The notes beneath the pieces are model-generated. The model saw only the letters and a list, made by a program, of their open reading frames with translations. It did no database searches and was not told where the DNA came from. Source: an uncultured Candidatus Saccharibacteria bacterium (GTDB lineage: Bacteria > Patescibacteriota > Minisyncoccia > Phycocordibacterales > UBA12079). From it: 62,153 nucleotides of DNA. The DNA lies in the NCBI GenBank assembly GCA_964486155.1, contig CAZAKQ010000002.1:1-62153 (forward strand), written 5' to 3'. Both the position numbers and the translations under genes were made by a program. Below are positions 1 through 62,153 of this stretch, in pieces. Within the stretch, counting starts at the first letter, position 1, and the number at the start of each line of letters is the position of its first letter.

Positions 1-140
1 TTTTTTATTTTTGTCATAATATTAATTATATATTAAATACAAGAGTTTTCAACAAATAATTTGACATATTTTATATAATAAAGTATTATTTAAACAGTAA
101 AAAGTAAAAAATTTCTAAATTTAATAAAAAGGAGTAAGGT

Positions 141-434
141 ATGGATTCCAGATATGAAAAAGAAATACCTAAAGATCATTTAATATTGCAAATAGAACTT
201 ATCGATCAACAAGAATCTTTAAATCATTTACGAAAACAAATAAAAGAAAGCTCTAACCTCAATCAAAAAATCCAAAAAGCATTAAAATTATTAAACGAAA
301 CTCCTAGTTTATCTGATGCTCTTTTCGTCTTATCTTTACAACTAGACAATGAAGAACTCAAAAAAAGATGTTCCGAAAAAATTAAAATTTTAAAAAGAAG
401 AAAGGAAAATCATATAAATGATTTACTTCCTTAA
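141..434 (+). CDS. hypothetical coiled-coil protein
   Basis: 97-aa ORF preceded by a GGAG Shine-Dalgarno (aaaaggagtaaggtATG). K/E/L-rich sequence. Hairpin terminator follows. Confidence 0.5.
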   Translation: MDSRYEKEIPKDHLILQIELIDQQESLNHLRKQIKESSNLNQKIQKALKLLNETPSLSDALFVLSLQLDNEELKKRCSEKIKILKRRKENHINDLLP

Positions 435-438
435 CGAC

Positions 439-485
439 ATCCTCTGAAATTTAAACCAAGCTTCAGAGGATTTGTTAATTTTTAT
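439..485 (+). terminator. rho-independent terminator
   Basis: Stem atcctctgaa / ttcagaggat (439-448 / 462-471) followed by a T-rich tract. Confidence 0.55.
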
Positions 486-511
486 TGCCTTCCTTTCAGA
501 TAAATCATATA

Positions 512-2038
512 ATGAATCATATGAAAACTGTTCAAGATTTGATTTCATTTATGGAATCTCCCACAGAAGAAAACAAAAAAATAATTGAAAAAGCATTTAG
601 GTTTGCTGTAAATGCCCATTCTGGACAAAGAAGAAAATCTGGCGAGCCCTATTTTAATCATGTTTACGAAACAGGAAAGATATTAGCTAAATTAGGCATG
701 GGAGCTACAGTTATCTCTGCGGGACTTTTACATGATGTAGTAGAAGATGGAGTAGCAACCAACGAAGAACTAAAAAAAGAATTCAATGAAGATATAGCTT
801 TTCTTGTTGAAGGAGTTACTAAATTAGGAAAAATTAGATTTCAAGGTTTAAAAAGACATACTGAAAGTCTTAGAAAATTATTTATGGCTTCTTCCGAAGA
901 TCTAAGAGTCTTAATAATAAAATTTGCTGACCGGTTACATAATATGAAAACTCTTCAATACATTCCTGAAGAAAAAAAACTTCGAATAGCAACAGAAACC
1001 CTTGAACTATTTGCTCCATTAGCCTATCGTTTAGGAATTGGAGTTTTAAATCGTCAATTAGAAGATCTTTCTTTCCCTTATGTTTATCCAAAAGAATATA
1101 AAAAAGTAGAAGAAATAATGAAAGAAGAATCTAAAGACTCTATTATTTCTCTTAAAAAAATAGACCGCTCTATTAAAAAACGTTTAGCAAAAGAAGGGAT
1201 AACTAATATTCAAACCTTTAGTAGAATAAAAGGGATGTATAGTCTTTTTAGAAAATTAGAAAGAAAACATTGGGATATAGACAAAATTTATGATATAGCT
1301 GCTTTAAGAATTATAGTTCCGACAAAAGATGATTGTTATAAAGTATTAGGAATTATCCACGCTTTTCGACGACCTATGCCAGGTAGAATTAAAGATTATA
1401 TTGCATTTCCTAAACCAAACGGATATCAAAGTTTACATACAACTGTATTTACTAGATTTGGAAATGTAGTAGAAATTCAATTAAGAACCGCCGAAATGCA
1501 TAAAGAAGCAGAGTATGGGATAGCTTCACATTTATCTTATAAAAATAAGATCAACTTTGAAAACAAAGAAAATCTTAATGTTTGGATGAAAAAATTATTA
1601 CCAAACATAAATAAAATAGATAACTCAAATAAAGACAAAAAAATATATCATTCAGGAGATGTTCCTCAATGGATAAAAAAATTAGCCAACCAATCTGAAG
1701 AAACAGAATCAAAAGAATTTATAGAAGGGTTAAAGAAAGATTTTTTTGAACATAGAGTTTTTGTATTTACTCCCAAAGGAGATGTAATAGATTTACCTAT
1801 TAATTCTAGTCCTGTTGATTTCGCTTTTGCTATTCACTCAGATATTGGGAATTATATGAACGGTGCTAAAGTACACGGTAAATTAGTTTCTCTAAACACT
1901 AAATTAAAAAACGGAGATATAGTAGAAATAACTACTACAAAAAAAATTGCGCCTACTAAAAAATGGCTTGATTTAGCCAAAACCTCTGAAGCTAAAAGAC
2001 ATATTAAAACAACATTAAGAAAAAATAATATAATTTAA
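512..2038 (+). CDS. rel: bifunctional (p)ppGpp synthetase/hydrolase, RelA/SpoT homolog (long RSH)
   Basis: HD hydrolase motif (AGLLHDVVEDG), RelA/SpoT synthetase region (YQSLHTTV..EIQLRT) and a TGS-like segment (VFVFTPKGDVIDLP..GDIVEI). The ORF track opens at TTG 485; the first ATG is 512. Confidence 0.9.
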   Translation: MNHMKTVQDLISFMESPTEENKKIIEKAFRFAVNAHSGQRRKSGEPYFNHVYETGKILAKLGMGATVISAGLLHDVVEDGVATNEELKKEFNEDIAFLVEGVTKLGKIRFQGLKRHTESLRKLFMASSEDLRVLIIKFADRLHNMKTLQYIPEEKKLRIATETLELFAPLAYRLGIGVLNRQLEDLSFPYVYPKEYKKVEEIMKEESKDSIISLKKIDRSIKKRLAKEGITNIQTFSRIKGMYSLFRKLERKHWDIDKIYDIAALRIIVPTKDDCYKVLGIIHAFRRPMPGRIKDYIAFPKPNGYQSLHTTVFTRFGNVVEIQLRTAEMHKEAEYGIASHLSYKNKINFENKENLNVWMKKLLPNINKIDNSNKDKKIYHSGDVPQWIKKLANQSEETESKEFIEGLKKDFFEHRVFVFTPKGDVIDLPINSSPVDFAFAIHSDIGNYMNGAKVHGKLVSLNTKLKNGDIVEITTTKKIAPTKKWLDLAKTSEAKRHIKTTLRKNNII

Positions 2039-2050
2039 GTATTTTCTTTT

Positions 2051-5000
2051 TTAACTCATATATCTTAAATATAAAATAGGAATTAAAATCAAAGTTATTA
2101 TAGTAGCAAAAGATAGTCCAAAAATAATAGAAAAAGCTAAAGGAGCCCACATAGTAGAAGCAAAAATTAAAGGAACCATACCTATAACCGTTGTTAAAGT
2201 AGTTAACAACACAGGCCTTAAACGAAGAGCAGACGATTCTAATACTATTTCTCTCAACGAAAGATCTCTTCGTTCTTTTTTCATATTATTCATAGTATCT
2301 ATTAAAATTATTTCGTTATTTACTACAATTCCTGCTAAAGCTATTACACCAATAAAAGAGGGAAAAGAAAAAGCGTTACCTGTTAAAGTCAATCCGAACA
2401 ATACACCAATTAGAGATAATAATACTCCTGCAATAATAAAAGAAGTCTGTTTAAATGAATCAAATTGCAAAACTAAAACAACAATTACAAAAATCATTCC
2501 AGCAATTAAAGCCAACAACATCTCTGTAAATGTTTTGGCTATATCCTCATTTTCCCCTCCTGTTTTTAAAATTATACCTTCGGGGATAATAAAACTTCCA
2601 TCTTCAATTTTAGACATAAATTTTTTATTCACTTCTATTGCGTTAGCTCCGTCTTTTAATTGACTAGAAACAACCGCTATTCTTTCTCCTTCTTCATGAC
2701 GAATTGAAGAATTATTTTTCTTTATAGAAACATCAATTAACGAACCTAACAAGATTGTTCCTGTCTGGGTCTTTATTTCCATTTGTCTAATAGAATCAAT
2801 AGTCGTTCTAGAAGTTAAATTAGGATCTATGTTTTCAGAATTTAAATTTAACTTAACCAAAACATCTATATCTTCTCCTTTTGTTTTAATAGTAGTCGCA
2901 TCAATTCCATAGATTGCAGTTCTTAAAATTTGAGCAATTTTAACTGGGGATAAATTATTTTCAGATAATTTGGCTCTATCAATTTTTAATTCAAACTCTA
3001 TTACAGAATCATTCATACTATTAGAAATATTTGTACTTCCTTTAATATCTTTTAAAATATCCTCTGCATCAATTACGACTTTCTCTAAATCTTGCAAATT
3101 CTCTCCAAAGAATTTTATTAAAATAGGTGCTTCTGAAGGAGGTCCCTCACTCGGCTGAGCTACAGTAACCTTAGCTGTATTAATTTCAGTTAATTCTTTT
3201 CTTAAAATCTCTACTAATTCCCAACTTGGTTTTTTTCTATCATCCTTGAGCAACACTGTAATATTTCCTAATTTTTCTCCTGAGCTAGATCCTGTTCCGC
3301 TAAATGCATTTGAAGATCCCACTGCCGTTGCAAAAGATTCAATATAGGGTTGTGAATACAAAATCTCTTCAACAATTCGAACCACCATATCAGTCTCGGC
3401 TAAAATAGTACCTTGATTCATCTCTATTTCAACATAAATAAAATCTAAATCTTCAGGTACAAATAAAGTAGTTTTTAATAATCCAGAAATAGGTAAAATA
3501 AAAGAGATTACCAAAAAAAATCCCATAGACCATAAAAATCTTTTCTGAAATTTTCTATTATTTAAAAGATGCTCCAATTTATTTCTATACCATTTTTGTA
3601 AATAAAAAGTATATTCAGTTTGTTTTTTAAATAAAAGATTATTCCTTGTATTTCCATTTTGTTTTAAAACAGACAAGGCAATTAAAGGAACTATCCCCAA
3701 GGCAACAAAAAGAGAAGCACATAAAATAAAAATAAGAGTATAAGGAATCCCTTTAATAAACTCTCCCATAATACCTGACAAGAAAAATAATGGGAAAAAA
3801 GCAGCGATAGTTGTCATAGTCCCAGAAGTTAAAGGTATATAGAATTCTTTTATTGTTTTAATAGCAGATTTCTTACCGTCCATTCCTTTTTTTATTTTAG
3901 TATGCATAGCCTCTGTTACAACAATTGCTGAATCAACCAAAATTCCTACCGCTAAAATTAAAGCAAATAATGATATAAAATTGATAGTATTACCAGTAGA
4001 ATATAAACCTACAAAAGCAATCAGAAATGAAAAAGGAATAGCTAATCCTGCAATTAATGCCTCTCGCCAACCAATAGTTAAATATAAAATTGAAATTACT
4101 AACAATATAGTTACTAAACCAGATGTAGATAAATTTCTCAAATCCTTATTTAAATATTCAGCTAAATCAATAGAGAATAGAACTTCTGCGCCATCAAGGA
4201 TTCCTCCTTCTTGCATTTCTTTTAATTCTTTTTTTACATTTTTTACTATTTTAGAAATATCTCCTCCTCTTTTCTTAAAAATGGAAAGAGAAACCGCTTG
4301 TTGAGACGGACTTCCATTTACACTTACTCTTGAAAAAGAAGTTCTTTGGCTAATTCCATCTGAAACAAAAGCCAAATCTCTAATATAAACTACCTCTCCT
4401 CCAATATTTAATACCGGAATATTTTTTATTTCTTCAGGATCAATAATATCTCCTTTAAATTTTAAAGGATATTTAATACCGTTTATTTCTATATCTCCAA
4501 TTGGCAGTGAAGAATTTGATTGTGAAATAGCTCTTGATAAATCAGAAATTTCTAAATTAAATTTAGACAAAGCAGATTGATCAACAATAACTTGAATCTC
4601 TCTTTCTGAAATCCCACTAGTAATTATCTTAGAAACACCGTTAATTGATTTTAAAGAATCTTCTACTTCTTCTGATAATTTTATAAATTCAGTTATGGGT
4701 AAATCGCTAGTTATAGATAACATTAAAATAGGTTGGTCAGCAAAATTAATATCTGAAACTATAGGATCTTCAGCTTCATCAGGTAACTCTGATTTAATTT
4801 TATCTATTTCATCTTTAACTTTTTGAATAGATTCTTGTATGTTAGCATCAGCATTAAATTCAGCGACTACAGAAGAAAAACCTTCACCCGAAGTAGAAGT
4901 TATTTTATTTAAAGTATCTAAATTATTTATTAATTGATTTTCAATCTTATTAGTAATCAATTTTTCAGTATCAGTAGCGAAAGCTCCTGGTAAATATGTA

Positions 5001-5146
5001 GAAATAATAGCTAGAGGAATTTGTATTTCTGGAGCTGATTCTTTAGTTATACTTATCAAAGAAAAAATACCCGACACAATCAGAGAAATTATCAAAAGAA
5101 TAGTGAAACTCTTTTTCTTTATAAAAAATATCCAAAAATTTTGCAT
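2051..5146 (-). CDS. RND-family efflux permease (AcrB/HAE-like)
   Basis: 1031 aa with a 12-TM-like architecture and two large extracytoplasmic loops. Typical AcrB-family N terminus, and an adaptor gene lies directly upstream. Confidence 0.85.
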   Translation of the reverse strand: MQNFWIFFIKKKSFTILLIISLIVSGIFSLISITKESAPEIQIPLAIISTYLPGAFATDTEKLITNKIENQLINNLDTLNKITSTSGEGFSSVVAEFNADANIQESIQKVKDEIDKIKSELPDEAEDPIVSDINFADQPILMLSITSDLPITEFIKLSEEVEDSLKSINGVSKIITSGISEREIQVIVDQSALSKFNLEISDLSRAISQSNSSLPIGDIEINGIKYPLKFKGDIIDPEEIKNIPVLNIGGEVVYIRDLAFVSDGISQRTSFSRVSVNGSPSQQAVSLSIFKKRGGDISKIVKNVKKELKEMQEGGILDGAEVLFSIDLAEYLNKDLRNLSTSGLVTILLVISILYLTIGWREALIAGLAIPFSFLIAFVGLYSTGNTINFISLFALILAVGILVDSAIVVTEAMHTKIKKGMDGKKSAIKTIKEFYIPLTSGTMTTIAAFFPLFFLSGIMGEFIKGIPYTLIFILCASLFVALGIVPLIALSVLKQNGNTRNNLLFKKQTEYTFYLQKWYRNKLEHLLNNRKFQKRFLWSMGFFLVISFILPISGLLKTTLFVPEDLDFIYVEIEMNQGTILAETDMVVRIVEEILYSQPYIESFATAVGSSNAFSGTGSSSGEKLGNITVLLKDDRKKPSWELVEILRKELTEINTAKVTVAQPSEGPPSEAPILIKFFGENLQDLEKVVIDAEDILKDIKGSTNISNSMNDSVIEFELKIDRAKLSENNLSPVKIAQILRTAIYGIDATTIKTKGEDIDVLVKLNLNSENIDPNLTSRTTIDSIRQMEIKTQTGTILLGSLIDVSIKKNNSSIRHEEGERIAVVSSQLKDGANAIEVNKKFMSKIEDGSFIIPEGIILKTGGENEDIAKTFTEMLLALIAGMIFVIVVLVLQFDSFKQTSFIIAGVLLSLIGVLFGLTLTGNAFSFPSFIGVIALAGIVVNNEIILIDTMNNMKKERRDLSLREIVLESSALRLRPVLLTTLTTVIGMVPLIFASTMWAPLAFSIIFGLSFATIITLILIPILYLRYMS

Positions 5147-5200
5147 GATAAGTTTATTTGAAAGTTTTAAATTTAAAAAAATTGCGGAGTATTTTTTATT

Positions 5201-6853
5201 TTATAAACTTTCAACTTTTTGCCCTTCTTTTAAACCTCTAGCATCAATCACTATTTCCATTTCAGCATTAACTCCTTCTTTTATAATTATTTTTTCTCCT
5301 AAAATTGGTCCTAAAATTATATGGTGAGAAACTAATTTGTCATCTTTATCTATAGTAAATACAACCACAGAATCTGTTCTAATTTTAATAGCTGAAATAG
5401 GAACAGAAAATTCTGATAATTCCTCATTTTCTTCTGATAAAACTCTTTCAACTAACAAAGATGTTGATTGACCATTAGTTAAAATTGTATTTTTATCATC
5501 TACTGCAATTTCTATTTTAATTTTCTTAGTTTTTGAATCCAATGCAGGAGCAATGTTTTTTACATAACCTTTCCATTTCTTATTAATTAGAACTTCAGAA
5601 CCATTTTTAATACTTTCTCTATCTTTCTCAGTAATATAAGATACAATTTCTAATTGATTATTATTAGCTACAATCAACACAGGAGCAAATGATGAAACAA
5701 AATCTCCTTTTTCTAAATTTAAAGAATTAATAGTACCACTTATAGGAGCTCGTATAATAGTTTTTTCATAAGCAGCCTTGGCTAAATCTAGCCCTGCTTT
5801 TGCTTGTTTTAATTGAGCTTCAGCACTAATTATATCTTCTGTTCTTTCGCCTATTAAAATTTGATCATAATTTAATTGGGCTATTTCTTTTGCAGAAACA
5901 ACAGAATTCAAACTATTTATAGCAGAAGAAATTGTTGAAGCGGTTAAATTTATAGATGAACGACTTACACTAATATTAGATTTCCAAGTATTAATAGTAG
6001 TTTCTGATAAATTAGAATTTGGAGATAAAACATTTACCGCCAAAGCTACTTGATCTAAAAATTTTCTAATTTGATTGATATTTTTCTTAGCTAATTCTAA
6101 AGCTTCAATTAAATTACCATCTACATCCAATGAAAACAAAAAACTCTCCCATTCCTCCAACATTTGTTCAATTAAAAATCTTTCCCATTCTATATCAATT
6201 TCTAATTGAGAGTCGTTCACAGAAAAAAGAACCTGAGGATTTGAGTCTCTAGGATCTCTGAACATAACATCTGTTTTATTTCTGACAGCATCATCAGCTT
6301 TTATATATGAATCATTTAATGTATTAATAATAGATACCTTAGTTTCATTTAATGAATTTTCACTATTATTTAAAGTTGCTTCTAAAATAGAAACTTGCTC
6401 ATCTCTAGCTCCTGTTTTGATTTTATTTAGAAAAGCAGCTGCAGATTCTACACTTGCCTCAGCTTGAATTAAAGAAGATCTTTGAGACCAATTATCTATT
6501 TCAGCAATTATTTGATTAGCCCAAACAAAATTCCCCTCTTTTTTATACAAAGCTATAATTTCTCCAGCACTCTGAGAATGAACTACAGCAGATGATTGAG
6601 ATTGAACTTTCCCTAACAAAGGTAAAAAAGTATTATCTAGAGTTAAGTCTCTAACAGTCATTGTTTTTACTTGTCTAATATTTTGAACAATTTTATCTTC
6701 TTCATTATTAATATTTTTTATAATAAATTGTTGGTAAATTACAAAAACCAGAATAAAGAAAATAACAGCTATTAAAATTTGCTGGTTTCTCTTCAGAGTT
6801 TTTATTTTTTGAATCCTATTTTGAACAGAATTTAAACTTAATATTTCTTTCAT
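5201..6853 (-). CDS. HlyD-family membrane-fusion (periplasmic adaptor) protein
   Basis: N-terminal TM, long coiled-coil region and a C-terminal beta-barrel-like region (IIRAPISGTINSLNLEKGDFV). Operon position upstream of the RND pump. Confidence 0.75.
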   Translation of the reverse strand: MKEILSLNSVQNRIQKIKTLKRNQQILIAVIFFILVFVIYQQFIIKNINNEEDKIVQNIRQVKTMTVRDLTLDNTFLPLLGKVQSQSSAVVHSQSAGEIIALYKKEGNFVWANQIIAEIDNWSQRSSLIQAEASVESAAAFLNKIKTGARDEQVSILEATLNNSENSLNETKVSIINTLNDSYIKADDAVRNKTDVMFRDPRDSNPQVLFSVNDSQLEIDIEWERFLIEQMLEEWESFLFSLDVDGNLIEALELAKKNINQIRKFLDQVALAVNVLSPNSNLSETTINTWKSNISVSRSSINLTASTISSAINSLNSVVSAKEIAQLNYDQILIGERTEDIISAEAQLKQAKAGLDLAKAAYEKTIIRAPISGTINSLNLEKGDFVSSFAPVLIVANNNQLEIVSYITEKDRESIKNGSEVLINKKWKGYVKNIAPALDSKTKKIKIEIAVDDKNTILTNGQSTSLLVERVLSEENEELSEFSVPISAIKIRTDSVVVFTIDKDDKLVSHHIILGPILGEKIIIKEGVNAEMEIVIDARGLKEGQKVESL

Positions 6854-6993
6854 AAATAGATTTTAAATTAATCTTTTAAAGATAATTTATCTTATAAAAT
6901 TAACTCCCTAAATATACCAAAAACAATCTTTAAATACAACGAAAAACAAAACCTGAAAAGCCAAGCTTTGAAGGTTTTGTTTTTTATTTTAAT

Positions 6994-7611
6994 TTAATTG
7001 TTTTCTTCTGTTTTTTTAAGTTCTACTTTTTGATACTCTTTAAACACTTTTTCTTTGTCTCTTTTTACTAGCTCCAATACCTTCTCTACTAATTTTTTAG
7101 GATCATCGTCAAATACAATTTTATCATTAGGACGATGAGCTTTTTCTAAAATAGTTTCTATAATTTCATCAGTTGCCCAATCCCCTCGTAGAATACCAAT
7201 GGGTTTATTGTCTTCAAAAGCAATAGTAAATTCGTGAATAGTTCCAACTCTACCAGCTGAAATAAACACCGCATCTACTGATTTAGTTAAAATTAAATCT
7301 CTTCCAGGATAACCAAAACCTGTATAAATAATTAAATCCATATACTCTAAAGGTAATTTATAGTGTTTTAAATGATCTTGTTCTGTATCTGCTGGAGAAA
7401 ATCCAATAGAAAAACCTCCTTCAGATTTAGCCCCTTTAGCTCCCCACAAAGGTAACCCTGTAGTTGCTCCCGTTACAATAATCCCCCCTTGTCTAGCTAT
7501 TTCTCTCCCTAATTCTTCTGTTTTTACAACAGCATCAGGAGTAAGATGAGTTGTTTCAGCAGCTCCCGAAACACATAATTTGGGTTTTAAAATAATTCCT
7601 TTTTCATCCAT
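6994..7611 (-). CDS. TIGR00725/LOG-like (SLOG Rossmann) family protein
   Basis: Motifs GGIIVTGATTG and ISAGRVGTIHEF are typical of the LOG/DprA-related Rossmann family. Confidence 0.65.
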   Translation of the reverse strand: MDEKGIILKPKLCVSGAAETTHLTPDAVVKTEELGREIARQGGIIVTGATTGLPLWGAKGAKSEGGFSIGFSPADTEQDHLKHYKLPLEYMDLIIYTGFGYPGRDLILTKSVDAVFISAGRVGTIHEFTIAFEDNKPIGILRGDWATDEIIETILEKAHRPNDKIVFDDDPKKLVEKVLELVKRDKEKVFKEYQKVELKKTEENN

Positions 7612-7881
7612 AATTATAAATAAGTTGAAAGTTTATAAAGTTAAAAGTTCTTTAAAAAATTTGCTCTGCAAATTTTTTACTTTATAAACTCTCTACTCAA
7701 TGATTAATTTTTAATTCTTACAATAATTTAGCTTTTCGATAAAGATCTTTTTGTAACTTATTTGATTCTGATACAGCATTTTTTATTATCTTTTTTTGAT
7801 TTCTAGAAGAAATAGAAGACCAACAAAAAGCTTTGTTTTTCGTTTTTCCTCTATCAAATATTTTTTTTATTGTTCTTGTTA

Positions 7882-8616
7882 TCATTGTAATTTATTATTT
7901 AATTCTTCTCTATTATAATCATCTTTTATATAGAAATCAACATTTTGAATATTAGTATAATATTTTTCTGTATGATTTAAAAAGTTTTTTATAATTAAGT
8001 TAAGAACTATTTTTTCTTTATATTTCTCTTTTAACTTATTAACATTCTTTCTAGAATTAAAAAATTGTTGAACAAAACTATCTTTCAATATATTTCTACC
8101 TTCTAATTTTTCTCTCTTTTTTGTATAATCCCAAGCAATTAATGGGTCTTGATATAAATAGAATATCGTTGGTTCTATATCTCTATCTAAGCACCTTTTT
8201 ATATTTTTTTCTATAGTATTAAATTCTCCTCCCATAGTAACATCTAAAATAAATAGTGTTTTATTTTTAAAACAATAATCTAACAAAATTTCAATTCCTT
8301 TTGTAGTAGCTTTTTGCAAAAGATGAGCATTCCCACAAATATTCTTATTAAAATCTGTCGGTGTATAAAATTCTTTTAAAAAATCAGTTCGAATTAAATC
8401 AGCATCAATATGTAAAGGTTTAATTATCTTTTCAGCTTCAGTAATTTTTAACTTTTTTACAAATTCTGTCTTACCAGCTCCTGGAGATCCAGCCATAAAA
8501 AAATTGGTTTTGGTTTTAAAATTATAAATTTCAGGTTTTACAAAGAAGTCAATAAGTAACTTTCTGTTCTTTTTTATATAAAAAAATGATTCTTGTTGTA
8601 TTTTATTTTCATTCAT
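7882..8616 (-). CDS. zeta-toxin-like P-loop kinase (AAA family)
   Basis: Walker A GSPGAGKTEF. Size and layout resemble zeta toxin/UNAG-kinase-like proteins. Ends in TGA TAA. Confidence 0.55.
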   Translation of the reverse strand: MNENKIQQESFFYIKKNRKLLIDFFVKPEIYNFKTKTNFFMAGSPGAGKTEFVKKLKITEAEKIIKPLHIDADLIRTDFLKEFYTPTDFNKNICGNAHLLQKATTKGIEILLDYCFKNKTLFILDVTMGGEFNTIEKNIKRCLDRDIEPTIFYLYQDPLIAWDYTKKREKLEGRNILKDSFVQQFFNSRKNVNKLKEKYKEKIVLNLIIKNFLNHTEKYYTNIQNVDFYIKDDYNREELNNKLQ

Positions 8617-8647
8617 ATTTACATTTTAATTTAATGTTAACTTTCAA

Positions 8648-9076
8648 TTAATTCTTAGTTTCTACAACTCGTAAAGTATCTGTTTTTTTCAAAACAAAAA
8701 TATAAGCAACCCCCCAACCTATCATATCCACAATCAAATCCAAAATTGTATCGAACAAGTAATTTGGTTTTAAAGGAAAAGCAAATACTAACTCATATAA
8801 CTCCCAAATAAGTCCAACGCCCAAAACAAAAATAAGAGAAATTAAAAAAATAGAATACTTTTGATTTATTTTACTCAATTTATCTTTAATATCAGATAAC
8901 ATAAAAACATAATAACTCAACAAAGCTACCCAAAATCCTCCTAAAAAATGCATAATTATATCAAACCACCAAAATCTCCAATACAAAAAATGATGCAAAG
9001 CGATAAAATCGCAAATTAATATAAACCAAATCAAGACTAATAAAATCCATAGAAATTTTCTTTTTAAATTTAACAT
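8648..9076 (-). CDS. hypothetical multi-pass membrane protein
   Basis: 142 aa with about four hydrophobic segments and no recognisable catalytic motif. Confidence 0.45.
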   Translation of the reverse strand: MLNLKRKFLWILLVLIWFILICDFIALHHFLYWRFWWFDIIMHFLGGFWVALLSYYVFMLSDIKDKLSKINQKYSIFLISLIFVLGVGLIWELYELVFAFPLKPNYLFDTILDLIVDMIGWGVAYIFVLKKTDTLRVVETKN

Positions 9077-9212
9077 AAAATAATTATAACAATTTAATAG
9101 ATTAACTGATAGTTTTTGCTACTTTTTAAAACAAATTTCAAACTTTTTCAACGGCTCAACCTGTTGAGCCGTTGAAAAAAGATAATAAAATTAGTATGAT
9201 TAATTACTATAC

Positions 9213-10460
9213 ATGAGAAAACTAAAAACAAAATTCTATAATTTCCTCCGCTGGTCCGAAAAATATACCAAAACTGATATGGTTTATTTATTTGAAGGTA
9301 GTTTTTGGATGGGATTAGAACATTTTGTTATTACTTTATTAGGTCTTATTACTGTAGTTATATTTGCCAATTTACTTTCCCCAGAGACTTATGGATCTTA
9401 TAAATACATATTATCCTTTATAGGAATATTAGCTATTCCTGCACTCCCAGGTATGAATACGGCAATTACACAATCTATTGCAAAAGGAAACGAAGGTTCA
9501 TTTATTCCATCTATAAAAATAAAAATTAAGTGGGGATTTTTAAGTACTTTTTTTGGTTTCTGTTTTGGAGTTTATTATTTTTTCAATCAAAATTATGAAC
9601 TAGCTATTTCTTTCACTTTAATTGGAGCCTTCATTCCTTTAATGGAAACTTTTGGACTTTATATCAATTATCTACAAGGTAAAAAAATATTCAGCCAATT
9701 AAGTCAATACAATGTTTATTCTTATTTAATTACTAGTTCAATTTTAATTATTACTGTTTTATTTACTAACAATCTATTTATTCTATTAACAGTGTATTTA
9801 TCCTCATGGACATTAGTCCGTTTACTATTTTTTAAAATAACTTTAAAAAAATTTCCACCTAATAAAAATAAAGATCAAAATATAATAAATTACAGTAAAC
9901 ACTTAAGTTTAATGCGATTAATATCTACTTTATCTTTGTCTTTAGATAAAATTCTTTTATGGCATTTCTTAGGAGCAGCTCAAGTAGCTACTTATATTCT
10001 AGCTTCAGTTATTCCTACTAACTTAAATGGATTAATAAGAATATTAAATCGTTTAGCTTTTCCTAAATTAGCTAAACAAAATATTTCTATAATTAAAAAA
10101 ACTCTTCTTCCTAAAATATTTAAACTATCTTTAATAGTGATAATAATTATTATATTATATATAATATTTGCACCTTTTATTTTTAAAATATTATTTCCTC
10201 AATACTTAAATGCAATCTTATATTCTCAAATACTAAGTTTAATTTTATTGATTCAACCGATAACACTTATTACCACAACCTTAACTGCCCATATAAAAAA
10301 GAAAGAGCTTTATTTACTTAACATCATTCCTCCTATATTCCAAATAATTCTTTTAATTATTTTAATTCCTTTTTTTGGAATACTAGGAGCAATTTTCTCA
10401 ACCTTAGGAGCTAAAATTACCAACTCTTTTTTATTAATTTATTTTTTAAAAAAGAGTTAA
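9213..10460 (+). CDS. oligosaccharide flippase (Wzx/MOP superfamily)
   Basis: 415 aa with 10 or more TM segments. Sits in a glycan-locus context. Confidence 0.7.
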   Translation: MRKLKTKFYNFLRWSEKYTKTDMVYLFEGSFWMGLEHFVITLLGLITVVIFANLLSPETYGSYKYILSFIGILAIPALPGMNTAITQSIAKGNEGSFIPSIKIKIKWGFLSTFFGFCFGVYYFFNQNYELAISFTLIGAFIPLMETFGLYINYLQGKKIFSQLSQYNVYSYLITSSILIITVLFTNNLFILLTVYLSSWTLVRLLFFKITLKKFPPNKNKDQNIINYSKHLSLMRLISTLSLSLDKILLWHFLGAAQVATYILASVIPTNLNGLIRILNRLAFPKLAKQNISIIKKTLLPKIFKLSLIVIIIIILYIIFAPFIFKILFPQYLNAILYSQILSLILLIQPITLITTTLTAHIKKKELYLLNIIPPIFQIILLIILIPFFGILGAIFSTLGAKITNSFLLIYFLKKS

Positions 10461-10532
10461 AATTTATTTATTGAATAAATCTATAATATTAGTTATTATT
10501 ACAATTATTAAAATTAATATTATTTCTAAATT

Positions 10533-11420
10533 ATGATTTTTGAAAACTTTTTTGAAACTGTAGGGAAAACTCCAATAGTAAAATTCGATAAATATAAAGG
10601 AGCTGAAATTTTTATAAAACTGGAAGGTAACAATCCTTCTGGAAGTTTAAAGGACCGCTCTGCTAAAGCGATAATATTAGATAAAATAAAAAATAAAGAA
10701 TTAATAAAAGGAAAAACAATTCTTGATGCTTCAAGCGGAAGCTTTGCTTGTTCTATTGCTTACTTTGGAAAAATATTAGGATTTCCAGTAACGGTAGTTG
10801 CTAATTCTAAAATAACAGAAAGTAATAAATCTTTCTTAAAAATAATGGGAGCTAATATAATTTATCAAGGGAATGCTACTATTGAAGGAAATAAATACTG
10901 TACAGAATTAATAAATAAAGATTCTAATAAATACTGTTTCCTAGACCAACTAAACAATTGGAACAGTCCTAAAGCTCATTATAATACTACAGCTCCAGAA
11001 ATATTAAAAGATATACCTAATATCTGTGCAGTGGCTACTTCAATGGGTTCTGGAGCAACATTATGGGGGTTAAGTAAATATTTAAAAAAACATAAATCTG
11101 ATATAAAAATAATTACTTCCTATGCCAAAAAAGGATCTAAAATAGCAGGAACTTTTCTCGAAGGAACTGATTATAAATCTCCTTTTATCAAAGAGATTTG
11201 GAAAAATAATTGGATAGATCATATTGGTTATGTAAACTTTGAAGAAGCTTTAAAATCAGCTCAATATTTAGCTCAAAAAGGTTTTTTTGTAGGTCCTCAG
11301 ACAGGAGGAGTTTTAGTAGCAATGTATGAAGCTATTGATAAATTAAATATCCAAGGGAAAGTACTCATTATATCAGGAGATTCTGGATGGAAAAATTTAC
11401 ACAAGCTAGCATATCAATAA
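10533..11420 (+). CDS. PLP-dependent cysteine synthase family enzyme
   Basis: NPSGSLKDRSA lysine motif and a GxGGT-like loop (GPQTGG) of fold-type II PLP enzymes. Confidence 0.75.
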   Translation: MIFENFFETVGKTPIVKFDKYKGAEIFIKLEGNNPSGSLKDRSAKAIILDKIKNKELIKGKTILDASSGSFACSIAYFGKILGFPVTVVANSKITESNKSFLKIMGANIIYQGNATIEGNKYCTELINKDSNKYCFLDQLNNWNSPKAHYNTTAPEILKDIPNICAVATSMGSGATLWGLSKYLKKHKSDIKIITSYAKKGSKIAGTFLEGTDYKSPFIKEIWKNNWIDHIGYVNFEEALKSAQYLAQKGFFVGPQTGGVLVAMYEAIDKLNIQGKVLIISGDSGWKNLHKLAYQ

Positions 11421-13124
11421 TTATATTAATTTAGAAAACATTTTTTCAAAATTAATTAAATTCTTTCTATTCCAATTAACGTCATACCATAAAGATATAC
11501 TCAATAAACGTATTAAATTTAAACCCGGCTCTGGTAATTTGTTATAATTTTTTTTATATATTTCCCAATCAATTAAATTTTTTAATACTTCAGAAGTCTC
11601 TAAATAAGAAATGATATCTTGGTAATTTTCTTTAAACCAATCATTATAATGAACAACCAAAGATCTAGCTTTATTTTTATAAAGCTTATCTTCTACATAA
11701 GGCTCAAAAACATCTCTTATTAATTGTTTATTCCAATTATTTTTTTTTCTAAAAACATCTGAGGTTTTAAATATCTTTTTAATAACATTTATTGAATCAA
11801 AAGGTATTATTGAATTGACTAAATATTTTTTAGATAAAATGTTTAAAGTCTGGGTTTGTAAATAATTCACCCAACTATAAAAATAAAAAATAACAATTTT
11901 ATCAACAAGACCTATTGATGACAACTTCATTATATTGTTCATCTTAGATATATATGAATCTAAAAAAGATTCATTTTTATTTTTAAAAATAAATTCTTCT
12001 CTTTCTCTAAGAGTTCCTCTCGCATAAATAAATCTTTTAGGCCAATTGTTAACAGCAAGAAGAAATGCTAATTGATTTTCAGAAACCAAATTTAATTTTC
12101 CAAGTATTCGATATATGCATGTTAGAATAACAGAAGGAATAATTTTTTCTATTTTACTTAAAATATCAGACGCCTTAGATATTTTTAAATTTCCCAATAA
12201 CATTTCAGCTCCGAAACCAAAAACGACATCAGTAGAACCAATTTTTTTTGCTTTTTCTAAAATAAGACTATTAGGAATGATAAAACTTCCTTCTATAGGT
12301 TGATTAAGACCTTTTGAAACTTGAATTATTTTTTCTATATCATTTATCTTTGGATAAATTTCATAATTTATAGATTTATTATATATAGCTGTTCTTCTAG
12401 AACTTTTTAAATCGAACGAATTTGGGCCATATGCACCCACAGTAATAGAGGAAGCTGGTTTAGTGCTAATAGACTTTAACATTCCAAGCAATCCTCCTGA
12501 ATCAATTCCTCCCGATAAAGAGACAGTTGGAATTTTATCTTTTACTTTAACAAGATTATCTAATAAAGCTTTTCTAATATCTATTATTAAATCTTTATAT
12601 TTTTTTTCTTTATTTTCAAATAATTTGTGAATATTCCAATAATTATTAATTTTCATATTAAGAGTTTCCAGATGAATCTCTAAATAACTAGCGATAGGAA
12701 CAGACACAACTTTCTTATAAATAGTTCTTGGAGGAATAATACTCTGGAAAAAGAGTAGTTCCTTCAGTGCTTCTTGATTAATTTTAGGTTCTATATTTTT
12801 CTTTTTAAAAAAAGAGACTATGTCATTTGTAATAATATTATTATTGTCTTTTTCAAAACAATAAATTTCATTACTACCAAATTTATCATTAAAAGCTAAA
12901 AACTTATTATTTTTAGGGTCAAAGATGAATAATAAAAAATGGTCAAAATTTCCTTCATCAAAAAAAGTTACTAATTTATTCTCAAAATATTTATTAATAA
13001 TAATATCGATATTTTCTTTAGTTAATCCATCATAAAAAAAAGATACTTCTCTAAAATCTTTTTGAATTAAATTTTCGGCAACTAAATCCAATTTTTTATT
13101 TTTTAAAACAAACCTATATTTCAT
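11421..13124 (-). CDS. asparagine synthetase-like PP-loop amidotransferase (no N-terminal Cys nucleophile)
   Basis: PP-loop SLSGGIDSGG. The N terminus MKYRF lacks the Cys2 of class-II glutaminases. Confidence 0.7.
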   Translation of the reverse strand: MKYRFVLKNKKLDLVAENLIQKDFREVSFFYDGLTKENIDIIINKYFENKLVTFFDEGNFDHFLLFIFDPKNNKFLAFNDKFGSNEIYCFEKDNNNIITNDIVSFFKKKNIEPKINQEALKELLFFQSIIPPRTIYKKVVSVPIASYLEIHLETLNMKINNYWNIHKLFENKEKKYKDLIIDIRKALLDNLVKVKDKIPTVSLSGGIDSGGLLGMLKSISTKPASSITVGAYGPNSFDLKSSRRTAIYNKSINYEIYPKINDIEKIIQVSKGLNQPIEGSFIIPNSLILEKAKKIGSTDVVFGFGAEMLLGNLKISKASDILSKIEKIIPSVILTCIYRILGKLNLVSENQLAFLLAVNNWPKRFIYARGTLREREEFIFKNKNESFLDSYISKMNNIMKLSSIGLVDKIVIFYFYSWVNYLQTQTLNILSKKYLVNSIIPFDSINVIKKIFKTSDVFRKKNNWNKQLIRDVFEPYVEDKLYKNKARSLVVHYNDWFKENYQDIISYLETSEVLKNLIDWEIYKKNYNKLPEPGLNLIRLLSISLWYDVNWNRKNLINFEKMFSKLI

Positions 13125-13227
13125 GATATTAAATAATTACTTTATTTTTTAGCGTAAACATAATACCCAGCTGTTGTTGTTCTTACTTTAGCATTCAATA
13201 ACTTATCTAAATTATTTGAAACTAAAT

Positions 13228-13734
13228 TTAAAAAAAACGTATCCTGTTTTGTTTTGGAAAGAAAAATGAAAGAGCCTTAAAATAACCTCCACGTTTTTCT
13301 ATCTCAACCTCTTTAAAGTCCTTAAACAATAAGCTAATCGTATCATCAAAAAATCTCCAATAATCTGGATAAGTACCTTTTTTTGCATGATATGGATAAA
13401 TAGATGGAATATAAACAAAAATTTTTCCGTTTTTTTTCAATATCCTTCTCATTTCTTTCACTGCTTTTATCGGATTTTCTACATGCTCTAACACAGAACT
13501 GCAAATAATAGCATCCACACTGTTATTAATCAATGGAATATCATGAATGTCTCCCACTAAATCGGCACCAATTGAATTATCATAATCCATAATTTTAAAA
13601 TCACAATTTTTAAACAAATGCTTATATTCTTTAAGCCATTTTTGGAATCTTTTCCCTCCTCCAACATCAAGAATTATTTTTTCTTGACTTATTTCTTTAA
13701 TTTTTTTATCTATAAATATTTTAGAAGATTTCAT
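13228..13734 (-). CDS. class I SAM-dependent methyltransferase (possibly frameshifted at its 3' end)
   Basis: ILDVGGG motif I. The ORF stops inside an 8-nt homopolymer, and the adjacent frame continues to 13142. Confidence 0.7.
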   Translation of the reverse strand: MKSSKIFIDKKIKEISQEKIILDVGGGKRFQKWLKEYKHLFKNCDFKIMDYDNSIGADLVGDIHDIPLINNSVDAIICSSVLEHVENPIKAVKEMRRILKKNGKIFVYIPSIYPYHAKKGTYPDYWRFFDDTISLLFKDFKEVEIEKRGGYFKALSFFFPKQNRIRFF

Positions 13735-13768
13735 ATGTATATATAAATTTTAATTGATAAGAATAAAT

Positions 13769-14410
13769 CTATTTTTTATTTTTAACTTTAAATAAAAATG
13801 AAAACGAAAACATTCCAGGCCAAAATTTATCTAACCAGGCATATTTTCCTAAAGGATAAATTTTTACATCTTCAAAATATTTTTCTAAAATTTGCTTAAA
13901 TTCTTTATAAGAAAAATGGTTAATATGGGTAGGATCTTCTAAAGGAGTTCCTTGTTTTATTCCGAAAAATAATCTTATTCGATTCATTAAAGAAAAAGCA
14001 TTAGGGATAGAACCTAAAAAAACTCCATCTGATTTCAAAACTTTGGTTATTTTCTTTATTATATCTTCTGGATAATATAAATGTTCTAAAACCTCACCTG
14101 CTACCACAACATCAAAATCTCTAGTTAAATTCCAATCATCATATAAATTTAAAGTTTGAGTTTTTATTCCTAAATTATTTTTAGCAATTTCTAAAGCTTC
14201 TTCATCTATGTCTACACCTAAAATCTCATTATTTTTATAATAAGTCTCTGTTAAAACTCCATCGCGACATCCAATATCCAAAACTTTTTTATTTACTCCT
14301 ATTTTTTCTTTTAAGAAATTACCTCTTTCATCTTTTAACAAAGACATTCCGCGTCTACCTCCTTTTTTATGATGTTCTTTATAAATTGTGTTTAATTCTT
14401 TATTTTTCAT
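13769..14410 (-). CDS. class I SAM-dependent methyltransferase
   Basis: VLDIGCRDG motif I and a DVVVAGEVLEH motif. Confidence 0.75.
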   Translation of the reverse strand: MKNKELNTIYKEHHKKGGRRGMSLLKDERGNFLKEKIGVNKKVLDIGCRDGVLTETYYKNNEILGVDIDEEALEIAKNNLGIKTQTLNLYDDWNLTRDFDVVVAGEVLEHLYYPEDIIKKITKVLKSDGVFLGSIPNAFSLMNRIRLFFGIKQGTPLEDPTHINHFSYKEFKQILEKYFEDVKIYPLGKYAWLDKFWPGMFSFSFLFKVKNKK

Positions 14411-15537
14411 TATATTTTTTGATATATTCTTATTATTTTTTTAATTAAATTTTCTAAATTATGATCATCCATAATAATATCTCTTAATCTTTTACCAACT
14501 TTTATTTTTTCTTCTTCTGATAATTTAGAAAGATCATGTATCTTATCTATTAAATCTTTATTATCCTTTTTTTCAAAAAATAATTTATCAACATATTCTC
14601 TAAAAACTTCTTTAGAAGAATCATTACTTGATAATACTAACAATCCACAAGACATTGCTTCTAAAATAGCTTTATCTAAACTTCCTGTCTGGCTTGTATT
14701 AATAAACAAATCTGCTTTATGTAAGTAATTAATAATATTTTTATTAGGAACAGAGCCAACAAAGCTTATTTCTTTTTCTAAACCTTCTTTTTTAACTCTT
14801 TGTTTTAAATTTTCCAAATATTTTGTTTGATCAATTTTTCCTACTCCTCCAACAATGTCTAGTTTAACTTTTAATCCTTTTTCTTTTGAAATTTTTATCG
14901 AATCAATCAAAGTATCATAATCTTTAATTGGAGAAATTCTACCAACAGTTATAATTTTAAATACATTTTCTTTAAAATTATTATCTTTTCTATAAAATTG
15001 ATCTATATTGATTCCATGCCCTGTAATATTTAATTTTTTAGTTTTTATACGAAATGATTCTGGAGTAGCTGAAAAAATAGTGTGAGTTAATTTTTCAGCT
15101 ATTCGTAACTTTAAATCAACAGATTTATGCATATACCACAAACCAATTTTCTTTTGCCATAATCGCCACAAAATGCCCCCTAAAACAATATATTCTGGGT
15201 TCATATGTACAAAAACATTATCGTAATTATGTCTTTCAGTCCAAATATATTTGTAAAAATTTTTTATATATAAAAATTTCTTGAAAATTGAATCATTGAA
15301 AATTGATTGAGAATTGAAAATTGAAAACCTGCCTGCCGGCGAGGTAGGTTGAAAATTATCCTGTTCTTTTCCTAAGGAAAGAACTTTAACATTATTAGGC
15401 AAAGCATATTCTCCCACCTCTAAAGCTATTACTGTAATTTTTTCACAATGCTTGGCAAATTCAGCTACCCAACCATGAAAAAAACCAAGGATATCATCAT
15501 TTTTATTTATTTTTTGTGTTAATATCAATAATTTCAT
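14410..15537 (-). CDS. glycosyltransferase family 1/4 (carries an in-frame repeat insertion)
   Basis: GT-B C-terminal motifs (INTSQTGSLDKAILEAMSCGL). N terminus MKLLILTQK. Confidence 0.8.
   Translation of the reverse strand: MKLLILTQKINKNDDILGFFHGWVAEFAKHCEKITVIALEVGEYALPNNVKVLSLGKEQDNFQPTSPAGRFSIFNSQSIFNDSIFKKFLYIKNFYKYIWTERHNYDNVFVHMNPEYIVLGGILWRLWQKKIGLWYMHKSVDLKLRIAEKLTHTIFSATPESFRIKTKKLNITGHGINIDQFYRKDNNFKENVFKIITVGRISPIKDYDTLIDSIKISKEKGLKVKLDIVGGVGKIDQTKYLENLKQRVKKEGLEKEISFVGSVPNKNIINYLHKADLFINTSQTGSLDKAILEAMSCGLLVLSSNDSSKEVFREYVDKLFFEKKDNKDLIDKIHDLSKLSEEEKIKVGKRLRDIIMDDHNLENLIKKIIRIYQKI
15281..15355. repeat. palindrome-bearing repeat inserted in frame in the glycosyltransferase ORF
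   Basis: gaaaattga/gagaattga word run plus a GC hairpin acctgcctgccggcgaggtaggt (15327-15349). Same building blocks as intergenic repeats elsewhere in the window. Confidence 0.6.
15497..15537. repeat. 41-bp perfect direct repeat, copy 1 (5' end of the GT gene)
   Basis: tcatttttatttattttttgtgttaatatcaataatttcat is identical to 16128-16168. Confidence 0.95.
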
Positions 15538-15600
15538 TTGACTTTTTTTTTATATAGTATACTATAGTAGTAATCATTATAAAAAGCGTCGCCAACCGGG

Positions 15601-16131
15601 TTAGTCCAAAGGTTGGCGCTTTTTGTTTTCATCTTTTTCTTTTTCTATAAAATGCTTAATATCAATCAGATATTTTATAGTTTTCTTCCAACCACAAGCT
15701 TTTCTTAACAAAAAAGAAGTTTTCTTTCTATTTGGACTTAAAACAACCTTAAATTTAACCTTATCTTCTAAATAGTTAACTAAACTAGCAAAATCTCCAT
15801 CACTTGTAATCAAAATAGCTTTGTCGTATTCTAATAAAAGATCAACAGTTGTTAGAGTTAAATCAACATCAACATTACCTTTTGGTTTCTCATTTTTATC
15901 TTGAGAAATTTCTTTAAAAATAATTTCAAAACCAGCATTTTCCAACAAAGAATAAAATTTTTCATTTTCTTCTATATATCCAATAAACCAAAAAGCTTTA
16001 TTAACTTTATATTTATCTTTTAAATAAATTCTCAGTTTAAAAACATCAACAGCCCAACCATCATCTTTTGTTCCAAGGTATAAATTTTGAGCATCTATAA
16101 ATGCATAATTATTCTCTCTATTTTTCCTCAT
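15601..16131 (-). CDS. NYN-domain (LabA/PIN-like) putative ribonuclease
   Basis: N-terminal YAFIDAQNLY and ILITSDGDF motifs typical of NYN/LabA domains. Confidence 0.75.
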   Translation of the reverse strand: MRKNRENNYAFIDAQNLYLGTKDDGWAVDVFKLRIYLKDKYKVNKAFWFIGYIEENEKFYSLLENAGFEIIFKEISQDKNEKPKGNVDVDLTLTTVDLLLEYDKAILITSDGDFASLVNYLEDKVKFKVVLSPNRKKTSFLLRKACGWKKTIKYLIDIKHFIEKEKDENKKRQPLD

Positions 16132-16168
16132 TTTTATTTATTTTTTGTGTTAATATCAATAATTTCAT
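16128..16168. repeat. 41-bp perfect direct repeat, copy 2
   Basis: Identical to 15497-15537. Contains the NYN start codon. Confidence 0.95.
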
Positions 16169-16224
16169 AACCTTATAATTTCATTACACTGACCCCAACT
16201 TGGAAGCTCGGCTTCCAAGTGATA

Positions 16225-17343
16225 TTAATTATTTATTGTTTTACTCCATCCTCTTTGAATCAAAGCTAAATTTTCATTTCTAGATTGTGGAATTTTTTCT
16301 ATAAAATCTTTATAAGCCTTAGTTTTTAATTCTTCCAACAATTCCGGATGTTGTTGAGCATTTTTAATACTTTCTGAAAAACATTTTTTATCACCTACAT
16401 CACACAATAAAGCGTTATTTCCTCTTAAAACTTCTCCTACTATACCTACCTTTGTTGTTAAGATAGGACAACGAGAAACAATAGCTTCAACTAACGCTAA
16501 TCCATATCCTTCATAATTAGAAGCTGATAAAAATAAATCTGCTGTTTTGTAGTAAGAAATTGGATCATCAGTCCAACTTTTAAAAATAATATTTTCTTCT
16601 AAGCCTTTTCTTCTGGCTAATTTCCTTAAATTTTTTCTTTGAGAACCACTTCCTACTATTATTAAACCCGTCTTGGGAAAAACTTTAACAATATCTTTCA
16701 TAGCTGAAATAATTAAGGAAATATTTTTTTCATCTTCTAAACGACTCATTGTTAAAGCTATAAATTTAAATTGAGGATATTTTTCTTTTAAAGAAAAACT
16801 TGGAACAGTCGCCTGAATCAAACTTACACTAGTAAAAATAGGAATTACAGAGATAGCTTTTCTTTGGATATTTCTAGGTAAAGATTGTTTAATTCTTTTA
16901 GAAACAACTCTTATATGATCTGCCTTAGATAAAAGAAATCTAGCTATAAAAGATCTTATTCTATTTAAGAAAGAGTGTTTTACAAAATATTTATTAAACA
17001 AATCTGTATGAATTTGTAATTCCAATTTAATTTTCAATTTCTTAGCAATTCTCCAAGCTATAAATCCTATTTCATAAGCATCTTGAGCAGATACTAAATC
17101 TACTCGGTCTAAATCAAAAGCTATCTTTTTAGCATCTCTAATATATGAAAATTTATTTTTTGAATTAGTAGGATGTAAATGAACATTAGCACTAATTTTT
17201 GTTTTATTAAAAGATTCATTTTCTTTATTTAAAACAATTACATCTATTCTATCAACTAACATTCCATAATTAAATAAGCGATTACGTACATCACTATTTT
17301 CTTCAAATAATTTACGATCTGTACTAATAATTAAAATATTCAT
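16225..17343 (-). CDS. glycosyltransferase family 1
   Basis: GT-B fold motifs (LSASNYEGYGLALVEAIVSRCPILTT). Confidence 0.8.
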   Translation of the reverse strand: MNILIISTDRKLFEENSDVRNRLFNYGMLVDRIDVIVLNKENESFNKTKISANVHLHPTNSKNKFSYIRDAKKIAFDLDRVDLVSAQDAYEIGFIAWRIAKKLKIKLELQIHTDLFNKYFVKHSFLNRIRSFIARFLLSKADHIRVVSKRIKQSLPRNIQRKAISVIPIFTSVSLIQATVPSFSLKEKYPQFKFIALTMSRLEDEKNISLIISAMKDIVKVFPKTGLIIVGSGSQRKNLRKLARRKGLEENIIFKSWTDDPISYYKTADLFLSASNYEGYGLALVEAIVSRCPILTTKVGIVGEVLRGNNALLCDVGDKKCFSESIKNAQQHPELLEELKTKAYKDFIEKIPQSRNENLALIQRGWSKTINN

Positions 17344-17463
17344 CCCGTTAGAGATAGTTTGTCAGAGACAAACTATCTCGAATTAAATTAATAACTTTTT
17401 GTTTCCGTTTTATCTATACTAATAATAAATATTTATTCTCACCAAATCTCTAACGGAATTCAT
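17342..17463 (-). promoter_or_regulatory. leader cassette copy a: mini-ORF plus arm abutting the GT start codon
   Basis: Distal ATGAATTCCGTTAGAGAT opens MNSVRDLVRINIYY* (17463..17419). Proximal ATCTCTAACGGGATG ends at the start codon at 17343. Confidence 0.6.
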
Positions 17464-17552
17464 TGTCTTTAGTATATCAAAAACATAGATGAAAAGCTTT
17501 ACCTTTTTATCTGAGTTTTAATACCTGTCCGCCTCAGGCGGGTTTTTAAACC

Positions 17553-18644
17553 CTAATATTTTAATATTTGAACTAAATTATCTAGAGTTTTTTCTATAGA
17601 AAATTGCTTAGATTTATTAAAAGCATTTTGAGTTATCTTTTTTCTAAATTCATCATTCCCTAGAATCTTTATTATCGCACTTAATATTTGCTCTTTGTTA
17701 TTAGGCTTAATTAAAATTCCATCCATATTATCCTGAATTAATTCAGGATTACCTCCAATGTTGGTTGTAATAATTGGAACTTTTAACTTAGCTACTTCAA
17801 TTAATTGATGAGCAAAACCTTCATATTGTGTATTTAAGATAAAAATATTAACTTTTTTAATTAATTTTAAAACTTTTTCTCTCTCCAATTTACCTATTAA
17901 AAAAACTTTGTCTTTTAAATCTAAAATTTTAATTATTTTCTCTAGTTCTTCTCGTTGTGGGCCTTCTCCTACTATTTTCAATTTCAAATTAGGATAATAT
18001 TTTAGAATTTCAGGCATACTTTTAATCAAAACATCAAAACCTTTCCAAGGAACTAATCTCCCTACCGACAATAGCACTTTTTTATCACTTGGGGGTAGCA
18101 CCCCCAAGTCTTTAGAAAGTTCTATTCCGTTATAGATTACTTTAATTTTTTCTGACTCTATTCCCCAATTTTCAATTATTCCCTTAAAATATTTACTTGG
18201 TACTATTATAGACTCAGCAGTAGAAGCTACTTTTTTTTGAATCTTTTTTAAAATTTTAACTTTCCAATTATATTTACTATATTCTAAACAAAAATCATCT
18301 AAATTATCTTTAACTCCAAATCTCTGCACTCCTTGTTCCCAAGCATAGTCTCCAGCCACCCGTATTAAAAATCTTTTTTTTAAAATCTTATTAGCCAACA
18401 TAGTTGGTAAACCTACACTTACAGGATCTTGGGCATAAATAATATCTACTCTCTTAGATCTTTTTAAAATTTTGAAGAAATAAACAAAATGCCTAATTAT
18501 TTTAGGTAAATAACGCACTTCTCCAAAAGGCAAAACCTCCACTTTTATTCCTCTTTCTGGTAATTTATCAAAAAGCAACTTTGAGTAAGTTGCAGGTCCT
18601 CCAATATCTGGCGGATATATCCCTGTAGTAATTAATATTTTCAT
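17553..18644 (-). CDS. glycosyltransferase family 4
   Basis: MKILITTGIYPPDIGGPATY N terminus and an EGFAHQLIEVAKLKVPIITT motif. Confidence 0.85.
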   Translation of the reverse strand: MKILITTGIYPPDIGGPATYSKLLFDKLPERGIKVEVLPFGEVRYLPKIIRHFVYFFKILKRSKRVDIIYAQDPVSVGLPTMLANKILKKRFLIRVAGDYAWEQGVQRFGVKDNLDDFCLEYSKYNWKVKILKKIQKKVASTAESIIVPSKYFKGIIENWGIESEKIKVIYNGIELSKDLGVLPPSDKKVLLSVGRLVPWKGFDVLIKSMPEILKYYPNLKLKIVGEGPQREELEKIIKILDLKDKVFLIGKLEREKVLKLIKKVNIFILNTQYEGFAHQLIEVAKLKVPIITTNIGGNPELIQDNMDGILIKPNNKEQILSAIIKILGNDEFRKKITQNAFNKSKQFSIEKTLDNLVQILKY

Positions 18645-18703
18645 CTCTCTATTATACCAAAAAAGCCTTAAATTATAAGTGATATTATGCTAAACTGAGT
18701 TTT

Positions 18704-18806
18704 ATGAATCCCGTTAGATATTGTAACTTTTTTCACAAATAACGGAATTTTAAATTTAGGTAAACTACAATATGCAAAAAGAAAGAAAAAAAATCTCTAA
18801 CGGGAT
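18704..18806 (+). promoter_or_regulatory. leader cassette copy b
   Basis: Distal ATGAATCCCGTTAGATAT opens MNPVRYCNFFHK* (18704..18742). Proximal ATCTCTAACGGGATG ends at ATG 18805. Confidence 0.6.
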
Positions 18807-19350
18807 GAAAATTATTATTACAGCGCCACTTTTTCCTCCTGAAATCACAATTGGATCCATCTATATAAAAAAATTAGCTCAAACTTTAAAAGAAGTTGAC
18901 TTCAAAATTCAAGTCTTAACATATTCTATATTTCCTGAAAAGATAAATGGGGTTAAAATAACCAAAGTAAACAAACAATTACCTTTACCAATTCGTTTAA
19001 TAGTTTTTACTTTTAAATTATGGAAACTAGCAAGAAAAAATGATGTTATTTTTTCTCAAAACGGAGCTTCTGTAGAGTTTCCAATCTTTCTAATGTCAAA
19101 ATTAATTAAAAAACCTTACATCATATATATTAGTGATAAAAAAGCTTTTAATTATACTAAAGATAAAATCCTGTTAAATTATATTCAAAGAAAAACTTTT
19201 AAAAAAGCGTTCCAAATAATCAAAGATATTCCTGATCCAAAACCAGAAGTAACTCCTTTTGATAATAAAATTAAAGATAAGATAAACTTATATAAAAATT
19301 CATGGGAAAAACATATTAAATATATAAAAAAAATCTTAAAAAATGCCTAA
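18805..19350 (+). CDS. glycosyltransferase N-terminal-domain-like protein
   Basis: MKIIITAPLFPPE start typical of GT4 N-domains, but the C-terminal domain is missing. The ORF track opens at 18772; the internal ATG at 18805 abuts the cassette arm. Confidence 0.5.
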   Translation: MKIIITAPLFPPEITIGSIYIKKLAQTLKEVDFKIQVLTYSIFPEKINGVKITKVNKQLPLPIRLIVFTFKLWKLARKNDVIFSQNGASVEFPIFLMSKLIKKPYIIYISDKKAFNYTKDKILLNYIQRKTFKKAFQIIKDIPDPKPEVTPFDNKIKDKINLYKNSWEKHIKYIKKILKNA

Positions 19351-20431
19351 AGAATTAAATCTAAAAAAAGAACTAGAAATAATTAAACCTATTTTAAAAA
19401 AATTAGGATATTCTTTAGATTCAAAACAACCTCATATTCAAGGAGAAAAATTATTAATGCAAGCAGTTACTACTACCAGTGGAAGAAAACTTATTTTACT
19501 AGGAAAAGATTTACAAACTAACAAAAAAGTAGTTATTAAAATAACTAATGATCCAAAAGGTAAAGAAGAAATCCAAGATGAGCATAAATATAGAAATGCT
19601 TTAAAAAATATTATTTTTTCATATAAAAAATTCCATTCACCAAAAACTATTCTTTTAACTCAAAAAGAAAATTATTTAATATCAATCCAAGCTTTTATAA
19701 ATAAAGAACAAAATTTTATTGATCTTCCTTTAGAAACACAATTTAATTTAGCTTTACAAGGTTTCAAAACTCAAGAAGGAGCTCATGCTATTACTTATGG
19801 TCATCTCAAAAAAATAACTAAAATATTTGGAAAAGTCGATTCTTCTTGGTATTTAAAGTCTTTTAAAAACTTTCAAAAAAACATAAAAAAAACTTTACCT
19901 CAGCATGATAACTTACATTCTCTATTAGAAAAAGGAATCTTGGAACTTAAAAAAAACAAACAAACTATTGAACAATATTGTAATTTTTTAACTCATACTG
20001 ATTTCGTTCCTCATAATTTTAGAGTAATTGAAAATAAAATTTATCTTTTAGATCATTCCTCCATCAGATTCGGCAATAAATACGAAAGCTGGGCTCGTTT
20101 CCTTAATTTTATGACCTTATATAATCGTCCACTGGAAGATGCTTTAATTTTTTACATAAAAAATAACCGCACCCAAGAGGAACAATTATCTTTAAAACTT
20201 ATGCGTATTTTTCGTTTAGGAGAAATTATTTGGTATTACACTAATTTACTTTCTAAAACATCTGGAGATTTACATACCTTAACCCAAGCTAGAATAAAAT
20301 TATGGACTCTAGTCTTAAAAACTACTCTGCAAAATAAATCAATATCAGAAAAAAAGATACTTGAATACGAAACACTTCGCGATTCCCTACGAAGTATTGA
20401 AGAAAAAGAAAGGCAAAAAGATTTGCATTAA
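19343..20431 (+). CDS. APH/choline-kinase-like phosphotransferase
   Basis: HTDFVPHN catalytic-loop-like motif followed by LLDHS. Overlaps the upstream ORF by 8 nt. Confidence 0.6.
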   Translation: MPKELNLKKELEIIKPILKKLGYSLDSKQPHIQGEKLLMQAVTTTSGRKLILLGKDLQTNKKVVIKITNDPKGKEEIQDEHKYRNALKNIIFSYKKFHSPKTILLTQKENYLISIQAFINKEQNFIDLPLETQFNLALQGFKTQEGAHAITYGHLKKITKIFGKVDSSWYLKSFKNFQKNIKKTLPQHDNLHSLLEKGILELKKNKQTIEQYCNFLTHTDFVPHNFRVIENKIYLLDHSSIRFGNKYESWARFLNFMTLYNRPLEDALIFYIKNNRTQEEQLSLKLMRIFRLGEIIWYYTNLLSKTSGDLHTLTQARIKLWTLVLKTTLQNKSISEKKILEYETLRDSLRSIEEKERQKDLH

Positions 20432-20452
20432 AACATTTATTTTAATATAAAA

Positions 20453-20992
20453 TTAATCTAATTTTTTCATTTCTTCTATTAAAGATTCATATTTATCAAT
20501 TAAAGGATGTTCCCATGATTTTTTTAATGATTGCAATACTAGTTCTTCGAACCATATCTTTTTATCTTTACCACGATTAAATTTTTTCCACAAATCACTT
20601 CCTAATCTTTTATGAGCTTCTATTATGTTTTCAGCATTGTGAATTTTATCTGATACAATAACAGCTTTAGCTTCCATTGAAATATTTTCAATTGATTTAG
20701 CATATTTTTCTTTTATAGCTTCCCAATCCAAACTATCATCATGAGTTACTTCAGAAACGATGTTTACTATATTCTCTCCTAACTCTTGGGCTAAATTATG
20801 TCGTGAAGTATCAGAGTCTTCTAATACGTCATGCACTAACCCAGCAGCGATAACTTCATCTGAAAAACCATTTTGTGCTAATTTATTAGCTACCATAAAC
20901 GGATGGATGATGTAAGGAAAATCTTCATCTTTTCGCCTTTGATCTTTATGTTTAATAATAGCTATACGAGCCGCTTTTTCTATAATATTCAT
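20453..20992 (-). CDS. small HD-domain protein, (p)ppGpp hydrolase-like (SAH/Mesh1-like)
   Basis: HPFMVA...GLVHDVLEDS HD motifs similar to the Rel hydrolase domain. 179 aa, single domain. Confidence 0.7.
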   Translation of the reverse strand: MNIIEKAARIAIIKHKDQRRKDEDFPYIIHPFMVANKLAQNGFSDEVIAAGLVHDVLEDSDTSRHNLAQELGENIVNIVSEVTHDDSLDWEAIKEKYAKSIENISMEAKAVIVSDKIHNAENIIEAHKRLGSDLWKKFNRGKDKKIWFEELVLQSLKKSWEHPLIDKYESLIEEMKKLD

Positions 20993-20999
20993 AATTTTA

Positions 21000-22175
21000 T
21001 TATTTAGTTACTTTATCAAATACTTTTTCTTTCATATCTACCGCGATCATATCCCAATTAAATTTCCTTAATACCATAGCTCGGGCATCTTCTGTTATAC
21101 GCGCTACTTTTTCAGAGTTAGCCAAAATATCTTTAACAGCTTCAACAATTTGCTCAGGACTATCTACATCAACCACCCAACCTGTTTCTGTTTCTTCTGG
21201 ATTATGTTTTTTATCAAATAAAAATTCTTTAATACCTCCCACCCGAGTTGAAATAACAGGTAATTTAGTAGCCATTGCTGAAAGAAAAGCATTTCCCAAT
21301 CCTTCTGAACGACTTGGTCCTACAAAGATATCCGAAACTTTTCGATAATTTGAAACTACCGAACGATCCACCATCCCTGTAAAAATAACTCTGTGTTCTA
21401 ATTCTAACTCTTTAACTAAATCTTTCAACATTTTTTCTTCATCACCTCCTCCCACAGCCAAAAATTTAACATTTTCAGGTAACATTTTCAAAGCTTGAAT
21501 AGTAATATTAGCGGCTTTTTGATAAACCAAACGGGCAGTATTTACTAAAAATATATCTCCTTCTTTTTTTCCTAATTCTTTTTTAAGATTTTCAATTACT
21601 TGATCATCAAAATCAGCTGCTACATCTCGAGGGTTAGCTCCATTATAGATCTTTACAATTTCTCCTTTATAACCTCTTTTTTCAGGCCACTCTCCTAAAT
21701 AACTTGAAATTACTTGAATTATTGAAGCAGTTCTAAAACCTAAATCTAAAAGTGGGACAAAAGGTTTAATAAATAATCTTTTAAAAACTTTATCATAAGG
21801 ATCTCCATCTTGAAGAGTTAAAATATGAGGAATTCGAGAACCAAAAATTCTCATTAAAGCCACAGGAAAAAGCATATAAGTCATCATTGACCAAATAGCA
21901 TCAAATTTATGTTTTTTATTTAAGCTAAAAGCTTTCAATACAGCCAAAGGAATAAACATTATTTTAGAAAGATATAGGGATCCAAAATCAATTCTATAAA
22001 CATTTATATTCCCTAATTTTTCATTTCTAGGAAGAGATTTATCAAATAACATTGTTATCATATGAAATTCAATCTCATTTGGATTGATACGATCTGTTAT
22101 TTCCTTTATAGCCCCTTCAGCCCCACTAACATTAACTGGGTAATAAGAAAGTGAAAATATTAATATTTTTTTCAT
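21000..22175 (-). CDS. glycosyltransferase family 1
   Basis: PSRSEGLGNAFLSAMATKLPVISTRVGG motif. Confidence 0.85.
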   Translation of the reverse strand: MKKILIFSLSYYPVNVSGAEGAIKEITDRINPNEIEFHMITMLFDKSLPRNEKLGNINVYRIDFGSLYLSKIMFIPLAVLKAFSLNKKHKFDAIWSMMTYMLFPVALMRIFGSRIPHILTLQDGDPYDKVFKRLFIKPFVPLLDLGFRTASIIQVISSYLGEWPEKRGYKGEIVKIYNGANPRDVAADFDDQVIENLKKELGKKEGDIFLVNTARLVYQKAANITIQALKMLPENVKFLAVGGGDEEKMLKDLVKELELEHRVIFTGMVDRSVVSNYRKVSDIFVGPSRSEGLGNAFLSAMATKLPVISTRVGGIKEFLFDKKHNPEETETGWVVDVDSPEQIVEAVKDILANSEKVARITEDARAMVLRKFNWDMIAVDMKEKVFDKVTK

Positions 22176-22277
22176 TTTATATTTGAAGTTAATTTATAAT
22201 TATATTTAAGTCTATCAGATTTTTGAATAAAAAAAAGGTGCTGTATCTCCAATACAACACCTTTACAACTGTCAACG

Positions 22278-22997
22278 TCAAATAAAAAATTCCGGATGAC
22301 AACAAAAAAAGATAAACCACGCTGAATTTGCTGTACACATACGATAAACAGCTCCTTTTTCATCTTTTCCTTCAACCACCCGCTGACGAAGCTCTTGCGC
22401 TGTTATATATTCAGCAGAAAAAATCGGTTCATTTCGGTCTTCTTGTAAATCTTGAATCTTTTCAAGATCAACTTCTACAAACAATAAATCAGACCATGTT
22501 GCTACAAATGTAGGATTTGGATTATGCCAAGGATAATTAGGTCTTTCAATTCCTAAAACAACACTTGCCCCCGATTCTTCAAATGTTTCACGCGAAGCTC
22601 CTTTTTCAACAGACTCATACTTTGTAACAAAATCTTTACCAATAATCCGTTCTAAAAAGCCCATCACAATTTGACCAAACATTACAGGAGTATGATTATT
22701 TCCAGAGTTCTCTGGATCATCTGAATGAGGTCGGGGTTGTCGAATGACAGCTAGACGAATTACATCTTCTTTATCACGTCCCCAAACAACACAATTTACA
22801 TTTGGAGCTTCCCGATAAATTGGCCTGTCAAAAACAGGGTCTCCTTTTTTATCTACTACAATGGCAGATTCTACAGATCCAAAAGGTGATTCTGCTTTCC
22901 AATCCTGATCGGTTACACTTAATTTCCATCTACGAGGGTGTTTAGAAAATTCTTTGCTAACTTTTTTCAATTCATTAAACTTCTTTGTCGCAGTCAT
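22278..22997 (-). CDS. Nudix-family hydrolase
   Basis: Nudix box E-x7-RETFEESGA. Ends in TGA. Confidence 0.6.
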   Translation of the reverse strand: MTATKKFNELKKVSKEFSKHPRRWKLSVTDQDWKAESPFGSVESAIVVDKKGDPVFDRPIYREAPNVNCVVWGRDKEDVIRLAVIRQPRPHSDDPENSGNNHTPVMFGQIVMGFLERIIGKDFVTKYESVEKGASRETFEESGASVVLGIERPNYPWHNPNPTFVATWSDLLFVEVDLEKIQDLQEDRNEPIFSAEYITAQELRQRVVEGKDEKGAVYRMCTANSAWFIFFCCHPEFFI

Positions 22998-23097
22998 TAT
23001 TCTCTCCCTTTTTTAAAAATTTATTTTTTAAATATTTGTAAAAAACAAAAAATACCACTATTGTAAATAGTAACACAAAATACATTAAAAGTAAAGG

Positions 23098-23979
23098 TTA
23101 TTTATTTTGTTCTTTAATAGCTTTTATATAATTTTCTAAGGTTTTGGTTTGTTTCCAACCCAAAGCTTTAATTTTTTTAGAATCAATTACTGACATAGAA
23201 CGACTTGTTTTAGTTTGTGGTAACATTTCAATTTTCCCCCCAAACATATCAGCTATATCTAATAAAGAGTAATTCTCTGAGGCACTAATTCCAAAACCGT
23301 CTCCCTCTCCTTTTTCTCCTACTAACAAAATTCCATTTACTGTATCGTCAATATGAGTAAATGAACGAGTTTGAGTTCCTGGTTTTCTTACCAAAAGAGG
23401 TTCTTTTCTTAAATATTTTTGTTTAAAAGATTCAATAACTGTTCCATATTTTTCGAAAGCTCTTTCTCCTACTCCGTAAACATTATAGAAGTAAGCAATT
23501 ACATAAGATAAATTATACCAACGTCCATAGTTAATAATTGTTTCTGTATTAACTGCTTTTGCTAATGTATAAGGAGCTAAATCTCTTCCTGTGGTTCCAT
23601 CTTCACGAGCTCCTACTGATTTTGTAGAAGATCCTGCATACACTAACTTACAACCAATTTTTCTCCAAAATTCTAATACAGCTAAAGTTCCTATTTTATT
23701 CAAATCCCAAACTAATTCTGGTTCATCTAGAGAAGCAGCTACTCGAGAATATTCTCCTAAATGATAAATAATATCTGGTTTAACAGTAATTAGTTTTGCT
23801 ATATCTTTAGTGTGCCCTTCTATATATTCTGCTCCTTCTATATGATTGTCTTTTGAACCAGTAAAATAATTATCAAGTGAAATCACCTGATTATTTTCAT
23901 CTTTAACTAATTCTTCTATTAAATGAGAACCAATAAATCCAGCTCCTCCCGTTACTAATATTATTTTTTTATTTTCCAT
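23098..23979 (-). CDS. NAD-dependent sugar epimerase/dehydratase (UXS/GalE-like SDR)
   Basis: VTGGAGFIGSHL Rossmann motif and a YxxxK-like segment (YTLAK). Start taken at MENKKIILV rather than the ORF-track start 24018. Confidence 0.85.
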   Translation of the reverse strand: MENKKIILVTGGAGFIGSHLIEELVKDENNQVISLDNYFTGSKDNHIEGAEYIEGHTKDIAKLITVKPDIIYHLGEYSRVAASLDEPELVWDLNKIGTLAVLEFWRKIGCKLVYAGSSTKSVGAREDGTTGRDLAPYTLAKAVNTETIINYGRWYNLSYVIAYFYNVYGVGERAFEKYGTVIESFKQKYLRKEPLLVRKPGTQTRSFTHIDDTVNGILLVGEKGEGDGFGISASENYSLLDIADMFGGKIEMLPQTKTSRSMSVIDSKKIKALGWKQTKTLENYIKAIKEQNK

Positions 23980-24172
23980 GTTCTTTATTGTAACAAAATA
24001 AATAGTTAATTCAATCAAATTCTAACACCCCATCCGTTAAAACTAAAAAATTCTACTAGTCCAATTAACTGAACTAATTTACTCCATTTAAATGGAATAT
24101 TTGAATTACTTATAATTATTAATTAACCTTTTTACCTTACAAATACAAAATAATCCAAAAATTAAACACAGC

Positions 24173-24212
24173 TCAATTAGATTATTCCAATTAATTGGAA
24201 TAATCTAATTGA
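24173..24212. repeat. 40-bp perfect palindrome (core tattCCAATTAATTGGaata)
   Basis: Base-by-base symmetry checked. Degenerate relatives lie at 24054-24100. Confidence 0.9.
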
Positions 24213-24286
24213 ATTTTTTCCAAACCAGAGACGAAAAGCTTTAGCTTTTCGTCTCTTTAACGTTTAATCCACATTAATTTTAGCGT

Positions 24287-25756
24287 CTATTCTTTATGAT
24301 TTTCTGAATCTAATTTTGTAGTATAACTCATTCCTACTACGGCGACTAAAACAATTCCTCCTAACACAAAACTCCATTTATTTATAGGAAATTTAAAACC
24401 TTCTTCTTTTTTAGCTTCTCCATTGTCATTCATAATCTCGGAAGGTTCAACCTCCCGAGATTTACTAATTGTGGCAATTTGATTATTTGAGATATTTTCA
24501 ATCTTATCTACTGGTTTTTCTACTGAATATAAAACAGGAACTTTTGGAACTACTTCAACTTCTTCTTTAATAAAGCTAGAGACTTCATTTTTTATATTTG
24601 AATTTTCTTTTTTTTCAAAATTAAAAGCTAATATACCATTTGGATAAAGTAATTGAACAATTGAATTTTCTTTTGGTAATAAACCGCTAACACTATAAGG
24701 TAATTTTAAGTAACTCTTTGGGAGTAAAATAGTGTTTTTAGGCAAAGTAAAATAATTATTATCTACTCTCAAACGCCACCAAGATAAATTAATTTCATAT
24801 TTAGAAGAATTATAAAGCTCTATAAAATTATCATTAAAATCTATTTTAACATTAGAAATAATTATTTCTGAAGGAATTACTTCTATTTTTAATTTATCAC
24901 TAGTAGAATATTCTCCTGAAATAACTTCTAATACAAGCATATATTTACCTGGATAAGCATAATTATGTAAAACACTTTGTCCTTTTCCTTTAGTTCCATC
25001 TCCAAACGACCATTGATAAAGAGCGTTTTCCAAAATTTCATTTTCCAAACCAAGAGCTTTTCCTGAAAAAGTAAAATCAGCTCCAACAATAGGTAAATAT
25101 TCTAAAGAATCAATTTTAGCCTTTATATTTACTTCAATAAATACTGGATTTGTACTTTGAGAAGAAGTAGGTGTAGGTTCTTGTATTTTTTCAAATACAG
25201 ATCCTTCTTCATTTTCAATATTTTCTATAAAGTTAATTTTTCCTAAACTAGGACTAGAAGATATCCACTCTCCAGAAATTTTTTGTAATGATTTTCCATC
25301 TCCATTAGCTCCCCAATCAGACAAATAATCAACAGAATCAATATCTATTAAATCTAAGTTTCTTATAACTAAAAGTTCGCCTGAGTTTTTTAAAGAAAAA
25401 GATGTATCTAAAATCAATCCTGCAAAATTTGGATTATCTCCATAAAATTTATCAGGATTATCTACTAAAATTGCATAATCTCCTCCAGACAAAATAGTAT
25501 TTCCTCCTTCTGATATAGATTTTATTTTATGATTGGTTTCTGCTTCATATAATTTCCACTTACTCAAGTCAACATCACTAGTTCCTGAGTTATAGACTTC
25601 TATCCACTCTCTTCCGCTATCACTCCCTATCTCTAAATCATACATTATTTCAGTAATTTCTATTTGAGCTAAAAGCAAATTAACTGGATAAAATAAAAAA
25701 CAAAAAACGACTGTTATTAGTCGTTTTTTATTTAATTTTAAAAACAATTTAAACAT
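24287..25756 (-). CDS. surface protein with lamin-tail-like (LTD) and PKD-like domains and a C-terminal TM anchor
   Basis: ITEIMYD..EWIEVYN and FIELYN..WWRL LTD-like segments, a WSFGDGTKG PKD motif, a signal peptide and a C-terminal hydrophobic helix. Confidence 0.65.
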   Translation of the reverse strand: MFKLFLKLNKKRLITVVFCFLFYPVNLLLAQIEITEIMYDLEIGSDSGREWIEVYNSGTSDVDLSKWKLYEAETNHKIKSISEGGNTILSGGDYAILVDNPDKFYGDNPNFAGLILDTSFSLKNSGELLVIRNLDLIDIDSVDYLSDWGANGDGKSLQKISGEWISSSPSLGKINFIENIENEEGSVFEKIQEPTPTSSQSTNPVFIEVNIKAKIDSLEYLPIVGADFTFSGKALGLENEILENALYQWSFGDGTKGKGQSVLHNYAYPGKYMLVLEVISGEYSTSDKLKIEVIPSEIIISNVKIDFNDNFIELYNSSKYEINLSWWRLRVDNNYFTLPKNTILLPKSYLKLPYSVSGLLPKENSIVQLLYPNGILAFNFEKKENSNIKNEVSSFIKEEVEVVPKVPVLYSVEKPVDKIENISNNQIATISKSREVEPSEIMNDNGEAKKEEGFKFPINKWSFVLGGIVLVAVVGMSYTTKLDSENHKE

Positions 25757-27533
25757 CTTCTTTAGGTTTTTCTACATATAATATATCTTCTAAATCTTTT
25801 TTAGAAACTTCTTTATTTTGATTTTGTTCTAATACTTCTTTTGATTTCTGAATTATTGTATTCTCCTGCTCATTTTCTCTTTTAGAATTTAATGAAGACA
25901 TAGTTTTTTGTTGATGTGAGTTTTGTTTTACTGAATTCGTTTGTTTTGAAACTTCTAACCCATCTACAAATTGCTGATTAGACGATTTAAGTTCTTGTGA
26001 TTTGTTGTTCTTCAACTCCAAATTCTTCATCGCTTCAGAAAGAGCTTCTTTCAACTGATTTTTATTATCAATAGGAATTTTAGTTCTTGTTGACTTAGAT
26101 TTTAAATGACTAGTTTTGTTATTAGACAAATCTTTTAAAGAAATCTTTTTATTTTTTAATTTAGAGTAAGTTTGGATCTTAGGAGCACTTTGTTTAAAAT
26201 TATTTTTGTTAGATTGTATTTTAGTTTTAGCAATTATTTTAGTTGAATTAAGCCATTCTTCAATTTTTTCTTCCACCATTTTTTTAGGACTAGCAAAATT
26301 TTCACGAGAATATTTTATTATTTCATCTTTATATGAAAAATCTGGTTTAGTAATAGGAGGAAGAGTTCTTGCAGAAAAAGGATTAGAACCTATTCCATCA
26401 ATCATCAGTCTCAAATAAATTTGAGCAAAACCTAAATTAACCAAATCTTCAGCTGTAAATTCGGGAGAAAATTCTTTTTCTAATTGTTCGGCATCTGTAG
26501 CTCCTACTCTAAAAGTAATCATAGTTCCTACGTTTCCAAACACAGCAGCACGGACTACTTCGGGCATTTGTTCAATATATTGATGAGCTAAAGTCAAATT
26601 TAACTTGTATTTTCTAGCTTGAGATAATATATCAGCGAAAGAATCATTAGCTAGATTCTGAAATTCATCAATATATAAATAAAAATTAGGAAGTTTCGCT
26701 AATTCTTCTGTCCTTACATCGGCCCTACTCATCGCAGCTAAATATATCTTTGTAGTTAACATAGAACCTAATAAATCCGCGTTAGCTTCGCCTACTTGTC
26801 CTATAGAAAGATTAACCAAAAGAATCTTTTTACTATCTAAAACATCTCTAAAATCAAAAGAAGATTTTTCTTGCCCTACAATATTTCTAATTAAAGGATT
26901 AGAAGTAAATTGTCCCACTTTATTTAAAATAGCAGCATAAGCATCTTTTCTATATCGCTCATCCCATCCAGCAAATTCTTCAGTCCAAAAAGCTTTAACG
27001 GAAGGATCAGTAATATTAGCTACTACTTTTTTCCTATATTTAGCATCCGTAAATATTTTAGTCATTCCTAACATAGTAGATCCTGGATATTCTAAAAGAG
27101 CCAACAAAGTATTATTAGTAATATGTTCCATTCTATCCGAAAAAGTATCCTCTCCCCAAATCTTTTTAAAAGCAGAAAGAAGCCCTTGAGCAACTAAATG
27201 TCTTTTATCTGGACCAACATCTTCCATCACATTGAAAGAAATAGGATTATCAACATCAAAAGGAGCAAAATAAATTACATCTTCAATTCTCTCTTCAGGG
27301 ACATAATCTAAAAACTTTTTAATAGATTGCCCATGGGGATCAATAAAACACATACCATTTCCTTCTTTAATATCTTGAACAGCCATATTTTCTAACATAG
27401 TGGACTTTCCCATCCCTGTTTTACCTATAACATAAATATGTCGTGTTCTGTCTGAAGCTTTAATCCCAAAAGGAGTTCGTCTATTTCGTCGATCAATTTC
27501 AGCAAAATATGTAATTGAGTTAGTATCTTTCAT
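25749..27533 (-). CDS. TraD/VirD4-like (FtsK/HerA superfamily) P-loop ATPase with a low-complexity tail
   Basis: Walker A GKTGMGKST and Walker B LYIDEFQN. No N-terminal TM. C-terminal ~170 aa are K/N/S/Q-rich. Confidence 0.65.
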   Translation of the reverse strand: MKDTNSITYFAEIDRRNRRTPFGIKASDRTRHIYVIGKTGMGKSTMLENMAVQDIKEGNGMCFIDPHGQSIKKFLDYVPEERIEDVIYFAPFDVDNPISFNVMEDVGPDKRHLVAQGLLSAFKKIWGEDTFSDRMEHITNNTLLALLEYPGSTMLGMTKIFTDAKYRKKVVANITDPSVKAFWTEEFAGWDERYRKDAYAAILNKVGQFTSNPLIRNIVGQEKSSFDFRDVLDSKKILLVNLSIGQVGEANADLLGSMLTTKIYLAAMSRADVRTEELAKLPNFYLYIDEFQNLANDSFADILSQARKYKLNLTLAHQYIEQMPEVVRAAVFGNVGTMITFRVGATDAEQLEKEFSPEFTAEDLVNLGFAQIYLRLMIDGIGSNPFSARTLPPITKPDFSYKDEIIKYSRENFASPKKMVEEKIEEWLNSTKIIAKTKIQSNKNNFKQSAPKIQTYSKLKNKKISLKDLSNNKTSHLKSKSTRTKIPIDNKNQLKEALSEAMKNLELKNNKSQELKSSNQQFVDGLEVSKQTNSVKQNSHQQKTMSSLNSKRENEQENTIIQKSKEVLEQNQNKEVSKKDLEDILYVEKPKEDV

Positions 27534-27643
27534 TAAGATAATTATATGATAAAAAGATAAAAGTTGGAAGTAGTTGATAAATAAATAGAAAGCCTATACA
27601 ATGATAAATAGAATGTACCAGTAACTTAAAGAAAGGATATTAA

Positions 27644-28021
27644 ATGAAAATTACATTGCTTGAAGAAAAAGAGACAGAACAAATTTCATCTTATTCTTGT
27701 ATTTTAGGAGAAAACAATTCTGAAGATATCATTATCATAAAAGATGATGATAAATATCTTTTTATATTTCCCTACAATTATATAGAAAAATATATGAACA
27801 AATACACTGAAGATGAAATATTTATTCGTATCTGTGAAGTTCCGTTGAAACAAAAAGAAAAAGCTATTTGGAAATTTCCTCTTCGGGATAGAAACGGAAA
27901 CGAGTATGCCAAATTTTATCCTAATGAAAAAATTATCGAAACTCTAAAACAATATGGAAAAGAAAATAATCTTCAAAATCTTGTTGACTTAATAAATTCT
28001 ACTCCAATGATTTCTCTTTAA
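27644..28021 (+). CDS. hypothetical protein
   Basis: 125-aa ORF followed by a strong terminator hairpin (28035-28063). Confidence 0.45.
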   Translation: MKITLLEEKETEQISSYSCILGENNSEDIIIIKDDDKYLFIFPYNYIEKYMNKYTEDEIFIRICEVPLKQKEKAIWKFPLRDRNGNEYAKFYPNEKIIETLKQYGKENNLQNLVDLINSTPMISL

Positions 28022-28034
28022 CAAAAACTCCCTG

Positions 28035-28075
28035 CCCTGAACACAAAATATTAGTGTTCAGGGCTTGTTTTATTA
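28035..28075 (+). terminator. rho-independent terminator
   Basis: Stem ccctgaacac / gtgttcaggg followed by cttgtttt. Confidence 0.6.
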
Positions 28076-28163
28076 AAACCTCCAAAATCAAAAACCTTTA
28101 TTATAGTATTACATATACTATAATAAAAAATAAACTCCAAAACAAAAAACAATCTAATCACCT

Positions 28164-28189
28164 ATTTAGTCCAGTTAACTGGACTAAAT
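28164..28189. repeat. 26-bp perfect palindrome, core tagtCCAGTTAACTGGacta
   Basis: Symmetry checked base by base. Confidence 0.9.
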
Positions 28190-28321
28190 TTATAATTTAT
28201 ATTTCAAAAACATAATTTCTTATAATTTACTATAATTTATATATAATTTAAGACTTATTAATTTAAACGACCTAAATTGATTATATTGTAAATCTATTAT
28301 TAATAATAAAAACCTATTTTT

Positions 28322-28363
28322 TAAAACCCTACTAGTCCAGTTAACTGGACTAGTAGGGTTTTA
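28322..28363. repeat. 42-bp perfect palindrome, core tagtCCAGTTAACTGGacta
   Basis: Symmetry checked. Lies 26 nt 3' of the HTH gene stop, so it may double as a terminator. Confidence 0.9.
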
Positions 28364-28388
28364 TTTTTTAATTTTTGTTTATATTTAT

Positions 28389-28820
28389 TCAATTTCTTTT
28401 CTTGTATTTTTCATCTATTTGATTTAGAAAATCCCATCTACCTTTTCCTACAATCGGGGGCATTCCACATTTTAAAACAATCTCCATTCCATCCCAAAAA
28501 GTAACTCTGTTCTTTTTCTTTTCTACCATTTCTAAAATATTTTCATATTTGTCAAAATCAATATCATTAGCTACTTTAATTACTGTAGATTTACTTACAC
28601 TTAAAATTTTATGAATACGATACATAGATACTTTTTCGTATAACATAAAAATTATAGATAGTCGTTTAGCTAAAACTATTTTTTCAGATTCTGTTAATAA
28701 ATCATCTAAAAATCCTTTAGCTGAAGTATTAGTTTCCAAATCAGCAACAATATTAACTAAACGACTATTTATTTTGTTCGAAACATTTTTCTTTAATTTA
28801 TTTTTTGAAACATTAACCAT
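28389..28820 (-). CDS. TrpR/YerC-like helix-turn-helix protein (paralog 1)
   Basis: LLTESEKIVLAKRLSII..YRIHKILSVSKSTVIKV resembles the TrpR-family HTH. Paralog at 35706..36152. Confidence 0.6.
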   Translation of the reverse strand: MVNVSKNKLKKNVSNKINSRLVNIVADLETNTSAKGFLDDLLTESEKIVLAKRLSIIFMLYEKVSMYRIHKILSVSKSTVIKVANDIDFDKYENILEMVEKKKNRVTFWDGMEIVLKCGMPPIVGKGRWDFLNQIDEKYKKRN

Positions 28821-28846
28821 AATAATTTAATTAATTATAACATATT

Positions 28847-28868
28847 TTAGTCCAGTTAACTGGACTAA
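28847..28868. repeat. 22-bp perfect palindrome, core tagtCCAGTTAACTGGacta (candidate operator)
   Basis: The palindrome starts 27 nt upstream of the HTH gene start codon. Its centre is 63 bp from the centre of the next copy. Confidence 0.85.
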
Positions 28869-28907
28869 TTTATGGTAATTTGTTTTTTATAAATTTTAAT
28901 TTTACTT

Positions 28908-28933
28908 GATTAGTCCAGTTAACTGGACTAATC
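28908..28933. repeat. 26-bp perfect palindrome, core tagtCCAGTTAACTGGacta
   Basis: Symmetry checked. Confidence 0.9.
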
Positions 28934-29037
28934 TTTCTTAATTCTTAAATCCTAAACTTGCCCGCCAGCAAGCAAGTCTTAAATCTTTAAATTAATAAAA
29001 AAATAGAGAAGTTAAACCTCTTCATTTAAAAAAATTT

Positions 29038-29079
29038 AATAATTAAAATACTCCATTTAAATGGAGTATTTTAATTATT
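29038..29079. repeat. 42-bp perfect palindrome, core tactCCATTTAAATGGagta
   Basis: Symmetry checked. Lies 3' of the 29122 gene. Confidence 0.9.
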
Positions 29080-29121
29080 TTTAATTTATCATTTTTAATT
29101 TAAAATAATTTTAATTCAAAA

Positions 29122-30303
29122 TTATTTCTCATGTAGTGCTTCTTTAGTATACCGATTAGAAGCCGACCACAAAAACCAAGAATCTAATCCTGCATCATAA
29201 GTCGCTTGAATTTGAGCTCTAACTTTTGCTGCATCGTAATCAGCTCCTAAATCAAAATCTTGCAACCAAGGTCTTAATTTATCAGGGCTTGAACTAGCAT
29301 TTAAGGTTTTTTCTACTGCTTTGTCCATTGAATATTTAATTACCTGATACGGATGAGCCGCTGGGTTAGATAAACCAATAAATCCAGAAGGATAATGAGA
29401 AGGATAAACCATCGGACAAATATAATCAAAAAATGGTAAAGCATATTCTAAAATTTGACCAATATTTAAATCATCATCGTTAGTAGTCACCATTCCAAAT
29501 AAATCTGCAGAAAGCACTGCTTCGGTACTACCCATCTTGTTATTTAAATATACAAAAAATTCTTGCAAAACTTTAGCTTTACCTTTTTCAGGATCTAAAG
29601 TCACTCTTTCTTCACTTACAGGATAATAAATTTCTTTCATATTTCCATCAGAAGGAAAACGAATATAATCATAATTAATTTCATCAAAACCTAAATTATA
29701 AACTTCCTTAGATAAGGTAATAATATAATCCCAAACTTCTGTAGATCCTGCATCCAACCAAGAAATCCCCTTATAATCCTTCCAAATTTCTCCTCCTTTA
29801 CTTCTTTTTACAGCCAAATCGGGTCTTTCTTTTACTAAATGTGGATCTTGAAATACAGGAATTCGTCCAATAATATAAATACCTTTTGAATGCCAATTAT
29901 CAAGCAAAGCTTTTATATCATGAATCTTACATTCACCTTTGCTAGAATCTGCAATAGCATTTTTAAAGATAGGATTTTTTATGTCAAAAGCGATTTTCCC
30001 CGTTTCATCTTTAACATTTAAAATAATTGAATTTATTTCTGTATCTTCTACTAATTGTTCAAGGCTTTTTCTAAAATTAGAAGTACTGGCTGCACAAGCG
30101 GTCATATAAATAACCTTTGTTTTTTCAGGTGTTTTTATGTGCTTTACTTTTATAGATTTTTCTATTGTTTCATCTAATCCTATCGCATTTTTAAATTGAA
30201 TAATAAAGGGTTCTGAAATATTTTTTGAAAAAAACAAAAATAAAGTGATGCACAGAACACCACCTAAAATAATAAACACTAAAATTTTTAATTTATTCTT
30301 CAT
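29122..30303 (-). CDS. putative glycoside hydrolase-like TIM-barrel protein (DUF4015/GHL10-like)
   Basis: GFDEINYDYIRFP motif and an N-terminal TM/signal. Start taken at MKNKLKILV; the longer ORF-track start overlaps the upstream small ORF. Confidence 0.65.
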   Translation of the reverse strand: MKNKLKILVFIILGGVLCITLFLFFSKNISEPFIIQFKNAIGLDETIEKSIKVKHIKTPEKTKVIYMTACAASTSNFRKSLEQLVEDTEINSIILNVKDETGKIAFDIKNPIFKNAIADSSKGECKIHDIKALLDNWHSKGIYIIGRIPVFQDPHLVKERPDLAVKRSKGGEIWKDYKGISWLDAGSTEVWDYIITLSKEVYNLGFDEINYDYIRFPSDGNMKEIYYPVSEERVTLDPEKGKAKVLQEFFVYLNNKMGSTEAVLSADLFGMVTTNDDDLNIGQILEYALPFFDYICPMVYPSHYPSGFIGLSNPAAHPYQVIKYSMDKAVEKTLNASSSPDKLRPWLQDFDLGADYDAAKVRAQIQATYDAGLDSWFLWSASNRYTKEALHEK

Positions 30304-30511
30304 TTTTATAATTTTCCACAAAAACTTGATTATACTCACTCTTTTCTTTAATTTGTTTTTTATTTTTATCTTTTTTATTAAAAACCAAAGCCTGATAAAC
30401 AATATAAAGACCTATTATAATCAAAGACCAAGTTTTCCAAACTACAGGGATACCCAATAACGGAATCAATACTACTATTATACCTGCAATTAAAAATTTT
30501 TTCATATTCAT
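30293..30511 (-). CDS. small two-TM membrane protein
   Basis: 72 aa with two hydrophobic helices. Overlaps the downstream start by 11 nt. Confidence 0.4.
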   Translation of the reverse strand: MNMKKFLIAGIIVVLIPLLGIPVVWKTWSLIIIGLYIVYQALVFNKKDKNKKQIKEKSEYNQVFVENYKNEE

Positions 30512-30707
30512 ATGGTATTATTATATCACAAGAATATTTAAACACTAAATTAATGTAAAAATAAAGAATTAAATTAATAATTAACGATAGTATATACTAT
30601 AGTATATACTATGATATATACTAAAAATGAAAAAGCTCTGATTATTTCATTATTTCAATTGATTGAAATAATCTTTTTTTCTTTTATAAACCTTACAGTG
30701 CTTTAAT

Positions 30708-31394
30708 CTAACTTATTACCACCACAAACTCTCCTTTTATTTTACTTGGATTATTTTCAAAATATTTTAATACTTCATTGATATCTCCTGAAATAACTTG
30801 TTCAAATATTTTCGTTAATTCTCTTGCAATAACAATTTTTTTAACTTTTTTAGTAATTTCAGATAACTCTTGGATCATTTTTAGAGTTTTTAAAATTCTA
30901 TGAGGAGATTCATAAAATACAGAAGTTCTTTTTGATTCTAAAATTTCATTAATTATAGTCTGTTTTCCTTTTTTTCTAGGTAAAAAACCAAAAAAAGTAA
31001 AAGAATCTGCTGGTAATCCACTAATTGATAAAGCAGAAATTAAAGCTGAAGGTCCTGGAATAGGAGAAACAATTATATCTTCTCCAAATTTTTCTTTAAC
31101 TTGGGAAATTAATTGAAACCCAGGGTCTGAAATCGTAGGAGTCCCAGCATCAGAAACTAAAGCTAGGTTTTTACCTTCTTCTAATAACTCTAAAATTTTA
31201 TCTGTTTTGATTTTTCCACTAAAAGAATGATAAGAAACTGTTGGAGTTTTGATTTCGTATTTGTCTAAAAGTTTTCTTGTTACTCGAGTATCTTCACACA
31301 ACACAAAATCCACTTCTTTGAGAATTTTCAAAGCCCGAAGAGTAATATCTTCTAAATTTCCTATAGGTGTTGCTACTATGTATAAATTTGACAT
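30708..31394 (-). CDS. rsmI: 16S rRNA (cytidine1402-2'-O)-methyltransferase
   Basis: LYIVATPIGNLEDITLRAL..CEDTR N terminus typical of RsmI tetrapyrrole-methylase-fold enzymes. Confidence 0.85.
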   Translation of the reverse strand: MSNLYIVATPIGNLEDITLRALKILKEVDFVLCEDTRVTRKLLDKYEIKTPTVSYHSFSGKIKTDKILELLEEGKNLALVSDAGTPTISDPGFQLISQVKEKFGEDIIVSPIPGPSALISALSISGLPADSFTFFGFLPRKKGKQTIINEILESKRTSVFYESPHRILKTLKMIQELSEITKKVKKIVIARELTKIFEQVISGDINEVLKYFENNPSKIKGEFVVVIS

Positions 31395-31523
31395 AATTTT
31401 ATTTAATAATACCACTTTTTAAGCAATGTTTAAACCAAATCACTCAAAGGATGTTTTGTCATTTGCGACCTTAAATGCTCAGCACTCGCCATTAAATAGA
31501 TAGTGGTTGTTTTTAAAATTGTT

Positions 31524-31563
31524 AAGTAAAGTGTTAAGTAACTTGTTACTTAACACTTTACTT
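31524..31563. repeat. 40-bp perfect palindrome (aagtaaagtgttaagtaac...)
   Basis: Symmetry checked. Lies between the tRNA cluster and rsmI; possible terminator. Confidence 0.85.
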
Positions 31564-31630
31564 TTACCTTTAAAAAATATCTTAGAATAGTAGAGTAAAT
31601 TGAACCTACCTACCCTTAAACTCAAGTCTG

Positions 31631-31658
31631 ATTATACGATTATATATAATCGTATAAT
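31631..31658. repeat. 28-bp perfect palindrome (attatacgattata|tataatcgtataat)
   Basis: Symmetry checked. Confidence 0.85.
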
Positions 31659-31672
31659 TCTTATCTGCATAT

Positions 31673-31724
31673 AAATTAAAATCTTTATTACTCCAATCGA
31701 TTGGAGTAATAAAGATTTTAATTT
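31673..31724. repeat. 52-bp perfect palindrome, core tactCCAATCGATTGGagta
   Basis: Symmetry checked base by base across 26 pairs. Confidence 0.9.
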
Positions 31725-31733
31725 TGATTTCAC

Positions 31734-31767
31734 TGAACCACCTATGAGAATCAAACTAACGACCTAT
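31734..31767 (-). pseudogene. degenerate copy of the tRNA-Thr(CGU) T-arm/3' end
   Basis: ataggtcgttagtttgattctcataggtggttca compared with the tRNA's gtaggtcatgagttcaattctcatcttcggct. The T stem has a mismatch, and there is no 5' half. Confidence 0.4.
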
Positions 31768-31782
31768 AGTTTATCCCGTTAG

Positions 31783-31855
31783 AGCCGAAGATGAGAATTG
31801 AACTCATGACCTACGCGTTACGAGTGCGTTGCTCTACCAACTGAGCTACTTCGGC
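31783..31855 (-). tRNA. tRNA-Thr (anticodon CGU)
   Basis: Cloverleaf folded by hand: acceptor gccgaag/cttcggc, anticodon loop ctCGTaa, T arm atgag-ttcaatt-ctcat. Confidence 0.85.
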
Positions 31856-31861
31856 TAAATG

Positions 31862-31934
31862 AGCCCGAGGGCAGGATTGAACTGCCGACCTTTCGCTTAC
31901 CATGCGAATGCTCTACCAACTGAGCTACTCGGGC
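31862..31934 (-). tRNA. tRNA-Thr (anticodon GGU)
   Basis: Acceptor gcccgag/ctcgggc, anticodon loop atGGTaa, T arm ggcag-ttcaatc-ctgcc. Confidence 0.85.
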
Positions 31935-32014
31935 TGATTCTTATATCTTATTTTATTTTAGGTTTTTTTGCAAAATGAAAACCAAAGTATATAACTTTAG
32001 TTTTGTTTAAATTT

Positions 32015-32220
32015 GCGCGATCGAAGGGACTTGGTCACTCTCGTGGATATTTATTTCGTGCTTTGCACTCATAAATATCTCACTCCCTTGACCTCCACTC
32101 GGCGATACGACTCTTTCGCTTCGCTACAGAGTCGGCTTCGCATCGCCTCGGTTCAAGTCCATCATCGCGCTAAAACAAAAGTCACCCAACACTATCGTAT
32201 TGGGTTCCTTTGTTTTATGC
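32015..32220 (-). other. tRNA-3'-end-associated structured module A (candidate ncRNA or miniature integrative element)
   Basis: The 20-nt sequence at 32015-32034 is identical to 32219-32238 (tRNA-Asp T-loop to 3' end). An inverted copy lies at 32151-32172. Hairpins at 32047-32080 and 32110-32134. Confidence 0.65.
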
Positions 32221-32295
32221 GCGATCGAAGGGACTTGAACCCTCAACCTCTCGCGTGACAGGCGAGTGCTCTAACCAAATTGAGCTACGACCGCA
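32221..32295 (-). tRNA. tRNA-Asp (anticodon GUC)
   Basis: Acceptor gcggtcg/cgatcgc, anticodon loop ctGTCac, T arm gaggg-ttcaagt-ccctt. Confidence 0.9.
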
Positions 32296-32344
32296 AATTT
32301 ATACTGCAATACTTTAACAAATTTTTATATTTTTCTCAATACTG

Positions 32345-32418
32345 TGTCGACGAATGGATTCGAACCATTGATCTGGCGCGTATGAGACGCCCGCTTTAAC
32401 CAACTAAGCTACGCCGAC
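32345..32418 (-). tRNA. tRNA-Met (anticodon CAU), elongator type or Ile2-type
   Basis: Acceptor gtcggcg/cgtcgac with a paired 1-72, anticodon loop ctCATac. Confidence 0.8.
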
Positions 32419-32507
32419 AATTAACCAATAATATAGCATATTTAGTTAAATAATTAAACACTCCTCCAAACAAAAACAACCCAATTGGGTTGTTTTTGTT
32501 TTACTTG

Positions 32508-32578
32508 TTGCGGGAGCCTGACTTGAACAGACACCTGGAGGTTATGAGCCTCCCGTGCAACCTTTACACCATCCCGCG
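32508..32578 (-). tRNA. tRNA-fMet (anticodon CAU), initiator-like
   Basis: C1-A72 mismatch (cgcggga / tcccgca), anticodon stem ggagg/cctcc, loop ctCATaa, T loop ttcaagt. Confidence 0.7.
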
Positions 32579-32790
32579 ATATACTATTTAGTTTTAAAAC
32601 AAATTTATTCTTGTAACTCATAACCAAAGGTTATGAGTCTATGGATCCTATCGCGTGCAACCTTTACACCATCCCGCGATATACTATTTAGTTTTAAAAC
32701 AAATTTATTCTTGTAACTCATAACCAAAGGTTATGAGTCTATGGATCCTATCGCGTGCAACCTTTACACCATCCCGCGATATATTTAGTT
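32554..32790. repeat. 100-bp tandem repeat, about 2.3 copies, each containing the 5' 25 nt of tRNA-fMet
   Basis: 32554-32653 is identical to 32654-32753. A third partial copy starts at 32754 and has a 3-nt deletion. Confidence 0.9.
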
Positions 32791-33050
32791 AGTTAGATAT
32801 TAGGTAATTAGGGAAAAATTGCTTTGCAATTTTCATTACCTTCTTAAAAACTCTAAACTCTTTTTCAACGCTTAAAATATACAGTAAAAACACTCAAAAA
32901 GCAAGCAAAAACTGTCTTTAAATGAAAATTTCAACAACTCAAGTCGTTGAGCCGTTGAAACATTTAATGGCTTTAAATAAAGCTAGAATTCATTAATTTT
33001 TAATTTAGCATTTTTAATTTTTAATTTGAAATATTTTGTAAAAATATTTC

Positions 33051-33638
33051 TTAGATATATTGAAATTCTTCAAATACAGTTTTATATAAACCAACAGCTC
33101 TTTTTGCTGTTCTTTGTGTTAAAAGAGAATCAGAACCTTCATGAGCTACTTGATTTCTTATTTTATGAGCTTCCCAAGCATTATCAATTGTCGTAAAATC
33201 ACTTTTTTCAACTTGTTTCAATTTTTCTCCTATACCTTCGCCCACGTATCCCATTTTAGTAATCATTTCATCTAAAATTACATCAGCATCTAAAATAGCC
33301 ATTCTCCATTCTGCCTGAGAATCAGAATTAACATAGCGCACAATTTTTTCCCATCTTTCATTTTTAATTTCAACAAATTCAGAATCTCCAGCTGAAGAAA
33401 CAACCGTATCAAATATTTCTGAATCTTTTTGTGCCACAGGTTTCATTTTATACCGAACATATAAAATTCCAATCAACAAAACAACTGAAATTAAAAAAGA
33501 ATAAAACATAATAAAAGACCAATTATCATAATATATATTCCACAATCTAATAGGATTAAAATAATAAAATAAACCTTTTATTATAAGATAAATCCAATAA
33601 TATATTTGTTCAATATTTAAAAAATCAACATATTCCAT
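33051..33638 (-). CDS. membrane-anchored protein with a HEPN-like (DUF4145-like) C-terminal domain
   Basis: N-terminal TM segments. C-terminal AHKIRNQVAHEG contains an R-x4-H motif. Confidence 0.5.
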   Translation of the reverse strand: MEYVDFLNIEQIYYWIYLIIKGLFYYFNPIRLWNIYYDNWSFIMFYSFLISVVLLIGILYVRYKMKPVAQKDSEIFDTVVSSAGDSEFVEIKNERWEKIVRYVNSDSQAEWRMAILDADVILDEMITKMGYVGEGIGEKLKQVEKSDFTTIDNAWEAHKIRNQVAHEGSDSLLTQRTAKRAVGLYKTVFEEFQYI

Positions 33639-33724
33639 AACATAATTATAACATTAAATCATTAAAACATTAAAACCCACCTGCCGACAGGCAAGATTGA
33701 TGAAAGAATGCTTTATATTTGAGT

Positions 33725-35149
33725 TTAATTCAAAAAATCTTTAGAAACTTTAAATAATAACTCTTCCTGCATATGCGGAGCTAAAATCTGTAAACCAACC
33801 GGTAGATTTTTCCTCTCTCTTTCTACAGTCCCCATTGGAATAGATATAGCAGGATTTCCTACTACATTTGAAGATACCGTAAAAATGTCTTCCAAATATA
33901 ATTGAACAGGGTCATCTATTTTTGAACCAATTTTAAAAGCTGGAGTAGGAGCAGTCGGCATTAAAATAATATCTATATCCGAAAAAGCTTTTTTAAAACT
34001 TTCTTTTATTTTAGATCTTACAGCTTGAGCTTTTTTATAATAAGCATCTTTATATCCTGCTGATAAAATATAAGTTCCTAACATTATTCGTCTCCGAGCT
34101 TCTTTTCCAAAACCTTGACCTTTAGTTTTTAGATAATCTTCTAAAAGATTATCTCCTTCAATTTTCAAGCCATACCGAACTCCATCAAAACGAGCTAAAT
34201 TAGCAGAAATTTCAGCTGGAACTATTATATAATAAGCAGCCAAAGCATACTCTATATTTTCCAATTTAATTTCTTTAACTTCATATCCTAAAGTTTTAAA
34301 TCTTTCAATTGATTCTTCAAATCTTTTCATTACGCCTTCATCTAATCCTTCTTTCAAAAAATGTCGAGGAATTCCAATTATTTTTCTTTTATTTAAATCT
34401 ATTTTTTGTTCCTCTTTTTGAGTAATTTCATCTTTCAAAGTAGTACTATCCATCTTATCTTCACCTTTAATACAATCATAAACTATTTTTATATCTTCAA
34501 TATTTTTAGCAAAAGGTCCTATTTGATCAAAAGAAGATCCCATGGCTACAGCACCTGATCGAGAAACTCTTCCATAAGTAGTTTTTAAACCTAAAACTCC
34601 ATTCAAAGAAGCCGGTTGACGAATTGAACCTCCAGTATCAGATCCTAAAGCTACTAAAGCCATATCCATAGCTACTGCTACAGCAGAGCCTCCTGAAGAA
34701 CCTCCAGCCACTCTTTCTAAATCAAAAGGATTTTTCACCACTCCATAAGCAGAATTTTCAGTTGAGGTACCATGAGCAAATTCATCCATATTAGTTCCTC
34801 CAATAAATACTACCCCCTTAGCTTTTAATCTCTTAATTACAGTAGCATCATAAGTAGCTTTATAATTTTCCAAAATTTTTGAACCTGCTGTTGTTCTTTT
34901 CCCTTTAATTAAAATATTATTTTTTATTGCTATTGGTATCCCTGTCAATAATTCAGCTGTTCCGTTTTTAAACCTTTCGTCAGCTTTTTTTGCTTGTTCT
35001 AAAACATCATCAAAAACCTCTATAAAAGCATTCAATTTTGGATTAATATTATCTAAATAAGCTTGAGCTAATTCCTGTGCTAAAAAATCACCATTTTTCA
35101 TAGCTTCATGTGCTTTTTTTATTGTTAGTTTATGCAAATCTATTTTCAT
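33725..35149 (-). CDS. gatA: Glu/Asp-tRNA amidotransferase subunit A
   Basis: Amidase signature GGSSGGSAVAVA and GSDTGGSIRQPA. Confidence 0.95.
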   Translation of the reverse strand: MKIDLHKLTIKKAHEAMKNGDFLAQELAQAYLDNINPKLNAFIEVFDDVLEQAKKADERFKNGTAELLTGIPIAIKNNILIKGKRTTAGSKILENYKATYDATVIKRLKAKGVVFIGGTNMDEFAHGTSTENSAYGVVKNPFDLERVAGGSSGGSAVAVAMDMALVALGSDTGGSIRQPASLNGVLGLKTTYGRVSRSGAVAMGSSFDQIGPFAKNIEDIKIVYDCIKGEDKMDSTTLKDEITQKEEQKIDLNKRKIIGIPRHFLKEGLDEGVMKRFEESIERFKTLGYEVKEIKLENIEYALAAYYIIVPAEISANLARFDGVRYGLKIEGDNLLEDYLKTKGQGFGKEARRRIMLGTYILSAGYKDAYYKKAQAVRSKIKESFKKAFSDIDIILMPTAPTPAFKIGSKIDDPVQLYLEDIFTVSSNVVGNPAISIPMGTVERERKNLPVGLQILAPHMQEELLFKVSKDFLN

Positions 35150-35250
35150 ATTTATTAATTTAGAGGTCCGACCTCTTTAGATTATTTATTTAAATCTTTA
35201 AGCAAAACCATGTTAAAGCAAATTTAGAGGTCGGACCTCTAAATTATTTC

Positions 35251-35529
35251 TTACAGAATCTTCTTAACCTTAACATACCCTTTTTGAGTTTCTGGAGCTT
35301 CAATTAAGATATCATTACTAAACTCTCCTCCTATATAAGGATTATTATCTTCTCTCATAATATTTTGTAAATCACCTGCTTCATATTCTAAATCCCCTGT
35401 TTTAACTTTCTGAATTTGATCTATAAAATCTAAAATAGAATCCATTTCATTCAATAATTCTTTTTTTTCATTTTCTGTTAACTCTATTCTGCAAAGTTTT
35501 GCTAAATTTTCTATATCTTTAATTTCCAT
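35251..35529 (-). CDS. gatC: Glu/Asp-tRNA amidotransferase subunit C
   Basis: 92 aa, LAKLCRIELTENEKKEL..MREDN pattern, directly upstream of gatA. Confidence 0.85.
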   Translation of the reverse strand: MEIKDIENLAKLCRIELTENEKKELLNEMDSILDFIDQIQKVKTGDLEYEAGDLQNIMREDNNPYIGGEFSNDILIEAPETQKGYVKVKKIL

Positions 35530-35649
35530 AATTATTAGTATAATCTAAAAATATCTTTTTTGAAACACCTTCAACTATAAAATGTTAATTATAAATCTAT
35601 CCAAACACACAAAAACTATATCAAACCATCAATAACAATAAAACAAAAA

Positions 35650-35677
35650 CAATTACCCCAGTTAACTGGGGTAATTG
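35650..35677. repeat. 28-bp perfect palindrome, core taccCCAGTTAACTGGggta
   Basis: Symmetry checked. Lies 29 nt 3' of the HTH paralog 2 stop. Confidence 0.9.
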
Positions 35678-35705
35678 AACGAATTTATAATATCTAAAAT
35701 TACAT

Positions 35706-36152
35706 CTATTTCTTATTCTTATATTTTTTAATATTATATTTTTCATAAATTTCATCTAAGATATTCCATTGCCCCGCTCCTACAATAGAAGGTATCCCCA
35801 TTTTTAAAACCAAATCCATTCCTTTCCAAAAAGTCATTCTATTTTTTCTCAGTCTAACTATTCTCAAAATATATTTATATTTATCTAAATTAATATCTTG
35901 AGAAACTTTTTTTACAGTAGTATCACTTACCTTTATCAATTCAGAAATTCTATACCAACTTAAATTTTCTTGAAGCATAAAAATGATAGCTAATCTCTTT
36001 GCTAAAGTTATTTTTTCTGACTCAGTTAACAATTCATTTAAAAAGTTCTTTGTAGAGGAATTGGTTTCTAAACTAGTAATTACATTAATCAAACGATTAT
36101 TAATATGCTCAGAAACACCTTTTTTTAATTTTTGTTTAGAAACATTAACCAT
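35706..36152 (-). CDS. TrpR/YerC-like helix-turn-helix protein (paralog 2)
   Basis: MVNVSKQKLKKGVS..LLTESEKITLAKRLAIIFML. About half the residues match paralog 1 by eye. Confidence 0.6.
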   Translation of the reverse strand: MVNVSKQKLKKGVSEHINNRLINVITSLETNSSTKNFLNELLTESEKITLAKRLAIIFMLQENLSWYRISELIKVSDTTVKKVSQDINLDKYKYILRIVRLRKNRMTFWKGMDLVLKMGIPSIVGAGQWNILDEIYEKYNIKKYKNKK

Positions 36153-36230
36153 AAAATTATTTAAATTAAAATTTAATAAATCCTATTTTTTTAATTTTTA
36201 ATATTTCAATCAACTTATTTAATATTCTAA

Positions 36231-36264
36231 CACAATACACCCCAGTTAACTGGGGTATATTGTG
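36231..36264. repeat. 34-bp palindrome (one mismatched pair), core caccCCAGTTAACTGGggta
   Basis: Upstream of HTH paralog 2. Confidence 0.85.
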
Positions 36265-36411
36265 GGTAATTATTTTCTAAATTTTATTTAAAATATGAAA
36301 ATAATTGTAAAAAGCAATGACTTAGCAAAACTTTTAGAAAACTAATTTAATTAAATTAAAATTAATCAGACTTAATATCAACATAAAACAGAAAATACAA
36401 AAATTTAACCC

Positions 36412-36445
36412 CTTATATTACCCCAGTTAACTGGGGTAATATAAG
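36412..36445. repeat. 34-bp perfect palindrome, core taccCCAGTTAACTGGggta
   Basis: Symmetry checked. Confidence 0.9.
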
Positions 36446-36461
36446 AGATTGAAATGTTCTT

Positions 36462-36497
36462 TTTATTTAAATGTTATTTAAATAACATTTAAATAAA
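36462..36497. repeat. 36-bp perfect AT-rich palindrome (likely ligA terminator)
   Basis: tttatttaaatgttattt|aaataacatttaaataaa, 4 nt 3' of the ligA stop. Confidence 0.7.
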
Positions 36498-36500
36498 TAA

Positions 36501-38498
<1,998 letters not shown>

Positions 38499-38575
38499 TT
38501 ATCTGTAATTTTAACACAAAAAAGAGAGAATCTTTAGCTTCTCTCTTTTTCTTTTTAATATTCTATTTTTCTACT

Positions 38576-39118
38576 TTAATAAGACACTTTCCATGCTCTC
38601 TCTACTCTATCTTTTCTTAATGGATTACAAGTATTTTGTCCAAAAGATTTAATTATAGTTTCTTCTTCGGGTTCAGGATACTTAAAAAGTTCTACTTGAA
38701 CACAAGAATCATTTGAATAATTTAAATTAAAAGTATTGCGCCGACAATCTACTCCACAATCAGTATATGCAGTAACTATTGCTGTTTGTCCACTACAATC
38801 AATACTAACAGGAGAAGTACTAGTAGAAAAAACACCAGCCTTTATATCCCAATATAAAGCGCACTCCATTCCTCCATCAGCAGCGTAAAAGGCAAATATA
38901 GATTCTCTAGCACCTGATGACAAAATTACTTCTCTTAAAGCAATATTGAATATAGACATACCAATAACCAAAAATATATTTGCTAATAATAGAGCAATCA
39001 TTGATACAAAAGCTTTGTTGGAATGTTGGAAGTAAAAAAAAGAGGATGACTGAAAAAAACTTTGCTTCTTTTTTAAATTCAAATTATTTATTTTTTTAAT
39101 ATTTCTTATATTTGTCAT
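38576..39118 (-). CDS. pilus-associated membrane protein (PilX-like)
   Basis: Single N-terminal hydrophobic helix, Cys-rich C-terminal domain. Last gene of the minor-pilin block. Confidence 0.4.
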   Translation of the reverse strand: MTNIRNIKKINNLNLKKKQSFFQSSSFFYFQHSNKAFVSMIALLLANIFLVIGMSIFNIALREVILSSGARESIFAFYAADGGMECALYWDIKAGVFSTSTSPVSIDCSGQTAIVTAYTDCGVDCRRNTFNLNYSNDSCVQVELFKYPEPEEETIIKSFGQNTCNPLRKDRVERAWKVSY

Positions 39119-39197
39119 TTTAATTTAAAATTATTTTTAAATAAAATTTATGAAATAAATTTTTCCACTTTCTATCCTCTACATTTCATATTCTATA

Positions 39198-39776
39198 TTA
39201 CTGCCAATTAAATAATCTCTCTTTTATAGTAAATTGATGCTCATTTGGACCTCCAATCCAAAACATATTAACTACAATTTCAAGCTCTTTATTTGCTGTA
39301 ATTTCTGTAATTTGAACTTCTCTTCTAAAACGAGATTCATCTCCTGTTGAATAACCAAAAAGATAACTAGAAGAATTATATTTCAAATTTTCACAGTCAT
39401 TACTACAAGAATCGATACTTTCGTTTGGTGAATCTATTTTACATTTGCTTCCAATACAATCTGTTAGCCCATAAGTCCAGCTTCTTTCATTCAAAATATT
39501 ATTATCTCTAATATTTCTGATATACTCTATAGCTTCTTGCGCCAAATACATTGAAGTTATTTGACTTTTTGCTATTTTTGAAATAGATAAGCCTTTAGTT
39601 ACTAAAGTTAAAGGACCGGCCATAGCAATTATTAAAATAGTTATCGCTATGAAAGTTTCTATTAAAGTAAATCCAGCATTATTTCTTCTATTATGAAAAG
39701 TTATTTTAAATTTTAAATCTTCCTGTTGTTTAACAGTTTTAAAATAAGATTTAAAATTTAAGATTATTTTGTTCAT
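39198..39776 (-). CDS. prepilin-type minor pilin
   Basis: N-terminal methylation motif AGFTLIETFIAITIL. Confidence 0.7.
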   Translation of the reverse strand: MNKIILNFKSYFKTVKQQEDLKFKITFHNRRNNAGFTLIETFIAITILIIAMAGPLTLVTKGLSISKIAKSQITSMYLAQEAIEYIRNIRDNNILNERSWTYGLTDCIGSKCKIDSPNESIDSCSNDCENLKYNSSSYLFGYSTGDESRFRREVQITEITANKELEIVVNMFWIGGPNEHQFTIKERLFNWQ

Positions 39777-39809
39777 TATAATATTTTATTCTATTTTTCT
39801 ATTTCAAAA

Positions 39810-40412
39810 TTAATAATCAATTAATCTTTGAGTAACCGTTGTTTGTAAATTAAAATAAGTTTTTTCTTTTTCTTTTTCTCCTACATAACCCTTAGCTACA
39901 ATTAAAACTTTAGGTTGAATTAAATCATTAATATCCGATCCTGTTACTACAAAATATAAATCTTCTAAAATTAATTCTTCAGCTGTTAAAGAAAGAAAAT
40001 TGGCACCACTATCAACTGATTTATAGATTCCATTATTATCAAATCTAAAAACTACTTGATCATTAGGATTAAAAACATCTCCATCAAAAGGCTCAAAAGC
40101 AATTGAAGAATCACCAACCAAACAATCTCTAGTTAAAGTATAATCTCCTGAACCACAATGATAATAATAACCCGTTCTTATTTCACGAGACATCATTTCC
40201 ATAGCTAAATTTAAATTGTTTACAGCTGTTTGAATTGCTTGTGTTTGTTTATTTGCATGTAAGACATTTAATAATGCTCCCATACCTATTACCATAACTA
40301 AAGAAAAAATAGCAACAGCCGTTATCATTTCTACAAGAGTAAATCCTTTACTAGCTTTTAGGAAAAAATTAACTTGTAATTTTTCCTTATTTTTTTGTTT
40401 TAATGTTTTCAT
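39810..40412 (-). CDS. prepilin-type minor pilin
   Basis: KGFTLVEMITAVAIFSLV motif. Confidence 0.7.
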   Translation of the reverse strand: MKTLKQKNKEKLQVNFFLKASKGFTLVEMITAVAIFSLVMVIGMGALLNVLHANKQTQAIQTAVNNLNLAMEMMSREIRTGYYYHCGSGDYTLTRDCLVGDSSIAFEPFDGDVFNPNDQVVFRFDNNGIYKSVDSGANFLSLTAEELILEDLYFVVTGSDINDLIQPKVLIVAKGYVGEKEKEKTYFNLQTTVTQRLIDY

Positions 40413-40431
40413 ATTTTAATGTTTTAATGAT

Positions 40432-41016
40432 TTACTCTACTGAATTAACAGAAATTTGACCTATTCTATTTACAAAAATTCTTTTTTTGACTCCTTTAGG
40501 TGAAATAATATAAATATTAGCAGAATCATATATTTCTGTTCCTGAATCAGCTTTTATAACAGCGCTCGGATTAGGTCTCAAAAAAGCTATACTGATACTA
40601 CTTGGAGAACAATCACTTTCAACACATAAATCATCAACTTCATTTCCTCTAGACATTCTTAAAGTATCTACAACTTCATCTAAACCAGGATCATAAATGA
40701 AATTAGGAGTACTCACAGGATAAATATCTGCAAAAATAAAAAATTCATCTGAATTGATGTCAAAATAAACTCCATATCCTTCGTTAAAATCTCCAGCAGT
40801 TTGTTTAACTTGCACTCCATAAGATTGAGCTTGTCTGATAGCTAAAGAAATTTCATAAGCTAAATTTTCAACTATAACTTGACTATTAAATTGAGAATGA
40901 TTAAAAAAAACAAAACCTGATACTAGTGCTAAAATTGAAATTGTCACTAATAATTCAATTAATGAAAATCCAGCATTATCTCTTCTATTATAAAAATTTA
41001 AGATTATTTTGTTCAT
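40432..41016 (-). CDS. prepilin-type minor pilin
   Basis: AGFSLIELLVTISILAL motif. Start taken at MNKIILNF (TAATG overlap with the pilD stop). The first ~35 nt and upstream sequence duplicate those of the 39198 gene. Confidence 0.7.
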   Translation of the reverse strand: MNKIILNFYNRRDNAGFSLIELLVTISILALVSGFVFFNHSQFNSQVIVENLAYEISLAIRQAQSYGVQVKQTAGDFNEGYGVYFDINSDEFFIFADIYPVSTPNFIYDPGLDEVVDTLRMSRGNEVDDLCVESDCSPSSISIAFLRPNPSAVIKADSGTEIYDSANIYIISPKGVKKRIFVNRIGQISVNSVE

Positions 41017-41852
41017 TATAATATAAAATTCAAACTCCACACATTCCAATTAAAGAAAAAAACTAAAATCATTCCTATTATTAAGAAAGGCGCAAAAGGT
41101 AATTCACTTTTAATTGTAAAATCTTTAGATAAAAAAGACAATTGCTTACTGTGACTAATTTTTGATAATAATATTAAAAACAAACCGACTAAAGCTCCTA
41201 ACCAAACTCCTAAAATAATAGCTGACGAACCTTTAATTAATCCTAAAAACCAACCTATTCCCAAAGCTAATTTAGCATCTCCTAAACCTAACCATTTTCC
41301 TTTAGAAACAATCCACAAAAATATAAAAGGGAAAGCCAATATCGGTCCAGCCCAAAAAATAGACAAAAAACCAAAACCATCAAAACTTAAAATAAAAAAT
41401 CTAAACAAAGCTATCCCAGAAAATAAGAAAACCCAAAGATCAGGAATAATTTTATTATATAAATCATATACAAATATAATAATTAATAATGAAAAAATCA
41501 CCCATAACGACATTAAATCAAAAAATTGTAATATTGAAGATTGAGACATTGAGAATTGTTTGAAAGTTGTGAATTGTGAATTGAAAATTAGAAGAAATAG
41601 TGTCCCCGACACTATTTCGACCAAGGGGTATTGCCAAGAAATATTCTGTTTACATTTTTTACATTTGCCTTTTAAAAACAAAAAACTCAAAACAGGAATT
41701 AATTCATACCATGTTAGTTTTTTATGACAATTTGGGCATTCAGATCTTCCATTTAAAGATTTTTTCTCTTGTCGTAAAATAACCACATTCAAAAAACTAC
41801 CAATAATAGTTCCAAAAACAAACACGCTTATTCCCAAAAAATAATTTTCCAT
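41016..41852 (-). CDS. pilD: prepilin peptidase / N-methyltransferase (A24 family)
   Basis: CPNC..CKKC zinc-binding N-domain, YPLVEIVSG motif and multi-TM peptidase domain with GLGDAKL. Confidence 0.85.
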   Translation of the reverse strand: MENYFLGISVFVFGTIIGSFLNVVILRQEKKSLNGRSECPNCHKKLTWYELIPVLSFLFLKGKCKKCKQNISWQYPLVEIVSGTLFLLIFNSQFTTFKQFSMSQSSILQFFDLMSLWVIFSLLIIIFVYDLYNKIIPDLWVFLFSGIALFRFFILSFDGFGFLSIFWAGPILAFPFIFLWIVSKGKWLGLGDAKLALGIGWFLGLIKGSSAIILGVWLGALVGLFLILLSKISHSKQLSFLSKDFTIKSELPFAPFLIIGMILVFFFNWNVWSLNFIL

Positions 41853-41940
41853 TTATATAATTATATCATAATATGAAGTTTATTATATAAACAAAAAACC
41901 TACTGAGGAGTCCAACCCCTCAGTAGATTTTTTGTTTAGT

Positions 41941-42384
41941 TTAAGGCGCTACATTATACTCTCTTTCTGTATCACTTATATCTGTATCATTATCTTCTTT
42001 CAACAAAACATTATATTGTTGTAAAGTAGCACTCAAAGCATAATCTTGTCCACTACTTAATTGAGAATAAACATATTCCGAACCATTAGGATCATAAGAA
42101 ACATTTAAAAAACCATCTAATTGACCACTATATATACCGGACGGATAACTAGAATTAATATCATAATAAAGTTCCAAAGCTAATTGAATTTGTTTAATAT
42201 CAGATATTCTTCTTCCATCCTTAGCTCTTTCTCTTGTACCACTTAAAGACGTTAAAACTACTGAGGATAAAATACCTATAATAGCAACCACTACTAACAA
42301 TTCTGTTAAAGTAAAACCAAAATTAGTTTTCAAAAAAAGATTGTTTTGTAATTTTTTCTTATTTTTGTAGTCTAATATTGTCAT
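41941..42384 (-). CDS. type IV pilin (major-pilin-like)
   Basis: FGFTLTELLVVVAIIGILSSVVL prepilin N terminus. Confidence 0.8.
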   Translation of the reverse strand: MTILDYKNKKKLQNNLFLKTNFGFTLTELLVVVAIIGILSSVVLTSLSGTRERAKDGRRISDIKQIQLALELYYDINSSYPSGIYSGQLDGFLNVSYDPNGSEYVYSQLSSGQDYALSATLQQYNVLLKEDNDTDISDTEREYNVAP

Positions 42385-42404
42385 ATCTTAAAAACTTACA
42401 AATC

Positions 42405-42806
42405 TTACGAAGAAGTTATACAACCGGTTTCTGTACAAGTAATAGTCCAAGCATCTCCCTCTGAAGTAGAAGCTGAATAAGCCTCTGAACCGGAAGTAGT
42501 TACAGTAGCTCCATAACTCCAATTACTAGGCAATTCAGGATAAATTACTGAATCGGGACATAATACAGTTGTTCCACCAGTAGGAGTTCCACTAGTCAAA
42601 GTCTTTTCTTCGTTAATACAAATAATCAAATGAGAATGCAAAGATGACATTTGAGTTTGAGCTCTACCTAATCTTCCTCTTGCTCTAGCATCTCCCAAAG
42701 AAACTAAAACTATAGAAGACAAAATTCCTATAATAGCTACTACAACTAAAAGTTCTACTAAAGAAAAACCTTTTGATATTTTTTTATTTACTGGTTTATT
42801 TAACAT
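42405..42806 (-). CDS. type IV pilin (major-pilin-like)
   Basis: KGFSLVELLVVVAIIGILSSIVL. Confidence 0.8.
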   Translation of the reverse strand: MLNKPVNKKISKGFSLVELLVVVAIIGILSSIVLVSLGDARARGRLGRAQTQMSSLHSHLIICINEEKTLTSGTPTGGTTVLCPDSVIYPELPSNWSYGATVTTSGSEAYSASTSEGDAWTITCTETGCITSS

Positions 42807-42824
42807 AAATAATTTTAATTATTT

Positions 42825-43298
42825 TTAGTTACAACCGCTATCAAACCTTCCAATAGGACCTACAGCTGAATTAAGTCCAGCATTTAATTCTCCTGAACCA
42901 TACTCTAGATAAAAACAAATCTGAAAATCTTCAGTTCCTGCTCCAGCTGAACCGTCAGCAGCACTCAATGAATAACCACAAGCTCCGGTTGACGCACTAG
43001 AACAAGGAGTAGTACTTAAAGAAGGATCATTATAATCTGAGAAAAATGAAATATCTCCCGGACCTGTACAAGCACTGAACAAAGAATCTGCTGCTGTACA
43101 ACCAGTTAAAGCTACATTTCCAGTATCTGATTCAATTACTAATAACTTAACCATATCCTTTACATCTTCTAAACGACGAGCATCTCTCGCTTTTTCACGA
43201 GCTGTACCTAAAGAACTTAATACGACAGCTGCTAAAATTCCCATAATAGCCACCACAATCAATAATTCTATAAGAGAAAAACCTTTTTGTTTTTTCAT
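42825..43298 (-). CDS. type IV pilin (major-pilin-like, Cys/Gly/Ser-rich globular domain)
   Basis: KGFSLIELLIVVAIMGILAAVVL. First pilin gene after pilC. Confidence 0.8.
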   Translation of the reverse strand: MKKQKGFSLIELLIVVAIMGILAAVVLSSLGTAREKARDARRLEDVKDMVKLLVIESDTGNVALTGCTAADSLFSACTGPGDISFFSDYNDPSLSTTPCSSASTGACGYSLSAADGSAGAGTEDFQICFYLEYGSGELNAGLNSAVGPIGRFDSGCN

Positions 43299-43539
43299 AA
43301 ATATATTAGTTAAAAATTTTTAAAATCTAAGTTTACTTAAAAATTTATTTTAACTTACAAAATAAATATAACTTTTGATTCTATCAATTTTAACTCTACT
43401 TAATTAATAATTAATAATAAAATTATAAGACGATATAATTTATTTAATATATTATAACTCTAAGTTCTTTTAAAAAGGAAGTAAAGGTGGGGATAAAACA
43501 AATTCTTCAAATGATTTTTTATTCTTGGAATCTATTTTT

Positions 43540-44745
43540 TTAAATTGCTGAAGAAATATTGTAAATTGGCATTAAAACAGCTGCCATTAAACCACCAACT
43601 CCTAAACCTAGAAAAACAATCATTGCTGGCTCTATCATTCCTACCAACATATCAACCAAACCATTAACTTCTCTTTCGTAAAATCGTGAAAGAGTATCTA
43701 AAATTCCACTTAATTCTCCTGTTTCTTCTCCGATTCTTATCATCTGAACCATAATATTAGGAATTTCTTCATAGCCAGTCAAAGAATCCGATACCGAAAC
43801 ACCCGCTTTAATTTGTTTTACAGATTTATTTAAAATATCTTGATAAACGACACTATCTACTACAGTAGAAGTAGTTTCCATAGTCTTAACCATCGATACT
43901 CCACTAGCCAACATAGTTTGCATATTACCCAAAATTCTTGATAAATACATTTTTTTGTACAAATCTCCTATATACGGAGTTTTTAATTTAAATTTATCTA
44001 CAGATAATTTACCTACCGGAGTTTTAGCAAATCTAAAAAACATAAAAATACCAATAACTAAAAATACTAGTAAAAATAGTCCGTAATTTAACAAAAAATC
44101 ACTTATAGCAATCACAGCTCTTGTAAGAATAGGTAATTCTTGTCCAGCATCAATCAAAATAGAACTAATTTTAGGAATAACCATTGTAAACATTAAAACC
44201 ATAACTACAACAAAGACAATGATTACAAAAAGAGGATAAACCAAGGCATTTTTTACCTTAGATAATAATTCATAACCTCTATCTAAATGTTTAGCTAAAA
44301 AAGAAAAAGTTTCATTTAATTTTCCTGATTCCTCTCCAGATTTTATCATATTGATATAAAAACTAGAAAATACCTTAGGGTGTTTAGATAACGCTAAAGA
44401 TATCTGTGCTCCTCCTTGTATATCATCAGCTACCTTAGACAAGACTCTCCTTAAAGCAGGGTTTTCTGATTCATTTCCTAATAGACGAAAAACTCTTAAA
44501 GCTGACACATGCGAACCAAATAAAGTAGAAAGTTGTTTAGATAAAATAACCACATCCTTATGAGAAACTTTTTGCAAAAAAGTAAATTCTATATCCAGAA
44601 GTCCTTTTTTATTTACTTCACCTATATAAGTGATTACATAACCTCTATCTTGCAACGAAGAAATAGCTACTTCTTCATTAATAGCTTCTATTCTTCCCTC
44701 TTTCTCTATTCCTTTTTGATTTACTATTTTATATTTAAATAACAT
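43540..44745 (-). CDS. pilC: type IV pilus platform protein (GspF family)
   Basis: Two GspF repeats, 3-TM topology, 401 aa. Confidence 0.9.
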   Translation of the reverse strand: MLFKYKIVNQKGIEKEGRIEAINEEVAISSLQDRGYVITYIGEVNKKGLLDIEFTFLQKVSHKDVVILSKQLSTLFGSHVSALRVFRLLGNESENPALRRVLSKVADDIQGGAQISLALSKHPKVFSSFYINMIKSGEESGKLNETFSFLAKHLDRGYELLSKVKNALVYPLFVIIVFVVVMVLMFTMVIPKISSILIDAGQELPILTRAVIAISDFLLNYGLFLLVFLVIGIFMFFRFAKTPVGKLSVDKFKLKTPYIGDLYKKMYLSRILGNMQTMLASGVSMVKTMETTSTVVDSVVYQDILNKSVKQIKAGVSVSDSLTGYEEIPNIMVQMIRIGEETGELSGILDTLSRFYEREVNGLVDMLVGMIEPAMIVFLGLGVGGLMAAVLMPIYNISSAI

Positions 44746-44775
44746 AATAATTTGTTAAAAACCTAAAGAATATTT

Positions 44776-45837
44776 TTAATTTAAATTTCTACTTAATTCT
44801 TTTGATCTATAAGAATATTTTTTAGCATTTTCTAAAGTAATTTCTCCCATTCGGACTAATTCTTCTAAAGATTTATTCAAACTAATCATTCCTTCTTTAG
44901 AAGAAGTTTCAATTACATTATTAATCTCAAAAGTTCTCCCTTCTCTAATCAAATTTGCCGTAGCATTATTATTTATCATTAATTCATAAGCAGGAATCAT
45001 TCCTCCTGAAATTCTAGGGATTAGTCTCTGAGAAAAAATACCCAACAAAGAAGCAGCTAATTGGATTTTTATTTGGCCTTGCTGTTCAGGAGGGAACACA
45101 TCAATTATTCTATCTATAGTTTGCGCAGCATTATTTGTGTGTAAGGTAGAAAAAACTAAGTGTCCTGTTTCAGCTGCAGTAACGGAAGTAGATATAGTTT
45201 CTAAGCCTCTCATTTCTCCAATCATTAACACATCAACATCTTGTCGAAACATTGATTTTAAAGCAGTTGGAAAATCTTTTGTATCTATTTTAATTTCTCG
45301 CTGATCTATCATAGACTTTCCTTTTTGAAAAATATATTCAACAGGATCTTCTATTGTCATTATATGTTCAGCCCTAGATTGATTAATCATCTCTATCATA
45401 GAAGATAATGTCGTTGATTTTCCATGCCCCATAGGTCCTACTACTAAAAAAAATCCCTGTTGTTTTTGAATAAAATTCTCTAAAATAGAAGGTAAATTAA
45501 GCTCATTTAAAGTTTTTACTTTCTTAGGAATCAACCTTAAACTTATTCCTATTGATTTTTGAGCAAAAAAACAACTTCCTCTAAAACGAGACTTTGAAGT
45601 TTCATAAGAAAAATCTATCTCTTTATTCTTTAAAAATTCTTCTACTTGCTTAGGGCTAAGAAGAATATTTAATATTTCTTTCATATCTTCAGAACTAAGA
45701 ACAGACATAGACTCTAAATAATGCAATAGCCCATGTACTCTAATTACAGGATGTTCTCCTTCAGCCAAATGAATATCAGATCCATTTTCTTTAATAACAG
45801 CCTCTATTAAACTTTCTACTAATTGTTTATAATCCAT
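44776..45837 (-). CDS. pilT: twitching-motility retraction ATPase
   Basis: Walker A GPMGHGKSTT, Asp box and His box (GHLVFSTLHTNNA), 353 aa. Confidence 0.9.
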   Translation of the reverse strand: MDYKQLVESLIEAVIKENGSDIHLAEGEHPVIRVHGLLHYLESMSVLSSEDMKEILNILLSPKQVEEFLKNKEIDFSYETSKSRFRGSCFFAQKSIGISLRLIPKKVKTLNELNLPSILENFIQKQQGFFLVVGPMGHGKSTTLSSMIEMINQSRAEHIMTIEDPVEYIFQKGKSMIDQREIKIDTKDFPTALKSMFRQDVDVLMIGEMRGLETISTSVTAAETGHLVFSTLHTNNAAQTIDRIIDVFPPEQQGQIKIQLAASLLGIFSQRLIPRISGGMIPAYELMINNNATANLIREGRTFEINNVIETSSKEGMISLNKSLEELVRMGEITLENAKKYSYRSKELSRNLN

Positions 45838-45982
45838 GATTGTTTAAATTAATTATATTATATTTTTTAAAATTCGTCACATAAGTTTGTGTATAGTAAA
45901 TTATATTCACAATTTAATTTTCAATTCACAATTCTCAATCCGCCAGCTGGCGAATCAATCAATGAATTAATTATCAATTTTC

Positions 45983-46080
45983 AAACACGAATTTTGGCTC
46001 CGCCAAAATTCGTCAACATTGGAAATTTAAACATTGAAAATTCCTTGAAAATTATGAATTATGAATTGAAAATTTTTTTA
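45983..46080. repeat. intergenic repeat in the pilB-pilT spacer (58-nt core identical to 49442-49499)
   Basis: attttggctccgccaaaattcgtcaacattggaaatttaaacattgaaaattccttga at 45991-46048. Confidence 0.9.
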
Positions 46081-47805
46081 AAGTTTATTTGCTTCTTCAA
46101 ACGGAATAATCTTTTTAAAAGCTTTAATTAGAGCATCTTGTTTCATAGTAACCATTCCTTTTCCCATTACAACTTTTTCAATAGAAACTGAATCAGGACT
46201 CTTTAAAATAATTTCTTCTATATCTGAATCCATTTCAATAACTTCGTAAACTCCTGTTCTTCCTTTCATTCCTTGAGGGTTTCCTTCTATAGGAGTAGCT
46301 TCATAAACACTATCTGGAACTTCTATATCCTTTCTATATTCTTCAGGCAGACTTTCAAAAGCTTTATCTATCATCATTTTAATACTTCCTTCTATAGGAA
46401 TAGCCTTACCAGATCCTTCTGCTAATTTTCTAGTCAATCTTTGAGCAATAGCTACTATTAAAGTAGGAGCAATTAAATAAGGATCTACTCCCATTTCAAT
46501 CAATCTAGGAATAACTCCAACCGCATTATTAGTATGGATAGTAGACAAAACTAAATGACCTGTTAAAGCTGCCTGAATAGCCAAACCAGCAGTTTCTTTA
46601 TCTCTAATCTCACCTACCATAATTACATCTGGATCTTGTCTTAAAGTTGTTCTCAGTCCACTAGCAAAAGTATATCCTATTTCTGGACGAACTTGAGATT
46701 GACTTACTCCTTCTACGTTTTTTTCTACAGGGTCTTCTAAACTCAATACATTTTTACTTAATCGATCCACTTCATTTAGAATTGAATATAAAGTCGTGGT
46801 TTTTCCTGAACCAGTCGGACCTGAAATCAAAACTAATCCATGAGATTTCCTTATCCCTTTTTTAATAATAGATGAATTCTTTTCGCTCAAACCTAATTGT
46901 TCAAGCTTAGGTACTCCTTCATTAGATTCTAAAAGACGCATTACAACCTTTTCTCCATAATAAGTGGGAAAAGTAGAGACTCTAAAGTCAACTTTTGCTT
47001 CGTCAATCATCGCTGAAAAACGACCATCTTGAGGTTTTCTTTTTTCATCTAATCTCATTTGAGCTAGAATTTTAATTCTAGCTACAACAGCCCCATGGAC
47101 TTTAATCGGTAAAACTAAATGAGTTGATAAAACTCCATCTATTCTAAAACGAACACGAACCTTTTCTCCTACATGCTCAATATGAACATCAGAAGCACTT
47201 CCTTCATGAGCAAATCTTAAAATAGTAGCTACTATTTTAGTTACGGGAGCATCTTCTGTAATAGTTGCTTCTAATTTTTTCTTATCTTTATTTACTTTAT
47301 TTACAGCACTGCTGATCTTAGCTTCTTCTTCTGTTAACTCTAACTCTAATTCAGTCAAAGCTTGGGAAACCTCCCCTCTTAAACCACGGTATCCATCAAT
47401 AATCAATTCAAAATCACTAAAAGAAATTACAAAAAGTTTAAAAGGTAACCCTATCTTAGAAGAAATAAACTGAATAGCATCTCGAGCTTCAATATTAGAA
47501 GGATCCATTATTCCTATCTCCAAAAAATTATCTACAACTCCCAAAGGAACAAATTTATAATGCAAAGCTGATTTCTCAGGAACATATTTAAGAGCTTTAT
47601 TTGAAAAATTATCTATACTTAAATCTTTAGAAGGTAAATTAAAAAACTCCTCTTTAGCTTTAAGGATTTCTTGTTTAGCTATACCGTTTTTAATAAGAAT
47701 TAAATCTAAGTTAGCATCTTCATCTGTAGCTAAACTTTTTTTTACTATAGCTAGCAATTCAGGCGTAACTATATTCTTTTTAGATAAAATATCTAAATAA
47801 CTCAT
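46078..47805 (-). CDS. pilB: type IV pilus assembly ATPase (GspE family)
   Basis: N-terminal GspII-like domain, Walker A GPTGSGKTTT, GHLVLSTIHTNNA. Confidence 0.9.
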   Translation of the reverse strand: MSYLDILSKKNIVTPELLAIVKKSLATDEDANLDLILIKNGIAKQEILKAKEEFFNLPSKDLSIDNFSNKALKYVPEKSALHYKFVPLGVVDNFLEIGIMDPSNIEARDAIQFISSKIGLPFKLFVISFSDFELIIDGYRGLRGEVSQALTELELELTEEEAKISSAVNKVNKDKKKLEATITEDAPVTKIVATILRFAHEGSASDVHIEHVGEKVRVRFRIDGVLSTHLVLPIKVHGAVVARIKILAQMRLDEKRKPQDGRFSAMIDEAKVDFRVSTFPTYYGEKVVMRLLESNEGVPKLEQLGLSEKNSSIIKKGIRKSHGLVLISGPTGSGKTTTLYSILNEVDRLSKNVLSLEDPVEKNVEGVSQSQVRPEIGYTFASGLRTTLRQDPDVIMVGEIRDKETAGLAIQAALTGHLVLSTIHTNNAVGVIPRLIEMGVDPYLIAPTLIVAIAQRLTRKLAEGSGKAIPIEGSIKMMIDKAFESLPEEYRKDIEVPDSVYEATPIEGNPQGMKGRTGVYEVIEMDSDIEEIILKSPDSVSIEKVVMGKGMVTMKQDALIKAFKKIIPFEEANKL

Positions 47806-47874
47806 ATAATTTCAAACAAAGTTTTATAAAAAATTTATTTTCAATATAATTTTTTATAAAACCTAACTCTTAAA

Positions 47875-48189
47875 TTATTCTTCAATTTCAATATCTAACA
47901 TGAAATCTTCAAAAGGGTTATTTCTTCCTAATTCTTTTTCATCCAACTCAATACTGAAATCTATCAATTCTTTAAAAGCAATATCTTCAAAAATACTGTT
48001 GTCTAATTTTAAAGATTTCAAAGCTAATAGTATCTCTAAAGTTTCTTTACTTACTTCATTTATATTTCCTTTTATAGAAGTTAATTGTGAACTAGCTGAA
48101 ACATTAGATCTTCCTAAAATCAGAAACAAAGCTATTAATACAATTACTAATATTAAGATATTTCGTTTTTTTAAAATTATATTAAACAT
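47875..48189 (-). CDS. small membrane-anchored protein of the pilus operon
   Basis: 104 aa with an N-terminal TM. Position between pilO and pilB. Confidence 0.4.
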   Translation of the reverse strand: MFNIILKKRNILILVIVLIALFLILGRSNVSASSQLTSIKGNINEVSKETLEILLALKSLKLDNSIFEDIAFKELIDFSIELDEKELGRNNPFEDFMLDIEIEE

Positions 48190-48193
48190 TATT

Positions 48194-48733
48194 TTATTCT
48201 TCTAACCAATAAGTTTTAAAATTTAATTTAAATTGATATAAACTTAATTTACTCGATTCAAAAGAAAGTTCATTAATATCCATAATCCTCAAACTAGAAC
48301 TAAGATCATCTAAAAACTTTATGAAATCTTTATAAGAAGCTTCTATTTTTAGATTTAAATTAATAGTATTATATCCTTTAGTATTTGGTCCTAATGAATC
48401 TGTTTCATCAGCGGAAATTCCCACATCTACTTTTCTGATTGTAGCTCCATATTTAGAAGCCATCGAATCTATTTCCATTATTAATTTAACATTATCTACA
48501 TTATTTGGAACTATCTTTTCTAGTCGGTCAATGTCTTCTGGATTAAAGGTATTATATTTTGACAACAAAGCATCTCTCACTCCTCGTAATTCTTTTGACT
48601 TATCTAAAGCCTCATCGTATTGAATCTTTTCTATTTTTAATTTTTTTATTTCTTGATAATTAGGATCAATAAAAAAATAAGCTAAAGCCCCAGATAATAG
48701 TATTAAAAATATTGGTGTAGCGAACTTAAACAT
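48194..48733 (-). CDS. pilO: pilus assembly protein PilO-like
   Basis: N-terminal TM, coiled coil and a ferredoxin-like C-terminal region. Operon position. Confidence 0.6.
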   Translation of the reverse strand: MFKFATPIFLILLSGALAYFFIDPNYQEIKKLKIEKIQYDEALDKSKELRGVRDALLSKYNTFNPEDIDRLEKIVPNNVDNVKLIMEIDSMASKYGATIRKVDVGISADETDSLGPNTKGYNTINLNLKIEASYKDFIKFLDDLSSSLRIMDINELSFESSKLSLYQFKLNFKTYWLEE

Positions 48734-48743
48734 AATGTTATTT

Positions 48744-49334
48744 TTATTCCAATTTACTTAAATTATCCTTATAAGAAATTAATTTTGGATCTATTTTCAT
48801 ACTAACAGTAAAAATAATATCACCTAAAGTATTTACTCCTAAATCTGAAAAAATAGGATTTATAATATTCTTATTTTTACCTAAAATATCTGATTGAATT
48901 GCAATTGCTGCGTAACTACTAGCCTTTCCATCTAATGTTAACATATACCCTTCTTTAGTAATTTCAAAATTAAAATTATCAAACATCACTTCTTTTAAGG
49001 TATTTTTCTCTAAAAAACTAAATAAATGAACTAAAGAAGTATGCTTATTCAAAATTTCTTTAGTAACCTCTACTCTTTTATCAAATTTAGAAAGTTTTTG
49101 GATTAAAGCCAAATCCAAGCCTCCTTTTTCTTTCTCTAAAATAATATTTTTATTTACTATATTACTTTCCAAAAATCCTTTATAAAAATAAACCCCTGCC
49201 GAAGCAACCAAAACAGCTACAAAAACAAAAGAAGACACAGCTACAGATAAGCCTACAAACTTTTTACCTGATTTTTTTTCAGAGTAATCTTTTTTTGGAA
49301 TAAAAGAAGTTTCCATCATATATATATTATACAT
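48744..49334 (-). CDS. pilN: pilus assembly protein PilN-like
   Basis: Single TM after a short cytoplasmic N terminus. Follows pilM. Confidence 0.5.
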   Translation of the reverse strand: MYNIYMMETSFIPKKDYSEKKSGKKFVGLSVAVSSFVFVAVLVASAGVYFYKGFLESNIVNKNIILEKEKGGLDLALIQKLSKFDKRVEVTKEILNKHTSLVHLFSFLEKNTLKEVMFDNFNFEITKEGYMLTLDGKASSYAAIAIQSDILGKNKNIINPIFSDLGVNTLGDIIFTVSMKIDPKLISYKDNLSKLE

Positions 49335-49433
49335 TAAAAAATAATCTGTATCTTAAAAAGTGTGGATAGAAACGAATACGAATTTTCAATTTCTAATTTT
49401 CAATTTTCAATCAATAAAAAATGTTCAATTCTC

Positions 49434-49530
49434 AAACATGGATTTTGGCTCCGCCAAAATTCGTCAACATTGGAAATTTAAACATTGAAAATTCCTTGAG
49501 AATTGTAAATTGTAAATTGAGAATTTTTTA
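49434..49530. repeat. intergenic repeat in the pilM-pilN spacer (second copy)
   Basis: 49442-49499 is identical to 45991-46048, and the flanks are similar. Confidence 0.9.
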
Positions 49531-50703
49531 ATGCACATCTTCCAGCCCTCTTAGTGCCAATCCTACTGCTACAGCAAATTCAGGACCTATTTCTTTCAAA
49601 ACTTCGTCTAAAAAAGCAGGAGTTTTAACTTTAGAAAAAGGATTTGCTATTTGAGTATTAATCTCCAAATTTTCAGAAGTAAAAGCTGGCAAACCTTTTA
49701 TTACCGAACCTCCTCCTGTAAAAATTAACTCTTTGATATTTTTACCTTTTTTAGTTTGATATTTTTTTAAAACTTTATTAGCTTCTATAAAAATATAATT
49801 CAAATTAGTAGTCATAATTTCAGCTAACTCTTTATTTTCTTCAGTAATATTAGCTAAATCAATTTGTCTTTTCCTTTCTTCTGCCTCTTTTATAGATATA
49901 CCTAAAGCTCTAGATATTGCCAAAGTTATATCTTGAGATCCTTTATTTATAATATAAGAATCTTTTACTATTCCATATTCAACTATATACATTTTACTTA
50001 CACTAGAACCAATATCTATCATAGCCACTGTGTTAATGTTATGGTCTATCACTGATCTAATAGTACTGAAAATTTCTATTTCTAAAAAATTCAAACTTAA
50101 TTGAGATTGTTTTATTATATTTCTATATTTTTCTATAGCATTTTTGTGAATCGCTACTACAAATATTTTTAATTGTTTTACTTTTGCACCTTCCTTTTTT
50201 TTATTATTTACAGCTATAGCAGATCGCTTATCTTCAGCTTCAATCTCTTCATCATCAAATTGATCTTCTGGAATAATCCTCCAATCTAACACTACCTCAG
50301 AGATAGGAACTGGAATATATCTTCTAGCCTCTATAGGAACTATTTTTTTCAGTTGTTCTTCTGACATTACAGGAACCTCCATATTGAAAACTAAAGCTGA
50401 ACGAATAGGGATACAAGTACCACAATGAGAAACATTTACTCTAGATTCTTCAATTAAACTCATTAAAGAAGAACTAATTTGTTTGTTACTTAAATTAGTC
50501 GATCTTCCTATTTCTGTTCCTCCTGCTGGACCTAAAGCCAACTCTCCATAAGTCTCTAAAACCGCCACCTCTTTTTCTTTTTTTAGTTGTACTATTTTTA
50601 TAGCAGAACTACCAATATCTACTCCTAAAAAACTTTGAGATTTATTTTTTAAAAACTTAAAGCTTTTTATTTTGTTTAAAATATTTTCCAATTTCATTAA
50701 CAA
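49528..50703 (-). CDS. pilM: actin-like pilus assembly ATPase PilM
   Basis: FLGVDIGSSAIKIVQL and IDIGSSVSKM ASKHA-fold phosphate motifs. Confidence 0.85.
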   Translation of the reverse strand: MLMKLENILNKIKSFKFLKNKSQSFLGVDIGSSAIKIVQLKKEKEVAVLETYGELALGPAGGTEIGRSTNLSNKQISSSLMSLIEESRVNVSHCGTCIPIRSALVFNMEVPVMSEEQLKKIVPIEARRYIPVPISEVVLDWRIIPEDQFDDEEIEAEDKRSAIAVNNKKKEGAKVKQLKIFVVAIHKNAIEKYRNIIKQSQLSLNFLEIEIFSTIRSVIDHNINTVAMIDIGSSVSKMYIVEYGIVKDSYIINKGSQDITLAISRALGISIKEAEERKRQIDLANITEENKELAEIMTTNLNYIFIEANKVLKKYQTKKGKNIKELIFTGGGSVIKGLPAFTSENLEINTQIANPFSKVKTPAFLDEVLKEIGPEFAVAVGLALRGLEDVH

Positions 50704-50721
50704 TATTATATCATATACTTA

Positions 50722-50806
50722 ATGAATCCCGTTAGAGATTACGGGGATAATTGTTATCAATTTAATTTAAGATAGTTTACCAAAAATAACCTATCTCTAA
50801 CGGGAT
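50722..50806 (+). promoter_or_regulatory. leader cassette copy c (upstream of comF)
   Basis: Distal ATGAATCCCGTTAGAGAT opens MNPVRDYGDNCYQFNLR* (50722..50775). Proximal ATCTCTAACGGGATG ends at ATG 50805. The arms are 14/14 complementary. Confidence 0.65.
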
Positions 50807-51479
50807 GAAACTAAACATTTTTTTGAAAAAAAGTTGTGGATTATTTTTAAATCTTTTTATTCCTTTAAATAATACTCAAAAGATGTTGAATAATATTTCT
50901 GTTGATGAATTTATGTCTTTAACTTCTCAAACTACTAATTTAAATCTTTCTATTATAAACACCTTAACAATTTTTAATTATAAAAATAAATTAGTTAAAC
51001 AAGCTATTTGGGCTTTGAAATTTAAAAATAATACAAAAATTGCTGAACTTTTTGGACAAATTATCTATGACTATTTAATTGAGGAATTAGCTGACTTAAA
51101 ACTTTCTCATAATTTTAATAAACCAGTTCTTATTCCTATCCCAATTTCTTTGAAAAAAAGATCGGAACGAGGATATAATCAAACTGAGTTAATTGCTTCT
51201 AAAATAAATAAATTAGATAAAAACAATTCTTTTGATTATCGTAAAAATATTTTAAAGAAGATAAAAAATACACTTCCTCAATCTAGAACTAAAACAAAAA
51301 AAGAACGTGAAGAAAATCTTAAGGGATGTTTCAAAGTGGTAATGCCTAAATTAGTTTCTGAACGAAATATTATTTTATTAGATGATGTTATTACTACAGG
51401 AGCCACTTTAAACGAAGCCAAAAAAGAACTTAAAAAATATAACCCTAAACAAATTATTTGTGTTGCTTTAGCGCATTAG
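50805..51479 (+). CDS. comF: ComF-family phosphoribosyltransferase-like competence protein
   Basis: PRTase motif ILLDDVITTGATLNEA and a ComFC-like core. Confidence 0.8.
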   Translation: MKLNIFLKKSCGLFLNLFIPLNNTQKMLNNISVDEFMSLTSQTTNLNLSIINTLTIFNYKNKLVKQAIWALKFKNNTKIAELFGQIIYDYLIEELADLKLSHNFNKPVLIPIPISLKKRSERGYNQTELIASKINKLDKNNSFDYRKNILKKIKNTLPQSRTKTKKEREENLKGCFKVVMPKLVSERNIILLDDVITTGATLNEAKKELKKYNPKQIICVALAH

Positions 51480-51558
51480 AAATGAATAAAATTCATTTCT
51501 AGATTAAAAGATTAAAATATGTTATTTTATAGGAAATTAGATAAAACTAAATATATAT

Positions 51559-51645
51559 GGAGAGTTGGCTGAGTGGTTTAAAGCGCACCCCTGCTAAGGG
51601 TGTGGGGGAGAAATCCCCTCGAGGGTTCGAATCCCTCACTCTCCG
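51559..51645 (+). tRNA. tRNA-Ser (anticodon GCU)
   Basis: Acceptor ggagagt/actctcc, anticodon loop ctGCTaa, long variable arm tgggggagaaatcccctc, T arm gaggg-ttcgaat-ccctc. Confidence 0.9.
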
Positions 51646-51707
51646 CAACATTGTACTAGCACGAGGAAATTACTATTTGTCAGAGTTTCAATTTTAAAAT
51701 ATATATT

Positions 51708-52277
51708 ATGGAAACAGATGAGAAGAAAGTGAAAAATGACCTTAAAGAACGTTTTGATATATACAAGATCTTTGTTAAAGAAGTACAATCAACAGAATCT
51801 TTTTTATTTCAACTCAAAATTGGACTAGGAAGTATGATTATAGCCATATTTGTTTTGGTATTCTCAGACATTCAAAACATTCAATTATCTTCTTCTTTAT
51901 TTAAAATATCATTTTTAATTATAATTTCATCTGTCATTATTCTCTTTGTTGAAGAAGTCTACGGTGATATGAAAGAAAAAATCAAAGCATCAGAAAAAAC
52001 AAAAATTGACGCTATCCTTTCAAACATTAGATATCATTGTTTCCTTCTAAAGAGAGATCCTAATAATCTAAAATTTTTAAAAATTGGAGCAGAAGCAGAA
52101 AAAAGACTTAATGATAATGTCGACATAAGTAATGATATAAAAGAAGGTCTTACTGTAGATGAAATTTTAAAAAAAAGAGGAAGATTTGATTTAAAATGGA
52201 AATCACGATTATTTATATGGACAATTCTTGCACTCTTAGTACCAATTATTTTATTTTATGAGATTTTTCTTAGGTAA
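51708..52277 (+). CDS. hypothetical membrane protein
   Basis: 189 aa with three hydrophobic segments. Confidence 0.45.
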   Translation: METDEKKVKNDLKERFDIYKIFVKEVQSTESFLFQLKIGLGSMIIAIFVLVFSDIQNIQLSSSLFKISFLIIISSVIILFVEEVYGDMKEKIKASEKTKIDAILSNIRYHCFLLKRDPNNLKFLKIGAEAEKRLNDNVDISNDIKEGLTVDEILKKRGRFDLKWKSRLFIWTILALLVPIILFYEIFLR

Positions 52278-52776
52278 TTAATTGCCCAAAGATATTTAAA
52301 AGAATATAATAAATTTATTAAAAATAGTGTTACAAAGGTTTAATTTTTTTATTAAACAAGATAGAATATAAAATATGGAAACCATTTGGATAATTTTTGG
52401 AATATTATCACTTATCTTACTTATCATTTATTGAAGTAGAAGAACTTTTGTGTGGGGAGGATTAACTTTGGGAATTATTATCGGATTTATAATTACTTTT
52501 TTTATCAAATCTGATTGGTATATAATTTTAAAAAGTGCTATATCAGGTACGATTGTTGGGTTTTTAGCAGATTTGCTTGGTAAAATTTCTGATAAAATGA
52601 AGAGTAACTAAAAGCGCACGAGGATCCTTTGTTAATAGTTCTTAAAAGCTTATAACCACCTTGTAGGGCTTGGTAACTCACAGTTCCAGCCCGAGGTTAC
52701 CCGCATTTATAATTTTAAAAATAAAAACAGCCTGAAAAAAACATTTGACAGACTGTTTAAAATAAGCAGGGAAAAG

Positions 52777-52959
52777 TTAATTATTTTTTCCTTGATGTGG
52801 AGGAAACCCTACTTTAATATCAGCTCCTCCACAGAAACCTTCTCCTTGATTGTTATCGTTGCATTTTTTCCCTTTTTTTTGGCAACAATCAGAACCTTTG
52901 CCACAATTACAATCATCTCCGTCATTAATATCTGTAGGACTTTCATAAAAATCAATCAT
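52777..52959 (-). CDS. small Cys-rich protein (metal-binding-like)
   Basis: AGGAG Shine-Dalgarno 7 nt before ATG 52959 (MIDFY...). Six Cys within DCNCGKGSDCCQKKGKKCNDNNQGEGFCGG. Confidence 0.45.
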   Translation of the reverse strand: MIDFYESPTDINDGDDCNCGKGSDCCQKKGKKCNDNNQGEGFCGGADIKVGFPPHQGKNN

Positions 52960-53025
52960 TTTATTTCTCCTCATTTAATACTTAACAACTATTATTAGTA
53001 TAAACTAATAATTTGAAAAAACAAG

Positions 53026-53055
53026 AAAAAACGGTCATTTTAGCGACCGTTTTTT
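53026..53055 (-). terminator. rho-independent terminator (bidirectional hairpin)
   Basis: aaaaaacggtc / gaccgtttttt with an 8-nt loop, 3' of the 53125 gene. Confidence 0.55.
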
Positions 53056-53124
53056 GTTCTTGTGCCTACCTGTCCGATAGGCAGGTTTTGATATTTTATT
53101 GTTTTAAGATAACGTAAATTCAAG

Positions 53125-54132
53125 TTATCGTGTATATCTAAGTGTATTCCATCTATCTAAGTAAATCATTTCTAAATTATGTTCATCTAATTTTACTATT
53201 TCATATACAAAAGGATCTAATCCTGGGGTAACTGCAAATAAATATTTACCATTTTCATCTTCAGGAGTTTCTCTTGTTATTGGATATTCATTATAAAGAA
53301 GAAAAGGTCCTTCTATCATAGAGACTCCATCGTAAAAATCTACTTTATATTTATCACTGAAATCTAAAATAGATTTTTCATCGTCAACTGAAATCCACCG
53401 TCCTTTTATTTTTTCATAATTATTAGAAATTTCAAGATTTTGATCATTCAACTCAATAGTATCTACTACTTCATCAAAAGAATTAAACCAACTCTGAGCT
53501 TCTTCCGAACCTTTCCCTTCCTTTAAACTATTATAGAAAGCATCTATTTTATCAAAATTCCAAATTAATTGATCTCCACAATTTTCTTCATTCTTTTCAA
53601 AATATTCTGACATAGTTGGAATAATTAAATCTTTATTTCCTTTTAAGGTTATAATAATTCTTCTATCATTTTTAAAAAATAAAGCTTTCCTTTCTAAAGT
53701 TACATCACAAATCTCAAAACGACTTAAAACCATATATTCTTGAGCATTAATTCCTTTTAAATCTCTGACTTTTTTTGAAATTTCCAATTCCCAATCATGT
53801 TCAGTTCCATATTCTCCCTTTTTCAAAGACTCTACTGTACTTAAAACATCTTCTTTGTCAAAACTTGGATAATCTAAATCATCTATTTTCGTATTTTCAA
53901 CCAAAAGCTGAGTTTCTCTTCCTGCGAAAGAGACACTATGTGGATATTTTAAAAATAAATCAGTTCCTTCTATTTCATAGAAATTCCATAAATCTGTTTC
54001 ATTTTCTATAGCCTTAGCTTGTCCACTTTGGTTAAACTCCTGTTCCTCTTTATTTTCTATAGAGCCTACTAAAAAACTTAGTCCAAATACTATTAATAGT
54101 ATTACTCCTAATAATATTAAAATGTTTTTCAT
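53125..54132 (-). CDS. hypothetical secreted protein
   Basis: Signal-peptide-like N terminus MKNILILLGVILLIVFGLSF. No motif recognised. Confidence 0.5.
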   Translation of the reverse strand: MKNILILLGVILLIVFGLSFLVGSIENKEEQEFNQSGQAKAIENETDLWNFYEIEGTDLFLKYPHSVSFAGRETQLLVENTKIDDLDYPSFDKEDVLSTVESLKKGEYGTEHDWELEISKKVRDLKGINAQEYMVLSRFEICDVTLERKALFFKNDRRIIITLKGNKDLIIPTMSEYFEKNEENCGDQLIWNFDKIDAFYNSLKEGKGSEEAQSWFNSFDEVVDTIELNDQNLEISNNYEKIKGRWISVDDEKSILDFSDKYKVDFYDGVSMIEGPFLLYNEYPITRETPEDENGKYLFAVTPGLDPFVYEIVKLDEHNLEMIYLDRWNTLRYTR

Positions 54133-54236
54133 CCCGTTAGAAATAATTCACTATTAGCAAACAATCTCAGTTAATTTATAATTTTAATTCCCGTTTTTTA
54201 TCCAAATTACAAAATCAAATCTCTAACGGGATCCAT
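54131..54236 (-). promoter_or_regulatory. leader cassette copy d
   Basis: Distal ATGGATCCCGTTAGAGAT opens MDPVRDLIL* (54236..54207). Proximal ATTTCTAACGGGATG ends at the start codon at 54132. Confidence 0.6.
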
Positions 54237-54278
54237 AATATTTTCGTTAATTACTAAACTTAATTTGATTGTAACACA

Positions 54279-54327
54279 AAACCCCCGTTCTTTGAATTTT
54301 GATTTAAAATTCAAAGAACGGGGGTTT
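54279..54327. terminator. long bidirectional hairpin 3' of rubrerythrin
   Basis: aaacccccgttctttgaatttt / aaaattcaaagaacgggggttt, a ~21-bp stem. Confidence 0.6.
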
Positions 54328-54335
54328 GTTATATA

Positions 54336-54887
54336 TTATTTTACTTCAAAATAATTTTGAGGATGATCACAAGAAGGGCATTTTTCAATTGCTTCGGTTC
54401 CATTATGCAAATAACCACATTTTCTACAAACCCATTCTACTTCTAACTCTTTTTTAAAGACAGAATTATTTTCAATATCATTTAAAATTTCTTTAAATCT
54501 TTCTTCATGATGTTTTTCTGCAACAGCAATAGCTCTTAATCTCTTGGCAATTTCTGGTAGATTCTCTTCGTCAGCTGTGTTAGCAAACTCAGGATACATT
54601 GTTAAATTTTCATAATTTTCTCCTGCAATAGATGCTTTTAAATTTTCGATTGTATTTCCTAGAGTAGTTGGAACTCCAGTCTCTACCGTAACTTCACCTT
54701 CTCCTAATTCATTTATCATTCTCATTAACCATTTTGCATGTTCTCTTTCATTATCAGCGGTTAATAAAAATATTTCATTTAATTGTTCGTAACCTTCTTT
54801 TTTTGCAATTTTAGCATAAAAGGTATATCTATTTCTTGCTTGAGATTCTCCAGCAAAGGCTTTTGCCAAATTTTCTAATGTTTTCAT
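54336..54887 (-). CDS. rbr: rubrerythrin
   Basis: Ferritin-like diiron motifs (E..EREH, E..EKHH) and a C-terminal rubredoxin-like CRKCG...CPSC. Confidence 0.9.
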   Translation of the reverse strand: MKTLENLAKAFAGESQARNRYTFYAKIAKKEGYEQLNEIFLLTADNEREHAKWLMRMINELGEGEVTVETGVPTTLGNTIENLKASIAGENYENLTMYPEFANTADEENLPEIAKRLRAIAVAEKHHEERFKEILNDIENNSVFKKELEVEWVCRKCGYLHNGTEAIEKCPSCDHPQNYFEVK

Positions 54888-54952
54888 ATATTATTTTTTA
54901 TTAATTATTAAAGTTTAATTATATCACAAAATTTTTATGATAGAATAAAGGA

Positions 54953-57130
54953 ATGAATTTAAATTCAACAATATTAAAAGAATTTCGAACTACCGAAGCT
55001 CAAAAGAAAGCACTTAAAAAACTTGGATTAAAAACCATAGAAGATTTACTTTTTTATTTCCCTGCTCGTTATAACAGCACTGAAGATTTAAAAGAAATAA
55101 AAGGTCTAAAAAAAGGAGACAAAATAATTCTCTATGCTCAAGTCAAAAAAATAAAAGCTACCAAAGCTTATTACAAAAAAATTCCAATGACAGAAGCTAC
55201 TTTAGAGGATGCTTCTGGTATAATCAAAGCTATCTGGTTTCGTCAAGCCTACATTTCTAAAATGCTTCCTGAAGGTTCTTTTGCAAAATTTTCAGGTACT
55301 ATTTCTGAACGAAAAGGGAAACCTTATTTAGCCAATCCTGAATATCAAAATGTAAGTTCTTTACCAATTGTGTCTAAAGGAGCTTTATTTTCAGAACAAA
55401 AAATAGATTCTTTTACATTGCCTATTTATCCAGAAACTCGTGGTCTAAGTTCCAAATGGATTTATCATAAAATTGAAAGGATATTTTCTGAAGGGGTTTT
55501 AGATAAATTAGAAGATCCAATTTCAGACAAAATTTTAAAAAAATATAATCTTCCTACTTTAAAAACAGCCTTAATTTGGATCCATACTCCTAAGAAAAAA
55601 TCAGATGCTCAAGCTTCTAGAAAAAGATTCGCTTTTGAAGAAGTTTTTTTTATTTCTCTTTTACGAGCCAAACAAAAAACTGAATATCAAAAAAATCCTT
55701 CCTTTAAAATTTCTACAACCCAAAAAAAATTAAAAGATTTTATCAATCGCTTCCCTTTCAAACCAACAACCTCTCAAACAAAATCAATAAATGCAATTTT
55801 AAAAGACTTCAAAAAAGATTATGCTATGAATCGTTTACTTGAAGGAGATGTTGGTTCTGGAAAAACTGCCGTAGCAGCTGCAACTATTTATGCAATTACT
55901 ACTACCTCTCCTAAAAACCAATCTTCGGCACGCTTGCAAACAGCCTATATGGTACCAACTGAAATTTTAGCCAAACAACATTTTGAATCTTTTATTAAAT
56001 TTTTTGAATACTTAAACATTAATATTGGTTTGATTACTTCTTCAGGCTGTAGAAAATTTCCATCAAAAGTAGATCCTACAAAATGGACAAAAATTTCCCG
56101 AGCTCAACTTTTAAAGTGGATTGCCAATGGCGAAATACCAATTCTCATTGGAACGCATTCTTTAATTCAAAAATCAGTTGAATTTAAAAATTTAGCTTAT
56201 GTCATTATTGACGAACAACACCGTTTCGGGTTGATGCAAAGACAAAAATTAACTCGTAAAAACGGAGAAATTTCTAAAACTAAAGACTTAACTCCACATT
56301 TATTATCTATGACAGCTACTCCTATTCCTCGAACTTTAGCTTTAAGTATTTATGGAGATTTAGATTTAACTTTATTAGATCAAATGCCTCACGGAAGAAA
56401 ACCAATTATTACTGAAATTGTTACTCCTCAGCAAAGAGAAAAAACTTACACTCAAATTAAAAAGAAATTAAAAGAAGGACGACAACTTTATGTAATTTGT
56501 CCTAGAATTGAAGAACCTGATCCTACTAAAGCAGGGGCTTTACGAGTCAAATCAGTAACAGCTGAGGCTCAACGATTAAAAACAGAAGTTTTCCCTGAAT
56601 ACGAAATTGGAATTCTACATAGCAAAATGAAACCAACTGAAAAAGAAGAAATTATGGATGATTTTTCTGAAGGTAAAATAGATATCTTAGTAGCTACTTC
56701 AGTTGTGGAAGTAGGAGTAAATGTAGCTAACGCTACTATGATTATTTTGGAAGGAGCTGAAAGATTTGGCTTAGCTCAACTTCATCAATTACGAGGACGA
56801 GTTATTCGTTCTAATCATCAAGCCTATTGTTTTGTTTTCAGTGATACTAAAACAGATAAAACTTTAGATAGACTGAAAGCCTTAAAAACTGCTAAAAATG
56901 GTTTTGAATTAGCAGAATTTGATTTAGAATTACGAGGTTCTGGAGAATTAATAGGAAATAAACAATGGGGAATGTCTGATTTAGCTATGGAAGCTATTAA
57001 AAATATTAAATTAGTAGAAGCGGCTCGAACTGAAGCTAAAAAATTAATAGAGGATGATCCTGAATTTCAGAACCACCCTCTAATCTTAGAAAAAATTTCC
57101 CAAATTGAAAAACTTATTCATTTTGAGTAG
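54953..57130 (+). CDS. recG: ATP-dependent DNA helicase RecG
   Basis: Wedge/OB N-domain, Walker A GDVGSGKT, DEQHRFG box, helicase C motifs QLHQLRGRVIR. Confidence 0.95.
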   Translation: MNLNSTILKEFRTTEAQKKALKKLGLKTIEDLLFYFPARYNSTEDLKEIKGLKKGDKIILYAQVKKIKATKAYYKKIPMTEATLEDASGIIKAIWFRQAYISKMLPEGSFAKFSGTISERKGKPYLANPEYQNVSSLPIVSKGALFSEQKIDSFTLPIYPETRGLSSKWIYHKIERIFSEGVLDKLEDPISDKILKKYNLPTLKTALIWIHTPKKKSDAQASRKRFAFEEVFFISLLRAKQKTEYQKNPSFKISTTQKKLKDFINRFPFKPTTSQTKSINAILKDFKKDYAMNRLLEGDVGSGKTAVAAATIYAITTTSPKNQSSARLQTAYMVPTEILAKQHFESFIKFFEYLNINIGLITSSGCRKFPSKVDPTKWTKISRAQLLKWIANGEIPILIGTHSLIQKSVEFKNLAYVIIDEQHRFGLMQRQKLTRKNGEISKTKDLTPHLLSMTATPIPRTLALSIYGDLDLTLLDQMPHGRKPIITEIVTPQQREKTYTQIKKKLKEGRQLYVICPRIEEPDPTKAGALRVKSVTAEAQRLKTEVFPEYEIGILHSKMKPTEKEEIMDDFSEGKIDILVATSVVEVGVNVANATMIILEGAERFGLAQLHQLRGRVIRSNHQAYCFVFSDTKTDKTLDRLKALKTAKNGFELAEFDLELRGSGELIGNKQWGMSDLAMEAIKNIKLVEAARTEAKKLIEDDPEFQNHPLILEKISQIEKLIHFE

Positions 57131-57347
57131 TTTTTTTAGGAAACTCATAATTTAAATCACCGGTTTTTGGATCAATTTTCATTGTATACCAAACAGATTT
57201 TTCTTTTTTTCCAGGTTTTTTTAAAGAATCATATCCCTCCATACTTTGAACCTCAAAACTTCCACAAGAAGGACAAGAATCAGAATTTGAAAAACGAGAC
57301 CTACAGTTCAAACATCGAATATTTTCATCAAAAGCATAATCACTCAT
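57114..57347 (-). CDS. small zinc-ribbon protein
   Basis: CLNC...CPSC pair. 77 aa. Converges on recG and overlaps it by 17 nt. Confidence 0.45.
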   Translation of the reverse strand: MSDYAFDENIRCLNCRSRFSNSDSCPSCGSFEVQSMEGYDSLKKPGKKEKSVWYTMKIDPKTGDLNYEFPKKTTQNE

Positions 57348-57411
57348 TTTAAATATTCTCCTATTTTTTAGTTTAAATTTATACTTCTAAAATTGATATT
57401 ACCACATACAA

Positions 57412-57641
57412 AAAACCAAAGCTATCTGCTTTGGTTTTAAGTATTTTAAATTCAGGACTCGGTCCCCAGTTCTAAGTTCAGACTTCGTCCTTCGGAACTC
57501 GTCTTCACTAAGAACTCTTGACCTCGCTCAGTCGTATTTCCCTTCACTTCGTTACGGGAAATTTACTCCTTCGTTTCGAGTCCTGCCACACGCTAAAATA
57601 CTAAAAACCAAAACTAAACGCTTTGGTTTTAAGTATTTTAG
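57412..57641 (-). other. tRNA-3'-end-associated structured module B
   Basis: Inverted copy of the tRNA-Ile 3' end at 57577-57593. Hairpin at 57536-57562. CTTGACCTC at 57517-57525. Distal direct copy of the T-loop segment plus terminator hairpin at 57412-57461. Confidence 0.6.
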
Positions 57642-57714
57642 TGCGTGTGCCAGGACTCGAACCTGGGACCACAGAGGTATAAGCTCTGCGCTCTACCAAC
57701 TGAGCTACACACGC
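57642..57714 (-). tRNA. tRNA-Ile (anticodon UAU)
   Basis: Acceptor gcgtgtg/cacacgc, anticodon stem cagag/ctctg, loop ctTATac, T arm ccagg-ttcgagt-cctgg. Confidence 0.85.
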
Positions 57715-57959
57715 ATTAGCATTTATAAAATATTATATCAAAAACTCTTTAAAATCAATTTAATTTTCCTAGACTACTGCATCAAAATTATTTGGAAATA
57801 CGACTTCTTTTAATTATTTATTAAAATCTTTAGGCAAATTCATATCAATGCAAATTCAGAAGTCGGACTTCCAAATAATTTCTTCTCGAAGATGAATTTT
57901 GCTTTAGCAAAATTCGTCACTTTCAACTTTATGAACTTTTTAGACTTTCGACTTCTCTC

Positions 57960-58637
57960 CTATTCCGCATAATTTAATCCCAAAGCAAATTCTAAAACTT
58001 TCTTTCGAACATTTTTATTAAACAAAAAACCATTATGTCCTGACCATAAATCTTTATGTTGAGAATCTTTTATCTTAGTTTTGGGAAATAAAACAATAGG
58101 ATCTGCATAACCACCAAAAGAATAAGTAGGAACTGTAACATTGTCTGGTGTTTCCAAAAAATCCTTAGATTTTTCTATACCAAAAGAATTCATAGTATGC
58201 GGAGAAGCCATAGTAATTAATTTAACTACATTAGCACCCTTAGACCTTTCAATAATAGATTTAACTAAAACTCCTCCATAACTATGAGCAATTATTAAAG
58301 TACTTTCTCCGTCATCCAATATTTCTATTCCTTTTTCTACAATCATCTCAGTTTTATTATTCTGCCAATAAAAATAAACCGTATCATCCAAGAAAACTAT
58401 TTCTTTATTAGGAAAATTAAAAGCTAAATCTCTTTCCCATCTAATCAATTCTCTAGCTGAAGTATTAATTCCAGGAACAAATAAAATTCTATTAAAATCT
58501 AAATTGTCTGTATCTATATTCAAAACATTTATACCTGAACTAGTAGCTAAACCTACTATGTAAATTACATATAAAGAAACGAAGACAATTGCCAATTTTT
58601 TAAAAAGTTGAATAATTAATTTTTTCAAAAATGTCAT
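57960..58637 (-). CDS. alpha/beta-hydrolase (lipase/esterase-like) with N-terminal TM
   Basis: Nucleophile elbow AHSYGG (GxSxG type). Confidence 0.6.
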   Translation of the reverse strand: MTFLKKLIIQLFKKLAIVFVSLYVIYIVGLATSSGINVLNIDTDNLDFNRILFVPGINTSARELIRWERDLAFNFPNKEIVFLDDTVYFYWQNNKTEMIVEKGIEILDDGESTLIIAHSYGGVLVKSIIERSKGANVVKLITMASPHTMNSFGIEKSKDFLETPDNVTVPTYSFGGYADPIVLFPKTKIKDSQHKDLWSGHNGFLFNKNVRKKVLEFALGLNYAE

Positions 58638-58729
58638 TTTTTAATGATTTATTGCTCCAATCTTAATTTTTGTAAAACTAAAACCAATACCTAAAGATTA
58701 TATTTACTATAATTAATAGTTCGAAGCAT

Positions 58730-60658
58730 TTATTTTTTAATTTCTTTTGGTTCTATTCCATTTAATAACAAAAGTTTTTCATACTCAGCTCTTTCTAAAG
58801 TTTCTACTTCCATTAATTTATCAGAAATTACTTCTAAAGTTTTTTTATTTTCCTTTAAAATACTCTGAACTTTTTCTACTATTTTACTTATAATTTTATT
58901 AACTTCAGTATCTATTTTTCTGGCAGTTTCTTCTGAATATTTTTTCTCATCTTTAGAATAATTCGGCAACAACATCTTAGAACCTTTTTCAAAAACAATA
59001 GGTCCTAACTCATCTGACATACCATATTTAGTTACCATATTTCTAGCTAATTTAGAAGCAACCTGCAAATCATTAGAGGCTCCTGTAGTAATATCTCCAA
59101 AGATCATCTTTTCAGTTAAATAACCTCCTAAAGAAACACCTATATCATCTAAGAAGTATTTTTTAGAATATAAACTCTTTTCCTCATCAGGCAATTTGAT
59201 TGTATAACCAGCTGCTCTACCTCTAGAAACTACAGATATTTTATGAACAGGATCGGCATTGGGCAATAAAGTCGCAACTAAAGCATGTCCAACCTCATGA
59301 TAAGCAATAATCTTTTTTTCCTCATCTGTCATAATATGACTTTTTCTTTCCGGACCTAACATTACTTTTTCAATAGAACGAATCAAATCAAATTGAGAAA
59401 TCTTTTTACGATTCTCTCTGGCTGCTAAAATAGCTCCTTCATTCATTAATGATTGTAAATCAGCTCCTGAAAAACCAGGTGTTCTTTCAGCTATAATCTC
59501 AAAATTAATATCTTCAGCAAATATTTTTTTTCTTGAATGTATTCTCAAAATAGCTTCTCTGTCTTTTCTATCAGGAACATCTATCATTACCCTTCTATCA
59601 AATCTTCCCGGACGAAGCAAAGCTGGGTCTAAAACATCAGGTCTGTTAGTCGCAGCTATAACTATTACTTTTCCATTTGGATCAAAACCGTCCATTTCTA
59701 CTAAGATTTGATTTAAAGTTTGCTCTCGTTCGTCATTCCCTCCTCCCATTCCAACCCCTCTGGCTCGTCCCACAGCATCAATTTCATCTATAAAAATAAT
59801 AGAGGGAGACATTTTTTTAGCTTCTTTAAATAAATCTCTAACTCTAGAGGCTCCTACTCCGACAAACATTTCTACAAACTCCGAACCTGAAATAGAAAAA
59901 AATGGAACCTTAGCTTCACCAGCTACTGCTCTAGCCAGTAATGTTTTGCCTGTTCCCGGACTTCCCATCAACAAAACTCCCTTAGGAATTTCAGCTCCTA
60001 TATTTAAAAATTTTTTAGGATTTTTTAGAAAATCTACTATCTCTAATAATTCTTCTTTAGCTTCCTGTACTCCGGCTACATCTTTAAAAGTAACTTTTTG
60101 TTTGTTGTCTTTTGGATCAGTTAATCTTGCTTTAGAATTTCCAAAAGAAAAAGCTTGCATACTAGAACCTTTAACTTGCCTAGAAATAAACCAGAAAAAA
60201 AGGACTATAAATAAAATTGGAATCAAAAATGGAGCTAACATTAACAAAGCAAAACGAAAACCTCCTTCTTTCTTAATTATAATATCAATTGCATTTAATT
60301 GTTCAGAAGTTATTCCGTAATTAATTAAAGACTCTGACAAAGAAGATTCTTGTTCTTTTTTAGAAGTTTTAATTATTTCGTTTTTATATAAAATAGACAG
60401 TTTTTCTCCCTCTACTTCTATGCTTTTTATTTCTTCAGCTGAAATTCCTGATACTAATTCGGAAATAGAAATTTGTTCTATATCTTTTTTCCCATCTTCA
60501 AAAGCAGAAAAAATAATTAAAATAATTAAAAAAATTATAATAGTATTGAAAATATTACCTAAAAATCCTAATTTTGATGCTTTATTTTTCTTCCCAAATT
60601 TTAAAAAGTTTTTCTTTTTGGTTTTTTTATTTTTTACCTGTTTTTTTGTTTTTATCAT
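58730..60658 (-). CDS. ftsH: ATP-dependent zinc metalloprotease FtsH
   Basis: Walker [12 protein letters not shown] region and HEVGHAL zinc motif. Confidence 0.95.
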
Positions 60659-60780
60659 TAATTTATTTTAACACCTAAACTTATTATAATAAAGTAAAAA
60701 TAGTAGCAATCCGATTGCTACTATTTATCATAGTGAGTTTATTATATATTCATAGTTAAAAATATGCTATTATTCAATTA

Positions 60781-61233
60781 ATGACATATATCAAAAACAA
60801 AAAAATAGGGTTAAAATATGAAATATTAAAAAAATATGAAGCAGGTATCAAACTGCTTGGTTTTGAGGTTAAATCAATTAAAAATAAAAAAGGATCTTTG
60901 GACGGGTCACATGTAAGTGTCCGTGGTGGAGAAGCCATACTTTTTAATTCTAAAATTCCTCCTTATCAACCAGATAATACTCCTACAGATTATGATTCTA
61001 AAAGAAATAGAATTTTACTTTTAAATAAAAAGGAAATATTTAAACTTGCTGAACTAGAAAAGCAAAAAGGTTTGACAATAATACCAATATCAATGTATAA
61101 TAAAAGTAATAAAATTAAAGTAGAAATAGGAGTTGTGCGAGGTAAAAAGAAATATAATCATCGTGAAGATATAAAAAAGAAAGATATGAAACGCGATTCT
61201 GATAGAGAAATGAAAATAATTTTAAATCGATAA
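60781..61233 (+). CDS. smpB: SsrA-binding protein
   Basis: YEAGIKLLGFEVKS..GSL motif typical of SmpB. Directly upstream of tmRNA. Confidence 0.95.
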   Translation: MTYIKNKKIGLKYEILKKYEAGIKLLGFEVKSIKNKKGSLDGSHVSVRGGEAILFNSKIPPYQPDNTPTDYDSKRNRILLLNKKEIFKLAELEKQKGLTIIPISMYNKSNKIKVEIGVVRGKKKYNHREDIKKKDMKRDSDREMKIILNR

Positions 61234-61338
61234 ATTATAGTTCGTTGAAAATATGAAAAGATGTTCGCCCGAACATTTCGTATAAAATTAATTTCTGAAT
61301 TATAAATTCAAAAATTAATTTTATACGAAATATTTTAG

Positions 61339-61752
61339 GGGAGTGACAGGCTTCGATAAATAAATTCTTTTTAAATATGCAAAGAAAGCTGAATTAACTT
61401 TCAAACTGATTCAACTAGATAAGTGCAGACTTAACTAAGAAAGCAGGGAGAACGGTTTCACCTTACTTCACTGCTCCAGCTTTGGCATTCGCTTAATTTT
61501 TTAAACGAAAAGACCAATTATCGCAATTAGCGACTGGTGTCATATAGATGAATTTCTAAATAATCTATACCGGCATAATAATTTTAGAATATAGAAATTT
61601 AATTTTTTCGCCAAATTTCCGAAACTCAGAAAATCGAGACTATAAGGTTTTGTTTATTTCTTACTTATTTTCTTTAAACTGAAAAATAATCTAACTTTGT
61701 AGAATTATTTAAAAACTTTATTTACACGAGAGTTCGATTCTCTCCACTTCCA
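61339..61752 (+). ncRNA. ssrA: tmRNA (SsrA)
   Basis: 5' gggagtg pairs with 3' cacttcc, including a G3-U70 wobble. Conserved ggcttcga near the 5' end. Tag frame ends ...APALAFA-TAA. T arm gagag-ttcgatt-ctctc. Confidence 0.85.
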
Positions 61753-61945
61753 CAATAAAATAAAGAACAGGCTCTAATGCCTGTTTTTTGTTTTATCTGC
61801 ATGGAAACAGAGAAGATAATCGAAAGACGGAAGAAAATCCGAGATTTTCTGAGTCCGGGCAGGAGCCACTTAATAAAATATAAGTGAGTTTACGAACGAA
61901 ATATTTTATCTTAGTGAGCTGACGCCGATTCTCTCCACTTCCACA
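61753..61945 (+). other. tmRNA-3'-end-associated structured module C
   Basis: The 20-nt sequence at 61926-61945 is identical to 61735-61754 (tmRNA T-loop to 3' end). A terminator at 61766-61795 is followed by a degenerate inverted copy and an AT-stem hairpin similar to module A. Confidence 0.6.
61766..61795 (+). terminator. rho-independent terminator of ssrA
   Basis: aacaggc-tctaat-gcctgtt followed by ttttg. Confidence 0.7.
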
Positions 61946-62153
61946 TCTTCACCAAATCCTTGTAGTACAAGCTCAACTAAACCATTCGTTAGATTGGTTT
62001 TTTGTTTAAAATCCAGAAGCTCCCTAATTATATTTAACACCACAATAAACTTTTAACAGTGTTGCACTTCAAAAGTTAATTTAAGTTATTATCTGAACAA
62101 GTTCACATACATATTAGACTTTTCTGGCAAAAAATCTAATGAAACAATTTAAT

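Follow-up and report, generated by a model that had tools for sequence, protein, structure and literature searches.

A probable selfish cassette of a NYN nuclease gene and a convergent small-RNA gene at the duplicated start of a glycosyltransferase gene in a Saccharibacteria genome

In an uncultured Candidatus Saccharibacteria bacterium, a GT4-family glycosyltransferase gene, here termed GT2, is directly preceded by an insert of about 590 nt, which extends from the start of a predicted NYN nuclease gene to the promoter of a small-RNA (sRNA) gene and is one copy of a cassette widespread in Patescibacteria. The cassette comprises a promoter-less NYN gene and a convergent antisense RNA gene of about 58 nt, with a hairpin predicted to end both transcripts, and it is bracketed by two copies of the first 41 nt of GT2. 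The reading we prefer, with a probability of roughly 0.55, is that the cassette is selfish and spreads horizontally, and that it came in through recombination for which the conserved 5' end of GT2 was the anchor, its opposite side being sealed at an A-rich/ATGA microhomology. An earlier note on this DNA had proposed a small NYN cassette, possibly selfish, that was inserted, or captured by duplication, at the duplicated 5' end of the glycosyltransferase gene. This reading is supported by the variable content of the site in relatives, the occurrence of NYN genes in other contexts and an enrichment of duplications around them, the selfish nature being probable. Positions given below are those of the window, namely the whole analyzed stretch of 62,153 nt (contig CAZAKQ010000002.1 of assembly GCA_964486155.1); the genome under study is labeled G000.

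The ORF of GT2 (14410..15537, minus strand) is intact and, together with its Pfam matches, defines a glycosyltransferase of 375 aa. Its true start, nt 1-41 of the gene, lies at 15497-15537 (minus strand; copy A) and recurs as a stub of the GT2 5' end at 16128-16168 (minus strand; copy B), with 41/41 nt identical in direct orientation at a spacing of 631 nt. The repeat can be extended to 44 nt with one mismatch. It ranks third by length among the exact direct repeats of the window, against a longest repeat of 17–20 nt in each of 20 first-order Markov simulations. The perfect 41-bp duplication claimed in the earlier note is thereby borne out, as are its further observations that the repeat carries the ATG and first 13 codons of the glycosyltransferase gene on the minus strand and that the upstream copy opens a dead-end ORF of 16 codons (16118-16168, minus strand; MKLLILTQKINKNEEK followed by a stop). 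The last 4 nt of copy B (ATGA) contain the start codon of the NYN gene. A third, partial copy of the GT2 start (ATGAAATTAT) can be read at 16175-16184 (minus strand), 6 nt upstream of copy B; these 10 nt have no explanation under the favored model.

The genome is a metagenome-assembled draft in 29 contigs, and a repeat made by mis-joined reads, which the earlier note had named as a possible refutation, had to be considered. ENA assemblies of no fewer than 4 separate samples contain both copies at unchanged spacing; two of these assemblies represent strain variants that are 99.8% identical and show 10–11 differences over 6 kb. Because the arrangement recurs in these independent assemblies, the duplication is not an artefact of assembly. 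Moreover, both ORFs are intact and 41 nt is shorter than the usual read length, and we give practically no credence to a mis-join.

The left neighbor of the cassette, upstream of GT2, is a second GT4-family gene, GT1 (16225..17343, minus strand; 372 aa; Pfam Glycos_transf_1 3e-32 and Glyco_transf_4), the orthologues of which in relatives show 54–73% amino acid identity. In relatives the slot between GT1 and GT2 is variable, being occupied by a NYN gene of type A or type B, a MazF-like gene, a GIY-YIG gene or an orphan sRNA gene, or else being empty. The comparison for empty sites advocated in the earlier note thus recovered empty sites and orphan scars as well as other occupants, and the situation that it had regarded as refuting, namely all relatives carrying the same arrangement with diverged repeats, does not obtain. 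Within the genus, where the flanks are 62–75% identical, the slot holds a type B NYN gene (G002; 45% identity), a MazF-like gene (G004 and G005) or only orphan sRNA genes (G001 and G003), the orphans being of type B, and none of the genus's other five genomes has NYN type A at this position. In genomes of other genera (G012, G010 and G013), the flanks are 41–65% identical and the NYN genes 78–81%, so that NYN similarity does not track flank similarity. The nearest NYN relatives also occupy other gene contexts: type A is observed before GT1-like genes in G010, G018 and L140, behind a pilin gene in L132, and as a tandem array before a ComF-like gene in L133. The observed distribution is therefore both patchy and incongruent with that of the neighboring genes.

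The two junctions differ in their conservation. The right junction, in which the -35 box of the sRNA gene abuts the ATG of the next gene ("GTCAATG"), is common to G000 and four other genomes of its genus (G001, G002, G003 and G005), and is also found in G013, G010, G018, L140 and L145. The left junction occurs in G000 alone, which is likewise the only member among the family's relatives with a flanking repeat of at least 12 nt spanning the NYN gene. Across the family, the first ~180 nt of GT2 are better conserved than the rest of the gene, and many genomes match query positions 946-1128, corresponding to this 5' part, at 71–81%. An interpretation of these ~180 nt as a co-conversion tract was rejected, as they are conserved in all genomes, with or without the cassette. 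A perfect palindromic hairpin after the GT1 stop codon (16195..16221), which lacks a T-run on the coding strand, lies outside the cassette and is a copy of a dispersed palindromic element, with 100% matches of 26–27 nt at several sites of G031, a genome of another family.

The wide occurrence of the right junction also bears on a scenario without recent transfer, in which NYN type A would have been inherited vertically in the slot, and copy B would have been generated locally by replication slippage or unequal exchange at an ATGA/A-rich microhomology followed by partial deletion. In its favor, the adjacency of NYN and GT2 with this junction is ancient and occurs widely across the family, NYN genes are also known in tandem arrays (L042, L109 and L133), and the third, 10-nt copy of the GT2 start hints at stuttering at the site. 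However, unequal exchange would yield two NYN copies, and a second, precise deletion would be needed to leave a 41-nt stub. The absence of type A from the slot in the other five genomes of the genus and the presence of comparable scar repeats at unrelated genes elsewhere in other genomes further weaken this scenario, which we consider improbable.

The NYN gene (15601..16131, minus strand) encodes a LabA/MARF1-like protein of 176 aa with a PIN-type fold, which matches PF01936 with E=5e-19 (69.7 bits against a cut-off of 24.2) over residues 11-146, the PADLOC model "NYN" with 6.5e-7 and PDB 2qip with 2.7e-11. In an alignment of 64 homologues, D13, D88, D111 and D113 are at least 95% conserved and D90 85–95%, and in one of 41 homologues D13, D111 and D113 are invariant and D88 and D90 at least 90% conserved. 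As judged from these residues the acidic active site is intact, with nuclease activity and substrate remaining untested. An AF2 model (pLDDT 89.7, pTM 0.85), the top Foldseek matches of which are 2qip (E=1e-10; TM 0.75–0.81) and the NYN domain of MARF1 (E=8e-6), allows the confident prediction of a PIN-like α/β fold. The protein is thus placed by sequence, fold and acidic active site with the NYN/LabA family (PF01936; PDB 2qip; MARF1 NYN domain 5yaa/6fdl). MARF1, a NYN relative of solved structure with known activity, is an RNase; the bacterial LabA-like members are, to our knowledge, uncharacterized, and none has been described within a mobile cassette. The family is carried by 199 of 301 sampled genomes of the class, and the NYN matches listed among these 301 genomes are all free-standing, with lengths of 160–266 aa, none of those listed lying inside an intein. 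Within the collection, 34 blocks contain a protein identical to that of G000, and no donor or relative of the G000 NYN protein above 85% identity was detected among 5.8 billion proteins.

The NYN start codon occupies nt 38-40 of copy B and, as the earlier note had stated, lies inside the duplicated segment. Because the NYN genes of relatives begin with ATGAGA or ATGAAA, it most likely represents the NYN gene's own start, the ATG forming the microhomology of the junction and not having been borrowed from the glycosyltransferase gene. Overlap of the NYN start with the end of an upstream ORF, as would be expected of translational coupling, is not a hallmark of these genes (30/80 versus 82/229 controls, p=0.79). 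A reading of the locus as a defense system was likewise rejected, resting as it does only on the weak PADLOC "NYN" match without partner genes.

The small-RNA gene (15538..15629, plus strand) was identified by promoter scanning and a covariance model and is convergent with the NYN gene. Its predicted promoter, TTGACT-16-TACTAT, has the -35 box at 15538-15543, adjoining the GT2 start codon without a spacer, and the -10 box at 15560-15565. The predicted transcript of ~58 nt (~15572-15629), for which there are no expression data, is antisense to the 3' end of the NYN mRNA and overlaps the last ~29 nt of the NYN ORF together with the 3' UTR. A hairpin at about 15579-15626, overlapping the last NYN codons and the stop, folds with -20 to -21 kcal/mol (z = -3.7 to -3.8) and is both a bidirectional terminator and the body of the sRNA, again in the absence of expression data. 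Covariation is seen at 11 of the 13 stem pairs across 48 loci, with an observed score reached by 0/500 shuffles, and the combination TTGAC-N16-18-TAnnnT, hairpin and T-run follows 68 of 80 NYN genes. The covariance model R1 matches 15564-15628 at 43 bits; a search of Rfam with the RNA returned no family, the best matches having E>2. The hairpin and the AT-rich, promoter-like stretch (tatagtatactata) described in the earlier note are present in the window, but the latter is read as part of the opposite-strand sRNA gene that is conserved at these 68 NYN genes rather than as a fresh promoter for the glycosyltransferase gene. The loop sequence of the sRNA is also conserved, and this may point to protein binding instead of antisense pairing.

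A search for further NYN genes with flanking duplications, another follow-up put forward in the earlier note, recovered such duplications at 16/79 NYN loci as against 6/231 control placements (odds ratio 9.5, p=1.8e-6). They measure 22–154 nt and are located at either the 3' or the 5' end of genes, between genes or, in arrays, at the NYN gene's own 5' end, so that a like scar is found at unrelated genes in other genomes. The cassette ends vary, with the distance from repeat to NYN start ranging from -4 to 220 nt and that from -35 box to repeat from 0 to about 50 nt. The observed enrichment, along with the perfect or near-perfect state of several repeats (41/41 in G000, 22/22 in L055, 26/26 in L089 and 110/112 in L075), could be taken to favor a transposition-like insertion, in which NYN or a factor acting in trans would cut the target with a stagger of tens of bases and gap filling would produce a true 41-nt target-site duplication. 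Yet the criteria for an insertion sequence, transposon or MITE are not met: the unit has neither a transposase nor an integrase, it lacks defined termini, and the repeats vary in length and distance as given above. Further, 63/79 NYN loci have no flanking repeat, and the solved NYN relatives of known activity are RNases (MARF1, which is also a fold match). Finally, the duplication in G000 begins exactly at the junction between sRNA promoter and ATG that is free of duplication in other genomes, which would be an unlikely coincidence for a de novo staggered cut. We therefore regard a transposition-like origin as unlikely.

The older duplications allow the histories of the two copies to be compared, which the identical copies of G000 do not, as they are uninformative on which copy is foreign. 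At four loci, to which this test is confined, 27 of 35 differing nucleotides fall in codons with an unchanged amino acid, the frame being fixed by the intact gene; the share expected is 19.6% under neutrality (p=3e-13) and 31% for a neutral stub beside a constrained gene (p=2e-8). Since the older copies differ mostly at synonymous sites, both must have had separate histories in different lineages. Within the reach of such sequence data, this excess establishes horizontal movement, although not how the duplication first arose, and it would also follow from a later spread of the finished cassette and stub by two-sided homologous recombination.

In one older case (L114), the copies are 77% and 72% identical to 11 orthologues, and neither is clearly native. 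Hybrid copies would fit this finding and could result from a single crossover of the Campbell type within the 41 nt, by which a donor fragment circularized through illegitimate joining, and bearing NYN, the sRNA gene and some 41 nt from the beginning of GT2, would have been integrated. A unit flanked by perfect 41-nt repeats is the classical product of such a crossover, which also accounts for a duplication beginning at the native sRNA|ATG junction. It would nevertheless require two rare steps, circularization at a microhomology and a RecA crossover in only 41 nt, whereas for one-sided repair hundreds of bases homologous to GT2 are available. Neither a circular form nor an excision junction has been seen, and the cassette is without a replication or integration function. 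The likelihood of this route appears low, and comparable to that of a history without recent transfer.

We accordingly return to one-sided recombination as the preferred reading, its pathway being inferred. The cassette would have arrived already joined to a GT2 5' end, an arrangement known from other genera, and the conserved GT2 5' region would have served as homologous anchor on the right side, either by one-sided repair of a double-strand break or, following DNA uptake, by homology-facilitated illegitimate recombination. On the left, where homology was lacking, the ends would have been sealed at an A-rich/ATGA microhomology between nt 27-41 of the recipient GT2 and the NYN start. The sequence before the NYN ATG in the type A relative L140 is AATAAATAAAATATGA and nt 27-41 of GT2 are AATAAATAAAAATGA; on alignment these offer a possible microhomology of 11+4 nt. 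Since the search revealed no NYN relative above 85% identity, both the arrangement in the donor and the precise extent of the microhomology are inferences drawn from relatives of 76–85%. The outcome would be GT2 nt 1-41 in two copies, a stub before NYN and an intact gene start, and GT2 survives the insertion because its first 41 bases exist twice. NYN would then be transcribed and translated from the former GT2 start region, with GT2 possibly expressed by read-through or from a weak sense promoter within the cassette. The antisense RNA is inferred to restrain NYN, for which toxicity is also an inference, in the manner of a type I-like toxin-antitoxin pair, and this might prevent loss of the cassette.

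In homology-facilitated illegitimate events the recipient usually loses DNA and does not gain a duplication, and work on Acinetobacter and S. pneumoniae has reportedly placed them in naturally transformable bacteria; competence of the G000 organism has not been shown. They resemble the proposed event in that foreign DNA is integrated through homology on one side and through a microhomology on the opposite side. Integration with illegitimate joining opposite a homologous end is documented (PMC3240628). One-sided homing with microhomology junctions is similarly documented for T4 introns (review PMC2988022).

The free-standing homing endonuclease genes of phages resemble the cassette in that a small nuclease gene lies between conserved genes and is patchy among relatives. 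They spread with flanking host sequence, and a single homologous flank leads to a microhomology at the other junction; for the cassette a like co-transfer is only inferred. The criterion of a position between conserved genes with sporadic presence in close relatives is met by NYN. However, homing endonucleases are of the GIY-YIG, HNH or LAGLIDADG types and reside in phages, whereas the cassette encodes a NYN/PIN-fold protein, for which DNA cleavage has not been shown, and resides in a cellular genome. Unlike homing endonuclease genes, it also carries an antisense RNA gene and often lies inside gene ends, with a gene-rescuing duplication. A bolder proposal would be that the NYN family comprises DNA-cutting mobility enzymes which, with the antisense RNA, form an undescribed class of mobile elements of CPR bacteria and also DPANN archaea, invading gene starts or ends by break-induced one-sided copying, with a variable duplication rescuing the host gene and the promoter being hijacked; we offer this only as a speculative possibility, which on present evidence remains doubtful.

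Type I toxin-antitoxin loci with convergent antisense RNAs overlapping at the 3' end include txpA/RatA and bsrG/SR4 of B. subtilis and par/Fst of E. faecalis. The cassette shares with them a convergent sRNA with its own σ70-type promoter, a 3' overlap and a shared bidirectional terminator; a further parallel is that the RNA gene persists as an orphan in genomes that have lost the protein gene (G001 and G003). The type I criterion of an antisense RNA gene overlapping the toxin transcript is met, with transcription itself not shown, and that of a small hydrophobic peptide toxin is not: type I toxins are small membrane peptides, whereas NYN is a soluble, predicted nuclease of 176 aa, for which neither toxicity nor an RNA-RNA interaction has been demonstrated. 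The adjacent small antitoxin gene of type II systems is missing, in that no AbrB/MazE-like gene lies beside the G000 NYN gene; such a gene precedes NYN only in G013 and G002, and AbrB/MazE was rejected as a general antitoxin (1/80 loci). Tandem RNA repeats upstream of the toxin, as in type III systems, are not found at the locus, where the RNA gene is single and convergent. Integron cassettes and CALIN arrays are similar in combining a promoter-less ORF with a structured 3' element, sometimes in tandem, and in expression from a host promoter. Their 3' element is attC, as opposed to the promoter-plus-terminator RNA gene of the NYN cassette, the borders of which vary, and we know of no integron recombination that yields duplications of 22–154 nt.

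CPR bacteria have tiny genomes with few classical mobile elements. The literature searched describes neither NYN-plus-sRNA cassettes nor homing by NYN genes. If the preferred reading is true, a common selfish module of a nuclease and an antisense RNA, without an Rfam family and not found described, would have been identified. For annotation, short "start" stubs and orphan RNA genes would be scars rather than genes, and NYN genes within glycan operons would be passengers rather than pathway enzymes. It would further reveal how a gene can be inserted within the opening codons of another that is functional, and in some cases essential, and leave it alive, and, with homology on one side and microhomology on the other, this would constitute a testable route of gene flow in organisms not yet open to manipulation.

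Over the glycosyltransferase locus of the window, positions 15497-15537 are identical to 16128-16168 across 41 nt (44 nt if one mismatch is allowed), with the two copies spaced 631 nt apart from start to start. This direct repeat ranks as the third-longest exact one in the window, and the longest repeat in 20 first-order Markov simulations at 27.9% G+C was at most 20 nt. All genes at the locus lie on the reverse strand. In reading order they comprise the glycosyltransferase genes GT0 (17553-18644) and GT1 (16225-17343), a perfect palindrome following the GT1 stop (16195-16221), copy B of the repeat (16128-16168), the NYN ORF (15601-16131), a hairpin, an AT-rich stretch, and GT2 (14410-15537), whose first 41 nt constitute copy A (15497-15537) and which is succeeded by a methyltransferase gene. 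Copy B opens a dead-end ORF (MKLLILTQKINKNEEK*), and nt 38-40 of this copy form the NYN ATG; the earlier note had accurately described the 41/41 identity, the spacing, the abortive ORF and the placement of this ATG. Other long exact direct repeats in the window are a 130-nt repeat with a spacing of 100 in a tandem array (32554-32783), a 58-nt repeat at 45991/49442 (spacing 3.4 kb), and a 32-nt repeat at 39753/40993 (spacing 1.2 kb). The palindrome at 16195-16221 has 100% matches over 26-27 nt at several sites of a genome from another family (G031) and 82-96% matches in two further relatives (G001 and G014), and is probably a small dispersed palindromic element. The interior of GT2 contains an in-frame insertion of a ~75-nt dispersed repeat (15281-15357, reverse strand) coding for NFQPTSPAGRFSIFNSQSIFNDSIFKKF, which is made of 'ttgaaaattgaaaa' runs and a hairpin, cctgcctgccggcgaggtagg, and has 80-93% matches at many sites in the same genome (G000; 657 kb, 29 contigs, 98% complete) and its relatives.

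The exact NYN and GT2 proteins were recovered from 34 and 30 blocks, respectively, of the assembly collection. Both repeat copies, with identical spacing, are present on contigs from at least 4 different samples, two of these contigs coming from variant strains (10-11 differences in 6 kb). Hence, the arrangement is not an artefact but exists in natural populations, in which it appears to be fixed. In the strain variants L118 and L119, two genes of 65/66 and 282 aa stand in place of GT0, through a frameshift or as a variant; the window has the intact gene (363 aa).

The activities known for NYN proteins are on RNA. By sequence and predicted fold the protein of the insert is a bona fide NYN/LabA-type PIN-fold nuclease: it matches PF01936 with 69.7 bits and PDB 2qip at 2.7e-11, its confident structural model (pLDDT 89.7) finds 2qip and the MARF1 NYN domain as best matches, and the acidic residues D13, D88, D90, D111 and D113 are conserved across 41-64 homologues. 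Members of the family occur in 199 of the 301 genomes sampled from the class. The relatives carry taxon labels such as Parcubacteria, Paceibacterota and Patescibacteria.

The region between the NYN gene and GT2 had been read in the earlier note as a hairpin followed by a fresh promoter for GT2. Hairpin and supposed promoter together are instead a predicted small RNA (sRNA) gene on the opposite strand, with a -35 box TTGACT (15538-15543, forward strand) directly adjoining the GT2 start codon (spacer 0) and, after 16 nt, a -10 box TACTAT (15560-15565). The predicted ~58-nt transcript closes with the hairpin and a T-run. It is antisense to the NYN 3' UTR and to the final ~29 nt of the ORF, and its hairpin can act as terminator of both the NYN and the sRNA transcripts. 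A common design, namely TTGAC-N16-18-TAnnnT, a short conserved leader, a hairpin with the loop GGUUYCGUCC and a T-run, is found behind 68 of the 80 NYN genes retrieved from other genomes. Compensatory changes are seen at 11 of the 13 base pairs in the hairpin stem, covariation as strong as this was attained in 0 of 500 shuffles, and 81% of cells are paired, as against 42-54% in slid registers. The hairpin is retained both where the NYN stop codon lies inside it and where the stop precedes it; therefore, protein coding does not explain its conservation. No Rfam family matching the sRNA was found. Two orphan copies without an adjacent NYN gene occur elsewhere in the same genome (G000:C8:24419-24484, forward, and G000:C4:34611-34673, reverse; 31.9 and 26.4 bits), one being convergent with a pheS-like gene and the other lying behind an IS200/RAYT-like transposase gene.

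What lies between GT1 and GT2 differs across the family. Among members of the same genus, it holds an AbrB/MazE-like gene and a type-B NYN with 45% identity (G002), a MazF/PemK-like gene accompanied by another kind of convergent hairpin RNA (G004 and G005), or merely the final NYN codons and an orphan sRNA gene of type B (G001 and G003; 45 and 61 bits with R1, the covariance model of the NYN-associated sRNA). In other genera, type-A NYN genes (81% and 78%) precede GT2 in G012 and G013, whereas G010 has a type-A NYN before GT1, a GIY-YIG gene in the GT1/GT2 slot and a type-B NYN further up. The empty site whose existence the earlier note had raised is seen in G006 and G011, where GT1 abuts GT2 without an insert. 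Within the genus the flanks are 62-75% identical, yet the NYN belongs to another type or is missing; in the genera with NYNs of 78-81% identity the flanks are just 41-65% identical. NYN similarity thus runs opposite to flank similarity. Further NYN relatives (73-85%) mostly lie before GT4 genes, although one follows a pilin gene and another belongs to a tandem NYN-NYN array that precedes a ComF-like gene; none above 85% identity was found among 5.8 billion proteins.

Several neighbouring genes were observed in these slots. The MazF/PemK-like gene (loci L021 and L023 of G004 and G005) has its own convergent promoter and hairpin unit without a match to the NYN sRNA model, and so the same cassette design may be used by different toxin-like genes. 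The AbrB/MazE-like gene of 59 aa lies directly upstream of the NYN in L010 (G013; ~330-580 of the extracted stretch) and L020 (G002), its stop overlapping the NYN start (ATGA) in the former and lying 6 nt before it in the latter; a long palindrome, ACTGTATAATTAACTGTACAGTTAATTATACAGT, that resembles an autoregulated operator lies ahead of it. Adjacent intergenic slots in these glycosyltransferase clusters contain small genes for GIY-YIG nucleases (L024 of G010, 2577-2861; L140; L145), the one in L145 being preceded by a start-codon hairpin element ('ATGAATCCCGTTAGAG').

Flanking duplications, which the earlier note had proposed to seek around other NYN cassettes, are indeed recurrent. In 79 NYN loci we compared a segment running from 350 nt before the ATG to 45 nt into the gene with the 450 nt after the stop, taking the best ungapped match; a score of at least 18 was reached in 16 of 79 loci. 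Control placements with this geometry within these loci reached it in 6 of 231 cases (odds ratio 9.5, Fisher p=1.8e-6, a guide only because the loci are related). The duplicated segment is the 3' end of the upstream gene in L075 (112 nt of the gyrB 3' end), L040, L051 and L114, the 5' part of the downstream gene in L080 and G000, the NYN's own conserved 5' end in the tandem arrays L042, L109 and L133, and intergenic DNA in L055, L089, L091, L102, L107 and L112. Duplication lengths range from 22 to 154 nt, and the distances from repeat to NYN start and from sRNA promoter to repeat are likewise variable. A classical transposase insertion is therefore disfavoured, since the cassette has neither defined termini nor a fixed stagger. 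At four loci where an intact gene fixes the reading frame, 27 of 35 differing nucleotides between copies fall in codons with an unchanged amino acid, against 19.6% expected from random changes (p=3e-13) and ~31% from a neutral stub beside a constrained gene (p=2e-8). As the differences are mostly synonymous, both copies of these older scars evolved within working genes of different lineages before being joined, a conclusion based on four loci, and the cassette and one copy have moved horizontally relative to the host gene. At L114, comparison with 11 orthologues gave 77% identity for one copy and 72% for the other, which does not single out either as foreign. The synonymous excess alone is silent on how the duplication first forms.

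The junctions bear on this origin. The right junction, 'GTCAATG', in which the sRNA -35 box lies on the ATG of the next gene, recurs in at least 9 other loci, which carry type A, type B or orphan RNAs; the one on the left is unique to G000. The NYN ATG lies inside the duplicated segment, as the earlier note had observed, and is most likely the NYN's own, because type-A NYN genes all begin with ATGA (L132: ATGAGAAAG; G000: ATGAGGAAA). The sequence upstream of the NYN ATG in L140 is AATAAATAAAATATGA, and nt 27-41 of GT2 are AATAAATAAAAATGA. Conservation within GT2 is highest over its first ~180 nt (71-81% even between families). Following a break within the first GT2 codons, donor DNA comprising NYN, sRNA gene and GT2 5' end would pair with the recipient GT2, and the non-homologous NYN side would be sealed to the recipient at A-rich/ATGA microhomology 41 nt into GT2, giving recipient nt 1-41, the cassette, nt 1-41 and the rest of GT2. 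One-sided homology with microhomology joining is the simplest path and most likely the origin of this structure. For T4 introns, one-sided homing that leaves microhomology junctions has been documented (PMC2988022), and transformation and conjugation provide known cases of integration in which a single end is homologous (PMC3240628). If a circularised fragment had integrated by a Campbell-type single crossover, the same product would result, and this route is kept as a rival. A purely local slip requires a further precise deletion and is inconsistent with the other slot occupants in the genus. In L132 (~1771-1860) the glycosyltransferase gene after a type-A NYN starts at an ATG within the sRNA promoter region, with the -35 box (GTCAAG) translated as V-K; here a cassette end seems to have fused independently to codon 3 of the gene.

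With only a few bases between stub and ATG, the NYN gene lacks a promoter of its own, and its expression must come from the former start region of GT2. GT2 itself would be expressed by read-through of the hairpin or from a weak sense promoter, for which TTTATA-16-TATACT is a candidate. We favour the interpretation of NYN and sRNA as a type I-like nuclease/antisense-RNA addiction module, given that the convergent sRNA is conserved and persists as an orphan after NYN loss (G001 and G003, and twice in G000), as expected of an antitoxin; toxicity, transcription and the role of the RNA are inferred. NYN may, in addition, produce the DNA break from which transfer would start. The AbrB/MazE partner is rare (1 of 80 NYN loci). 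In the literature, as far as we could find, NYN and sRNA cassettes of this sort are undescribed. We class the cassette as a variety of the free-standing homing-endonuclease-like or toxin-antitoxin-like selfish genes rather than as a separate category, its toxicity being an inference and DNA cleavage by it no more than a possibility.

Follow-up and report, generated by a model that had tools for sequence, protein, structure and literature searches.

MITE-like elements that rebuild start codons in Patescibacteria and a possible ribosome relay across them

The 62,153-nt stretch of DNA analyzed here (the window) carries four short leader cassettes, each lying directly in front of a gene (Table 1). 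A scan of the window for the arm ATYTCTAACGGGAT, allowing at most two mismatches, returned 10 matches compared with 1.0 expected, a count that none of 100 shuffled sequences reached. Eight arm matches form four inverted pairs, at the places where the original prediction, made from the bare sequence, had put the cassettes. The elements in the window are 81 to 118 nt long with 14-nt inverted arms. Each distal arm is directly 3' of ATGA or ATGG, and each proximal arm closes with a terminal AT followed by G, such that the 3' end (...GGGAT plus G) supplies the start codon of a real gene, with ORFs of 372, 181, 224, and 335 aa for elements a to d, respectively. For element b, public gene calls place the start of the downstream gene at 18772, within the element. 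As predicted, the arms are fully complementary in element c, with a U.G pair in a, a G.U pair in d, and one U-C mismatch in b, and the four mini-ORFs translate into the expected peptides. The solitary half site that had been noted after tRNA-Thr is likewise present as a 12-nt exact match, and it looks like the remnant of an element copy.

Table 1. Elements and associated features in the window; -10 boxes and RNA pairings are predictions.
Feature	Position	Strand	Details
Element a with duplicated target	17342..17463	-	distal ATGA 17463-17460
Element a arms	distal 17459-17446; proximal 17355-17342	-	distal ATTCCGTTAGAGAT; proximal ATCTCTAACGGGAT
Element a host, glycosyltransferase gene	16225-17343	-	true start codon 17343-17341
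Element a extended -10 box TGaTATACT	17471..17479	-	7 nt upstream of distal ATG
Element a mini-ORF	17419..17463	-	translation MNSVRDLVRINIYY-stop
Element a internal ACGGAA	17403..17408	-	partial third proximal-arm copy; can pair with distal arm
Element b with duplicated target	18704..18806	+	distal ATGA 18704-18707
Element b arms	distal 18708-18721; proximal 18793-18806	+	distal ATCCCGTTAGATAT
Element b downstream gene	true start 18805	+	
Element b extended -10 box TGcTAAACT	18688..18696	+	7 nt upstream of distal ATG
Element b mini-ORF	18704..18742	+	translation MNPVRYCNFFHK-stop
Element b internal motif	18741..18748	+	AACGGAAT
Element c with duplicated target	50722..50806	+	distal ATGA 50722-50725
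Element c arms	distal 50726-50739; proximal 50793-50806	+	14/14 complementary
Element c host, comF-like gene (Pribosyltran domain)	true start 50805	+	
Element c -10 box TATCAT	50709..50714	+	7 nt upstream of distal ATG; TTTCCA-18-TATCAT
Element c mini-ORF	50722..50775	+	translation MNPVRDYGDNCYQFNLR-stop
Element c local 5' hairpin	50727..50746	+	distal-arm TCCCGT pairs with internal ACGGGG
Element d with duplicated target	54131..54236	-	distal ATGG 54236-54233
Element d arms	distal 54232-54219; proximal 54144-54131	-	proximal ATTTCTAACGGGAT
Element d host, secreted-protein gene	53125-54132	-	true start codon 54132-54130
Element d extended -10 box TGtTACAAT	54268..54276	-	~31 nt upstream of distal ATG
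Element d mini-ORF	54207..54236	-	translation MDPVRDLIL-stop; L144 ortholog encodes MNPVKDLM-stop
Element d internal motif	54187..54194	-	ACGGGAAT
Solo proximal-type arm	31773..31784	-	CTCTAACGGGAT, then AAA; directly after tRNA-Thr(CGT)

The four cassettes are copies of a large, nonautonomous, MITE-like mobile family and not a local regulatory leader. Our census recovered at least 120 loci with the paired-arm pattern in many lineages of the Patescibacteria (CPR bacteria), from which 127 listed copies were counted; because the collecting pattern required perfect arms 45 to 75 nt apart, intact copies are favored in this data set. Family members are about 74 to 120 nt long, rarely ~190 nt, and noncoding, their sole ORFs being accidental. 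They are bounded by 14-bp terminal inverted repeats, ATCCCGTTAGAnAT ... ATnTCTAACGGGAT, with the invariant core CCGTTAGA. The insertion target is AT-NN-A, with NN found on both sides of the element: 89 of 103 copies have the same dinucleotide on their two flanks (GA in 69, GG in 15, GT in 3, and GC in 2), with AT before (0.94/0.95) and A after (0.98). About 90% of copies have GA or GG as NN and occupy a start codon plus the two bases after it, ATG(A/G)A. The ATG(A/G) that precedes the distal arm, originally read as part of the element, is instead duplicated target, together with the G(A/G) that follows the proximal arm. In an AA-flanked subfamily, all eight copies carry AA and the target lies away from start codons. 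One further copy, L041, adjoins a tRNA and not a start codon.

Comparison of orthologous loci documents both the absence and the retention of the element. In the L122 ortholog of the element a host (63% aa identity), the site reads TACAAT-aattct-ATGAATATA without an element, compared with TATACT-aaagaca-ATGA(element)GAATATT in the window, and the L121 ortholog is also empty. Both orthologs start with MNIL at the same residue as the window glycosyltransferase. Conversely, a homologous element occupies the same place in the L144 ortholog of the element d host. In addition, two pairs of copies (L114/L115 and L019/L103) have interiors that are 93 to 94% identical but sit at unrelated genes of one MAG, with flanks at random level. 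Target-site duplication, short length, terminal repeats, and dispersed copies, as expected of a MITE, are present, with a density of four copies in the 62-kb window. The suspicion that the cassette is repeated and mobile was thus borne out by the flanking direct repeats, the empty orthologous site, and the near-identical copies at unrelated genes. A 2-bp staggered cut or crossover is indicated, and in the tandem arrays L031 and L141 the dinucleotide is common to adjoining copies. No arm pairs 215 to 5,000 bp apart occurred in ~1 Mb of collected element loci, and no transposase or recombinase domain appeared among the Pfam families of called genes at ~7.5 to 52.5 kb of the window. With Rfam 15, only tRNAs and tmRNA reached the gathering score in the window, with no match on the elements; at E values up to 10, the elements and a GC-rich subfamily gave only subthreshold hairpin noise.

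Insertion leaves a start codon intact. Because the terminal ...AT of the element meets a repeated dinucleotide that begins with G, the 3' junction re-creates the start codon, as in 115 of the 127 listed copies. An ORF of at least 50 codons is opened by 103 of the 127, compared with 33% of random ATGRA sites in the same loci. The ATG of the 3' junction is the true start, as orthologs confirm, and that of the 5' junction is a leftover copy that keeps the gene's original initiation context. Canonical N termini are found at copies before L9, L31, L21, L15, L2, L35, GreA, and DnaJ, as well as GlyRS, DnaA, FtsH, and Adk. Among the 91 downstream proteins, 123 Pfam families are represented, many with housekeeping roles, and they share neither a function nor a link to resistance. 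The hosts include essential genes, such as those for ribosomal proteins, aminoacyl-tRNA synthetases, DnaA, and FtsH. Random orientation and position relative to genes had been named as the outcome that would speak for an ordinary MITE; position and polarity with respect to start codons are constant in more than 100 independent loci, so this outcome was not what we found.

Judged by the sequence upstream, the host genes are probably mostly leaderless or coupled stop-to-start with the preceding gene. Three kinds of original context recur: a leaderless promoter, TGnTAnnnT, 6 to 8 nt upstream; an upstream stop codon, as an ATGA overlap or at a spacing of a few nucleotides; and a short leader without a Shine-Dalgarno (SD) site. 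An SD-like motif precedes the distal ATG in 11 of 99 copies (16% in genes without an element). In 41 of 85 copies, TANNNT is positioned 5 to 9 nt ahead of the distal ATG, compared with 12 of 85 at control spacing and a baseline of 28% in genes without an element. In 10 copies the distal ATGA supplies the stop codon of an upstream ORF, and in 6 the UAG of the distal arm does so; in many more, the upstream ORF ends 1 to 7 nt ahead of the distal ATG. Roughly half of all copies precede internal genes of operons. In the genome of the window, promoters are largely TGnTATAAT-N6-7-ATG. The TGaTATACT before element a would be the native leaderless promoter of the glycosyltransferase gene; it was missed by a two-hexamer promoter scan because its -35 is poor. 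The layout of this promoter matches that of the empty site in L122 (TACAAT-aattct-ATGAAT). The -10 box of element d is kept as TGTTATAAT at the orthologous locus L144, and the secreted-protein gene is better described as having a putative short SD-less leader than as leaderless.

When the four window copies are folded as RNA, each minimum-free-energy structure contains a long-range stem between the two arms. The original prediction had this pairing occlude the gene from -14 to +2; the modeled stem spans -12 to +2, a shorter reach that would still sequester the start codon. The search for compensatory changes that was suggested at the time gave a positive answer, in that the arms pair and pairing is retained. 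Specifically, changes on both sides occur at 5 of 14 stem pairs, with 20 such cells compared with 4.5 in shuffles (reached in 0 of 500), and the 26 distinct arm variants have 96.7% of their cells paired. At arm position 12, for example, the pair is A-T in 70 cases, G-C in 19, T-A in 3, and C-G in 3. Between element d and its L144 ortholog, the arms differ at 2 of 28 positions, with an interior that is ~60% and a leader that is ~50% identical. Beyond pairing, the arms are also constrained in sequence. The strand counts (six sense G.U compared with two sense A.C at arm position 12, and roughly 13 compared with 8 over all arm positions in a hand tally of arm variants) mean that the pairing could matter in DNA rather than RNA.

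The interior of the element is highly variable, with a polarity relative to the gene that is always the same. In 99 interiors, CGGGR occurs 31 times in the sense direction and never in the antisense direction, and interiors usually hold a further, incomplete copy of the proximal arm (ACGGGA), the third in the element. The 5' part of the element folds better than it does with a shuffled interior (mean z of -1.61, P of 6e-15), and the 3' part has no such excess (z of -0.01). These folding models suggest that the interior carries an anti-sequestor for the distal arm, with statistical support for an alternative 5' hairpin. In element c, the local 5' hairpin would be such an alternative to the long-range stem.

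The mini-ORF exists because insertion duplicates ATG(R), and its first six codons alone are constant because they are the distal arm. The constant peptide encoded by the arm is only MNPVR(N/D), with nothing conserved beyond it. A short ORF runs from the distal arm in 94 of the 127 listed copies. Mini-ORF lengths vary from 6 to 35 codons, the three frames relative to the gene are used 38/33/28 times, and stops scatter from -87 to +1, including 20 at -7 and 4 at +1; beyond +1 there are none except in in-frame fusions. The start and frame of the mini-ORF had been expected to hold in other copies. The frame does not, and the distal ATG has been lost in ~10% of copies before intact genes (for example, in L015, where it reads ATA, and in L042, L075, L089, L108, and L114), so translation of the mini-ORF cannot be obligatory.

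On balance, we lean toward the view that these are mobile start-codon elements across which ribosomes are relayed, and passage from the distal to the true AUG is what we infer to be most likely. SD sites seem to be seldom used in these genomes, and ribosomes would arrive from a leaderless 5' end or by upstream termination-reinitiation. After insertion, they would still be delivered to the distal AUG, where the accidental short ORF (M-N/D-P-V-R-N/D...) would be translated. A ribosome starting there necessarily reads through the whole distal arm, and passage over its six codons would melt the 14-bp stem. Release would follow at or before the true AUG via built-in stops, the UAA at -7 and, in another frame, the UGA of AUGA, and the true AUG would be used through reinitiation or through initiation on the transiently opened site. 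Furthermore, the internal ACGGGA may pair with the distal arm once transcribed, leaving the proximal arm and its AUG free in the first rounds of translation. With these steps, insertion would be nearly transparent to expression, which would explain its persistence on essential genes. Opening of the stem by translation, as first proposed, is plausible when kept as a nonregulatory relay and not as a switch. A stable helix that begins 5 nt past a 5'-terminal AUG would be expected to impede leaderless initiation at the distal AUG itself, and some mini-ORF stops are as much as 87 nt ahead of the true AUG, a long way for reinitiation.

It is also conceivable, if unlikely, that the family is a plain selfish MITE whose transposase prefers ATGRA. 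The ORF would stay intact, SD-less initiation at the proximal AUG would tolerate structure, and the stem, polarity, and internal motif would be transposition requirements (binding sites, asymmetric ends) with no RNA function. Consistent with this, the AT-NN-A target is also hit away from start codons, in the AA-flanked subfamily and beside the tRNA at L041, and orthologous genes are hit across lineages about as often as by random choice (8 pairs compared with ~7 to 16 by our own estimate). The G.U strand counts at position 12 would also allow it, and coevolution of terminal repeats with a transposase can produce compensatory changes that mimic RNA covariation. However, about 90% of copies lie at real gene starts, whereas purging of coding insertions alone would leave ~38% there, judged by the ATGRA sites still allowed (the window has 28 such sites at starts, 46 at other intergenic positions, and 346 in coding sequence). 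The relay alone is insufficient for this excess, which needs targeting or stronger selection against other intergenic sites. The 31:0 interior polarity requires transcript-level selection or directional insertion, and the pairing excess is restricted to the distal arm on the sense strand. Moreover, the old orthologous copy shared by element d and L144 keeps its arms and a 3' local hairpin with a randomized leader, and the element common to L011 and L018 is 100% identical compared with 82 to 84% in the flanks.

Rather improbable is a role in RNA processing, in which an endoribonuclease that recognizes the conserved stem, or a structure-specific RNase, cuts the hairpin at its 3' base, the mRNA starts at the true AUG, and the mini-ORF is irrelevant. 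The largely leaderless hosts would suit it, as their translation apparatus expects a 5'-terminal AUG; so would arms that are constrained in situ and in sequence, as for protein recognition, and the intact genes that also follow copies without a distal ATG. As a precedent, the Correia elements of Neisseria are processed by RNase III (PMC2649163). Against it, the helix has just 14 bp and is not consistently extended, which makes it shorter than the classical substrates of RNase III, and no RNase known to us cleaves precisely at the 3' base of a stem. Moreover, a new 5' end would be needless at internal operon genes, which account for about half of the copies.

The dedicated erm/cat-like leader peptide of the original prediction fared poorly. 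Such an attenuator depends on ribosome stalling within the leader, caused by a specific nascent peptide or an inducer, which opens the stem and switches the gene on. The start codon does lie within the modeled stem, a short ORF covers the distal arm in those 94 copies, and the arm has an alternative internal partner. Nevertheless, the peptide is not conserved past the six arm codons, the empty site identifies the distal ATG as target duplication, and ~10% of copies lack it. Mini-ORF length, stops, and frame are not conserved either, which leaves an attenuator of this type unsupported, and hosts from 123 Pfam families, among them ribosomal proteins and aminoacyl-tRNA synthetases, offer no common inducer logic. 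We consider it very unlikely. Hardly credible is an inverton, in which the repeats are recombinase sites and a promoter segment between them is flipped to switch genes for surface or competence functions: repeats do lie directly upstream of the glycosyltransferase, comF-like, and secreted-protein genes of the window, and the tandem-array junction GGGAT-GA-ATCCC resembles a serine recombinase site with a 2-bp core, but interior polarity is fixed in 99 loci, orientation is the same in five independent assemblies of the window population, the putative native promoter is outside the repeats, the extended -10 box was not seen in interiors (in an alignment read by eye), the arms are only 46 to 90 bp apart, and essential genes are among the hosts.

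Among known systems, the Correia elements (CREE or NEMIS) of Neisseria resemble the window family in being short and noncoding, with terminal inverted repeats, a 2-bp flanking repeat, and many dispersed copies. Correia elements duplicate TA and have 26-bp repeats, and to our knowledge their insertion at start codons has not been reported. In contrast, the Patescibacteria family targets AT-NN-A at the start codon, which it duplicates and rebuilds, has a fixed polarity to the gene, and spans many classes of the whole radiation. Correia-type elements adjoin genes and are cotranscribed with them, and the long hairpin in the mRNA can alter expression (PMC2649163, PMC2229807, PMC10969869); Correia elements can also create promoters at their ends and bind IHF and RNase III (PMC2649163). 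A 2024 review of MITEs makes no mention of start codons, leaderless genes, or Patescibacteria. The family also recalls hix/gix sites and IS607-family serine transposases, since the tandem junction TCTAACGGGAT-GA-ATCCCGTTAGA is a perfect palindrome with a 2-bp core. In hix/gix-type sites, a nonpalindromic core would fix the orientation of insertion. No linked recombinase gene was seen near the elements, and closely related copies in one genome differ in their dinucleotide (GA in L107, GT in L113), which fits target duplication better than an inherited core. A palindrome with a 2-bp core is also expected in tandem arrays from a 2-bp target duplication.

Other parallels concern translation. Like the erm/cat attenuators, the elements place a short leader ORF upstream of a start region that is predicted to lie in a hairpin; unlike them, they have no conserved stalling peptide, resistance-gene link, or SD site, and the leader ORF is a target duplication. 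Translational coupling by unmasking, as in RNA phage MS2, likewise has a start codon in a stem whose other strand is inside an upstream ORF, and termination-reinitiation at ATGA or UAAnnnnAUG junctions likewise relies on built-in stops, here at -7 and +1 from the restart codon. Coupling systems arose in place and have a genuine gene as their upstream ORF, whereas here the upstream ORF was created by insertion and has no conserved product. Finally, the coding gap of phage T4 gene 60, on a mobile element, and the mitochondrial "byp" elements of Magnusiomyces are reportedly mobile inserts neutralized by the ribosome. Bypass occurs within an ORF while the ribosome carries a peptidyl-tRNA, and the take-off codon is directly followed by a stop; the distal AUG lacks such a stop, the next codon being AAU or GAU. 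As in bypass elements, the insert is flanked by matched codons, AUG(R) ... AUG(R), in 89 of 103 copies of the family, and a hairpin follows the first of them, with the modeled stem starting 1 nt after the first AUG codon, but in the Patescibacteria family the matched codon is the initiation codon and the insert is 80 to 120 nt long.

Our results confirm that four repeated elements, here called a to d, are present where the original prediction placed them. When the 62-kb window was scanned with the arm motif ATYTCTAACGGGAT, allowing up to two mismatches, there were 10 matches where 1.0 was expected, and none of 100 shuffled sequences contained as many. Eight of the 10 form the four predicted inverted pairs; the ninth is a solo half site after a tRNA-Thr gene, and the tenth (18124) is intragenic and a chance match. 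At each element, the AT that ends the proximal (3') arm joins the next G to open an ORF, of 372, 181, 224, or 335 aa, and ATGA or ATGG lies immediately 5' of the distal arm. The proposed pairing of the arms also held, with a long-range 14-bp stem in the minimum-free-energy RNA fold of all four copies (z of -1.5 to -3.9 relative to shuffles), and the short ORFs that open at the distal ATG (mini-ORFs) translate exactly as had been read. The contig has a GC content of 27.9% and was assembled from many samples.

Coordinates of features in the window and at loci from other genomes (L numbers)
Feature	Location	Strand	Remark
Public start of gene b	18772 (ATG within element b; 192 aa)	+	11 codons too long
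Start of gene b by family pattern	18805	+	element pattern
Solo arm CTCTAACGGGAT + AAA	within 31720-31860	-	directly after tRNA-Thr(CGT)
Trp_repressor-family (PF01371) paralogues, both with MVNV start	28389-28820; 35706-36152		third copy just beyond ~28.4 kb
Complete type IV pilus cluster	~39-50 kb of the window
tRNA-Ile, anticodon TAT (UAU)	57641-57714
Elements in non-Patescibacteria bins (contig GC 37-58%)	L007, L008, L036, L068 (Planctomycetota); L017, L100 (Smithellaceae); L043, L056, L091 (Gammaproteobacteria); L089 (Nitrospiraceae)
GC-rich-interior subfamily, same arms	L025:1500-1599; L037:5417-5515; L039:1523-1621; L053:3280-3379	+	two hairpins in conserved interior
GC-rich-interior subfamily, further members	L052, L055, L061, L098	-	two hairpins in conserved interior
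Tandem arrays of 2-3 elements	L031:278-677; L141:3594-3857		only a shared GA between copies
Longer element class, ~190 nt	L031: 488-677, 2470-2658, 5825-6010

On the 3' side of the solo arm there is a degenerate copy of the 3' half of the tRNA-Thr itself (GGTCGTTAGTTTGATTCTCATAGGTGG versus GGTCATGAGTTCAATTCTCATCTTCGG; minus strand), and the two together look like a scar of integration or recombination at the tRNA 3' end. Elsewhere in the window, one of the PF01371 paralogues lies near a gene for a TrwB-type coupling protein (25749-27533). A tRNA-Ile with a UAU anticodon is an uncommon bacterial way of reading AUA.

Several observations point to insertion. Specifically, across the loci the dinucleotide to the left of the element matches that to its right; among copies at gene starts, the two are identical in 89/103 (GA 69, GG 15, GT 3, GC 2). 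An AT precedes the dinucleotides (0.94/0.95) and an A follows them (0.98), which together give the structure AT-NN-[ATCCCG...CGGGAT]-NN-A. In addition, an empty site was recovered. The glycosyltransferase gene behind element a (16225-17343, minus strand) has an orthologue in a related MAG (L122; 63% amino acid identity) where the element is absent and the sequence reads TACAAT-aattct-ATGAATATATTA; the window counterpart reads TATACT-aaagaca-ATGA[118-nt element]GAATATTTTA, and both proteins begin with MNIL. The site is likewise empty in a second relative (L121; 71% identity), and the same MAG carries an orthologue of gene d, the secreted-protein gene, with a homologous element in the same position (L144). 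Thus, one site is polymorphic and one is shared among close relatives. In queries for further empty sites, gene d retrieved this filled orthologue, and the comF-like gene behind element c found no relatives. Furthermore, two pairs of copies, each within one MAG (L114/L115 and L019/L103), have interiors that are 93-94% identical in front of unrelated genes, with flank identity at random level, and successive copies in the tandem arrays of L031 and L141 have a dinucleotide in common. Flank repeats, an empty site, dispersed near-identical copies, and tandem arrays are together the hallmarks of a non-autonomous transposable element. At the level of sequence comparison, our findings demonstrate a mobile element with a 2-bp flank repeat that resides at start codons, duplicating the start codon and rebuilding it. 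Its anatomy, as read from these comparisons, is that of a MITE, with five of six defining features present and an autonomous partner not found: the ~1 Mb of loci scanned for such a parent contained no arm pairs 215-5000 bp apart, and no linked recombinase was found among the Pfam families of genes called over ~45 kb of the window (~7.5-52.5 kb). At L121:5140-5650, in the intergenic region between two glycosyltransferase genes that bears element a in the window, there is instead a two-gene cassette (ORFs of ~80-90 aa) resembling a toxin-antitoxin pair.

The family is very large. When one genome per species was searched for exact copies of both arms at a spacing of 45-75 nt, at least 120 loci with paired arms were recovered; the collected loci were in this way selected for perfect arms at that spacing. 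By record title (the labels being the depositors' own), nearly all of the matches listed come from Patescibacteria, including the Paceibacteria/Parcubacteria groups Nomura-, Zambryski-, Kaiser-, Campbell-, Niyogi-, Azam-, Wildermuth-, and Portnoybacteria, along with Uhr-, Kerfeld-, Komeili-, Moranii-, and Doudnabacteria and Saccharimonadales. Also among the matches listed are a few bins that depositors labelled Planctomycetota, Smithellaceae, Gammaproteobacteria, or Nitrospiraceae, which could represent real spread to other phyla or binning error. The two Pirellulales bins (L036, L068) have an arm variant with C-G at position 12 in common with L092 (Parcubacteria label) and L111 (Moraniibacteriota label). 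The viral collection gave a single match (L131:3125-3205); its flanks do not form a clean direct repeat, and no gene starts there.

One subfamily combines the same arms with a GC-rich interior. Its flanks are always ATAA...AAA in a single orientation, and instead of start codons it occupies stop codons (L098) or leaders (L037). Against Rfam, with E up to 1, these loci gave only sub-threshold miRNA-like or hairpin matches. One possibility is that the subfamily is a functional RNA; another is that it is the family's master copy. With regard to the mobilizing reaction, the 2-bp stagger would be compatible with a DDE transposase that duplicates 2 bp or with a crossover of the serine-recombinase type. 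The junction sequence, GGGAT-NN-ATCCC, is palindromic about its 2-bp core, and the GC-rich copies are flanked by AA in 8/8 cases. GA and GT are found on related copies in one genome, which favors a true duplication.

Residence at start codons is typical of the family. In 115 of 127 elements, the terminal AT and the flanking G make an ATG, and 103 of those 115 open an ORF that is at least 50 codons long or runs off the locus, compared with 33% of random ATGRA sites in the same loci, these start calls being ORF-based and crude. Host genes with canonical N-termini include those for ribosomal proteins L9 (MKVILIKDV...), L31 (MKKNIHPTY...), L21, L15, L2, and L35, as well as GreA, DnaJ, GlyRS, MetRS, DnaA, FtsH, ClpP, LigA, and adenylate kinase. 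Matches of 91 downstream proteins span 123 Pfam families, and the hosts therefore do not form a regulon. Many of the hosts are essential genes, and the element must therefore be compatible with good expression. Outside the elements, ATGRA sites in the window fall at 24 gene starts (28 when the four occupied ones are added), at 46 other intergenic positions, and at 346 coding positions. If only coding insertions were purged, ~38% of copies would be expected at start codons, versus the ~90% observed. This excess would mean either that the machinery senses more than ATGRA or that selection is stronger against other intergenic sites than against start codons. There was no evidence that particular genes are targeted preferentially, as the 8 orthologous pairs among 99 are, by our estimate, about what chance would give.

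It had been proposed that the mini-ORF encodes the leader peptide of an erm/cat-like attenuator. Our results speak against this. The mini-ORF arises from the duplication of ATG(R), and its codons 1-6, M-N/D-P-V-R-N/D, are the distal arm, read in a frame set by the 2-nt repeat. Past codon 6 there is no conservation: the mini-ORFs are 6 to 35 codons long, their frames with respect to the gene divide 38/33/28, and the stops range from -87 to +1. The element supplies stops in two frames, of which 20 copies use the proximal-arm UAA at -7 and 4 use the UGA within AUGA at +1, and no mini-ORF continues beyond +1 save in rare in-frame fusions such as L110. At that locus (L110:3150-4250), adding 2 to the length of the element gives a multiple of 3, and no in-frame stop intervenes, so that the distal ATG would add a 28-aa N-terminal extension to a glycosyltransferase-like protein. 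Finally, the distal ATG is lost in ~10% of copies before intact genes. The scatter of length, frame, and stops led us to reject an attenuator with a conserved peptide, and the lack of conservation past six codons, together with the copies that have no distal ATG, makes a dedicated stalling peptide of the erm/cat type very unlikely. The same argument does not touch a simple relay, in which ribosomes delivered to the distal AUG melt the stem and the true AUG is then used.

In most genes of the window, TGnTATAAT precedes the ATG by 6-7 nt and a Shine-Dalgarno motif is lacking, which implies that leaderless mRNAs dominate; elements a, b, and c fit this layout, and SD-like GGAG or AGGA occurs at only a few genes (e.g., 141, 22997, 27644). 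Across the family, a Shine-Dalgarno motif precedes the distal ATG in 11/99 copies (16% for element-free genes in the same loci), and TANNNT lies 5-9 nt before it in 41/85, compared with 12/85 at a control spacing and 28% of element-free genes. Genes with this spacing are, to judge from the motif, leaderless. The other large class of hosts consists of internal operon genes. About half of the copies lie within a few nucleotides of an upstream ORF, the stop of which is within the distal ATGA itself in 10 copies, now at a UAG in the distal arm in 6, and 1-7 nt before the ATG in many more. Gene d and its L144 orthologue have a promoter ~31 nt upstream and a short A-rich leader. The occurrence of TGnTATAAT-N6-8-ATG before many copies suggested a general targeting of transcription start sites, which we rejected because of the distant promoter of gene d and its orthologue and because about half of the copies directly follow an upstream ORF. 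The leaderless, operon, and short-leader classes thus have the start codon, not the transcription start, as their common denominator, and in all three the original ribosome-delivery context would stay with the distal copy of the ATG. In 24/99 copies TAATTT lies 8 nt upstream of the ATG, where it could act as an outward promoter within the proximal arm; this was judged unlikely, since native promoters have an extended -10 (TGn) and, in an alignment read by eye, none precedes the TAATTT boxes.

The stem is conserved as a pairing. Allowing up to two mismatches in each arm independently, we obtained 26 distinct arm variants from 158 copies, in which 96.7% of cells are paired and 5/14 pairs (positions 2, 3, 12, 13, and 14) have changed on both sides. 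Doubly changed cells number 20, versus 4.5 in shuffles; none of 500 shuffles reached 20, and slid controls all collapsed. Whole subfamilies carry compensated arms (ACCCCG..CGGGGT, AGTCCG..CGGACT, AGAAGC..GCTTCT), and the core CCGTTAGA is nearly invariant across arms. Elements d and L144, an old orthologous pair, have arms that differ at 2/28 positions, with the interior ~60% and the 5' leader ~50% identical. In two species, loci L011:3915-4022 and L018:3476-3583 share a 108-nt block that is 100% identical within flanks of 82-84% identity. The block extends from the promoter region (12 nt) through the complete 85-nt element to codon 3 of the gene (9 nt), and it may reflect strong constraint over the full length of the element or may be a recent conversion tract. 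Both comparisons argue that the arms are constrained in place. Such constraint could act through RNA, single-stranded DNA, or protein: a strand test of sense G.U against sense A.C gave 6 versus 2 distinct loci at position 12, and a hand tally over all arm positions gave roughly 13 versus 8, which is not significant.

Although the arms are symmetric, the orientation of the interior relative to the gene is always the same. The motif CGGGR, which partly repeats the proximal arm, is present in the sense direction in 31/99 interiors and in antisense in none (57 versus 3 for a relaxed motif). Compared with shuffled interiors, the 5' part (AUGA, distal arm, and interior) folds better (mean z -1.61, p 6e-15), with distal-arm pairing of 0.59 versus 0.46, and the 3' part (interior and proximal arm) shows no folding excess (z -0.01), indicating that the interior complements the distal arm only. 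According to these folding models, the internal motif is an anti-sequestor on the transcript, one that would form ahead of proximal-arm synthesis and leave the true AUG temporarily free. In element c it corresponds to the hairpin at 50727-50746. A role for the 5' hairpin as an intrinsic terminator was flagged in element c and rejected, the T-run being inconsistent in a, b, and d. The elements had no match in Rfam 15 at the gathering score and, with E up to 10, only sub-threshold miRNA-like or hairpin matches.

We tentatively favor, at somewhat less than an even chance, a model in which translation from the distal AUG opens the stem and the true AUG is then used. Ribosomes that enter at the 5' end or come from an upstream stop would still be delivered to the distal AUG and would open the stem by reading through the distal arm. 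Termination would occur at or before the true AUG, which could then be used by reinitiation or by initiation at the opened site. Such a relay would resemble the SD-independent coupling apparently used between ordinary operon genes in these genomes. That there is no accommodation at all seems distinctly unlikely. Cleavage of the hairpin from the transcript is less probable still, and a bypass at the initiation stage between the distal and the true AUG has a small probability.

Taken together, the features could describe a start-codon-homing transposable hairpin whose insertion between ATG and RA is invisible to expression, a conjunction that we regard as doubtful as a whole. Such an element would rebuild the start codon with its own terminal AT, keep the native ribosome-delivery site on a decoy AUG, and carry stops in both of the frames that differ from that of the gene, as well as an anti-sequestor against its own stem. 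It would find its target through a feature of the initiation region or by conservative recombination at a 2-bp core, and it would have spread through most Patescibacteria and possibly other phyla. In the strongest form, the ribosome or fMet-tRNA would be handed from the decoy to the true AUG across the folded hairpin or, alternatively, hairpin cleavage would regenerate a leaderless mRNA.

If true, this would be, as far as a limited literature search shows, the first mobile element normally resident at the start codon itself, and its hosts include essential genes throughout a vast radiation of uncultured bacteria. More than 100 genes would function with 80-120 nt of hairpin separating the true AUG from the site of ribosome arrival, a natural experiment on translation start in organisms mostly without Shine-Dalgarno sites, and one through which leaderless initiation, reinitiation, and scanning in Patescibacteria become directly testable. 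There are practical consequences as well. Gene callers set starts inside the elements, a systematic misannotation, and may call decoy ORFs; the family can be traced cheaply by its conserved 14-nt arms, which also point to a widely shared mobilizing enzyme. Searches of the open-access literature with sequence strings and keywords found no earlier description of the family. As far as sequence alone can tell, the closest parallels to the way the elements work are Correia elements, a group of hairpin MITEs transcribed together with genes, and systems in which an upstream ORF unmasks translation. Unlike Correia elements and unmasking systems as described, the elements reported here target the start codon, rebuild it with their own end, keep a fixed polarity, and span a broad range of phylogeny.

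Follow-up and report, generated by a model that had tools for sequence, protein, structure and literature searches.

Four perfect palindromes with the common core TAGTCCAGTTAACTGGACTA surround a small TrpR-family gene, paralog 1, of a Patescibacteria (candidate phyla radiation) genome in the window, by which we mean the whole stretch of 62,153 nucleotides that was analysed, and they are very probably the operators of the protein encoded between them. A second TrpR-family gene at 35.7 kb, whose product is 61% identical, is bracketed in the same way by sites of another sequence. The data point to a private palindrome for each paralog, set by a near one-to-one code in which one residue of the protein would specify one base of the site.

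According to the proposed mechanism, a symmetric dimer of the paralog 1 protein would bind the 20-bp palindrome, with the N-terminus of the recognition helix (residues 77–78, corresponding to TrpR Ile79/Ala80) reading half-site bases −8 to −6. Since 5 nt separate the end of the proximal operator from the extended −10 element TGTTATAAT, the bound dimer would cover the −35/spacer region, and it would thereby silence its own gene, whose transcript is predicted to be nearly leaderless. The second operator, six helical turns upstream, would probably add cooperativity. One or two operators right after the stop codon would close the bracket as a loop anchor, as a block to RNA polymerase leaving or entering the gene, or as both, and the downstream operators in the window may double as hairpin terminators. 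The 35.7-kb paralog would act likewise, with Asp in place of Lys at residue 77 and reading TACCCC versus TAGTCC, on the basis of which we can expect the two regulators to be orthogonal. Binding itself, repression, and with it the negative autoregulation of paralog 1, as well as any cooperativity and what the downstream sites do, we infer from comparative evidence.

Palindromes and promoter geometry at the two TrpR-like genes

The positions of the sites and genes are listed in Table 1. The four palindromes around paralog 1 (26, 42, 22 and 26 bp) are found at exactly the coordinates given in the first-pass annotation, which had placed them on both sides of a 143-aa HTH gene; because paralog 1 is on the minus strand, the 28847 and 28908 sites lie upstream of it and the 28322 and 28164 sites downstream. 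The distances reported there are also correct, with the nearer upstream palindrome starting 27 nt upstream of the ATG and the upstream pair 63 bp apart, centre to centre. A spacing of 61–65 bp is found again in other loci (L001, L005, L154/L155), and the position of the proximal operator is also occupied in orthologs and paralogs of paralog 1. The gene is monocistronic.

The 12-mer CCAGTTAACTGG occurs in seven copies in the window versus 0.01 expected from shuffles, and in a census of the window none of the seven was farther than ~500 bp from the two genes of the TrpR-like family. The 35.7-kb paralog is ringed, as had been claimed, by the same 12-bp core with other flanks, in the form of TACCCCAGTTAACTGGGGTA sites at 35650–35677 and 36412–36445. 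A further site at 36239–36256 extends to the 34-bp palindrome with one mismatch. The degenerate copy noted earlier near 24 kb is present, but its coordinates are 24057–24076, one base off those given before.

Table 1. Genes, predicted operators and other palindromic sites in the window.
Feature	Position	Strand	Basis or remark
Two adjoining imperfect sites, type A (TAGTCCAATTAACTGAACTA) and type B (TACTCCATTTAAATGGAATA)	24057–24099
Type C stand-alone 40-bp perfect palindrome, core TATTCCAATTAATTGGAATA	24173–24212		Downstream of gene 24287–25756
Second downstream operator of paralog 1 (predicted), 26-bp perfect palindrome	28164–28189
Downstream operator of paralog 1 (predicted), tip of 42-bp perfect palindrome	28322–28363		26 nt after stop codon
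TrpR-family repressor gene, paralog 1, 143 aa	28389–28820	−	ORF; Pfam PF01371; Foldseek
Extended −10 element TGTTATAAT	28834–28842	−	Read from sequence; 5 nt after proximal operator
Promoter-proximal operator of paralog 1 (predicted), 22-bp perfect palindrome	28847–28868		Centre 37.5 nt upstream of ATG
Distal upstream operator of paralog 1 (predicted), 26-bp perfect palindrome	28908–28933
Type B stand-alone palindrome, core TACTCCATTTAAATGGAGTA	29038–29079		After DUF4015 gene
Type D stand-alone 52-bp perfect palindrome, core TACTCCAATCGATTGGAGTA	31673–31724		Downstream of tRNA-Thr
Downstream operator of 35.7-kb paralog (predicted), 28-bp perfect palindrome	35650–35677
Paralogous TrpR-family repressor gene, 148 aa	35706–36152	−	Pfam PF01371; between ligA and gatC
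Proximal operator of 35.7-kb paralog (predicted), core CACCCCAGTTAACTGGGGTA, 34-bp palindrome with one mismatch	36231–36264
Distal operator of 35.7-kb paralog (predicted), 34-bp perfect palindrome	36412–36445

The position of the TGTTATAAT box predicts a 5' UTR of ~7 nt for paralog 1; after the proximal operator of the 35.7-kb paralog, TGTTAGAAT is found at 36232–36224 on the minus strand. The pattern TGnTAnnnT, taken in the sense direction 8–34 nt from the site centre, follows 19 of 33 promoter-proximal sites (58%), versus 0–18% in the control site classes (distal, 0/14; downstream sense, 6/45; downstream antisense, 3/45; proximal antisense, 6/33). It should be noted that scans with the sigma-70 consensus were uninformative in this AT-rich DNA, the frequency of matches being equal to the shuffle expectation, so that the support for the promoter is positional conservation only. 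The operator of paralog 1 overlaps the core promoter of its own gene, as is characteristic of a negatively autoregulated repressor. The autoregulatory operator geometry supposed in the first-pass annotation is supported by the bracket of sites in ~45 loci, described below, and by the extended −10 box abutting the proximal site.

Residue-to-base covariation and conservation of the layout

Both proteins match the Pfam family PF01371 (Trp_repressor) with 38.1 and 43.0 bits, above the cut-off of 27. In the AF2 model (pLDDT 74; 85–91 over residues 41–100), the fold is that of TrpR, all-helical with a DNA-reading head of helix D, turn and helix E, and the top 41 PDB matches in a Foldseek search consist entirely of TrpR and TrpR-like structures (target-normalised TM of ~0.67–0.75). 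A profile search of the PDB matched YerC/HisR-type TrpR-like structures; E. coli TrpR was not among its matches at E ≤ 1.

The recognition helix starts as VS-K77-S78-TV in paralog 1 and as VS-D77-T78-TV in the 35.7-kb paralog. Residues 77, 78, 79, 81 and 82 align to Ile79, Ala80, Thr81, Thr83 and Arg84 of TrpR, which are five of its six DNA-contacting residues (PMC9413887). Across the family, residue 77 covaries with base −8, K or R occurring with G and E, Q or D with C in 18 of 18 cases, while Pro77 is loosely tied to T (7/9). Residue 78 covaries with base −6, T or S occurring with C and A with T or G. The same residue–base pairs come back in separate clades that are only ~30% identical to each other.

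In a blind test, predictions were fixed before seven further proteins were looked up. Base −8 was predicted correctly in 7/7; the miss concerned Ala78, predicted with T and found with G in two cases. No residue of the HTH evidently accounts for the palindrome centre (GTT|AAC, ATC|GAT, TTT|AAA). Overall, the covariation of residue 77 with base −8 in independent clades and the blind test bear out the protein/operator co-variation suggested earlier, and the sites, being 20-bp palindromes that covary with the predicted DNA-contacting residues, are consistent with a dimer on an operator of ~20 bp.

The layout is conserved across Patescibacteria, with perfect palindromes of the same core upstream and downstream of the gene in ~45 homologous loci. 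Among 38 family genes in the retrieved loci, ~30 have them on one side at least or on both, and they are present at all seven (7/7) of the further proteins that were looked up; at six more distant homologs, perfect palindromes were not found. The downstream site lies at a median of ~14 nt after the stop codon, also in lineages that are only ~30% identical. Palindromy often reaches far past the 20-bp footprint, to 26–60 bp, and this length is not explained by operator function alone. A 120-bp perfect palindrome in L071, which reaches the contig end, was set aside as a probable assembly fold-back artefact.

With a threshold of E ≤ 1e-10, the family comprises 869 clusters at 50% identity; of the 150 with the best scores, nearly all are full length, at ~130–146 aa. 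A literature search found no description of this TrpR-like subfamily of Patescibacteria or of its palindromes. Judged from sequence comparison, we are probably dealing with a TrpR subfamily that is spread throughout Patescibacteria, carries a C-terminal extension and has orthogonal operators.

Stand-alone sites, gene ends and mobility

In the 62 kb of the window there are 12 sites, which are confined to the interval from 24 to 36.5 kb, and some belong to other palindrome types. The type B palindrome at 29038–29079 is identical to the operator beside a P0008-type paralog in another genome (L158), and the type D palindrome at 31673–31724 is identical to operators beside P0026/P0014-type paralogs elsewhere (L152–L155). 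A tblastn search of the window found only the two genes, with no further paralogs or pseudogenes near the type B, C and D palindromes. The presence of operators of these types suggests that the genome encodes additional members of the family in other places, and the window appears to hold type B and type D operators whose paralog genes lie outside it. Such operators of outside paralogs were absent from the expectations of the first-pass annotation. The site pair at 24057–24099, located 39–82 nt upstream of an epimerase gene (23098–24018, minus strand), is a candidate for regulon operators.

Stand-alone palindromes at gene 3' ends, which were likewise not anticipated, are common: in metagenomes, ~80% of the fully palindromic matches are at gene 3' ends and not beside a family gene. 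A generic palindrome family scattered without enrichment near these genes had been named as the finding that would speak against operators. Within the window the opposite is observed (7/7 near the two genes), whereas outside it the picture is partly that of a generic family, most metagenome matches being elsewhere. The sites away from family genes indicate that the palindromes have, or also have, another role; they do not undo the predicted binding.

One such role would be that of transcript hairpins in this AT-rich genome, either generic terminators, intrinsic or bidirectional, or stem-loops that stabilise mRNA, with the core copied between hairpins and the HTH gene incidental. All four type A sites and the type B site in the window are terminator-like (7 found versus 0.1 expected), as are the downstream and ligA-proximal sites of the 35.7-kb paralog. 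Singly, the features of an intrinsic terminator are present at 28322–28363 for plus-strand (incoming antisense) transcription, at 35650–35677, where TTTTTGTTTT comes next on the minus strand, and at 36412–36445, directly after the ligA stop codon and also on the minus strand. Palindromy beyond 20 bp and the strong bias of stand-alone sites outside the regulator loci to gene 3' ends (15 convergent versus 0 divergent) would fit as well. Family-wide, however, downstream sites show no T-tract enrichment, with 3.9 T per 10 nt, a value equal to that of the upstream sites; only 14% of them have at least 6 T, and a T-run on either side accompanies only 25% of stand-alone sites. The proximal sites are upstream of the −10 box and thus are not transcribed into the mRNA of the gene, and neither the covariation with a protein residue nor the success of the blind test is predicted by a hairpin model. 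Rfam has no RNA family at the sites, finding only tRNAs and tmRNA in the window and 18 loci. Given the lack of T-tract enrichment, the position of the upstream sites ahead of the −10 box and the protein covariation, we reject a generic terminator family as the main explanation and consider it quite unlikely that the palindromes are mainly hairpins.

Alternatively, the protein may chiefly mark gene ends, its dimers after stop codons serving as bidirectional RNA polymerase roadblocks or insulators, with several orthogonal paralogs and with the sites of its own gene as a special case. The downstream position (median ~14 nt past the stop codon at ~30% identity) can be read in this way, and so can the gathering of stand-alone sites between convergent genes near stop codons, the lack at most sites of the T-tract needed for intrinsic termination, and the operators of several paralog types arrayed in non-coding DNA (24057–24212 in the window). 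Moreover, the genes with 5' ends beside stand-alone sites are functionally incoherent; a coherent regulon was rejected, since the 17 candidates (RNase R, peptidases and PEP synthase among them) are unrelated. Against it, such a function has no known precedent in the TrpR family, the low density of sites (12 in 62 kb) means that most genes end without one, and the conserved promoter–operator geometry marks at least the upstream sites as classical operators. We regard a primary role in marking gene ends as unlikely. A broader version is similarly unlikely, according to which TrpR-like paralogs of Patescibacteria would be orthogonal, sequence-specific roadblocks or insulators that define gene ends in both directions where canonical terminators are few, each also bracketing and autoregulating its own gene; hairpin-templated copying could then maintain the perfect symmetry and the concerted change of all sites of a type.

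The first-pass annotation had also raised a small mobile HTH-plus-hairpin unit, which is not borne out, as the loci keep their position even where the operator core has changed. The order ligA–TF–gatC around the 35.7-kb paralog is kept in four other genomes (L003, L004, L131 and probably L120), and in these loci the core differs between genomes with all flanking sites changing together; the tatD/TF/metG neighbourhood is kept in distant lineages, across classes. Such stable synteny indicates that the unit is not mobile. A selfish or mobile cassette of the REP/RAYT or MITE kind, in which the HTH protein mobilises terminal hairpins, would account for identical palindromes on both sides of the gene, for each paralog travelling with its own palindromes, for the REP-like scatter of copies at gene 3' ends, and for the L001 ortholog of paralog 1 being among genes without a homolog in the window. 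Yet the protein consists of a TrpR-type HTH with a 40-aa tail and has no HUH/Y1, DDE or recombinase domain, the genes have stayed in place over long evolutionary distances, neither target-site duplications nor any terminal repeats past the palindromes were seen, and the promoter is at a fixed, conserved offset from the proximal site. The lack of a catalytic domain and the synteny conserved across genomes and classes led us to reject a REP/RAYT or IS/MITE element, and a mobile cassette is highly improbable. A restriction-modification controller or toxin–antitoxin module was set aside, the gene being monocistronic with no such genes adjacent, as was a DNA-uptake sequence, given the low site density and the several types per genome.

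To our knowledge, Patescibacteria have very few transcription factors, almost none of which have been studied. The TrpR-like family is widespread among them in fixed gene neighbourhoods, and because its binding sites are legible from the genome, regulons could be predicted in uncultivated organisms. The series of K/R with G, E/Q/D with C and Pro mostly with T would represent a natural specificity swap within one fold, and the residue–base link may be useful for understanding paralog orthogonality and for the design of orthogonal repressor–operator pairs. The stand-alone palindromes at gene ends suggest that a DNA-bound repressor may help to end or insulate transcription units in reduced genomes.

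Comparison with known systems

E. coli TrpR, which acts at the trp, aroH and trpR operators, has the same Pfam family and fold, is likewise a dimeric HTH protein with a GTTAAC-type operator centre, and has an operator overlapping the core promoter and an autoregulated gene, as we propose here. Regulators of the TrpR family have 20-bp palindromic operators and often control their own genes, the motif of TrpR being TGTAcTnGTnnACnAgTACA (PMC9413887); in length, symmetry and the C..GT..AC..G skeleton, this operator is like the sites described here. In contrast to E. coli TrpR, the protein studied here has ~35–40 extra C-terminal residues with the conserved motif FW...GMPP..GKGRW, a Tyr in place of Arg69, perfect-palindrome operators on both sides of the gene, and several orthogonal paralogs per genome. 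The two paralogs score 20.9 and 23.5 bits with TIGR01321 (TrpR sensu stricto), far under its cut-off of 67.25, and no trp or aro genes are near any site in the window or the loci.

The closest solved structures (3frw, 3g1c, 3kor) are those of HisR (YerC/YecD) of Firmicutes, which has in common with our protein a conserved Tyr at the position of TrpR Arg69. HisR operators are also 20-bp palindromes with frequent autoregulation (PMC9413887). Their consensus cacTTTAnnnnnnTAAAgtg differs from the sites here, and HisR is <100 aa long, without the C-terminal extension. Scores with TIGR02531 (HisR/YerC-YecD) are 22.3 and 28.9 bits versus a cut-off of 42.2, and no his genes or histidine transporters adjoin the sites. 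We know of no description of the bracket layout and paralog expansion for HisR.

REP/RAYT systems (REPtrons) are similar in that a palindrome family flanks its gene, gene copies pair with palindrome classes, and copies are scattered at 3' ends. The RAYT proteins, homologs of HUH/Y1 transposases, work on single-stranded hairpins with a GTAG motif, whereas the protein here is predicted to be purely a TrpR-type binder of double-stranded DNA, in syntenic loci and with a promoter fixed beside the site.

Finally, transcription units with several identical operators, spaced by tens to hundreds of bp, are also known from LacI (O1/O2/O3), GalR (OE/OI) and DeoR, and this analogy suggests cooperative binding or looping. 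Unlike in those systems, the second operator set here is just past the stop codon, so that a loop would enclose the whole regulator gene (~480–580 bp).

Palindromes and the two TrpR-like genes

Four perfect palindromes with a common core, TAGTCCAGTTAACTGGACTA, surround the TrpR-family gene of paralog 1, with coordinates, lengths and core exactly as claimed in the first-pass annotation. Because this gene lies on the minus strand, the sites at 28847 and 28908 are upstream and those at 28322 and 28164 downstream. In the 62 kb there are seven copies of the 12-mer CCAGTTAACTGG (0.01 expected), each within about 500 bp of one of the two TrpR-like genes. The degenerate copy near 24 kb is also present, one base away from where it had been placed (24057–24076).

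Genes, palindromic sites and promoter elements in the window
Feature	Position	Strand	Remarks
Paralog 1 gene	28389–28820	minus	143 aa; between palindromes
Perfect palindrome, 26 bp	28164–28189		downstream of paralog 1
Perfect palindrome, 42 bp	28322–28363		downstream; begins 26 nt past paralog 1 stop codon
Perfect palindrome, 22 bp	28847–28868		upstream of paralog 1; centre 37.5 nt from ATG
Perfect palindrome, 26 bp	28908–28933		upstream of paralog 1; centre 100.5 nt from ATG
Extended −10 TGTTATAAT	28842–28834	minus	paralog 1
Second paralog gene	35706–36152	minus	148 aa; 61% identical to paralog 1
TACCCCAGTTAACTGGGGTA-type site	35650–35677		downstream of second paralog
TACCCCAGTTAACTGGGGTA-type site	36231–36264		proximal upstream of second paralog; one mismatch
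TACCCCAGTTAACTGGGGTA-type site	36412–36445		distal upstream of second paralog
Extended −10 TGTTAGAAT	36232–36224	minus	second paralog
Type B long perfect palindrome	29038–29079
Type C long perfect palindrome	24173–24212
Type D long perfect palindrome	31673–31724
Other long perfect palindromes in cluster	32468–32501, 36462–36497, 30587–30612, 31631–31658
Imperfect type A (paralog 1 core) and type B sites	24057–24099		4 bp apart; 39–82 nt upstream of NAD-dependent epimerase gene

Both proteins exceed the curated cut-off of Pfam Trp_repressor and score under those of the equivalog models for TrpR and YerC/HisR. A profile built from 27 homologs matched crystal structures of the YerC/HisR type (3frw, 3g1c, 3kor), and the best 41 Foldseek matches of the AlphaFold model (pLDDT 74; HTH high, last 25 residues low) were without exception TrpR or TrpR-like structures. 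The family, annotated by sources as 'Trp family transcriptional regulator' in Patescibacteria/Paceibacteria, comprises 2132 clusters (50% identity) at E ≤ 1e-3 and 869 at E ≤ 1e-10; nearly all of the 150 best-scoring clusters are 130–146 aa long. Weak recurrent tblastn similarity to family residues 36–64 (LLxESEKIxLAKRL helix) was seen at 14455–14547, inside ORF 14410–15537 (22 family members, best E = 0.05).

Long perfect palindromes (26–52 bp) cluster densely between 24 and 36.5 kb, some with TrpR-like operator cores (B, C, D) and others with AT-only or unrelated cores; elsewhere in the window only two of at least 20 bp occur (17730–17749 and 47218–47239). All 12 window matches to TANNYCANTNNANTGRNNTA fall between 24.0 and 36.5 kb (0.05 expected). 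In other genomes, operators identical to type B flank P0008-type paralogs and operators identical to type D flank P0026/P0014-type paralogs, and no third paralog or pseudogene was found in the window, so the genes for these predicted operators presumably lie elsewhere in the same genome. The window contains a single candidate regulon target, the NAD-dependent epimerase gene (23098–24018), which leads a run of sugar and glycosyltransferase genes.

Just past the convergent 125-aa ORF adjoining paralog 1, a TrwB/VirD4-like coupling ATPase gene (594 aa) overlaps that of a secreted-looking 489-aa protein with lamin-tail and PKD domains (24287–27533). Beside the tRNA cluster (31782–32578), a unit of roughly 97 bp is present in two to three tandem copies (32579–32780); it duplicates a portion of the neighbouring tRNA-Met gene together with spacer, giving pseudo-tRNA fragments. 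Within 32000–32230, for which ARAGORN and Rfam gave no call, there are two copies of the 19-mer gcgcgatcgaagggacttg, which is the minus-strand 3' end of tRNA-Asp. About 190 bp separate them, and the sequence between is GC-rich and looks structured; this may reflect duplication of a tRNA end or insertion of an element.

Conserved layout and protein–operator covariation

A scan with one genome per species gave 27 loci from Paceibacteria, Nomurabacteria, Saccharibacteria, Campbellbacteria, Zambryskibacteria, Taylorbacteria, Yanofskybacteria and others. About 30 of 38 family genes in the loci retrieved have perfect palindromes with one locus-specific core (e.g., TACGATATATCGTA, TAGTACGATTAATCGTACTA, CTACAGTTAACTGTAG, TATTCCATTTAAATGGAATA, TAGTTCAATCGATTGAACTA) on both sides or at least one; upstream centres lie 12–100 nt ahead of the start codon, and the median distance from the stop codon to the start of the downstream site is about 14 nt. 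The layout was repeated in 7/7 additional proteins examined later. Upstream pairs 61–65 bp apart recur: 63 bp at paralog 1, as previously claimed, 61 in L001, 64 in L005, and 65 three times in L154/L155. Genes of DNA metabolism are frequent neighbours (dprA, recG, holB, a uracil-DNA glycosylase gene, ligA, tatD, ssb; L148, L152, L154, L159, L003/L004/L131, L010/L011/L078/L118), which could reflect chance in small genomes or hint at a regulon.

We numbered half-sites T−10 A−9 G−8 T−7 C−6 C−5 A−4 G−3 T−2 T−1. In the recognition-helix opening VS-X77-X78-TV, residue 77 tracks base −8: K/R with G (TAGTCC), Q/E with C (TACTCC), D with CC (TACCCC) and P mostly with T (TATTCC). Base −6 follows residue 78 in the same way, T/S occurring with C and A with a non-C base. 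The K/R–G and D/E–C pairings fit general amino-acid/base preferences. The same pairs are found again in clades that share only about 30% identity with the window proteins (R with TAGTCC in L046; Q with TACTCC in L118 and L147; P with TATTCC in L078, L122 and L082), and L118 and L078, which are 56%-identical sisters, differ in both residue and base. In a blind test, with predictions recorded before the contigs of seven unseen homologs were fetched, base −8 was correct in 7/7 (K with G twice, E/Q with C five times) and C with T/S78 in 5/5; the predicted T with A78 was not found, A78 occurring twice with G. Overall, 18 of 18 pairs with charged or polar residue 77 are consistent, in agreement with the protein/operator co-variation suggested at first pass. 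In a profile alignment with E. coli TrpR (sequence verified against PDB), residues 77, 78, 79, 81 and 82 align with Ile79, Ala80, Thr81, Thr83 and Arg84, five of the six DNA-contacting residues (PMC9413887).

The alternative put forward in the first-pass annotation, a small mobile HTH-plus-hairpin unit, is not supported, given kept gene order, core change in place and the lack of a catalytic domain (none found in Pfam and equivalog model searches). The second paralog also lies between ligA and gatC in L003, L004, L131 and probably L120; the core there is TACCCC, TACTTC or TACTCC depending on genome, and every flanking site changes jointly with residue 77/78. The tatD(−)/TF(+)...metG(−) neighbourhood is likewise common to distant lineages. 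In L070 (3894–5237), two identical 68-bp perfect palindromes 1.3 kb apart enclose both a 176-aa gene and a second, duplicated copy of a 3' RNase R gene fragment; the arrangement suggests that a local duplication or insertion took the palindrome with it.

Promoter geometry and stand-alone sites

Read in gene orientation, an extended −10 element follows the proximal operator by 3–5 bp. TGnTAnnnT, sought 8–34 nt from the site centre, occurs at 19/33 proximal sites in sense (6/33 in antisense) versus 0/14 distal upstream sites; downstream sites have it in 6/45 (sense) and 3/45 (antisense). This supports the autoregulatory geometry proposed earlier: from its position against the −10 element, a dimer bound at the proximal operator would occlude RNA polymerase, the classical arrangement of autorepression. 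In deep lineages the operator centre is 17–20 nt ahead of ATG and therefore overlaps the −10 region itself, resembling the E. coli trp promoter. For several family genes the mRNA would have no leader, or almost none.

A metagenome scan for TANNCCAGTTAACTGGNNTA gave at least 120 loci; among those listed, 71 are palindromic at all 20 positions, versus 1 in 16 by chance. Among the matches listed, 35/39 non-palindromic ones lie inside ORFs and are thus chance matches, and 42/52 palindromic ones are intergenic (15 convergent, 21 tandem, 3 divergent, the last all upstream of a family gene), with a family gene within 800 bp at only about 10 loci. Given these settings, predicted operators also stand alone, mostly at gene 3' ends, and often extend to 30–68 bp. 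The 120-bp perfect palindrome at 999–1118 of L071, reaching the end of the 1118-bp contig, is probably an assembler fold-back rather than real sequence. The non-coding metagenome contig L045, on which no family gene was found, has operators of at least four types in arrays (1536–1900 and 2812–2884); one 33-bp spacer module bears either CCATTTAATTGG or CCAGTTAACTGG pairs with a spacing of 53 bp, so the two members of a pair have changed in concert.

Downstream and stand-alone sites mostly do not appear to be canonical terminators. T content is the same after downstream and upstream sites (3.9 per 10 nt), only 14% of downstream sites are followed by at least 6 T, and a T-run is present at 25% of stand-alone sites; several window sites do resemble terminators. 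Operators past the stop codon and stand-alone sites may anchor loops, act as roadblocks or insulators that limit read-through and antisense transcription, terminate transcripts as hairpins, or combine several of these roles.

Comparison with known TrpR-family systems

Taken together, the best-supported reading, which we consider very probable from sequence comparison, is that paralog 1 encodes a TrpR-family repressor under negative autoregulation, with operators of its own; the second paralog is its predicted orthogonal copy, with residue 77 as the main source of the orthogonality. In the literature searched we found no description of a Patescibacteria-wide, C-terminally extended TrpR subfamily, of the gene-bracketing palindrome layout or of a paralog-specific recognition code for this family. 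The family conserves a C-terminal segment, FW...GMPP..GKGRW, which TrpR and HisR (roughly 100 aa) lack. As a kind, the autoregulated TrpR-family repressor with a 20-bp palindromic operator is already known: operators of the family are 20-bp palindromes, with TGTAcTnGTnnACnAgTACA as the TrpR motif, and autoregulation is frequent among its genes (PMC9413887).

Follow-up and report, generated by a model that had tools for sequence, protein, structure and literature searches.

The tRNA-Asp gene of this Candidatus Saccharibacteria genome is followed by a gene-less insert, Module A, which we interpret as one copy of a family of mobile, non-autonomous, structured and probably transcribed elements that sit behind tRNA and tmRNA genes of CPR bacteria. 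We hold this interpretation with about even confidence. Two relatives, Modules B and C, lie in the same analysed stretch of 62,153 nucleotides (the window), and about 35 further copies were found in CPR/Patescibacteria assemblies. The literature yielded no description of such an element, and the family is apparently undescribed; so far, it is known only from CPR bacteria.

The host gene of Module A, tRNA-Asp (GTC), occupies 32219-32294 of the minus strand (ARAGORN; 69.5 bits against the Rfam tRNA model), and all parts of the module lie on that strand. A first copy of the repeat, corresponding to tRNA positions 56-75 (C56 to G73 plus CA), is inside the functional gene at 32218-32237. Abutting the tRNA is T1 (32171-32217), a long, terminator-like hairpin of A-tract, stem and U-tract (terminator scan, 32205->32184), and after it comes an antisense copy of tRNA positions 52-73 (32150-32170), which terminates in GAACC and, aligned to the tRNA 3' end, is complementary save for a 2-nt deletion and one mismatch. 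Then follow the side arm P2 (32101-32147; GGCGAT/ATCGCC around GACTC/GAGTC, with GCGAAGC mini-hairpin motifs in the MFE fold), the stretch GAGGTCAAG (32087-32095), which is part of the invariant block GAGTGGAGGTCAAGGGAG, the arm P3 (32046-32079; a 9-bp AT stem, tandem G.A and a GUGC/GCAC apical stem), the 3' junction CCACGAGAGUGAC (32034-32045) and a sense copy of tRNA positions 56-75 (32014-32033), which is the second copy of the repeat. Another hairpin lies beyond it, at about 31976-32008. The exact 20-mer, TGCGCGATCGAAGGGACTTG on the plus strand, occurs twice in the window at a spacing of 204 nt, with both flanks differing; by our estimate, chance alone would give about 0.002 repeats of this kind in 62 kb. 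The insert measures 184 nt and holds no ORF, and its core measures 116 nt. The parts listed for this module in the earlier note all exist, but its coordinates, including those of the repeat, were off by one. A unit-length circle of the element, which is hypothetical, would show the junction ...GAGAGTGAC|CAAGTCC....

On the tRNA-sense strand, the element folds as a three-way junction. P1 has the antisense copy as its 5' strand and the sense copy as its 3' strand, and it stacks on P4, in which GGUCA of the invariant block pairs with UGAC of the 3' junction plus C56 of the sense copy. P2 forms the side arm, a purine-rich internal loop connects P4 to the long arm P3, and CAC of the 3' junction pairs with GUG. 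The 165-nt element of Module A folds at -67.9 kcal/mol (z = -7.2 vs shuffles), and type 3 copies as well as single-sequence folds of Modules A, B and C show the same architecture. Paired cells amount to 94.3%, whereas shuffles reach 78.5% and slid controls about 40%, and compensatory changes occur in 20 of 33 pairs, so that the covariation first noticed between Modules A and B generalises across the family. On each of five measures, none of 500 shuffles matched the observed value. All six base pairs at the base of P2 covary among 19 copies, and helix 5 (the GUG/CAC stem plus P3) carries compensatory changes in 8 of 11 pairs; for example, GUG/CAC becomes GCG/CGC in L043 and L086 and GUA/UAC in L022. 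Compensatory substitutions beyond controls, the generic mark of a structured non-coding RNA, are thus present. G.U outnumbers A.C by 36 to 6 in type 1 and by 16 to 2 in type 3, and some G.U pairs are invariant. It follows from this excess that the tRNA-sense strand is the one that folds.

The closing helix keeps only the T-arm part, about 8-12 bp, and only eight pairs of P1 are conserved. Of 17 aligned copies, at least 8 show visible degradation in the acceptor half of the antisense arm, while the T-arm part stays perfectly complementary, and the sense copy of Module B has no acceptor half. A tRNA-like minihelix, with a 12-bp stack of acceptor and T-stem running to the discriminator, is therefore not what these pairs form, and the idea that the closing helix mimics an acceptor/T minihelix is weakly supported.

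Several other identities were considered for Module A and rejected. A known RNA family is one: searched against Rfam 15, the 1.45 kb around the module (31650-33100) gave no match even at E <= 10, and in the whole window tRNA and tmRNA alone exceed the gathering score. Another is a small ORF, an ATG-started frame of 21 codons across P3; in other copies this frame has no ATG or is shifted, and substitutions there are pair-compensatory rather than codon-like. A tRNA-like gene on the opposite strand would have a T-stem of only two pairs, and the G.U/A.C asymmetry favours the tRNA-sense strand. Finally, the tandem G.A and junction motifs recall hammerhead, K-turn and T-box elements; inspected by eye, they do not fit the consensus nucleotides of these elements, none of which Rfam places over Module A.

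Module B (type 2; 57453-57640, minus strand; fold z = -4.6) lies behind tRNA-Ile (TAT; 57641-57714, minus strand; ARAGORN and Rfam) and has its parts in the order of Module A, as had been proposed: T1 at about 57594-57640, the antisense copy at about 57575-57593, the core at 57462-57574 and a sense copy of 9 nt at 57453-57461. A second copy of its terminator hairpin, 88% identical to 57598-57640 and belonging to repeat family D19, is found on the same strand at 57406-57448. Module C (type-3-like; 61755-61945, plus strand) follows the tmRNA gene (61339-61754, with the gene call at 61339-61753, plus strand) and consists of T1 (61755-61795), a degenerate antisense copy (about 61796-61824), a core (61825-61925) and a sense copy (61926-61945). 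The 20-nt repeat rule suggested for the three sites holds perfectly for A and for C (61735-61754 / 61926-61945), but the direct repeat of B is just 9 nt (57453-57461 / 57651-57659), with the acceptor part deleted.

Kinship of the three modules was assessed with two covariance models. R1, made from type-1 copies with Module A among them, scores Module A at 151 bits, Module B at 48.9 bits (E 7e-14) and Module C at just 6.6 bits. R2, made from six foreign type-3 copies and holding no window sequence, detects all three modules (C at 30.2 bits and E 1e-6, B at 28.9 bits, A at 20.7 bits) and nothing else in the window below E = 0.2. The claim that A, B and C are homologous at three different target genes is thereby borne out: they form one superfamily, and the homology is statistical, beyond visual resemblance. 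Three of the eight tRNA/tmRNA genes in the window are occupied.

The covariance-model search that the earlier note had proposed also turned up copies in many CPR genomes. R1 gave 32 matches on 27 CPR loci and a single weak match, containing the seeded 18-mer, in a 609-kb set of other loci, which is mostly non-CPR and also holds nine tRNA-Asp loci; R2 added copies behind tRNA-Thr, tRNA-Leu and two tRNA-Pro genes, which start 31-69 nt past the tRNA. By exact-motif scan, true copies occur only on contigs that are labelled as CPR MAGs or, for two odd bins, are identical to CPR MAGs, and the carriers belong to Saccharibacteria, Paceibacterota/Parcubacteria, Vogel-, Nomura- and Shapirobacteria. One metagenome scan with a loose pattern returned about 120 matching stretches, mostly due to chance; 10 of these stretches were true copies, several of them identical to known loci. 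Three scans of viral contigs produced no true copy, just two chance matches within coding sequence, and BLAST against phages and plasmids returned nothing; a phage or plasmid origin was rejected, since none of the collections searched holds a true copy.

Throughout the family the unit is gene-less and about 185-205 bp long, and consists of T1, an antisense copy of positions ~54-73, a core (93-131 nt in type 1) and a sense copy of positions 56-75. Its host genes span 13 amino-acid tRNA families and tmRNA. In 14 of the 18 tabulated copies, a co-oriented tRNA ends 41-45 nt before the R1 match begins; one other has a gap of 55 nt, and three are at 187-254 nt or unplaced. Orientation is that of the tRNA or tmRNA gene wherever a gene could be called, and at several loci the element is inside a tRNA operon. 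Nearly all copies with a callable tRNA thus lie where they were predicted to, a few tens of nucleotides 3' of a co-oriented tRNA/tmRNA gene, and end with the sequence of that gene from C56 onward. The inverted segments differ between copies, each equalling the local tRNA. The left edge of the repeat is always T55|C56, where the tRNA reads GGTT|C and the element GTGAC|C. Exact repeats are 20 nt long at Modules A and C and in L086, L144 and L163, and 21 nt long in L075; the sense copy is frequently decayed. The two nucleotides past the discriminator do not make a separate rule, since every tRNA gene of this genome has C (mostly CA) there, with or without an element.

The distribution of copies points to mobility. 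Identical tRNA-Asp 3' ends have no element in five loci (L218, L219, L221, L222, L223), carry other subtypes in three (L047, L224, L226) and a remnant in one (L220); behind the same tRNA in related genomes, the window has type 1 and L047 type 2. Units are arrayed as identical tandems in L096 and as mixed arrays in L074, L075 and L173, and in L072 three of four tRNA genes within 1.8 kb are occupied. Core similarity tracks neither tRNA identity nor taxon: within one MAG, the Leu copy shares 90% identity with the Asp copy, and the nearest relative of the window Asp copy (85%) is a Saccharibacteria copy whose arms match tRNA-Ala. L022 and L173 have near-identical flanks (partial repeat, T1 and antisense copy) before cores of different type, which requires that either the flanks were homogenised or the cores exchanged. 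In L061, the native tRNA-Ser trailer sits after the second repeat, and T1 is therefore element-borne at that locus. The order of terminators failed as a general guide to the native hairpin, as the window and L047 have the two hairpins swapped; this swap is explicable only by assuming arrays and deletions.

Genes that could move the element were sought nearby. No integrase, reverse transcriptase or transposase was found among the 40 window ORFs (Pfam) or the further annotated ORFs, and no gene for Cas12k, Tns, TnpB, IscB, IS110 or reverse transcriptase is in the window or adjoins any copy. All-against-all BLAST of flanking ORFs recovered only housekeeping families as recurrent neighbours, and a conserved neighbouring protein partner was rejected on these grounds. 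By eye, translations of neighbours include ABC-type ATPases, an FtsX-like membrane protein, and CTP-synthase-like and release-factor-like proteins. The earlier note had offered a miniature, non-autonomous integrative family as one hypothesis, and it fits the presence/absence pattern, the arrays, the variety of targets and the fact that no recombinase gene was found.

Misassembly, raised earlier as a possible refutation, does not account for the three sites, where contigs of other samples agree with the window. All contigs from other samples that reach the Module A region are 98.4-99.8% identical to it, with no indel in the element; the spacing of the genes flanking Module B is the same in five contigs from other samples; and contigs of three other samples are identical to the window at Module C over their extent, two of them spanning the whole module. 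A fourth sample's contig diverges within the tmRNA gene at 61723, and the contigs of several samples break shortly past Module C, at position 62217 in window numbering. Among assemblies of the source population, all that cover A and B have both unchanged, and those reaching C have C; they revealed no excised form, no circular junction and no site left empty at the population level.

How would such a unit propagate? We propose that a folded transcript is what selection preserves, and that it may arise by read-through of T1 in tRNA operons, with such read-through assumed. The fold would be required for propagation by a factor encoded elsewhere, presumably an enzyme acting in trans. The unit would insert in the T-loop, at T55|C56, and would supply a replacement tRNA 3' end together with a terminator, so that the native 3' end would be displaced, become the second repeat and decay. 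Recombination between repeats could then generate tandem and mixed arrays, and spread between genomes could use the conserved tRNA gene as a homology arm. The arms would have to be re-made for each new tRNA.

In part, the element resembles tyrosine-integrase islands and prophages (Islander database, PMC4383910), which also target tRNA and tmRNA genes, restore the 3' end of the gene with the insert, leave the displaced native 3' fragment as a direct repeat from the T-loop, and accrete in tandem at one gene. A flanking direct repeat of the tRNA 3' part, with the gene restored, is found at A, L075, L086, L144 and L163. However, islands measure kilobases and the element about 200 bp; the 184-nt insert of Module A has no integrase next to an att site, nor any gene. 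The element also differs in its folded, covarying core, in its extra antisense copy of the target, and in having homologues at 13 or more tRNA families, each with matching arms. A plain tyrosine-integrase or other simple integration scheme does not explain how sense and antisense arms both match each target. MITEs and CIMEs are likewise short, gene-less, multi-copy, repeat-flanked and presumably mobilised in trans. Fixed terminal inverted repeats with a short target-site duplication are not seen here, where the repeat is at least 20 nt and gene-derived. In contrast to the fixed transposase-binding ends of MITEs and CIMEs, the inverted segments are copied from the target; the interior is conserved as structure, and the site is strictly behind tRNA genes.

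The same data could instead describe a host non-coding RNA family that serves tRNA biology (3' maturation, termination or quality control) and is not selfish, a reading that we consider unlikely. Here the antisense arm would pair with the T-arm/acceptor 3' strand of the cognate tRNA, the sense arm would act as an internal decoy, and selection together with gene conversion would keep copies matched to their tRNA. Across phylum-level CPR lineages the core sequence is under strong purifying selection and shows covariation, which is consistent with this, as are the constant co-orientation with the tRNA, the location within tRNA operons at several loci, the fixation in the sampled population, and the perfect complementarity of the antisense T-arm part while the acceptor part drifts. 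The high occupancy (three of eight in the window, three of four in L072) could equally reflect host function. Set against this are the patchy occurrence behind identical tRNA-Asp genes, tandem duplicates and mixed arrays, different subtypes at one tRNA in related genomes (window type 1, L047 type 2), the frequent decay of the sense copy, core relationships that cross tRNA identity, and a terminator between tRNA and element.

A DNA element that recombines as folded single-stranded DNA, in the manner of integron attC sites or CTX-phage attP, seems to us distinctly unlikely. The stem made by the tRNA 3' end, T1 and the antisense copy would mimic a duplex T-arm, the core hairpins would be DNA structures, and a host Xer- or IntI-like tyrosine recombinase would join the stem with the tRNA gene. 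In attC sites, paired boxes are accompanied by an unpaired spacer and a variable loop, and the element likewise has a continuous imperfect palindrome from the tRNA end through T1 to the antisense copy, paired in its T-arm part and bulged or mismatched in its acceptor part. Like attC and the attP of CTX phage and IMEX, the palindrome combines paired boxes with a mismatched middle and a loop that varies, compensatory changes preserve the structure, and one strand matters; P2 and P3 conserve structure over sequence. The crossover-like boundary falls within the T-loop, a known sublocation for tyrosine integrases. The GCGAAGC, ACGAAGT and GACGAAGTC loops match classic hyperstable DNA mini-hairpins, and the folded molecule could therefore be single-stranded DNA. 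Competence and type IV pilus genes are present in the window and suggest uptake of single-stranded DNA. Unlike attC sites, which keep little sequence, the element has long invariant blocks (18 nt for GAGTGGAGGTCAAGGGAG), and it adds a three-way junction past the palindrome and a stem whose sequence is that of the target gene; no recombinase was identified among the window ORFs, and invariant G.U pairs are more typical of RNA. The T-loop reads GTTCRAN, where the core site of attC reads GTTRRRY, and the window yielded no intI. Since the arms of each copy match one tRNA only, the problem of retargeting remains in this scheme as well.

A self-retargeting mobile RNA, whose transcript holds both strands of the target (antisense for positions 54-73, sense for positions 56-75 from directly past the universal GGTT of the T-loop), inserts behind any tRNA or tmRNA and recopies its arms each time, is in our view a long shot. 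By analogy with the logic of bridge RNA and pegRNA, insertion would use a reverse transcriptase or recombinase acting in trans, or the RNA's own catalysis. Class C (IIC) group II introns are structured RNAs whose insertion sites lie just past intrinsic terminator hairpins; they are oriented with transcription and leave genes undisrupted. The element likewise is structured and lies past a terminator hairpin in the direction of transcription, but its core is 93-131 nt (type 1) rather than more than 600 nt, and it has no domain V/VI, no GUGYG...AY ends and no reverse-transcriptase ORF. The 116-nt core and its surroundings in the Module A region match no group I or II intron model, and the boundaries U55|C and C|C56 have neither a terminal G nor GUGYG/AY. 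A closing helix of the kind seen in retron msr-msd is present, with no reverse-transcriptase gene in the window or by foreign copies.

A guide-bearing RNA that directs its own insertion through an RNA-guided transposase, recombinase or reverse transcriptase acting in trans is very unlikely in our judgement. The universal GGTT of the T-loop would be PAM-like and the 20-nt sense copy protospacer-like, with the antisense copy addressing the other strand, so that a single RNA would represent both target strands. The constant left edge at T55|C56, the guide-like length of intact copies (20-21 nt) and the layout of scaffold followed by 20 nt agree with this. The antisense arm of Module A starts 67 nt past T55, near the 60-66 bp at which type V-K CRISPR transposons insert. 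CRISPR-associated transposons with delocalised crRNAs home beside tRNA genes (PMC11656645), and their homing crRNAs share with the element a copy of about 20 nt of tRNA-gene sequence and insertion just downstream; the element, by contrast, lacks a CRISPR repeat as well as cas and tns genes, makes up the inserted DNA itself, and adds an antisense copy. It is far too small for Tn7-like ends, and neither in the window nor by any copy is there an effector gene of the kind that serves a crRNA, omega RNA or bridge RNA (Cas12k, Tns, TnpB, IscB, IS110 or reverse transcriptase). The two putative guides are sequestered because they pair together in P1, and the 20 nt have a trivial origin in the 18 nt from C56 to the discriminator found in every tRNA plus the genome-wide CA.

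Independent decay of integrase-encoding islands or prophages in tRNA/tmRNA genes is largely refuted and barely credible: a direct repeat of the tRNA 3' end from the T-loop is the normal scar of such islands (PMC4383910), tmRNA is a classical target, and the contig breaks downstream of Module C would suit it, but some 35 copies in distant lineages share size, part order and a conserved, covarying core, none adjoins an integrase, searches of viral contigs, phage genomes and plasmids gave no true match, and decay makes neither an antisense copy nor compensatory changes.

The family matters first for the biology of CPR bacteria, which make up a large share of bacterial diversity with tiny genomes and have very few described mobile elements or regulatory RNAs. 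In many of their lineages we find a compact, RNA-like fold backed by covariation, and a sizeable fraction of tRNA genes can be occupied, as here in three of eight. The covariance model is ready for annotation of CPR genomes and accounts for partial tRNA-gene fragments that annotators would flag. The family also poses a mechanistic question, namely how a gene-less element of 200 bp gains sense and antisense copies of each new target. If the arms direct insertion, this would be a natural case of target-templated, RNA-specified integration at a safe genomic harbour, and if the element retargets itself, it would represent a new class of CPR-specific, RNA-directed mobile element.

In the window, which has a GC content of 27% and contains eight tRNA/tmRNA genes, Module A lies on the minus strand behind the tRNA-Asp gene (32219-32294). 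In gene orientation, tRNA-Asp is followed by T1, a terminator-like 47-nt A-tract/stem/U-tract hairpin (32171-32217), an imperfect antisense copy of the tRNA-Asp 3' end (32150-32170), a 116-nt core (32034-32149), and a perfect 20-nt sense copy of tRNA positions 56-75 (32014-32033, identical to 32218-32237). This 20-mer occurs at only these two sites in the window, and the bases neighbouring the two copies are unlike. The earlier note had placed these parts one base too high, but every sub-feature it listed was found in the sequence or fold, including the nested helices of P2, GAGGTCAAG (32087-32095), and the AT-stem hairpin. Modules B and C, which follow tRNA-Ile and the tmRNA gene respectively, are built from the same parts in the same order, as the earlier note had stated for Module B. 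The 20-nt repeat rule fails in Module B, where the tRNA end is repeated over 9 nt only and the terminator hairpin is duplicated instead.

The Module A locus is not an assembly artefact. Each contig from another sample that extends into the region aligns there at 98.4-99.8% identity, with zero indels in the element itself; the only length differences nearby are a 100-nt repeat on the tRNA-Met side that is one unit shorter and a 79-nt fusion in L230, a contig from the same population. In L230, the adjacent tRNA-Thr genes (CGT and GGT; window 31782-31934) are merged by a 79-nt deletion, reflecting either paralogue recombination or assembly collapse. Module C matches exactly in the contigs reaching it, and gene spacing around Module B is constant across the contigs compared. 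A short contig, L237, departs from the window at 61723, inside the tmRNA gene and just before its T-arm, and contigs from two other samples (L234 and L236) both end 64 nt past the window end (62153), ~270 nt after the second repeat of Module C; the tmRNA locus may be followed by sequence that is variable or repeated. The 100-nt repeat is a tandem array (32551-32783, minus strand) directly upstream (5') of the intact tRNA-Met (32507-32578). Its unit combines the first ~30 nt of tRNA-Met (acceptor 5' strand and D arm) with a hairpin resembling a degenerate anticodon arm and a spacer of ~40 nt, and one unit fewer is present in five other same-population assemblies that span it.

Across the loci examined, the sense copy always starts at C56, which is preceded by GGTT in the tRNA and by GTGAC in the element. 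The exact repeat is 20 nt in Modules A and C and in loci L086, L144, and L163. In L075 it measures 21 nt, in L093 and the tandem units of L096 it reaches through the terminator, and the sense copy has decayed in L061, L072, L073, and L083. The inclusion of two nucleotides past the discriminator, previously taken as part of the repeat, needs no separate rule: the base after the discriminator is C in all eight window genes, and CA follows in six of them. None of the eight encodes CCA, and CA also follows the discriminator in many CPR tRNA genes of the fetched loci. The antisense copy is complementary to the tRNA from position ~73 back to 54 (types 2 and 3) or 52 (type 1). It is near-perfect in Module B, L173, L073, and L093; in other copies the T-arm part (11-15 nt) alone is perfect and the acceptor part is degraded. 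The closing helix is a T-arm duplex and not the conserved acceptor/T minihelix that had been proposed.

RNAalifold applied to 19 type-1 copies predicts a three-way junction. Its closing helix, P1, pairs the antisense and sense copies through 8 conserved pairs. A side arm begins with CCG/UGG, including an invariant G.U, and continues through a 6-pair P2 base into P2. P4 (GGUCA/UGACC) has C56 of the sense copy as its last C and is therefore predicted to stack directly on P1; beyond P4 lie a purine-rich 5x5 internal loop, GUG/CAC, and P3, with tandem G.A beneath a variable apical stem. Cells are paired in 94.3% of cases, versus 78.5% when columns are shuffled and 33-42% when partners are slid, and compensatory changes occur in 20 of 33 pairs, with covariation at 6/6 pairs of the P2 base and 8/11 of the GUG/CAC-P3 helix. 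Type 3 shares this architecture and has two G.U pairs in P4 that are invariant, and single-sequence folds of Modules A, B, and C also recover it (z = -7.2, -4.6, and -2.5, respectively). Among non-Watson-Crick cells, G.U outnumbers A.C by 36 to 6 in type 1 and 16 to 2 in type 3, so the folding strand is the one that runs with the tRNA. Readings of the element as an ORF or as a tRNA-like structure on the opposite strand were considered and rejected.

Homologues were recovered from genome and metagenome collections with a degenerate motif from Modules A and B and then with the invariant 18-mer GAGTGGAGGTCAAGGGAG. All true homologues lie on contigs labelled as CPR/Patescibacteria MAGs, or identical to such contigs, from lineages including Saccharibacteria, Paceibacterota/Parcubacteria, and Vogel-, Nomura- and Shapirobacteria; L047, from a Paceibacterota MAG, has tRNA-Met/Met/Asp synteny in common with the window, which assigns the window to Paceibacterota, and the two hairpins are in swapped order between L047 and the window. 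R1, a covariance model of the 19 type-1 copies (Module A among them), scores Module A at 151 bits and Module B at 48.9 bits, and does not detect Module C. R2, built from six type-3 copies and free of window sequence, matches exactly three sites in the window: Module C (30.2 bits, E ~1e-6), Module B (28.9 bits), and Module A (20.7 bits). Because R2 detects exactly these three, they belong to one superfamily with at least three subtypes. With further copies in CPR contigs, the covariance-model check suggested earlier bears out the observation at Module A and extends it to a family. R1 gave one weak match, which contains the seeded 18-mer, when run on 609 kb of other DNA made up mainly of non-CPR loci together with nine tRNA-Asp loci. 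Rfam gave zero matches at E <= 10 in the 1.45 kb surrounding Module A, and only tRNA/tmRNA exceeded the gathering score across the window; viral contigs gave chance coding matches only, phage and plasmid collections gave none, and we found no description in the literature. Judged by Rfam 15, three sequence collections, and the literature that could be searched, this family has not been described before.

The R1 match begins 41-45 nt 3' of a co-oriented tRNA, directly after a hairpin, in 14 of 18 tabulated copies. The gap is 55 nt in one more. It widens to 187 nt in L187 and to 254 nt in L143, whose tmRNA was probably truncated by ARAGORN, and the L173 copy is unplaced within an array. Additional R2 matches begin 31-69 nt behind a tRNA; two copies (L001 and L022) lack a called upstream tRNA, and in L093 it is uncertain. 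Hosts include Asp, Ile, Ser, Leu, Gly, Arg, Lys, Gln, Tyr, Ala, Thr, and Pro tRNA genes and tmRNA. Local density is very high in L072 (1-1010), where three of four tRNA genes within 1.8 kb bear a superfamily element (Pro-CGG, Arg-CCG on the opposite strand, and Pro-GGG).

Occupancy is variable. Among tRNA-Asp genes with an identical 3' 24 nt, the element is absent in five genomes, type 2 or type 3 units are present in three, and a core-less remnant is present in one. L096 has two identical units in tandem, and L074, L075, and L173 carry mixed-subtype arrays behind a single tRNA. Core similarity follows neither tRNA identity nor taxonomy: Leu and Asp copies in MAG DAOQRR01 are 90% identical, the copy most similar to the window Asp copy (85%) comes from Saccharibacteria and has tRNA-Ala-derived arms, and two Ser copies from different organisms group together and share a homologous T1. 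In L061, the sequence past the second repeat matches the native tRNA-Ser trailer found in the window. At this locus the entering unit comprised the 3' end copy, T1, antisense copy, and core, and the native end, once displaced, forms the second repeat. L022 has two loci 1.8 kb apart with nearly identical flanks on both sides and type-1 versus type-3 cores, and L173 has cores of two types, each preceded by the same 79-nt block of partial repeat, T1, and antisense arm; either local homogenisation of flanks or exchange of cores between arms could account for this pattern. No mobility gene was found among recurrent neighbours, which look housekeeping by eye from their translations (ABC-type ATPases, an FtsX-like protein, CTP synthase, and a release factor), and no integrase, transposase, or reverse transcriptase was found among 40 window ORFs scanned with Pfam or other annotated ORFs.

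The window has several other features. The 10-mer CTAACGGGAT (inside ATCTCTAACGGGATGAA) occurs at 8 sites versus 0.06 expected (17342, 18708, 18797, 31773, 50726, 50797, 54131, and 54223). Six of them are arranged as three inverted pairs, with members 70-90 nt apart; the plus-strand member ends in an ORF ATG in two pairs, as do two minus-strand sites, and one site directly follows tRNA-Thr. The 10-mer resembles a shared leader or translation-start motif, or a regulatory one. The palindrome CCAGTTAACTGG has 7 copies versus 0.01 expected (28171-28926 and 35658-36434), clustered around two paralogous genes of the Trp_repressor family (28389-28820 and 35706-36152) and resembling operator sites. 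A zeta-toxin gene with a small upstream ORF lies at 7882-9076. A large type IV pilus/competence-like cluster (38576-51479) encodes PilM, PilO, two secretion ATPases, PilC, prepilin peptidase, a ComF-like phosphoribosyltransferase, four ORFs with the prepilin N-methylation motif, and one PilX-like ORF; further ORFs at 42405-43298 are pilin-like in size.

The best-supported reading, with roughly even chances of being correct, is a mobile, non-autonomous, structured element. Each of the two earlier hypotheses was half right: the miniature integrative-type element and the structured RNA-like fold both stand, and the minihelix closure does not. A host tRNA-linked regulatory RNA is an unlikely alternative. 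We consider it rather more doubtful that the element is a recombination site that acts as folded single-stranded DNA, like those of attC/CTX. GCGAAGC-type mini-hairpins and a bulged palindrome would suggest such a site, and the long blocks of invariant sequence and the invariant G.U pairs argue against it. A guide-like RNA that directs its own insertion could be imagined from the 20 nt that come directly after the universal GGTT and from an element start 67 nt from it, but no effector gene was found and the sense and antisense arms pair with each other, making this improbable. Decay of integrase islands is a very unlikely origin, the least probable of these readings. As a mobile element, it would enter at the T-loop and supply a replacement 3' end and terminator, displacing the native end. 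Recombination between repeats could then expand it into arrays, and the conserved tRNA gene may provide a homology arm for movement between genomes, a route that would give a sharp 20-nt repeat with unlike hairpins on each side. Propagation would depend on the conserved fold, most likely that of a read-through transcript.
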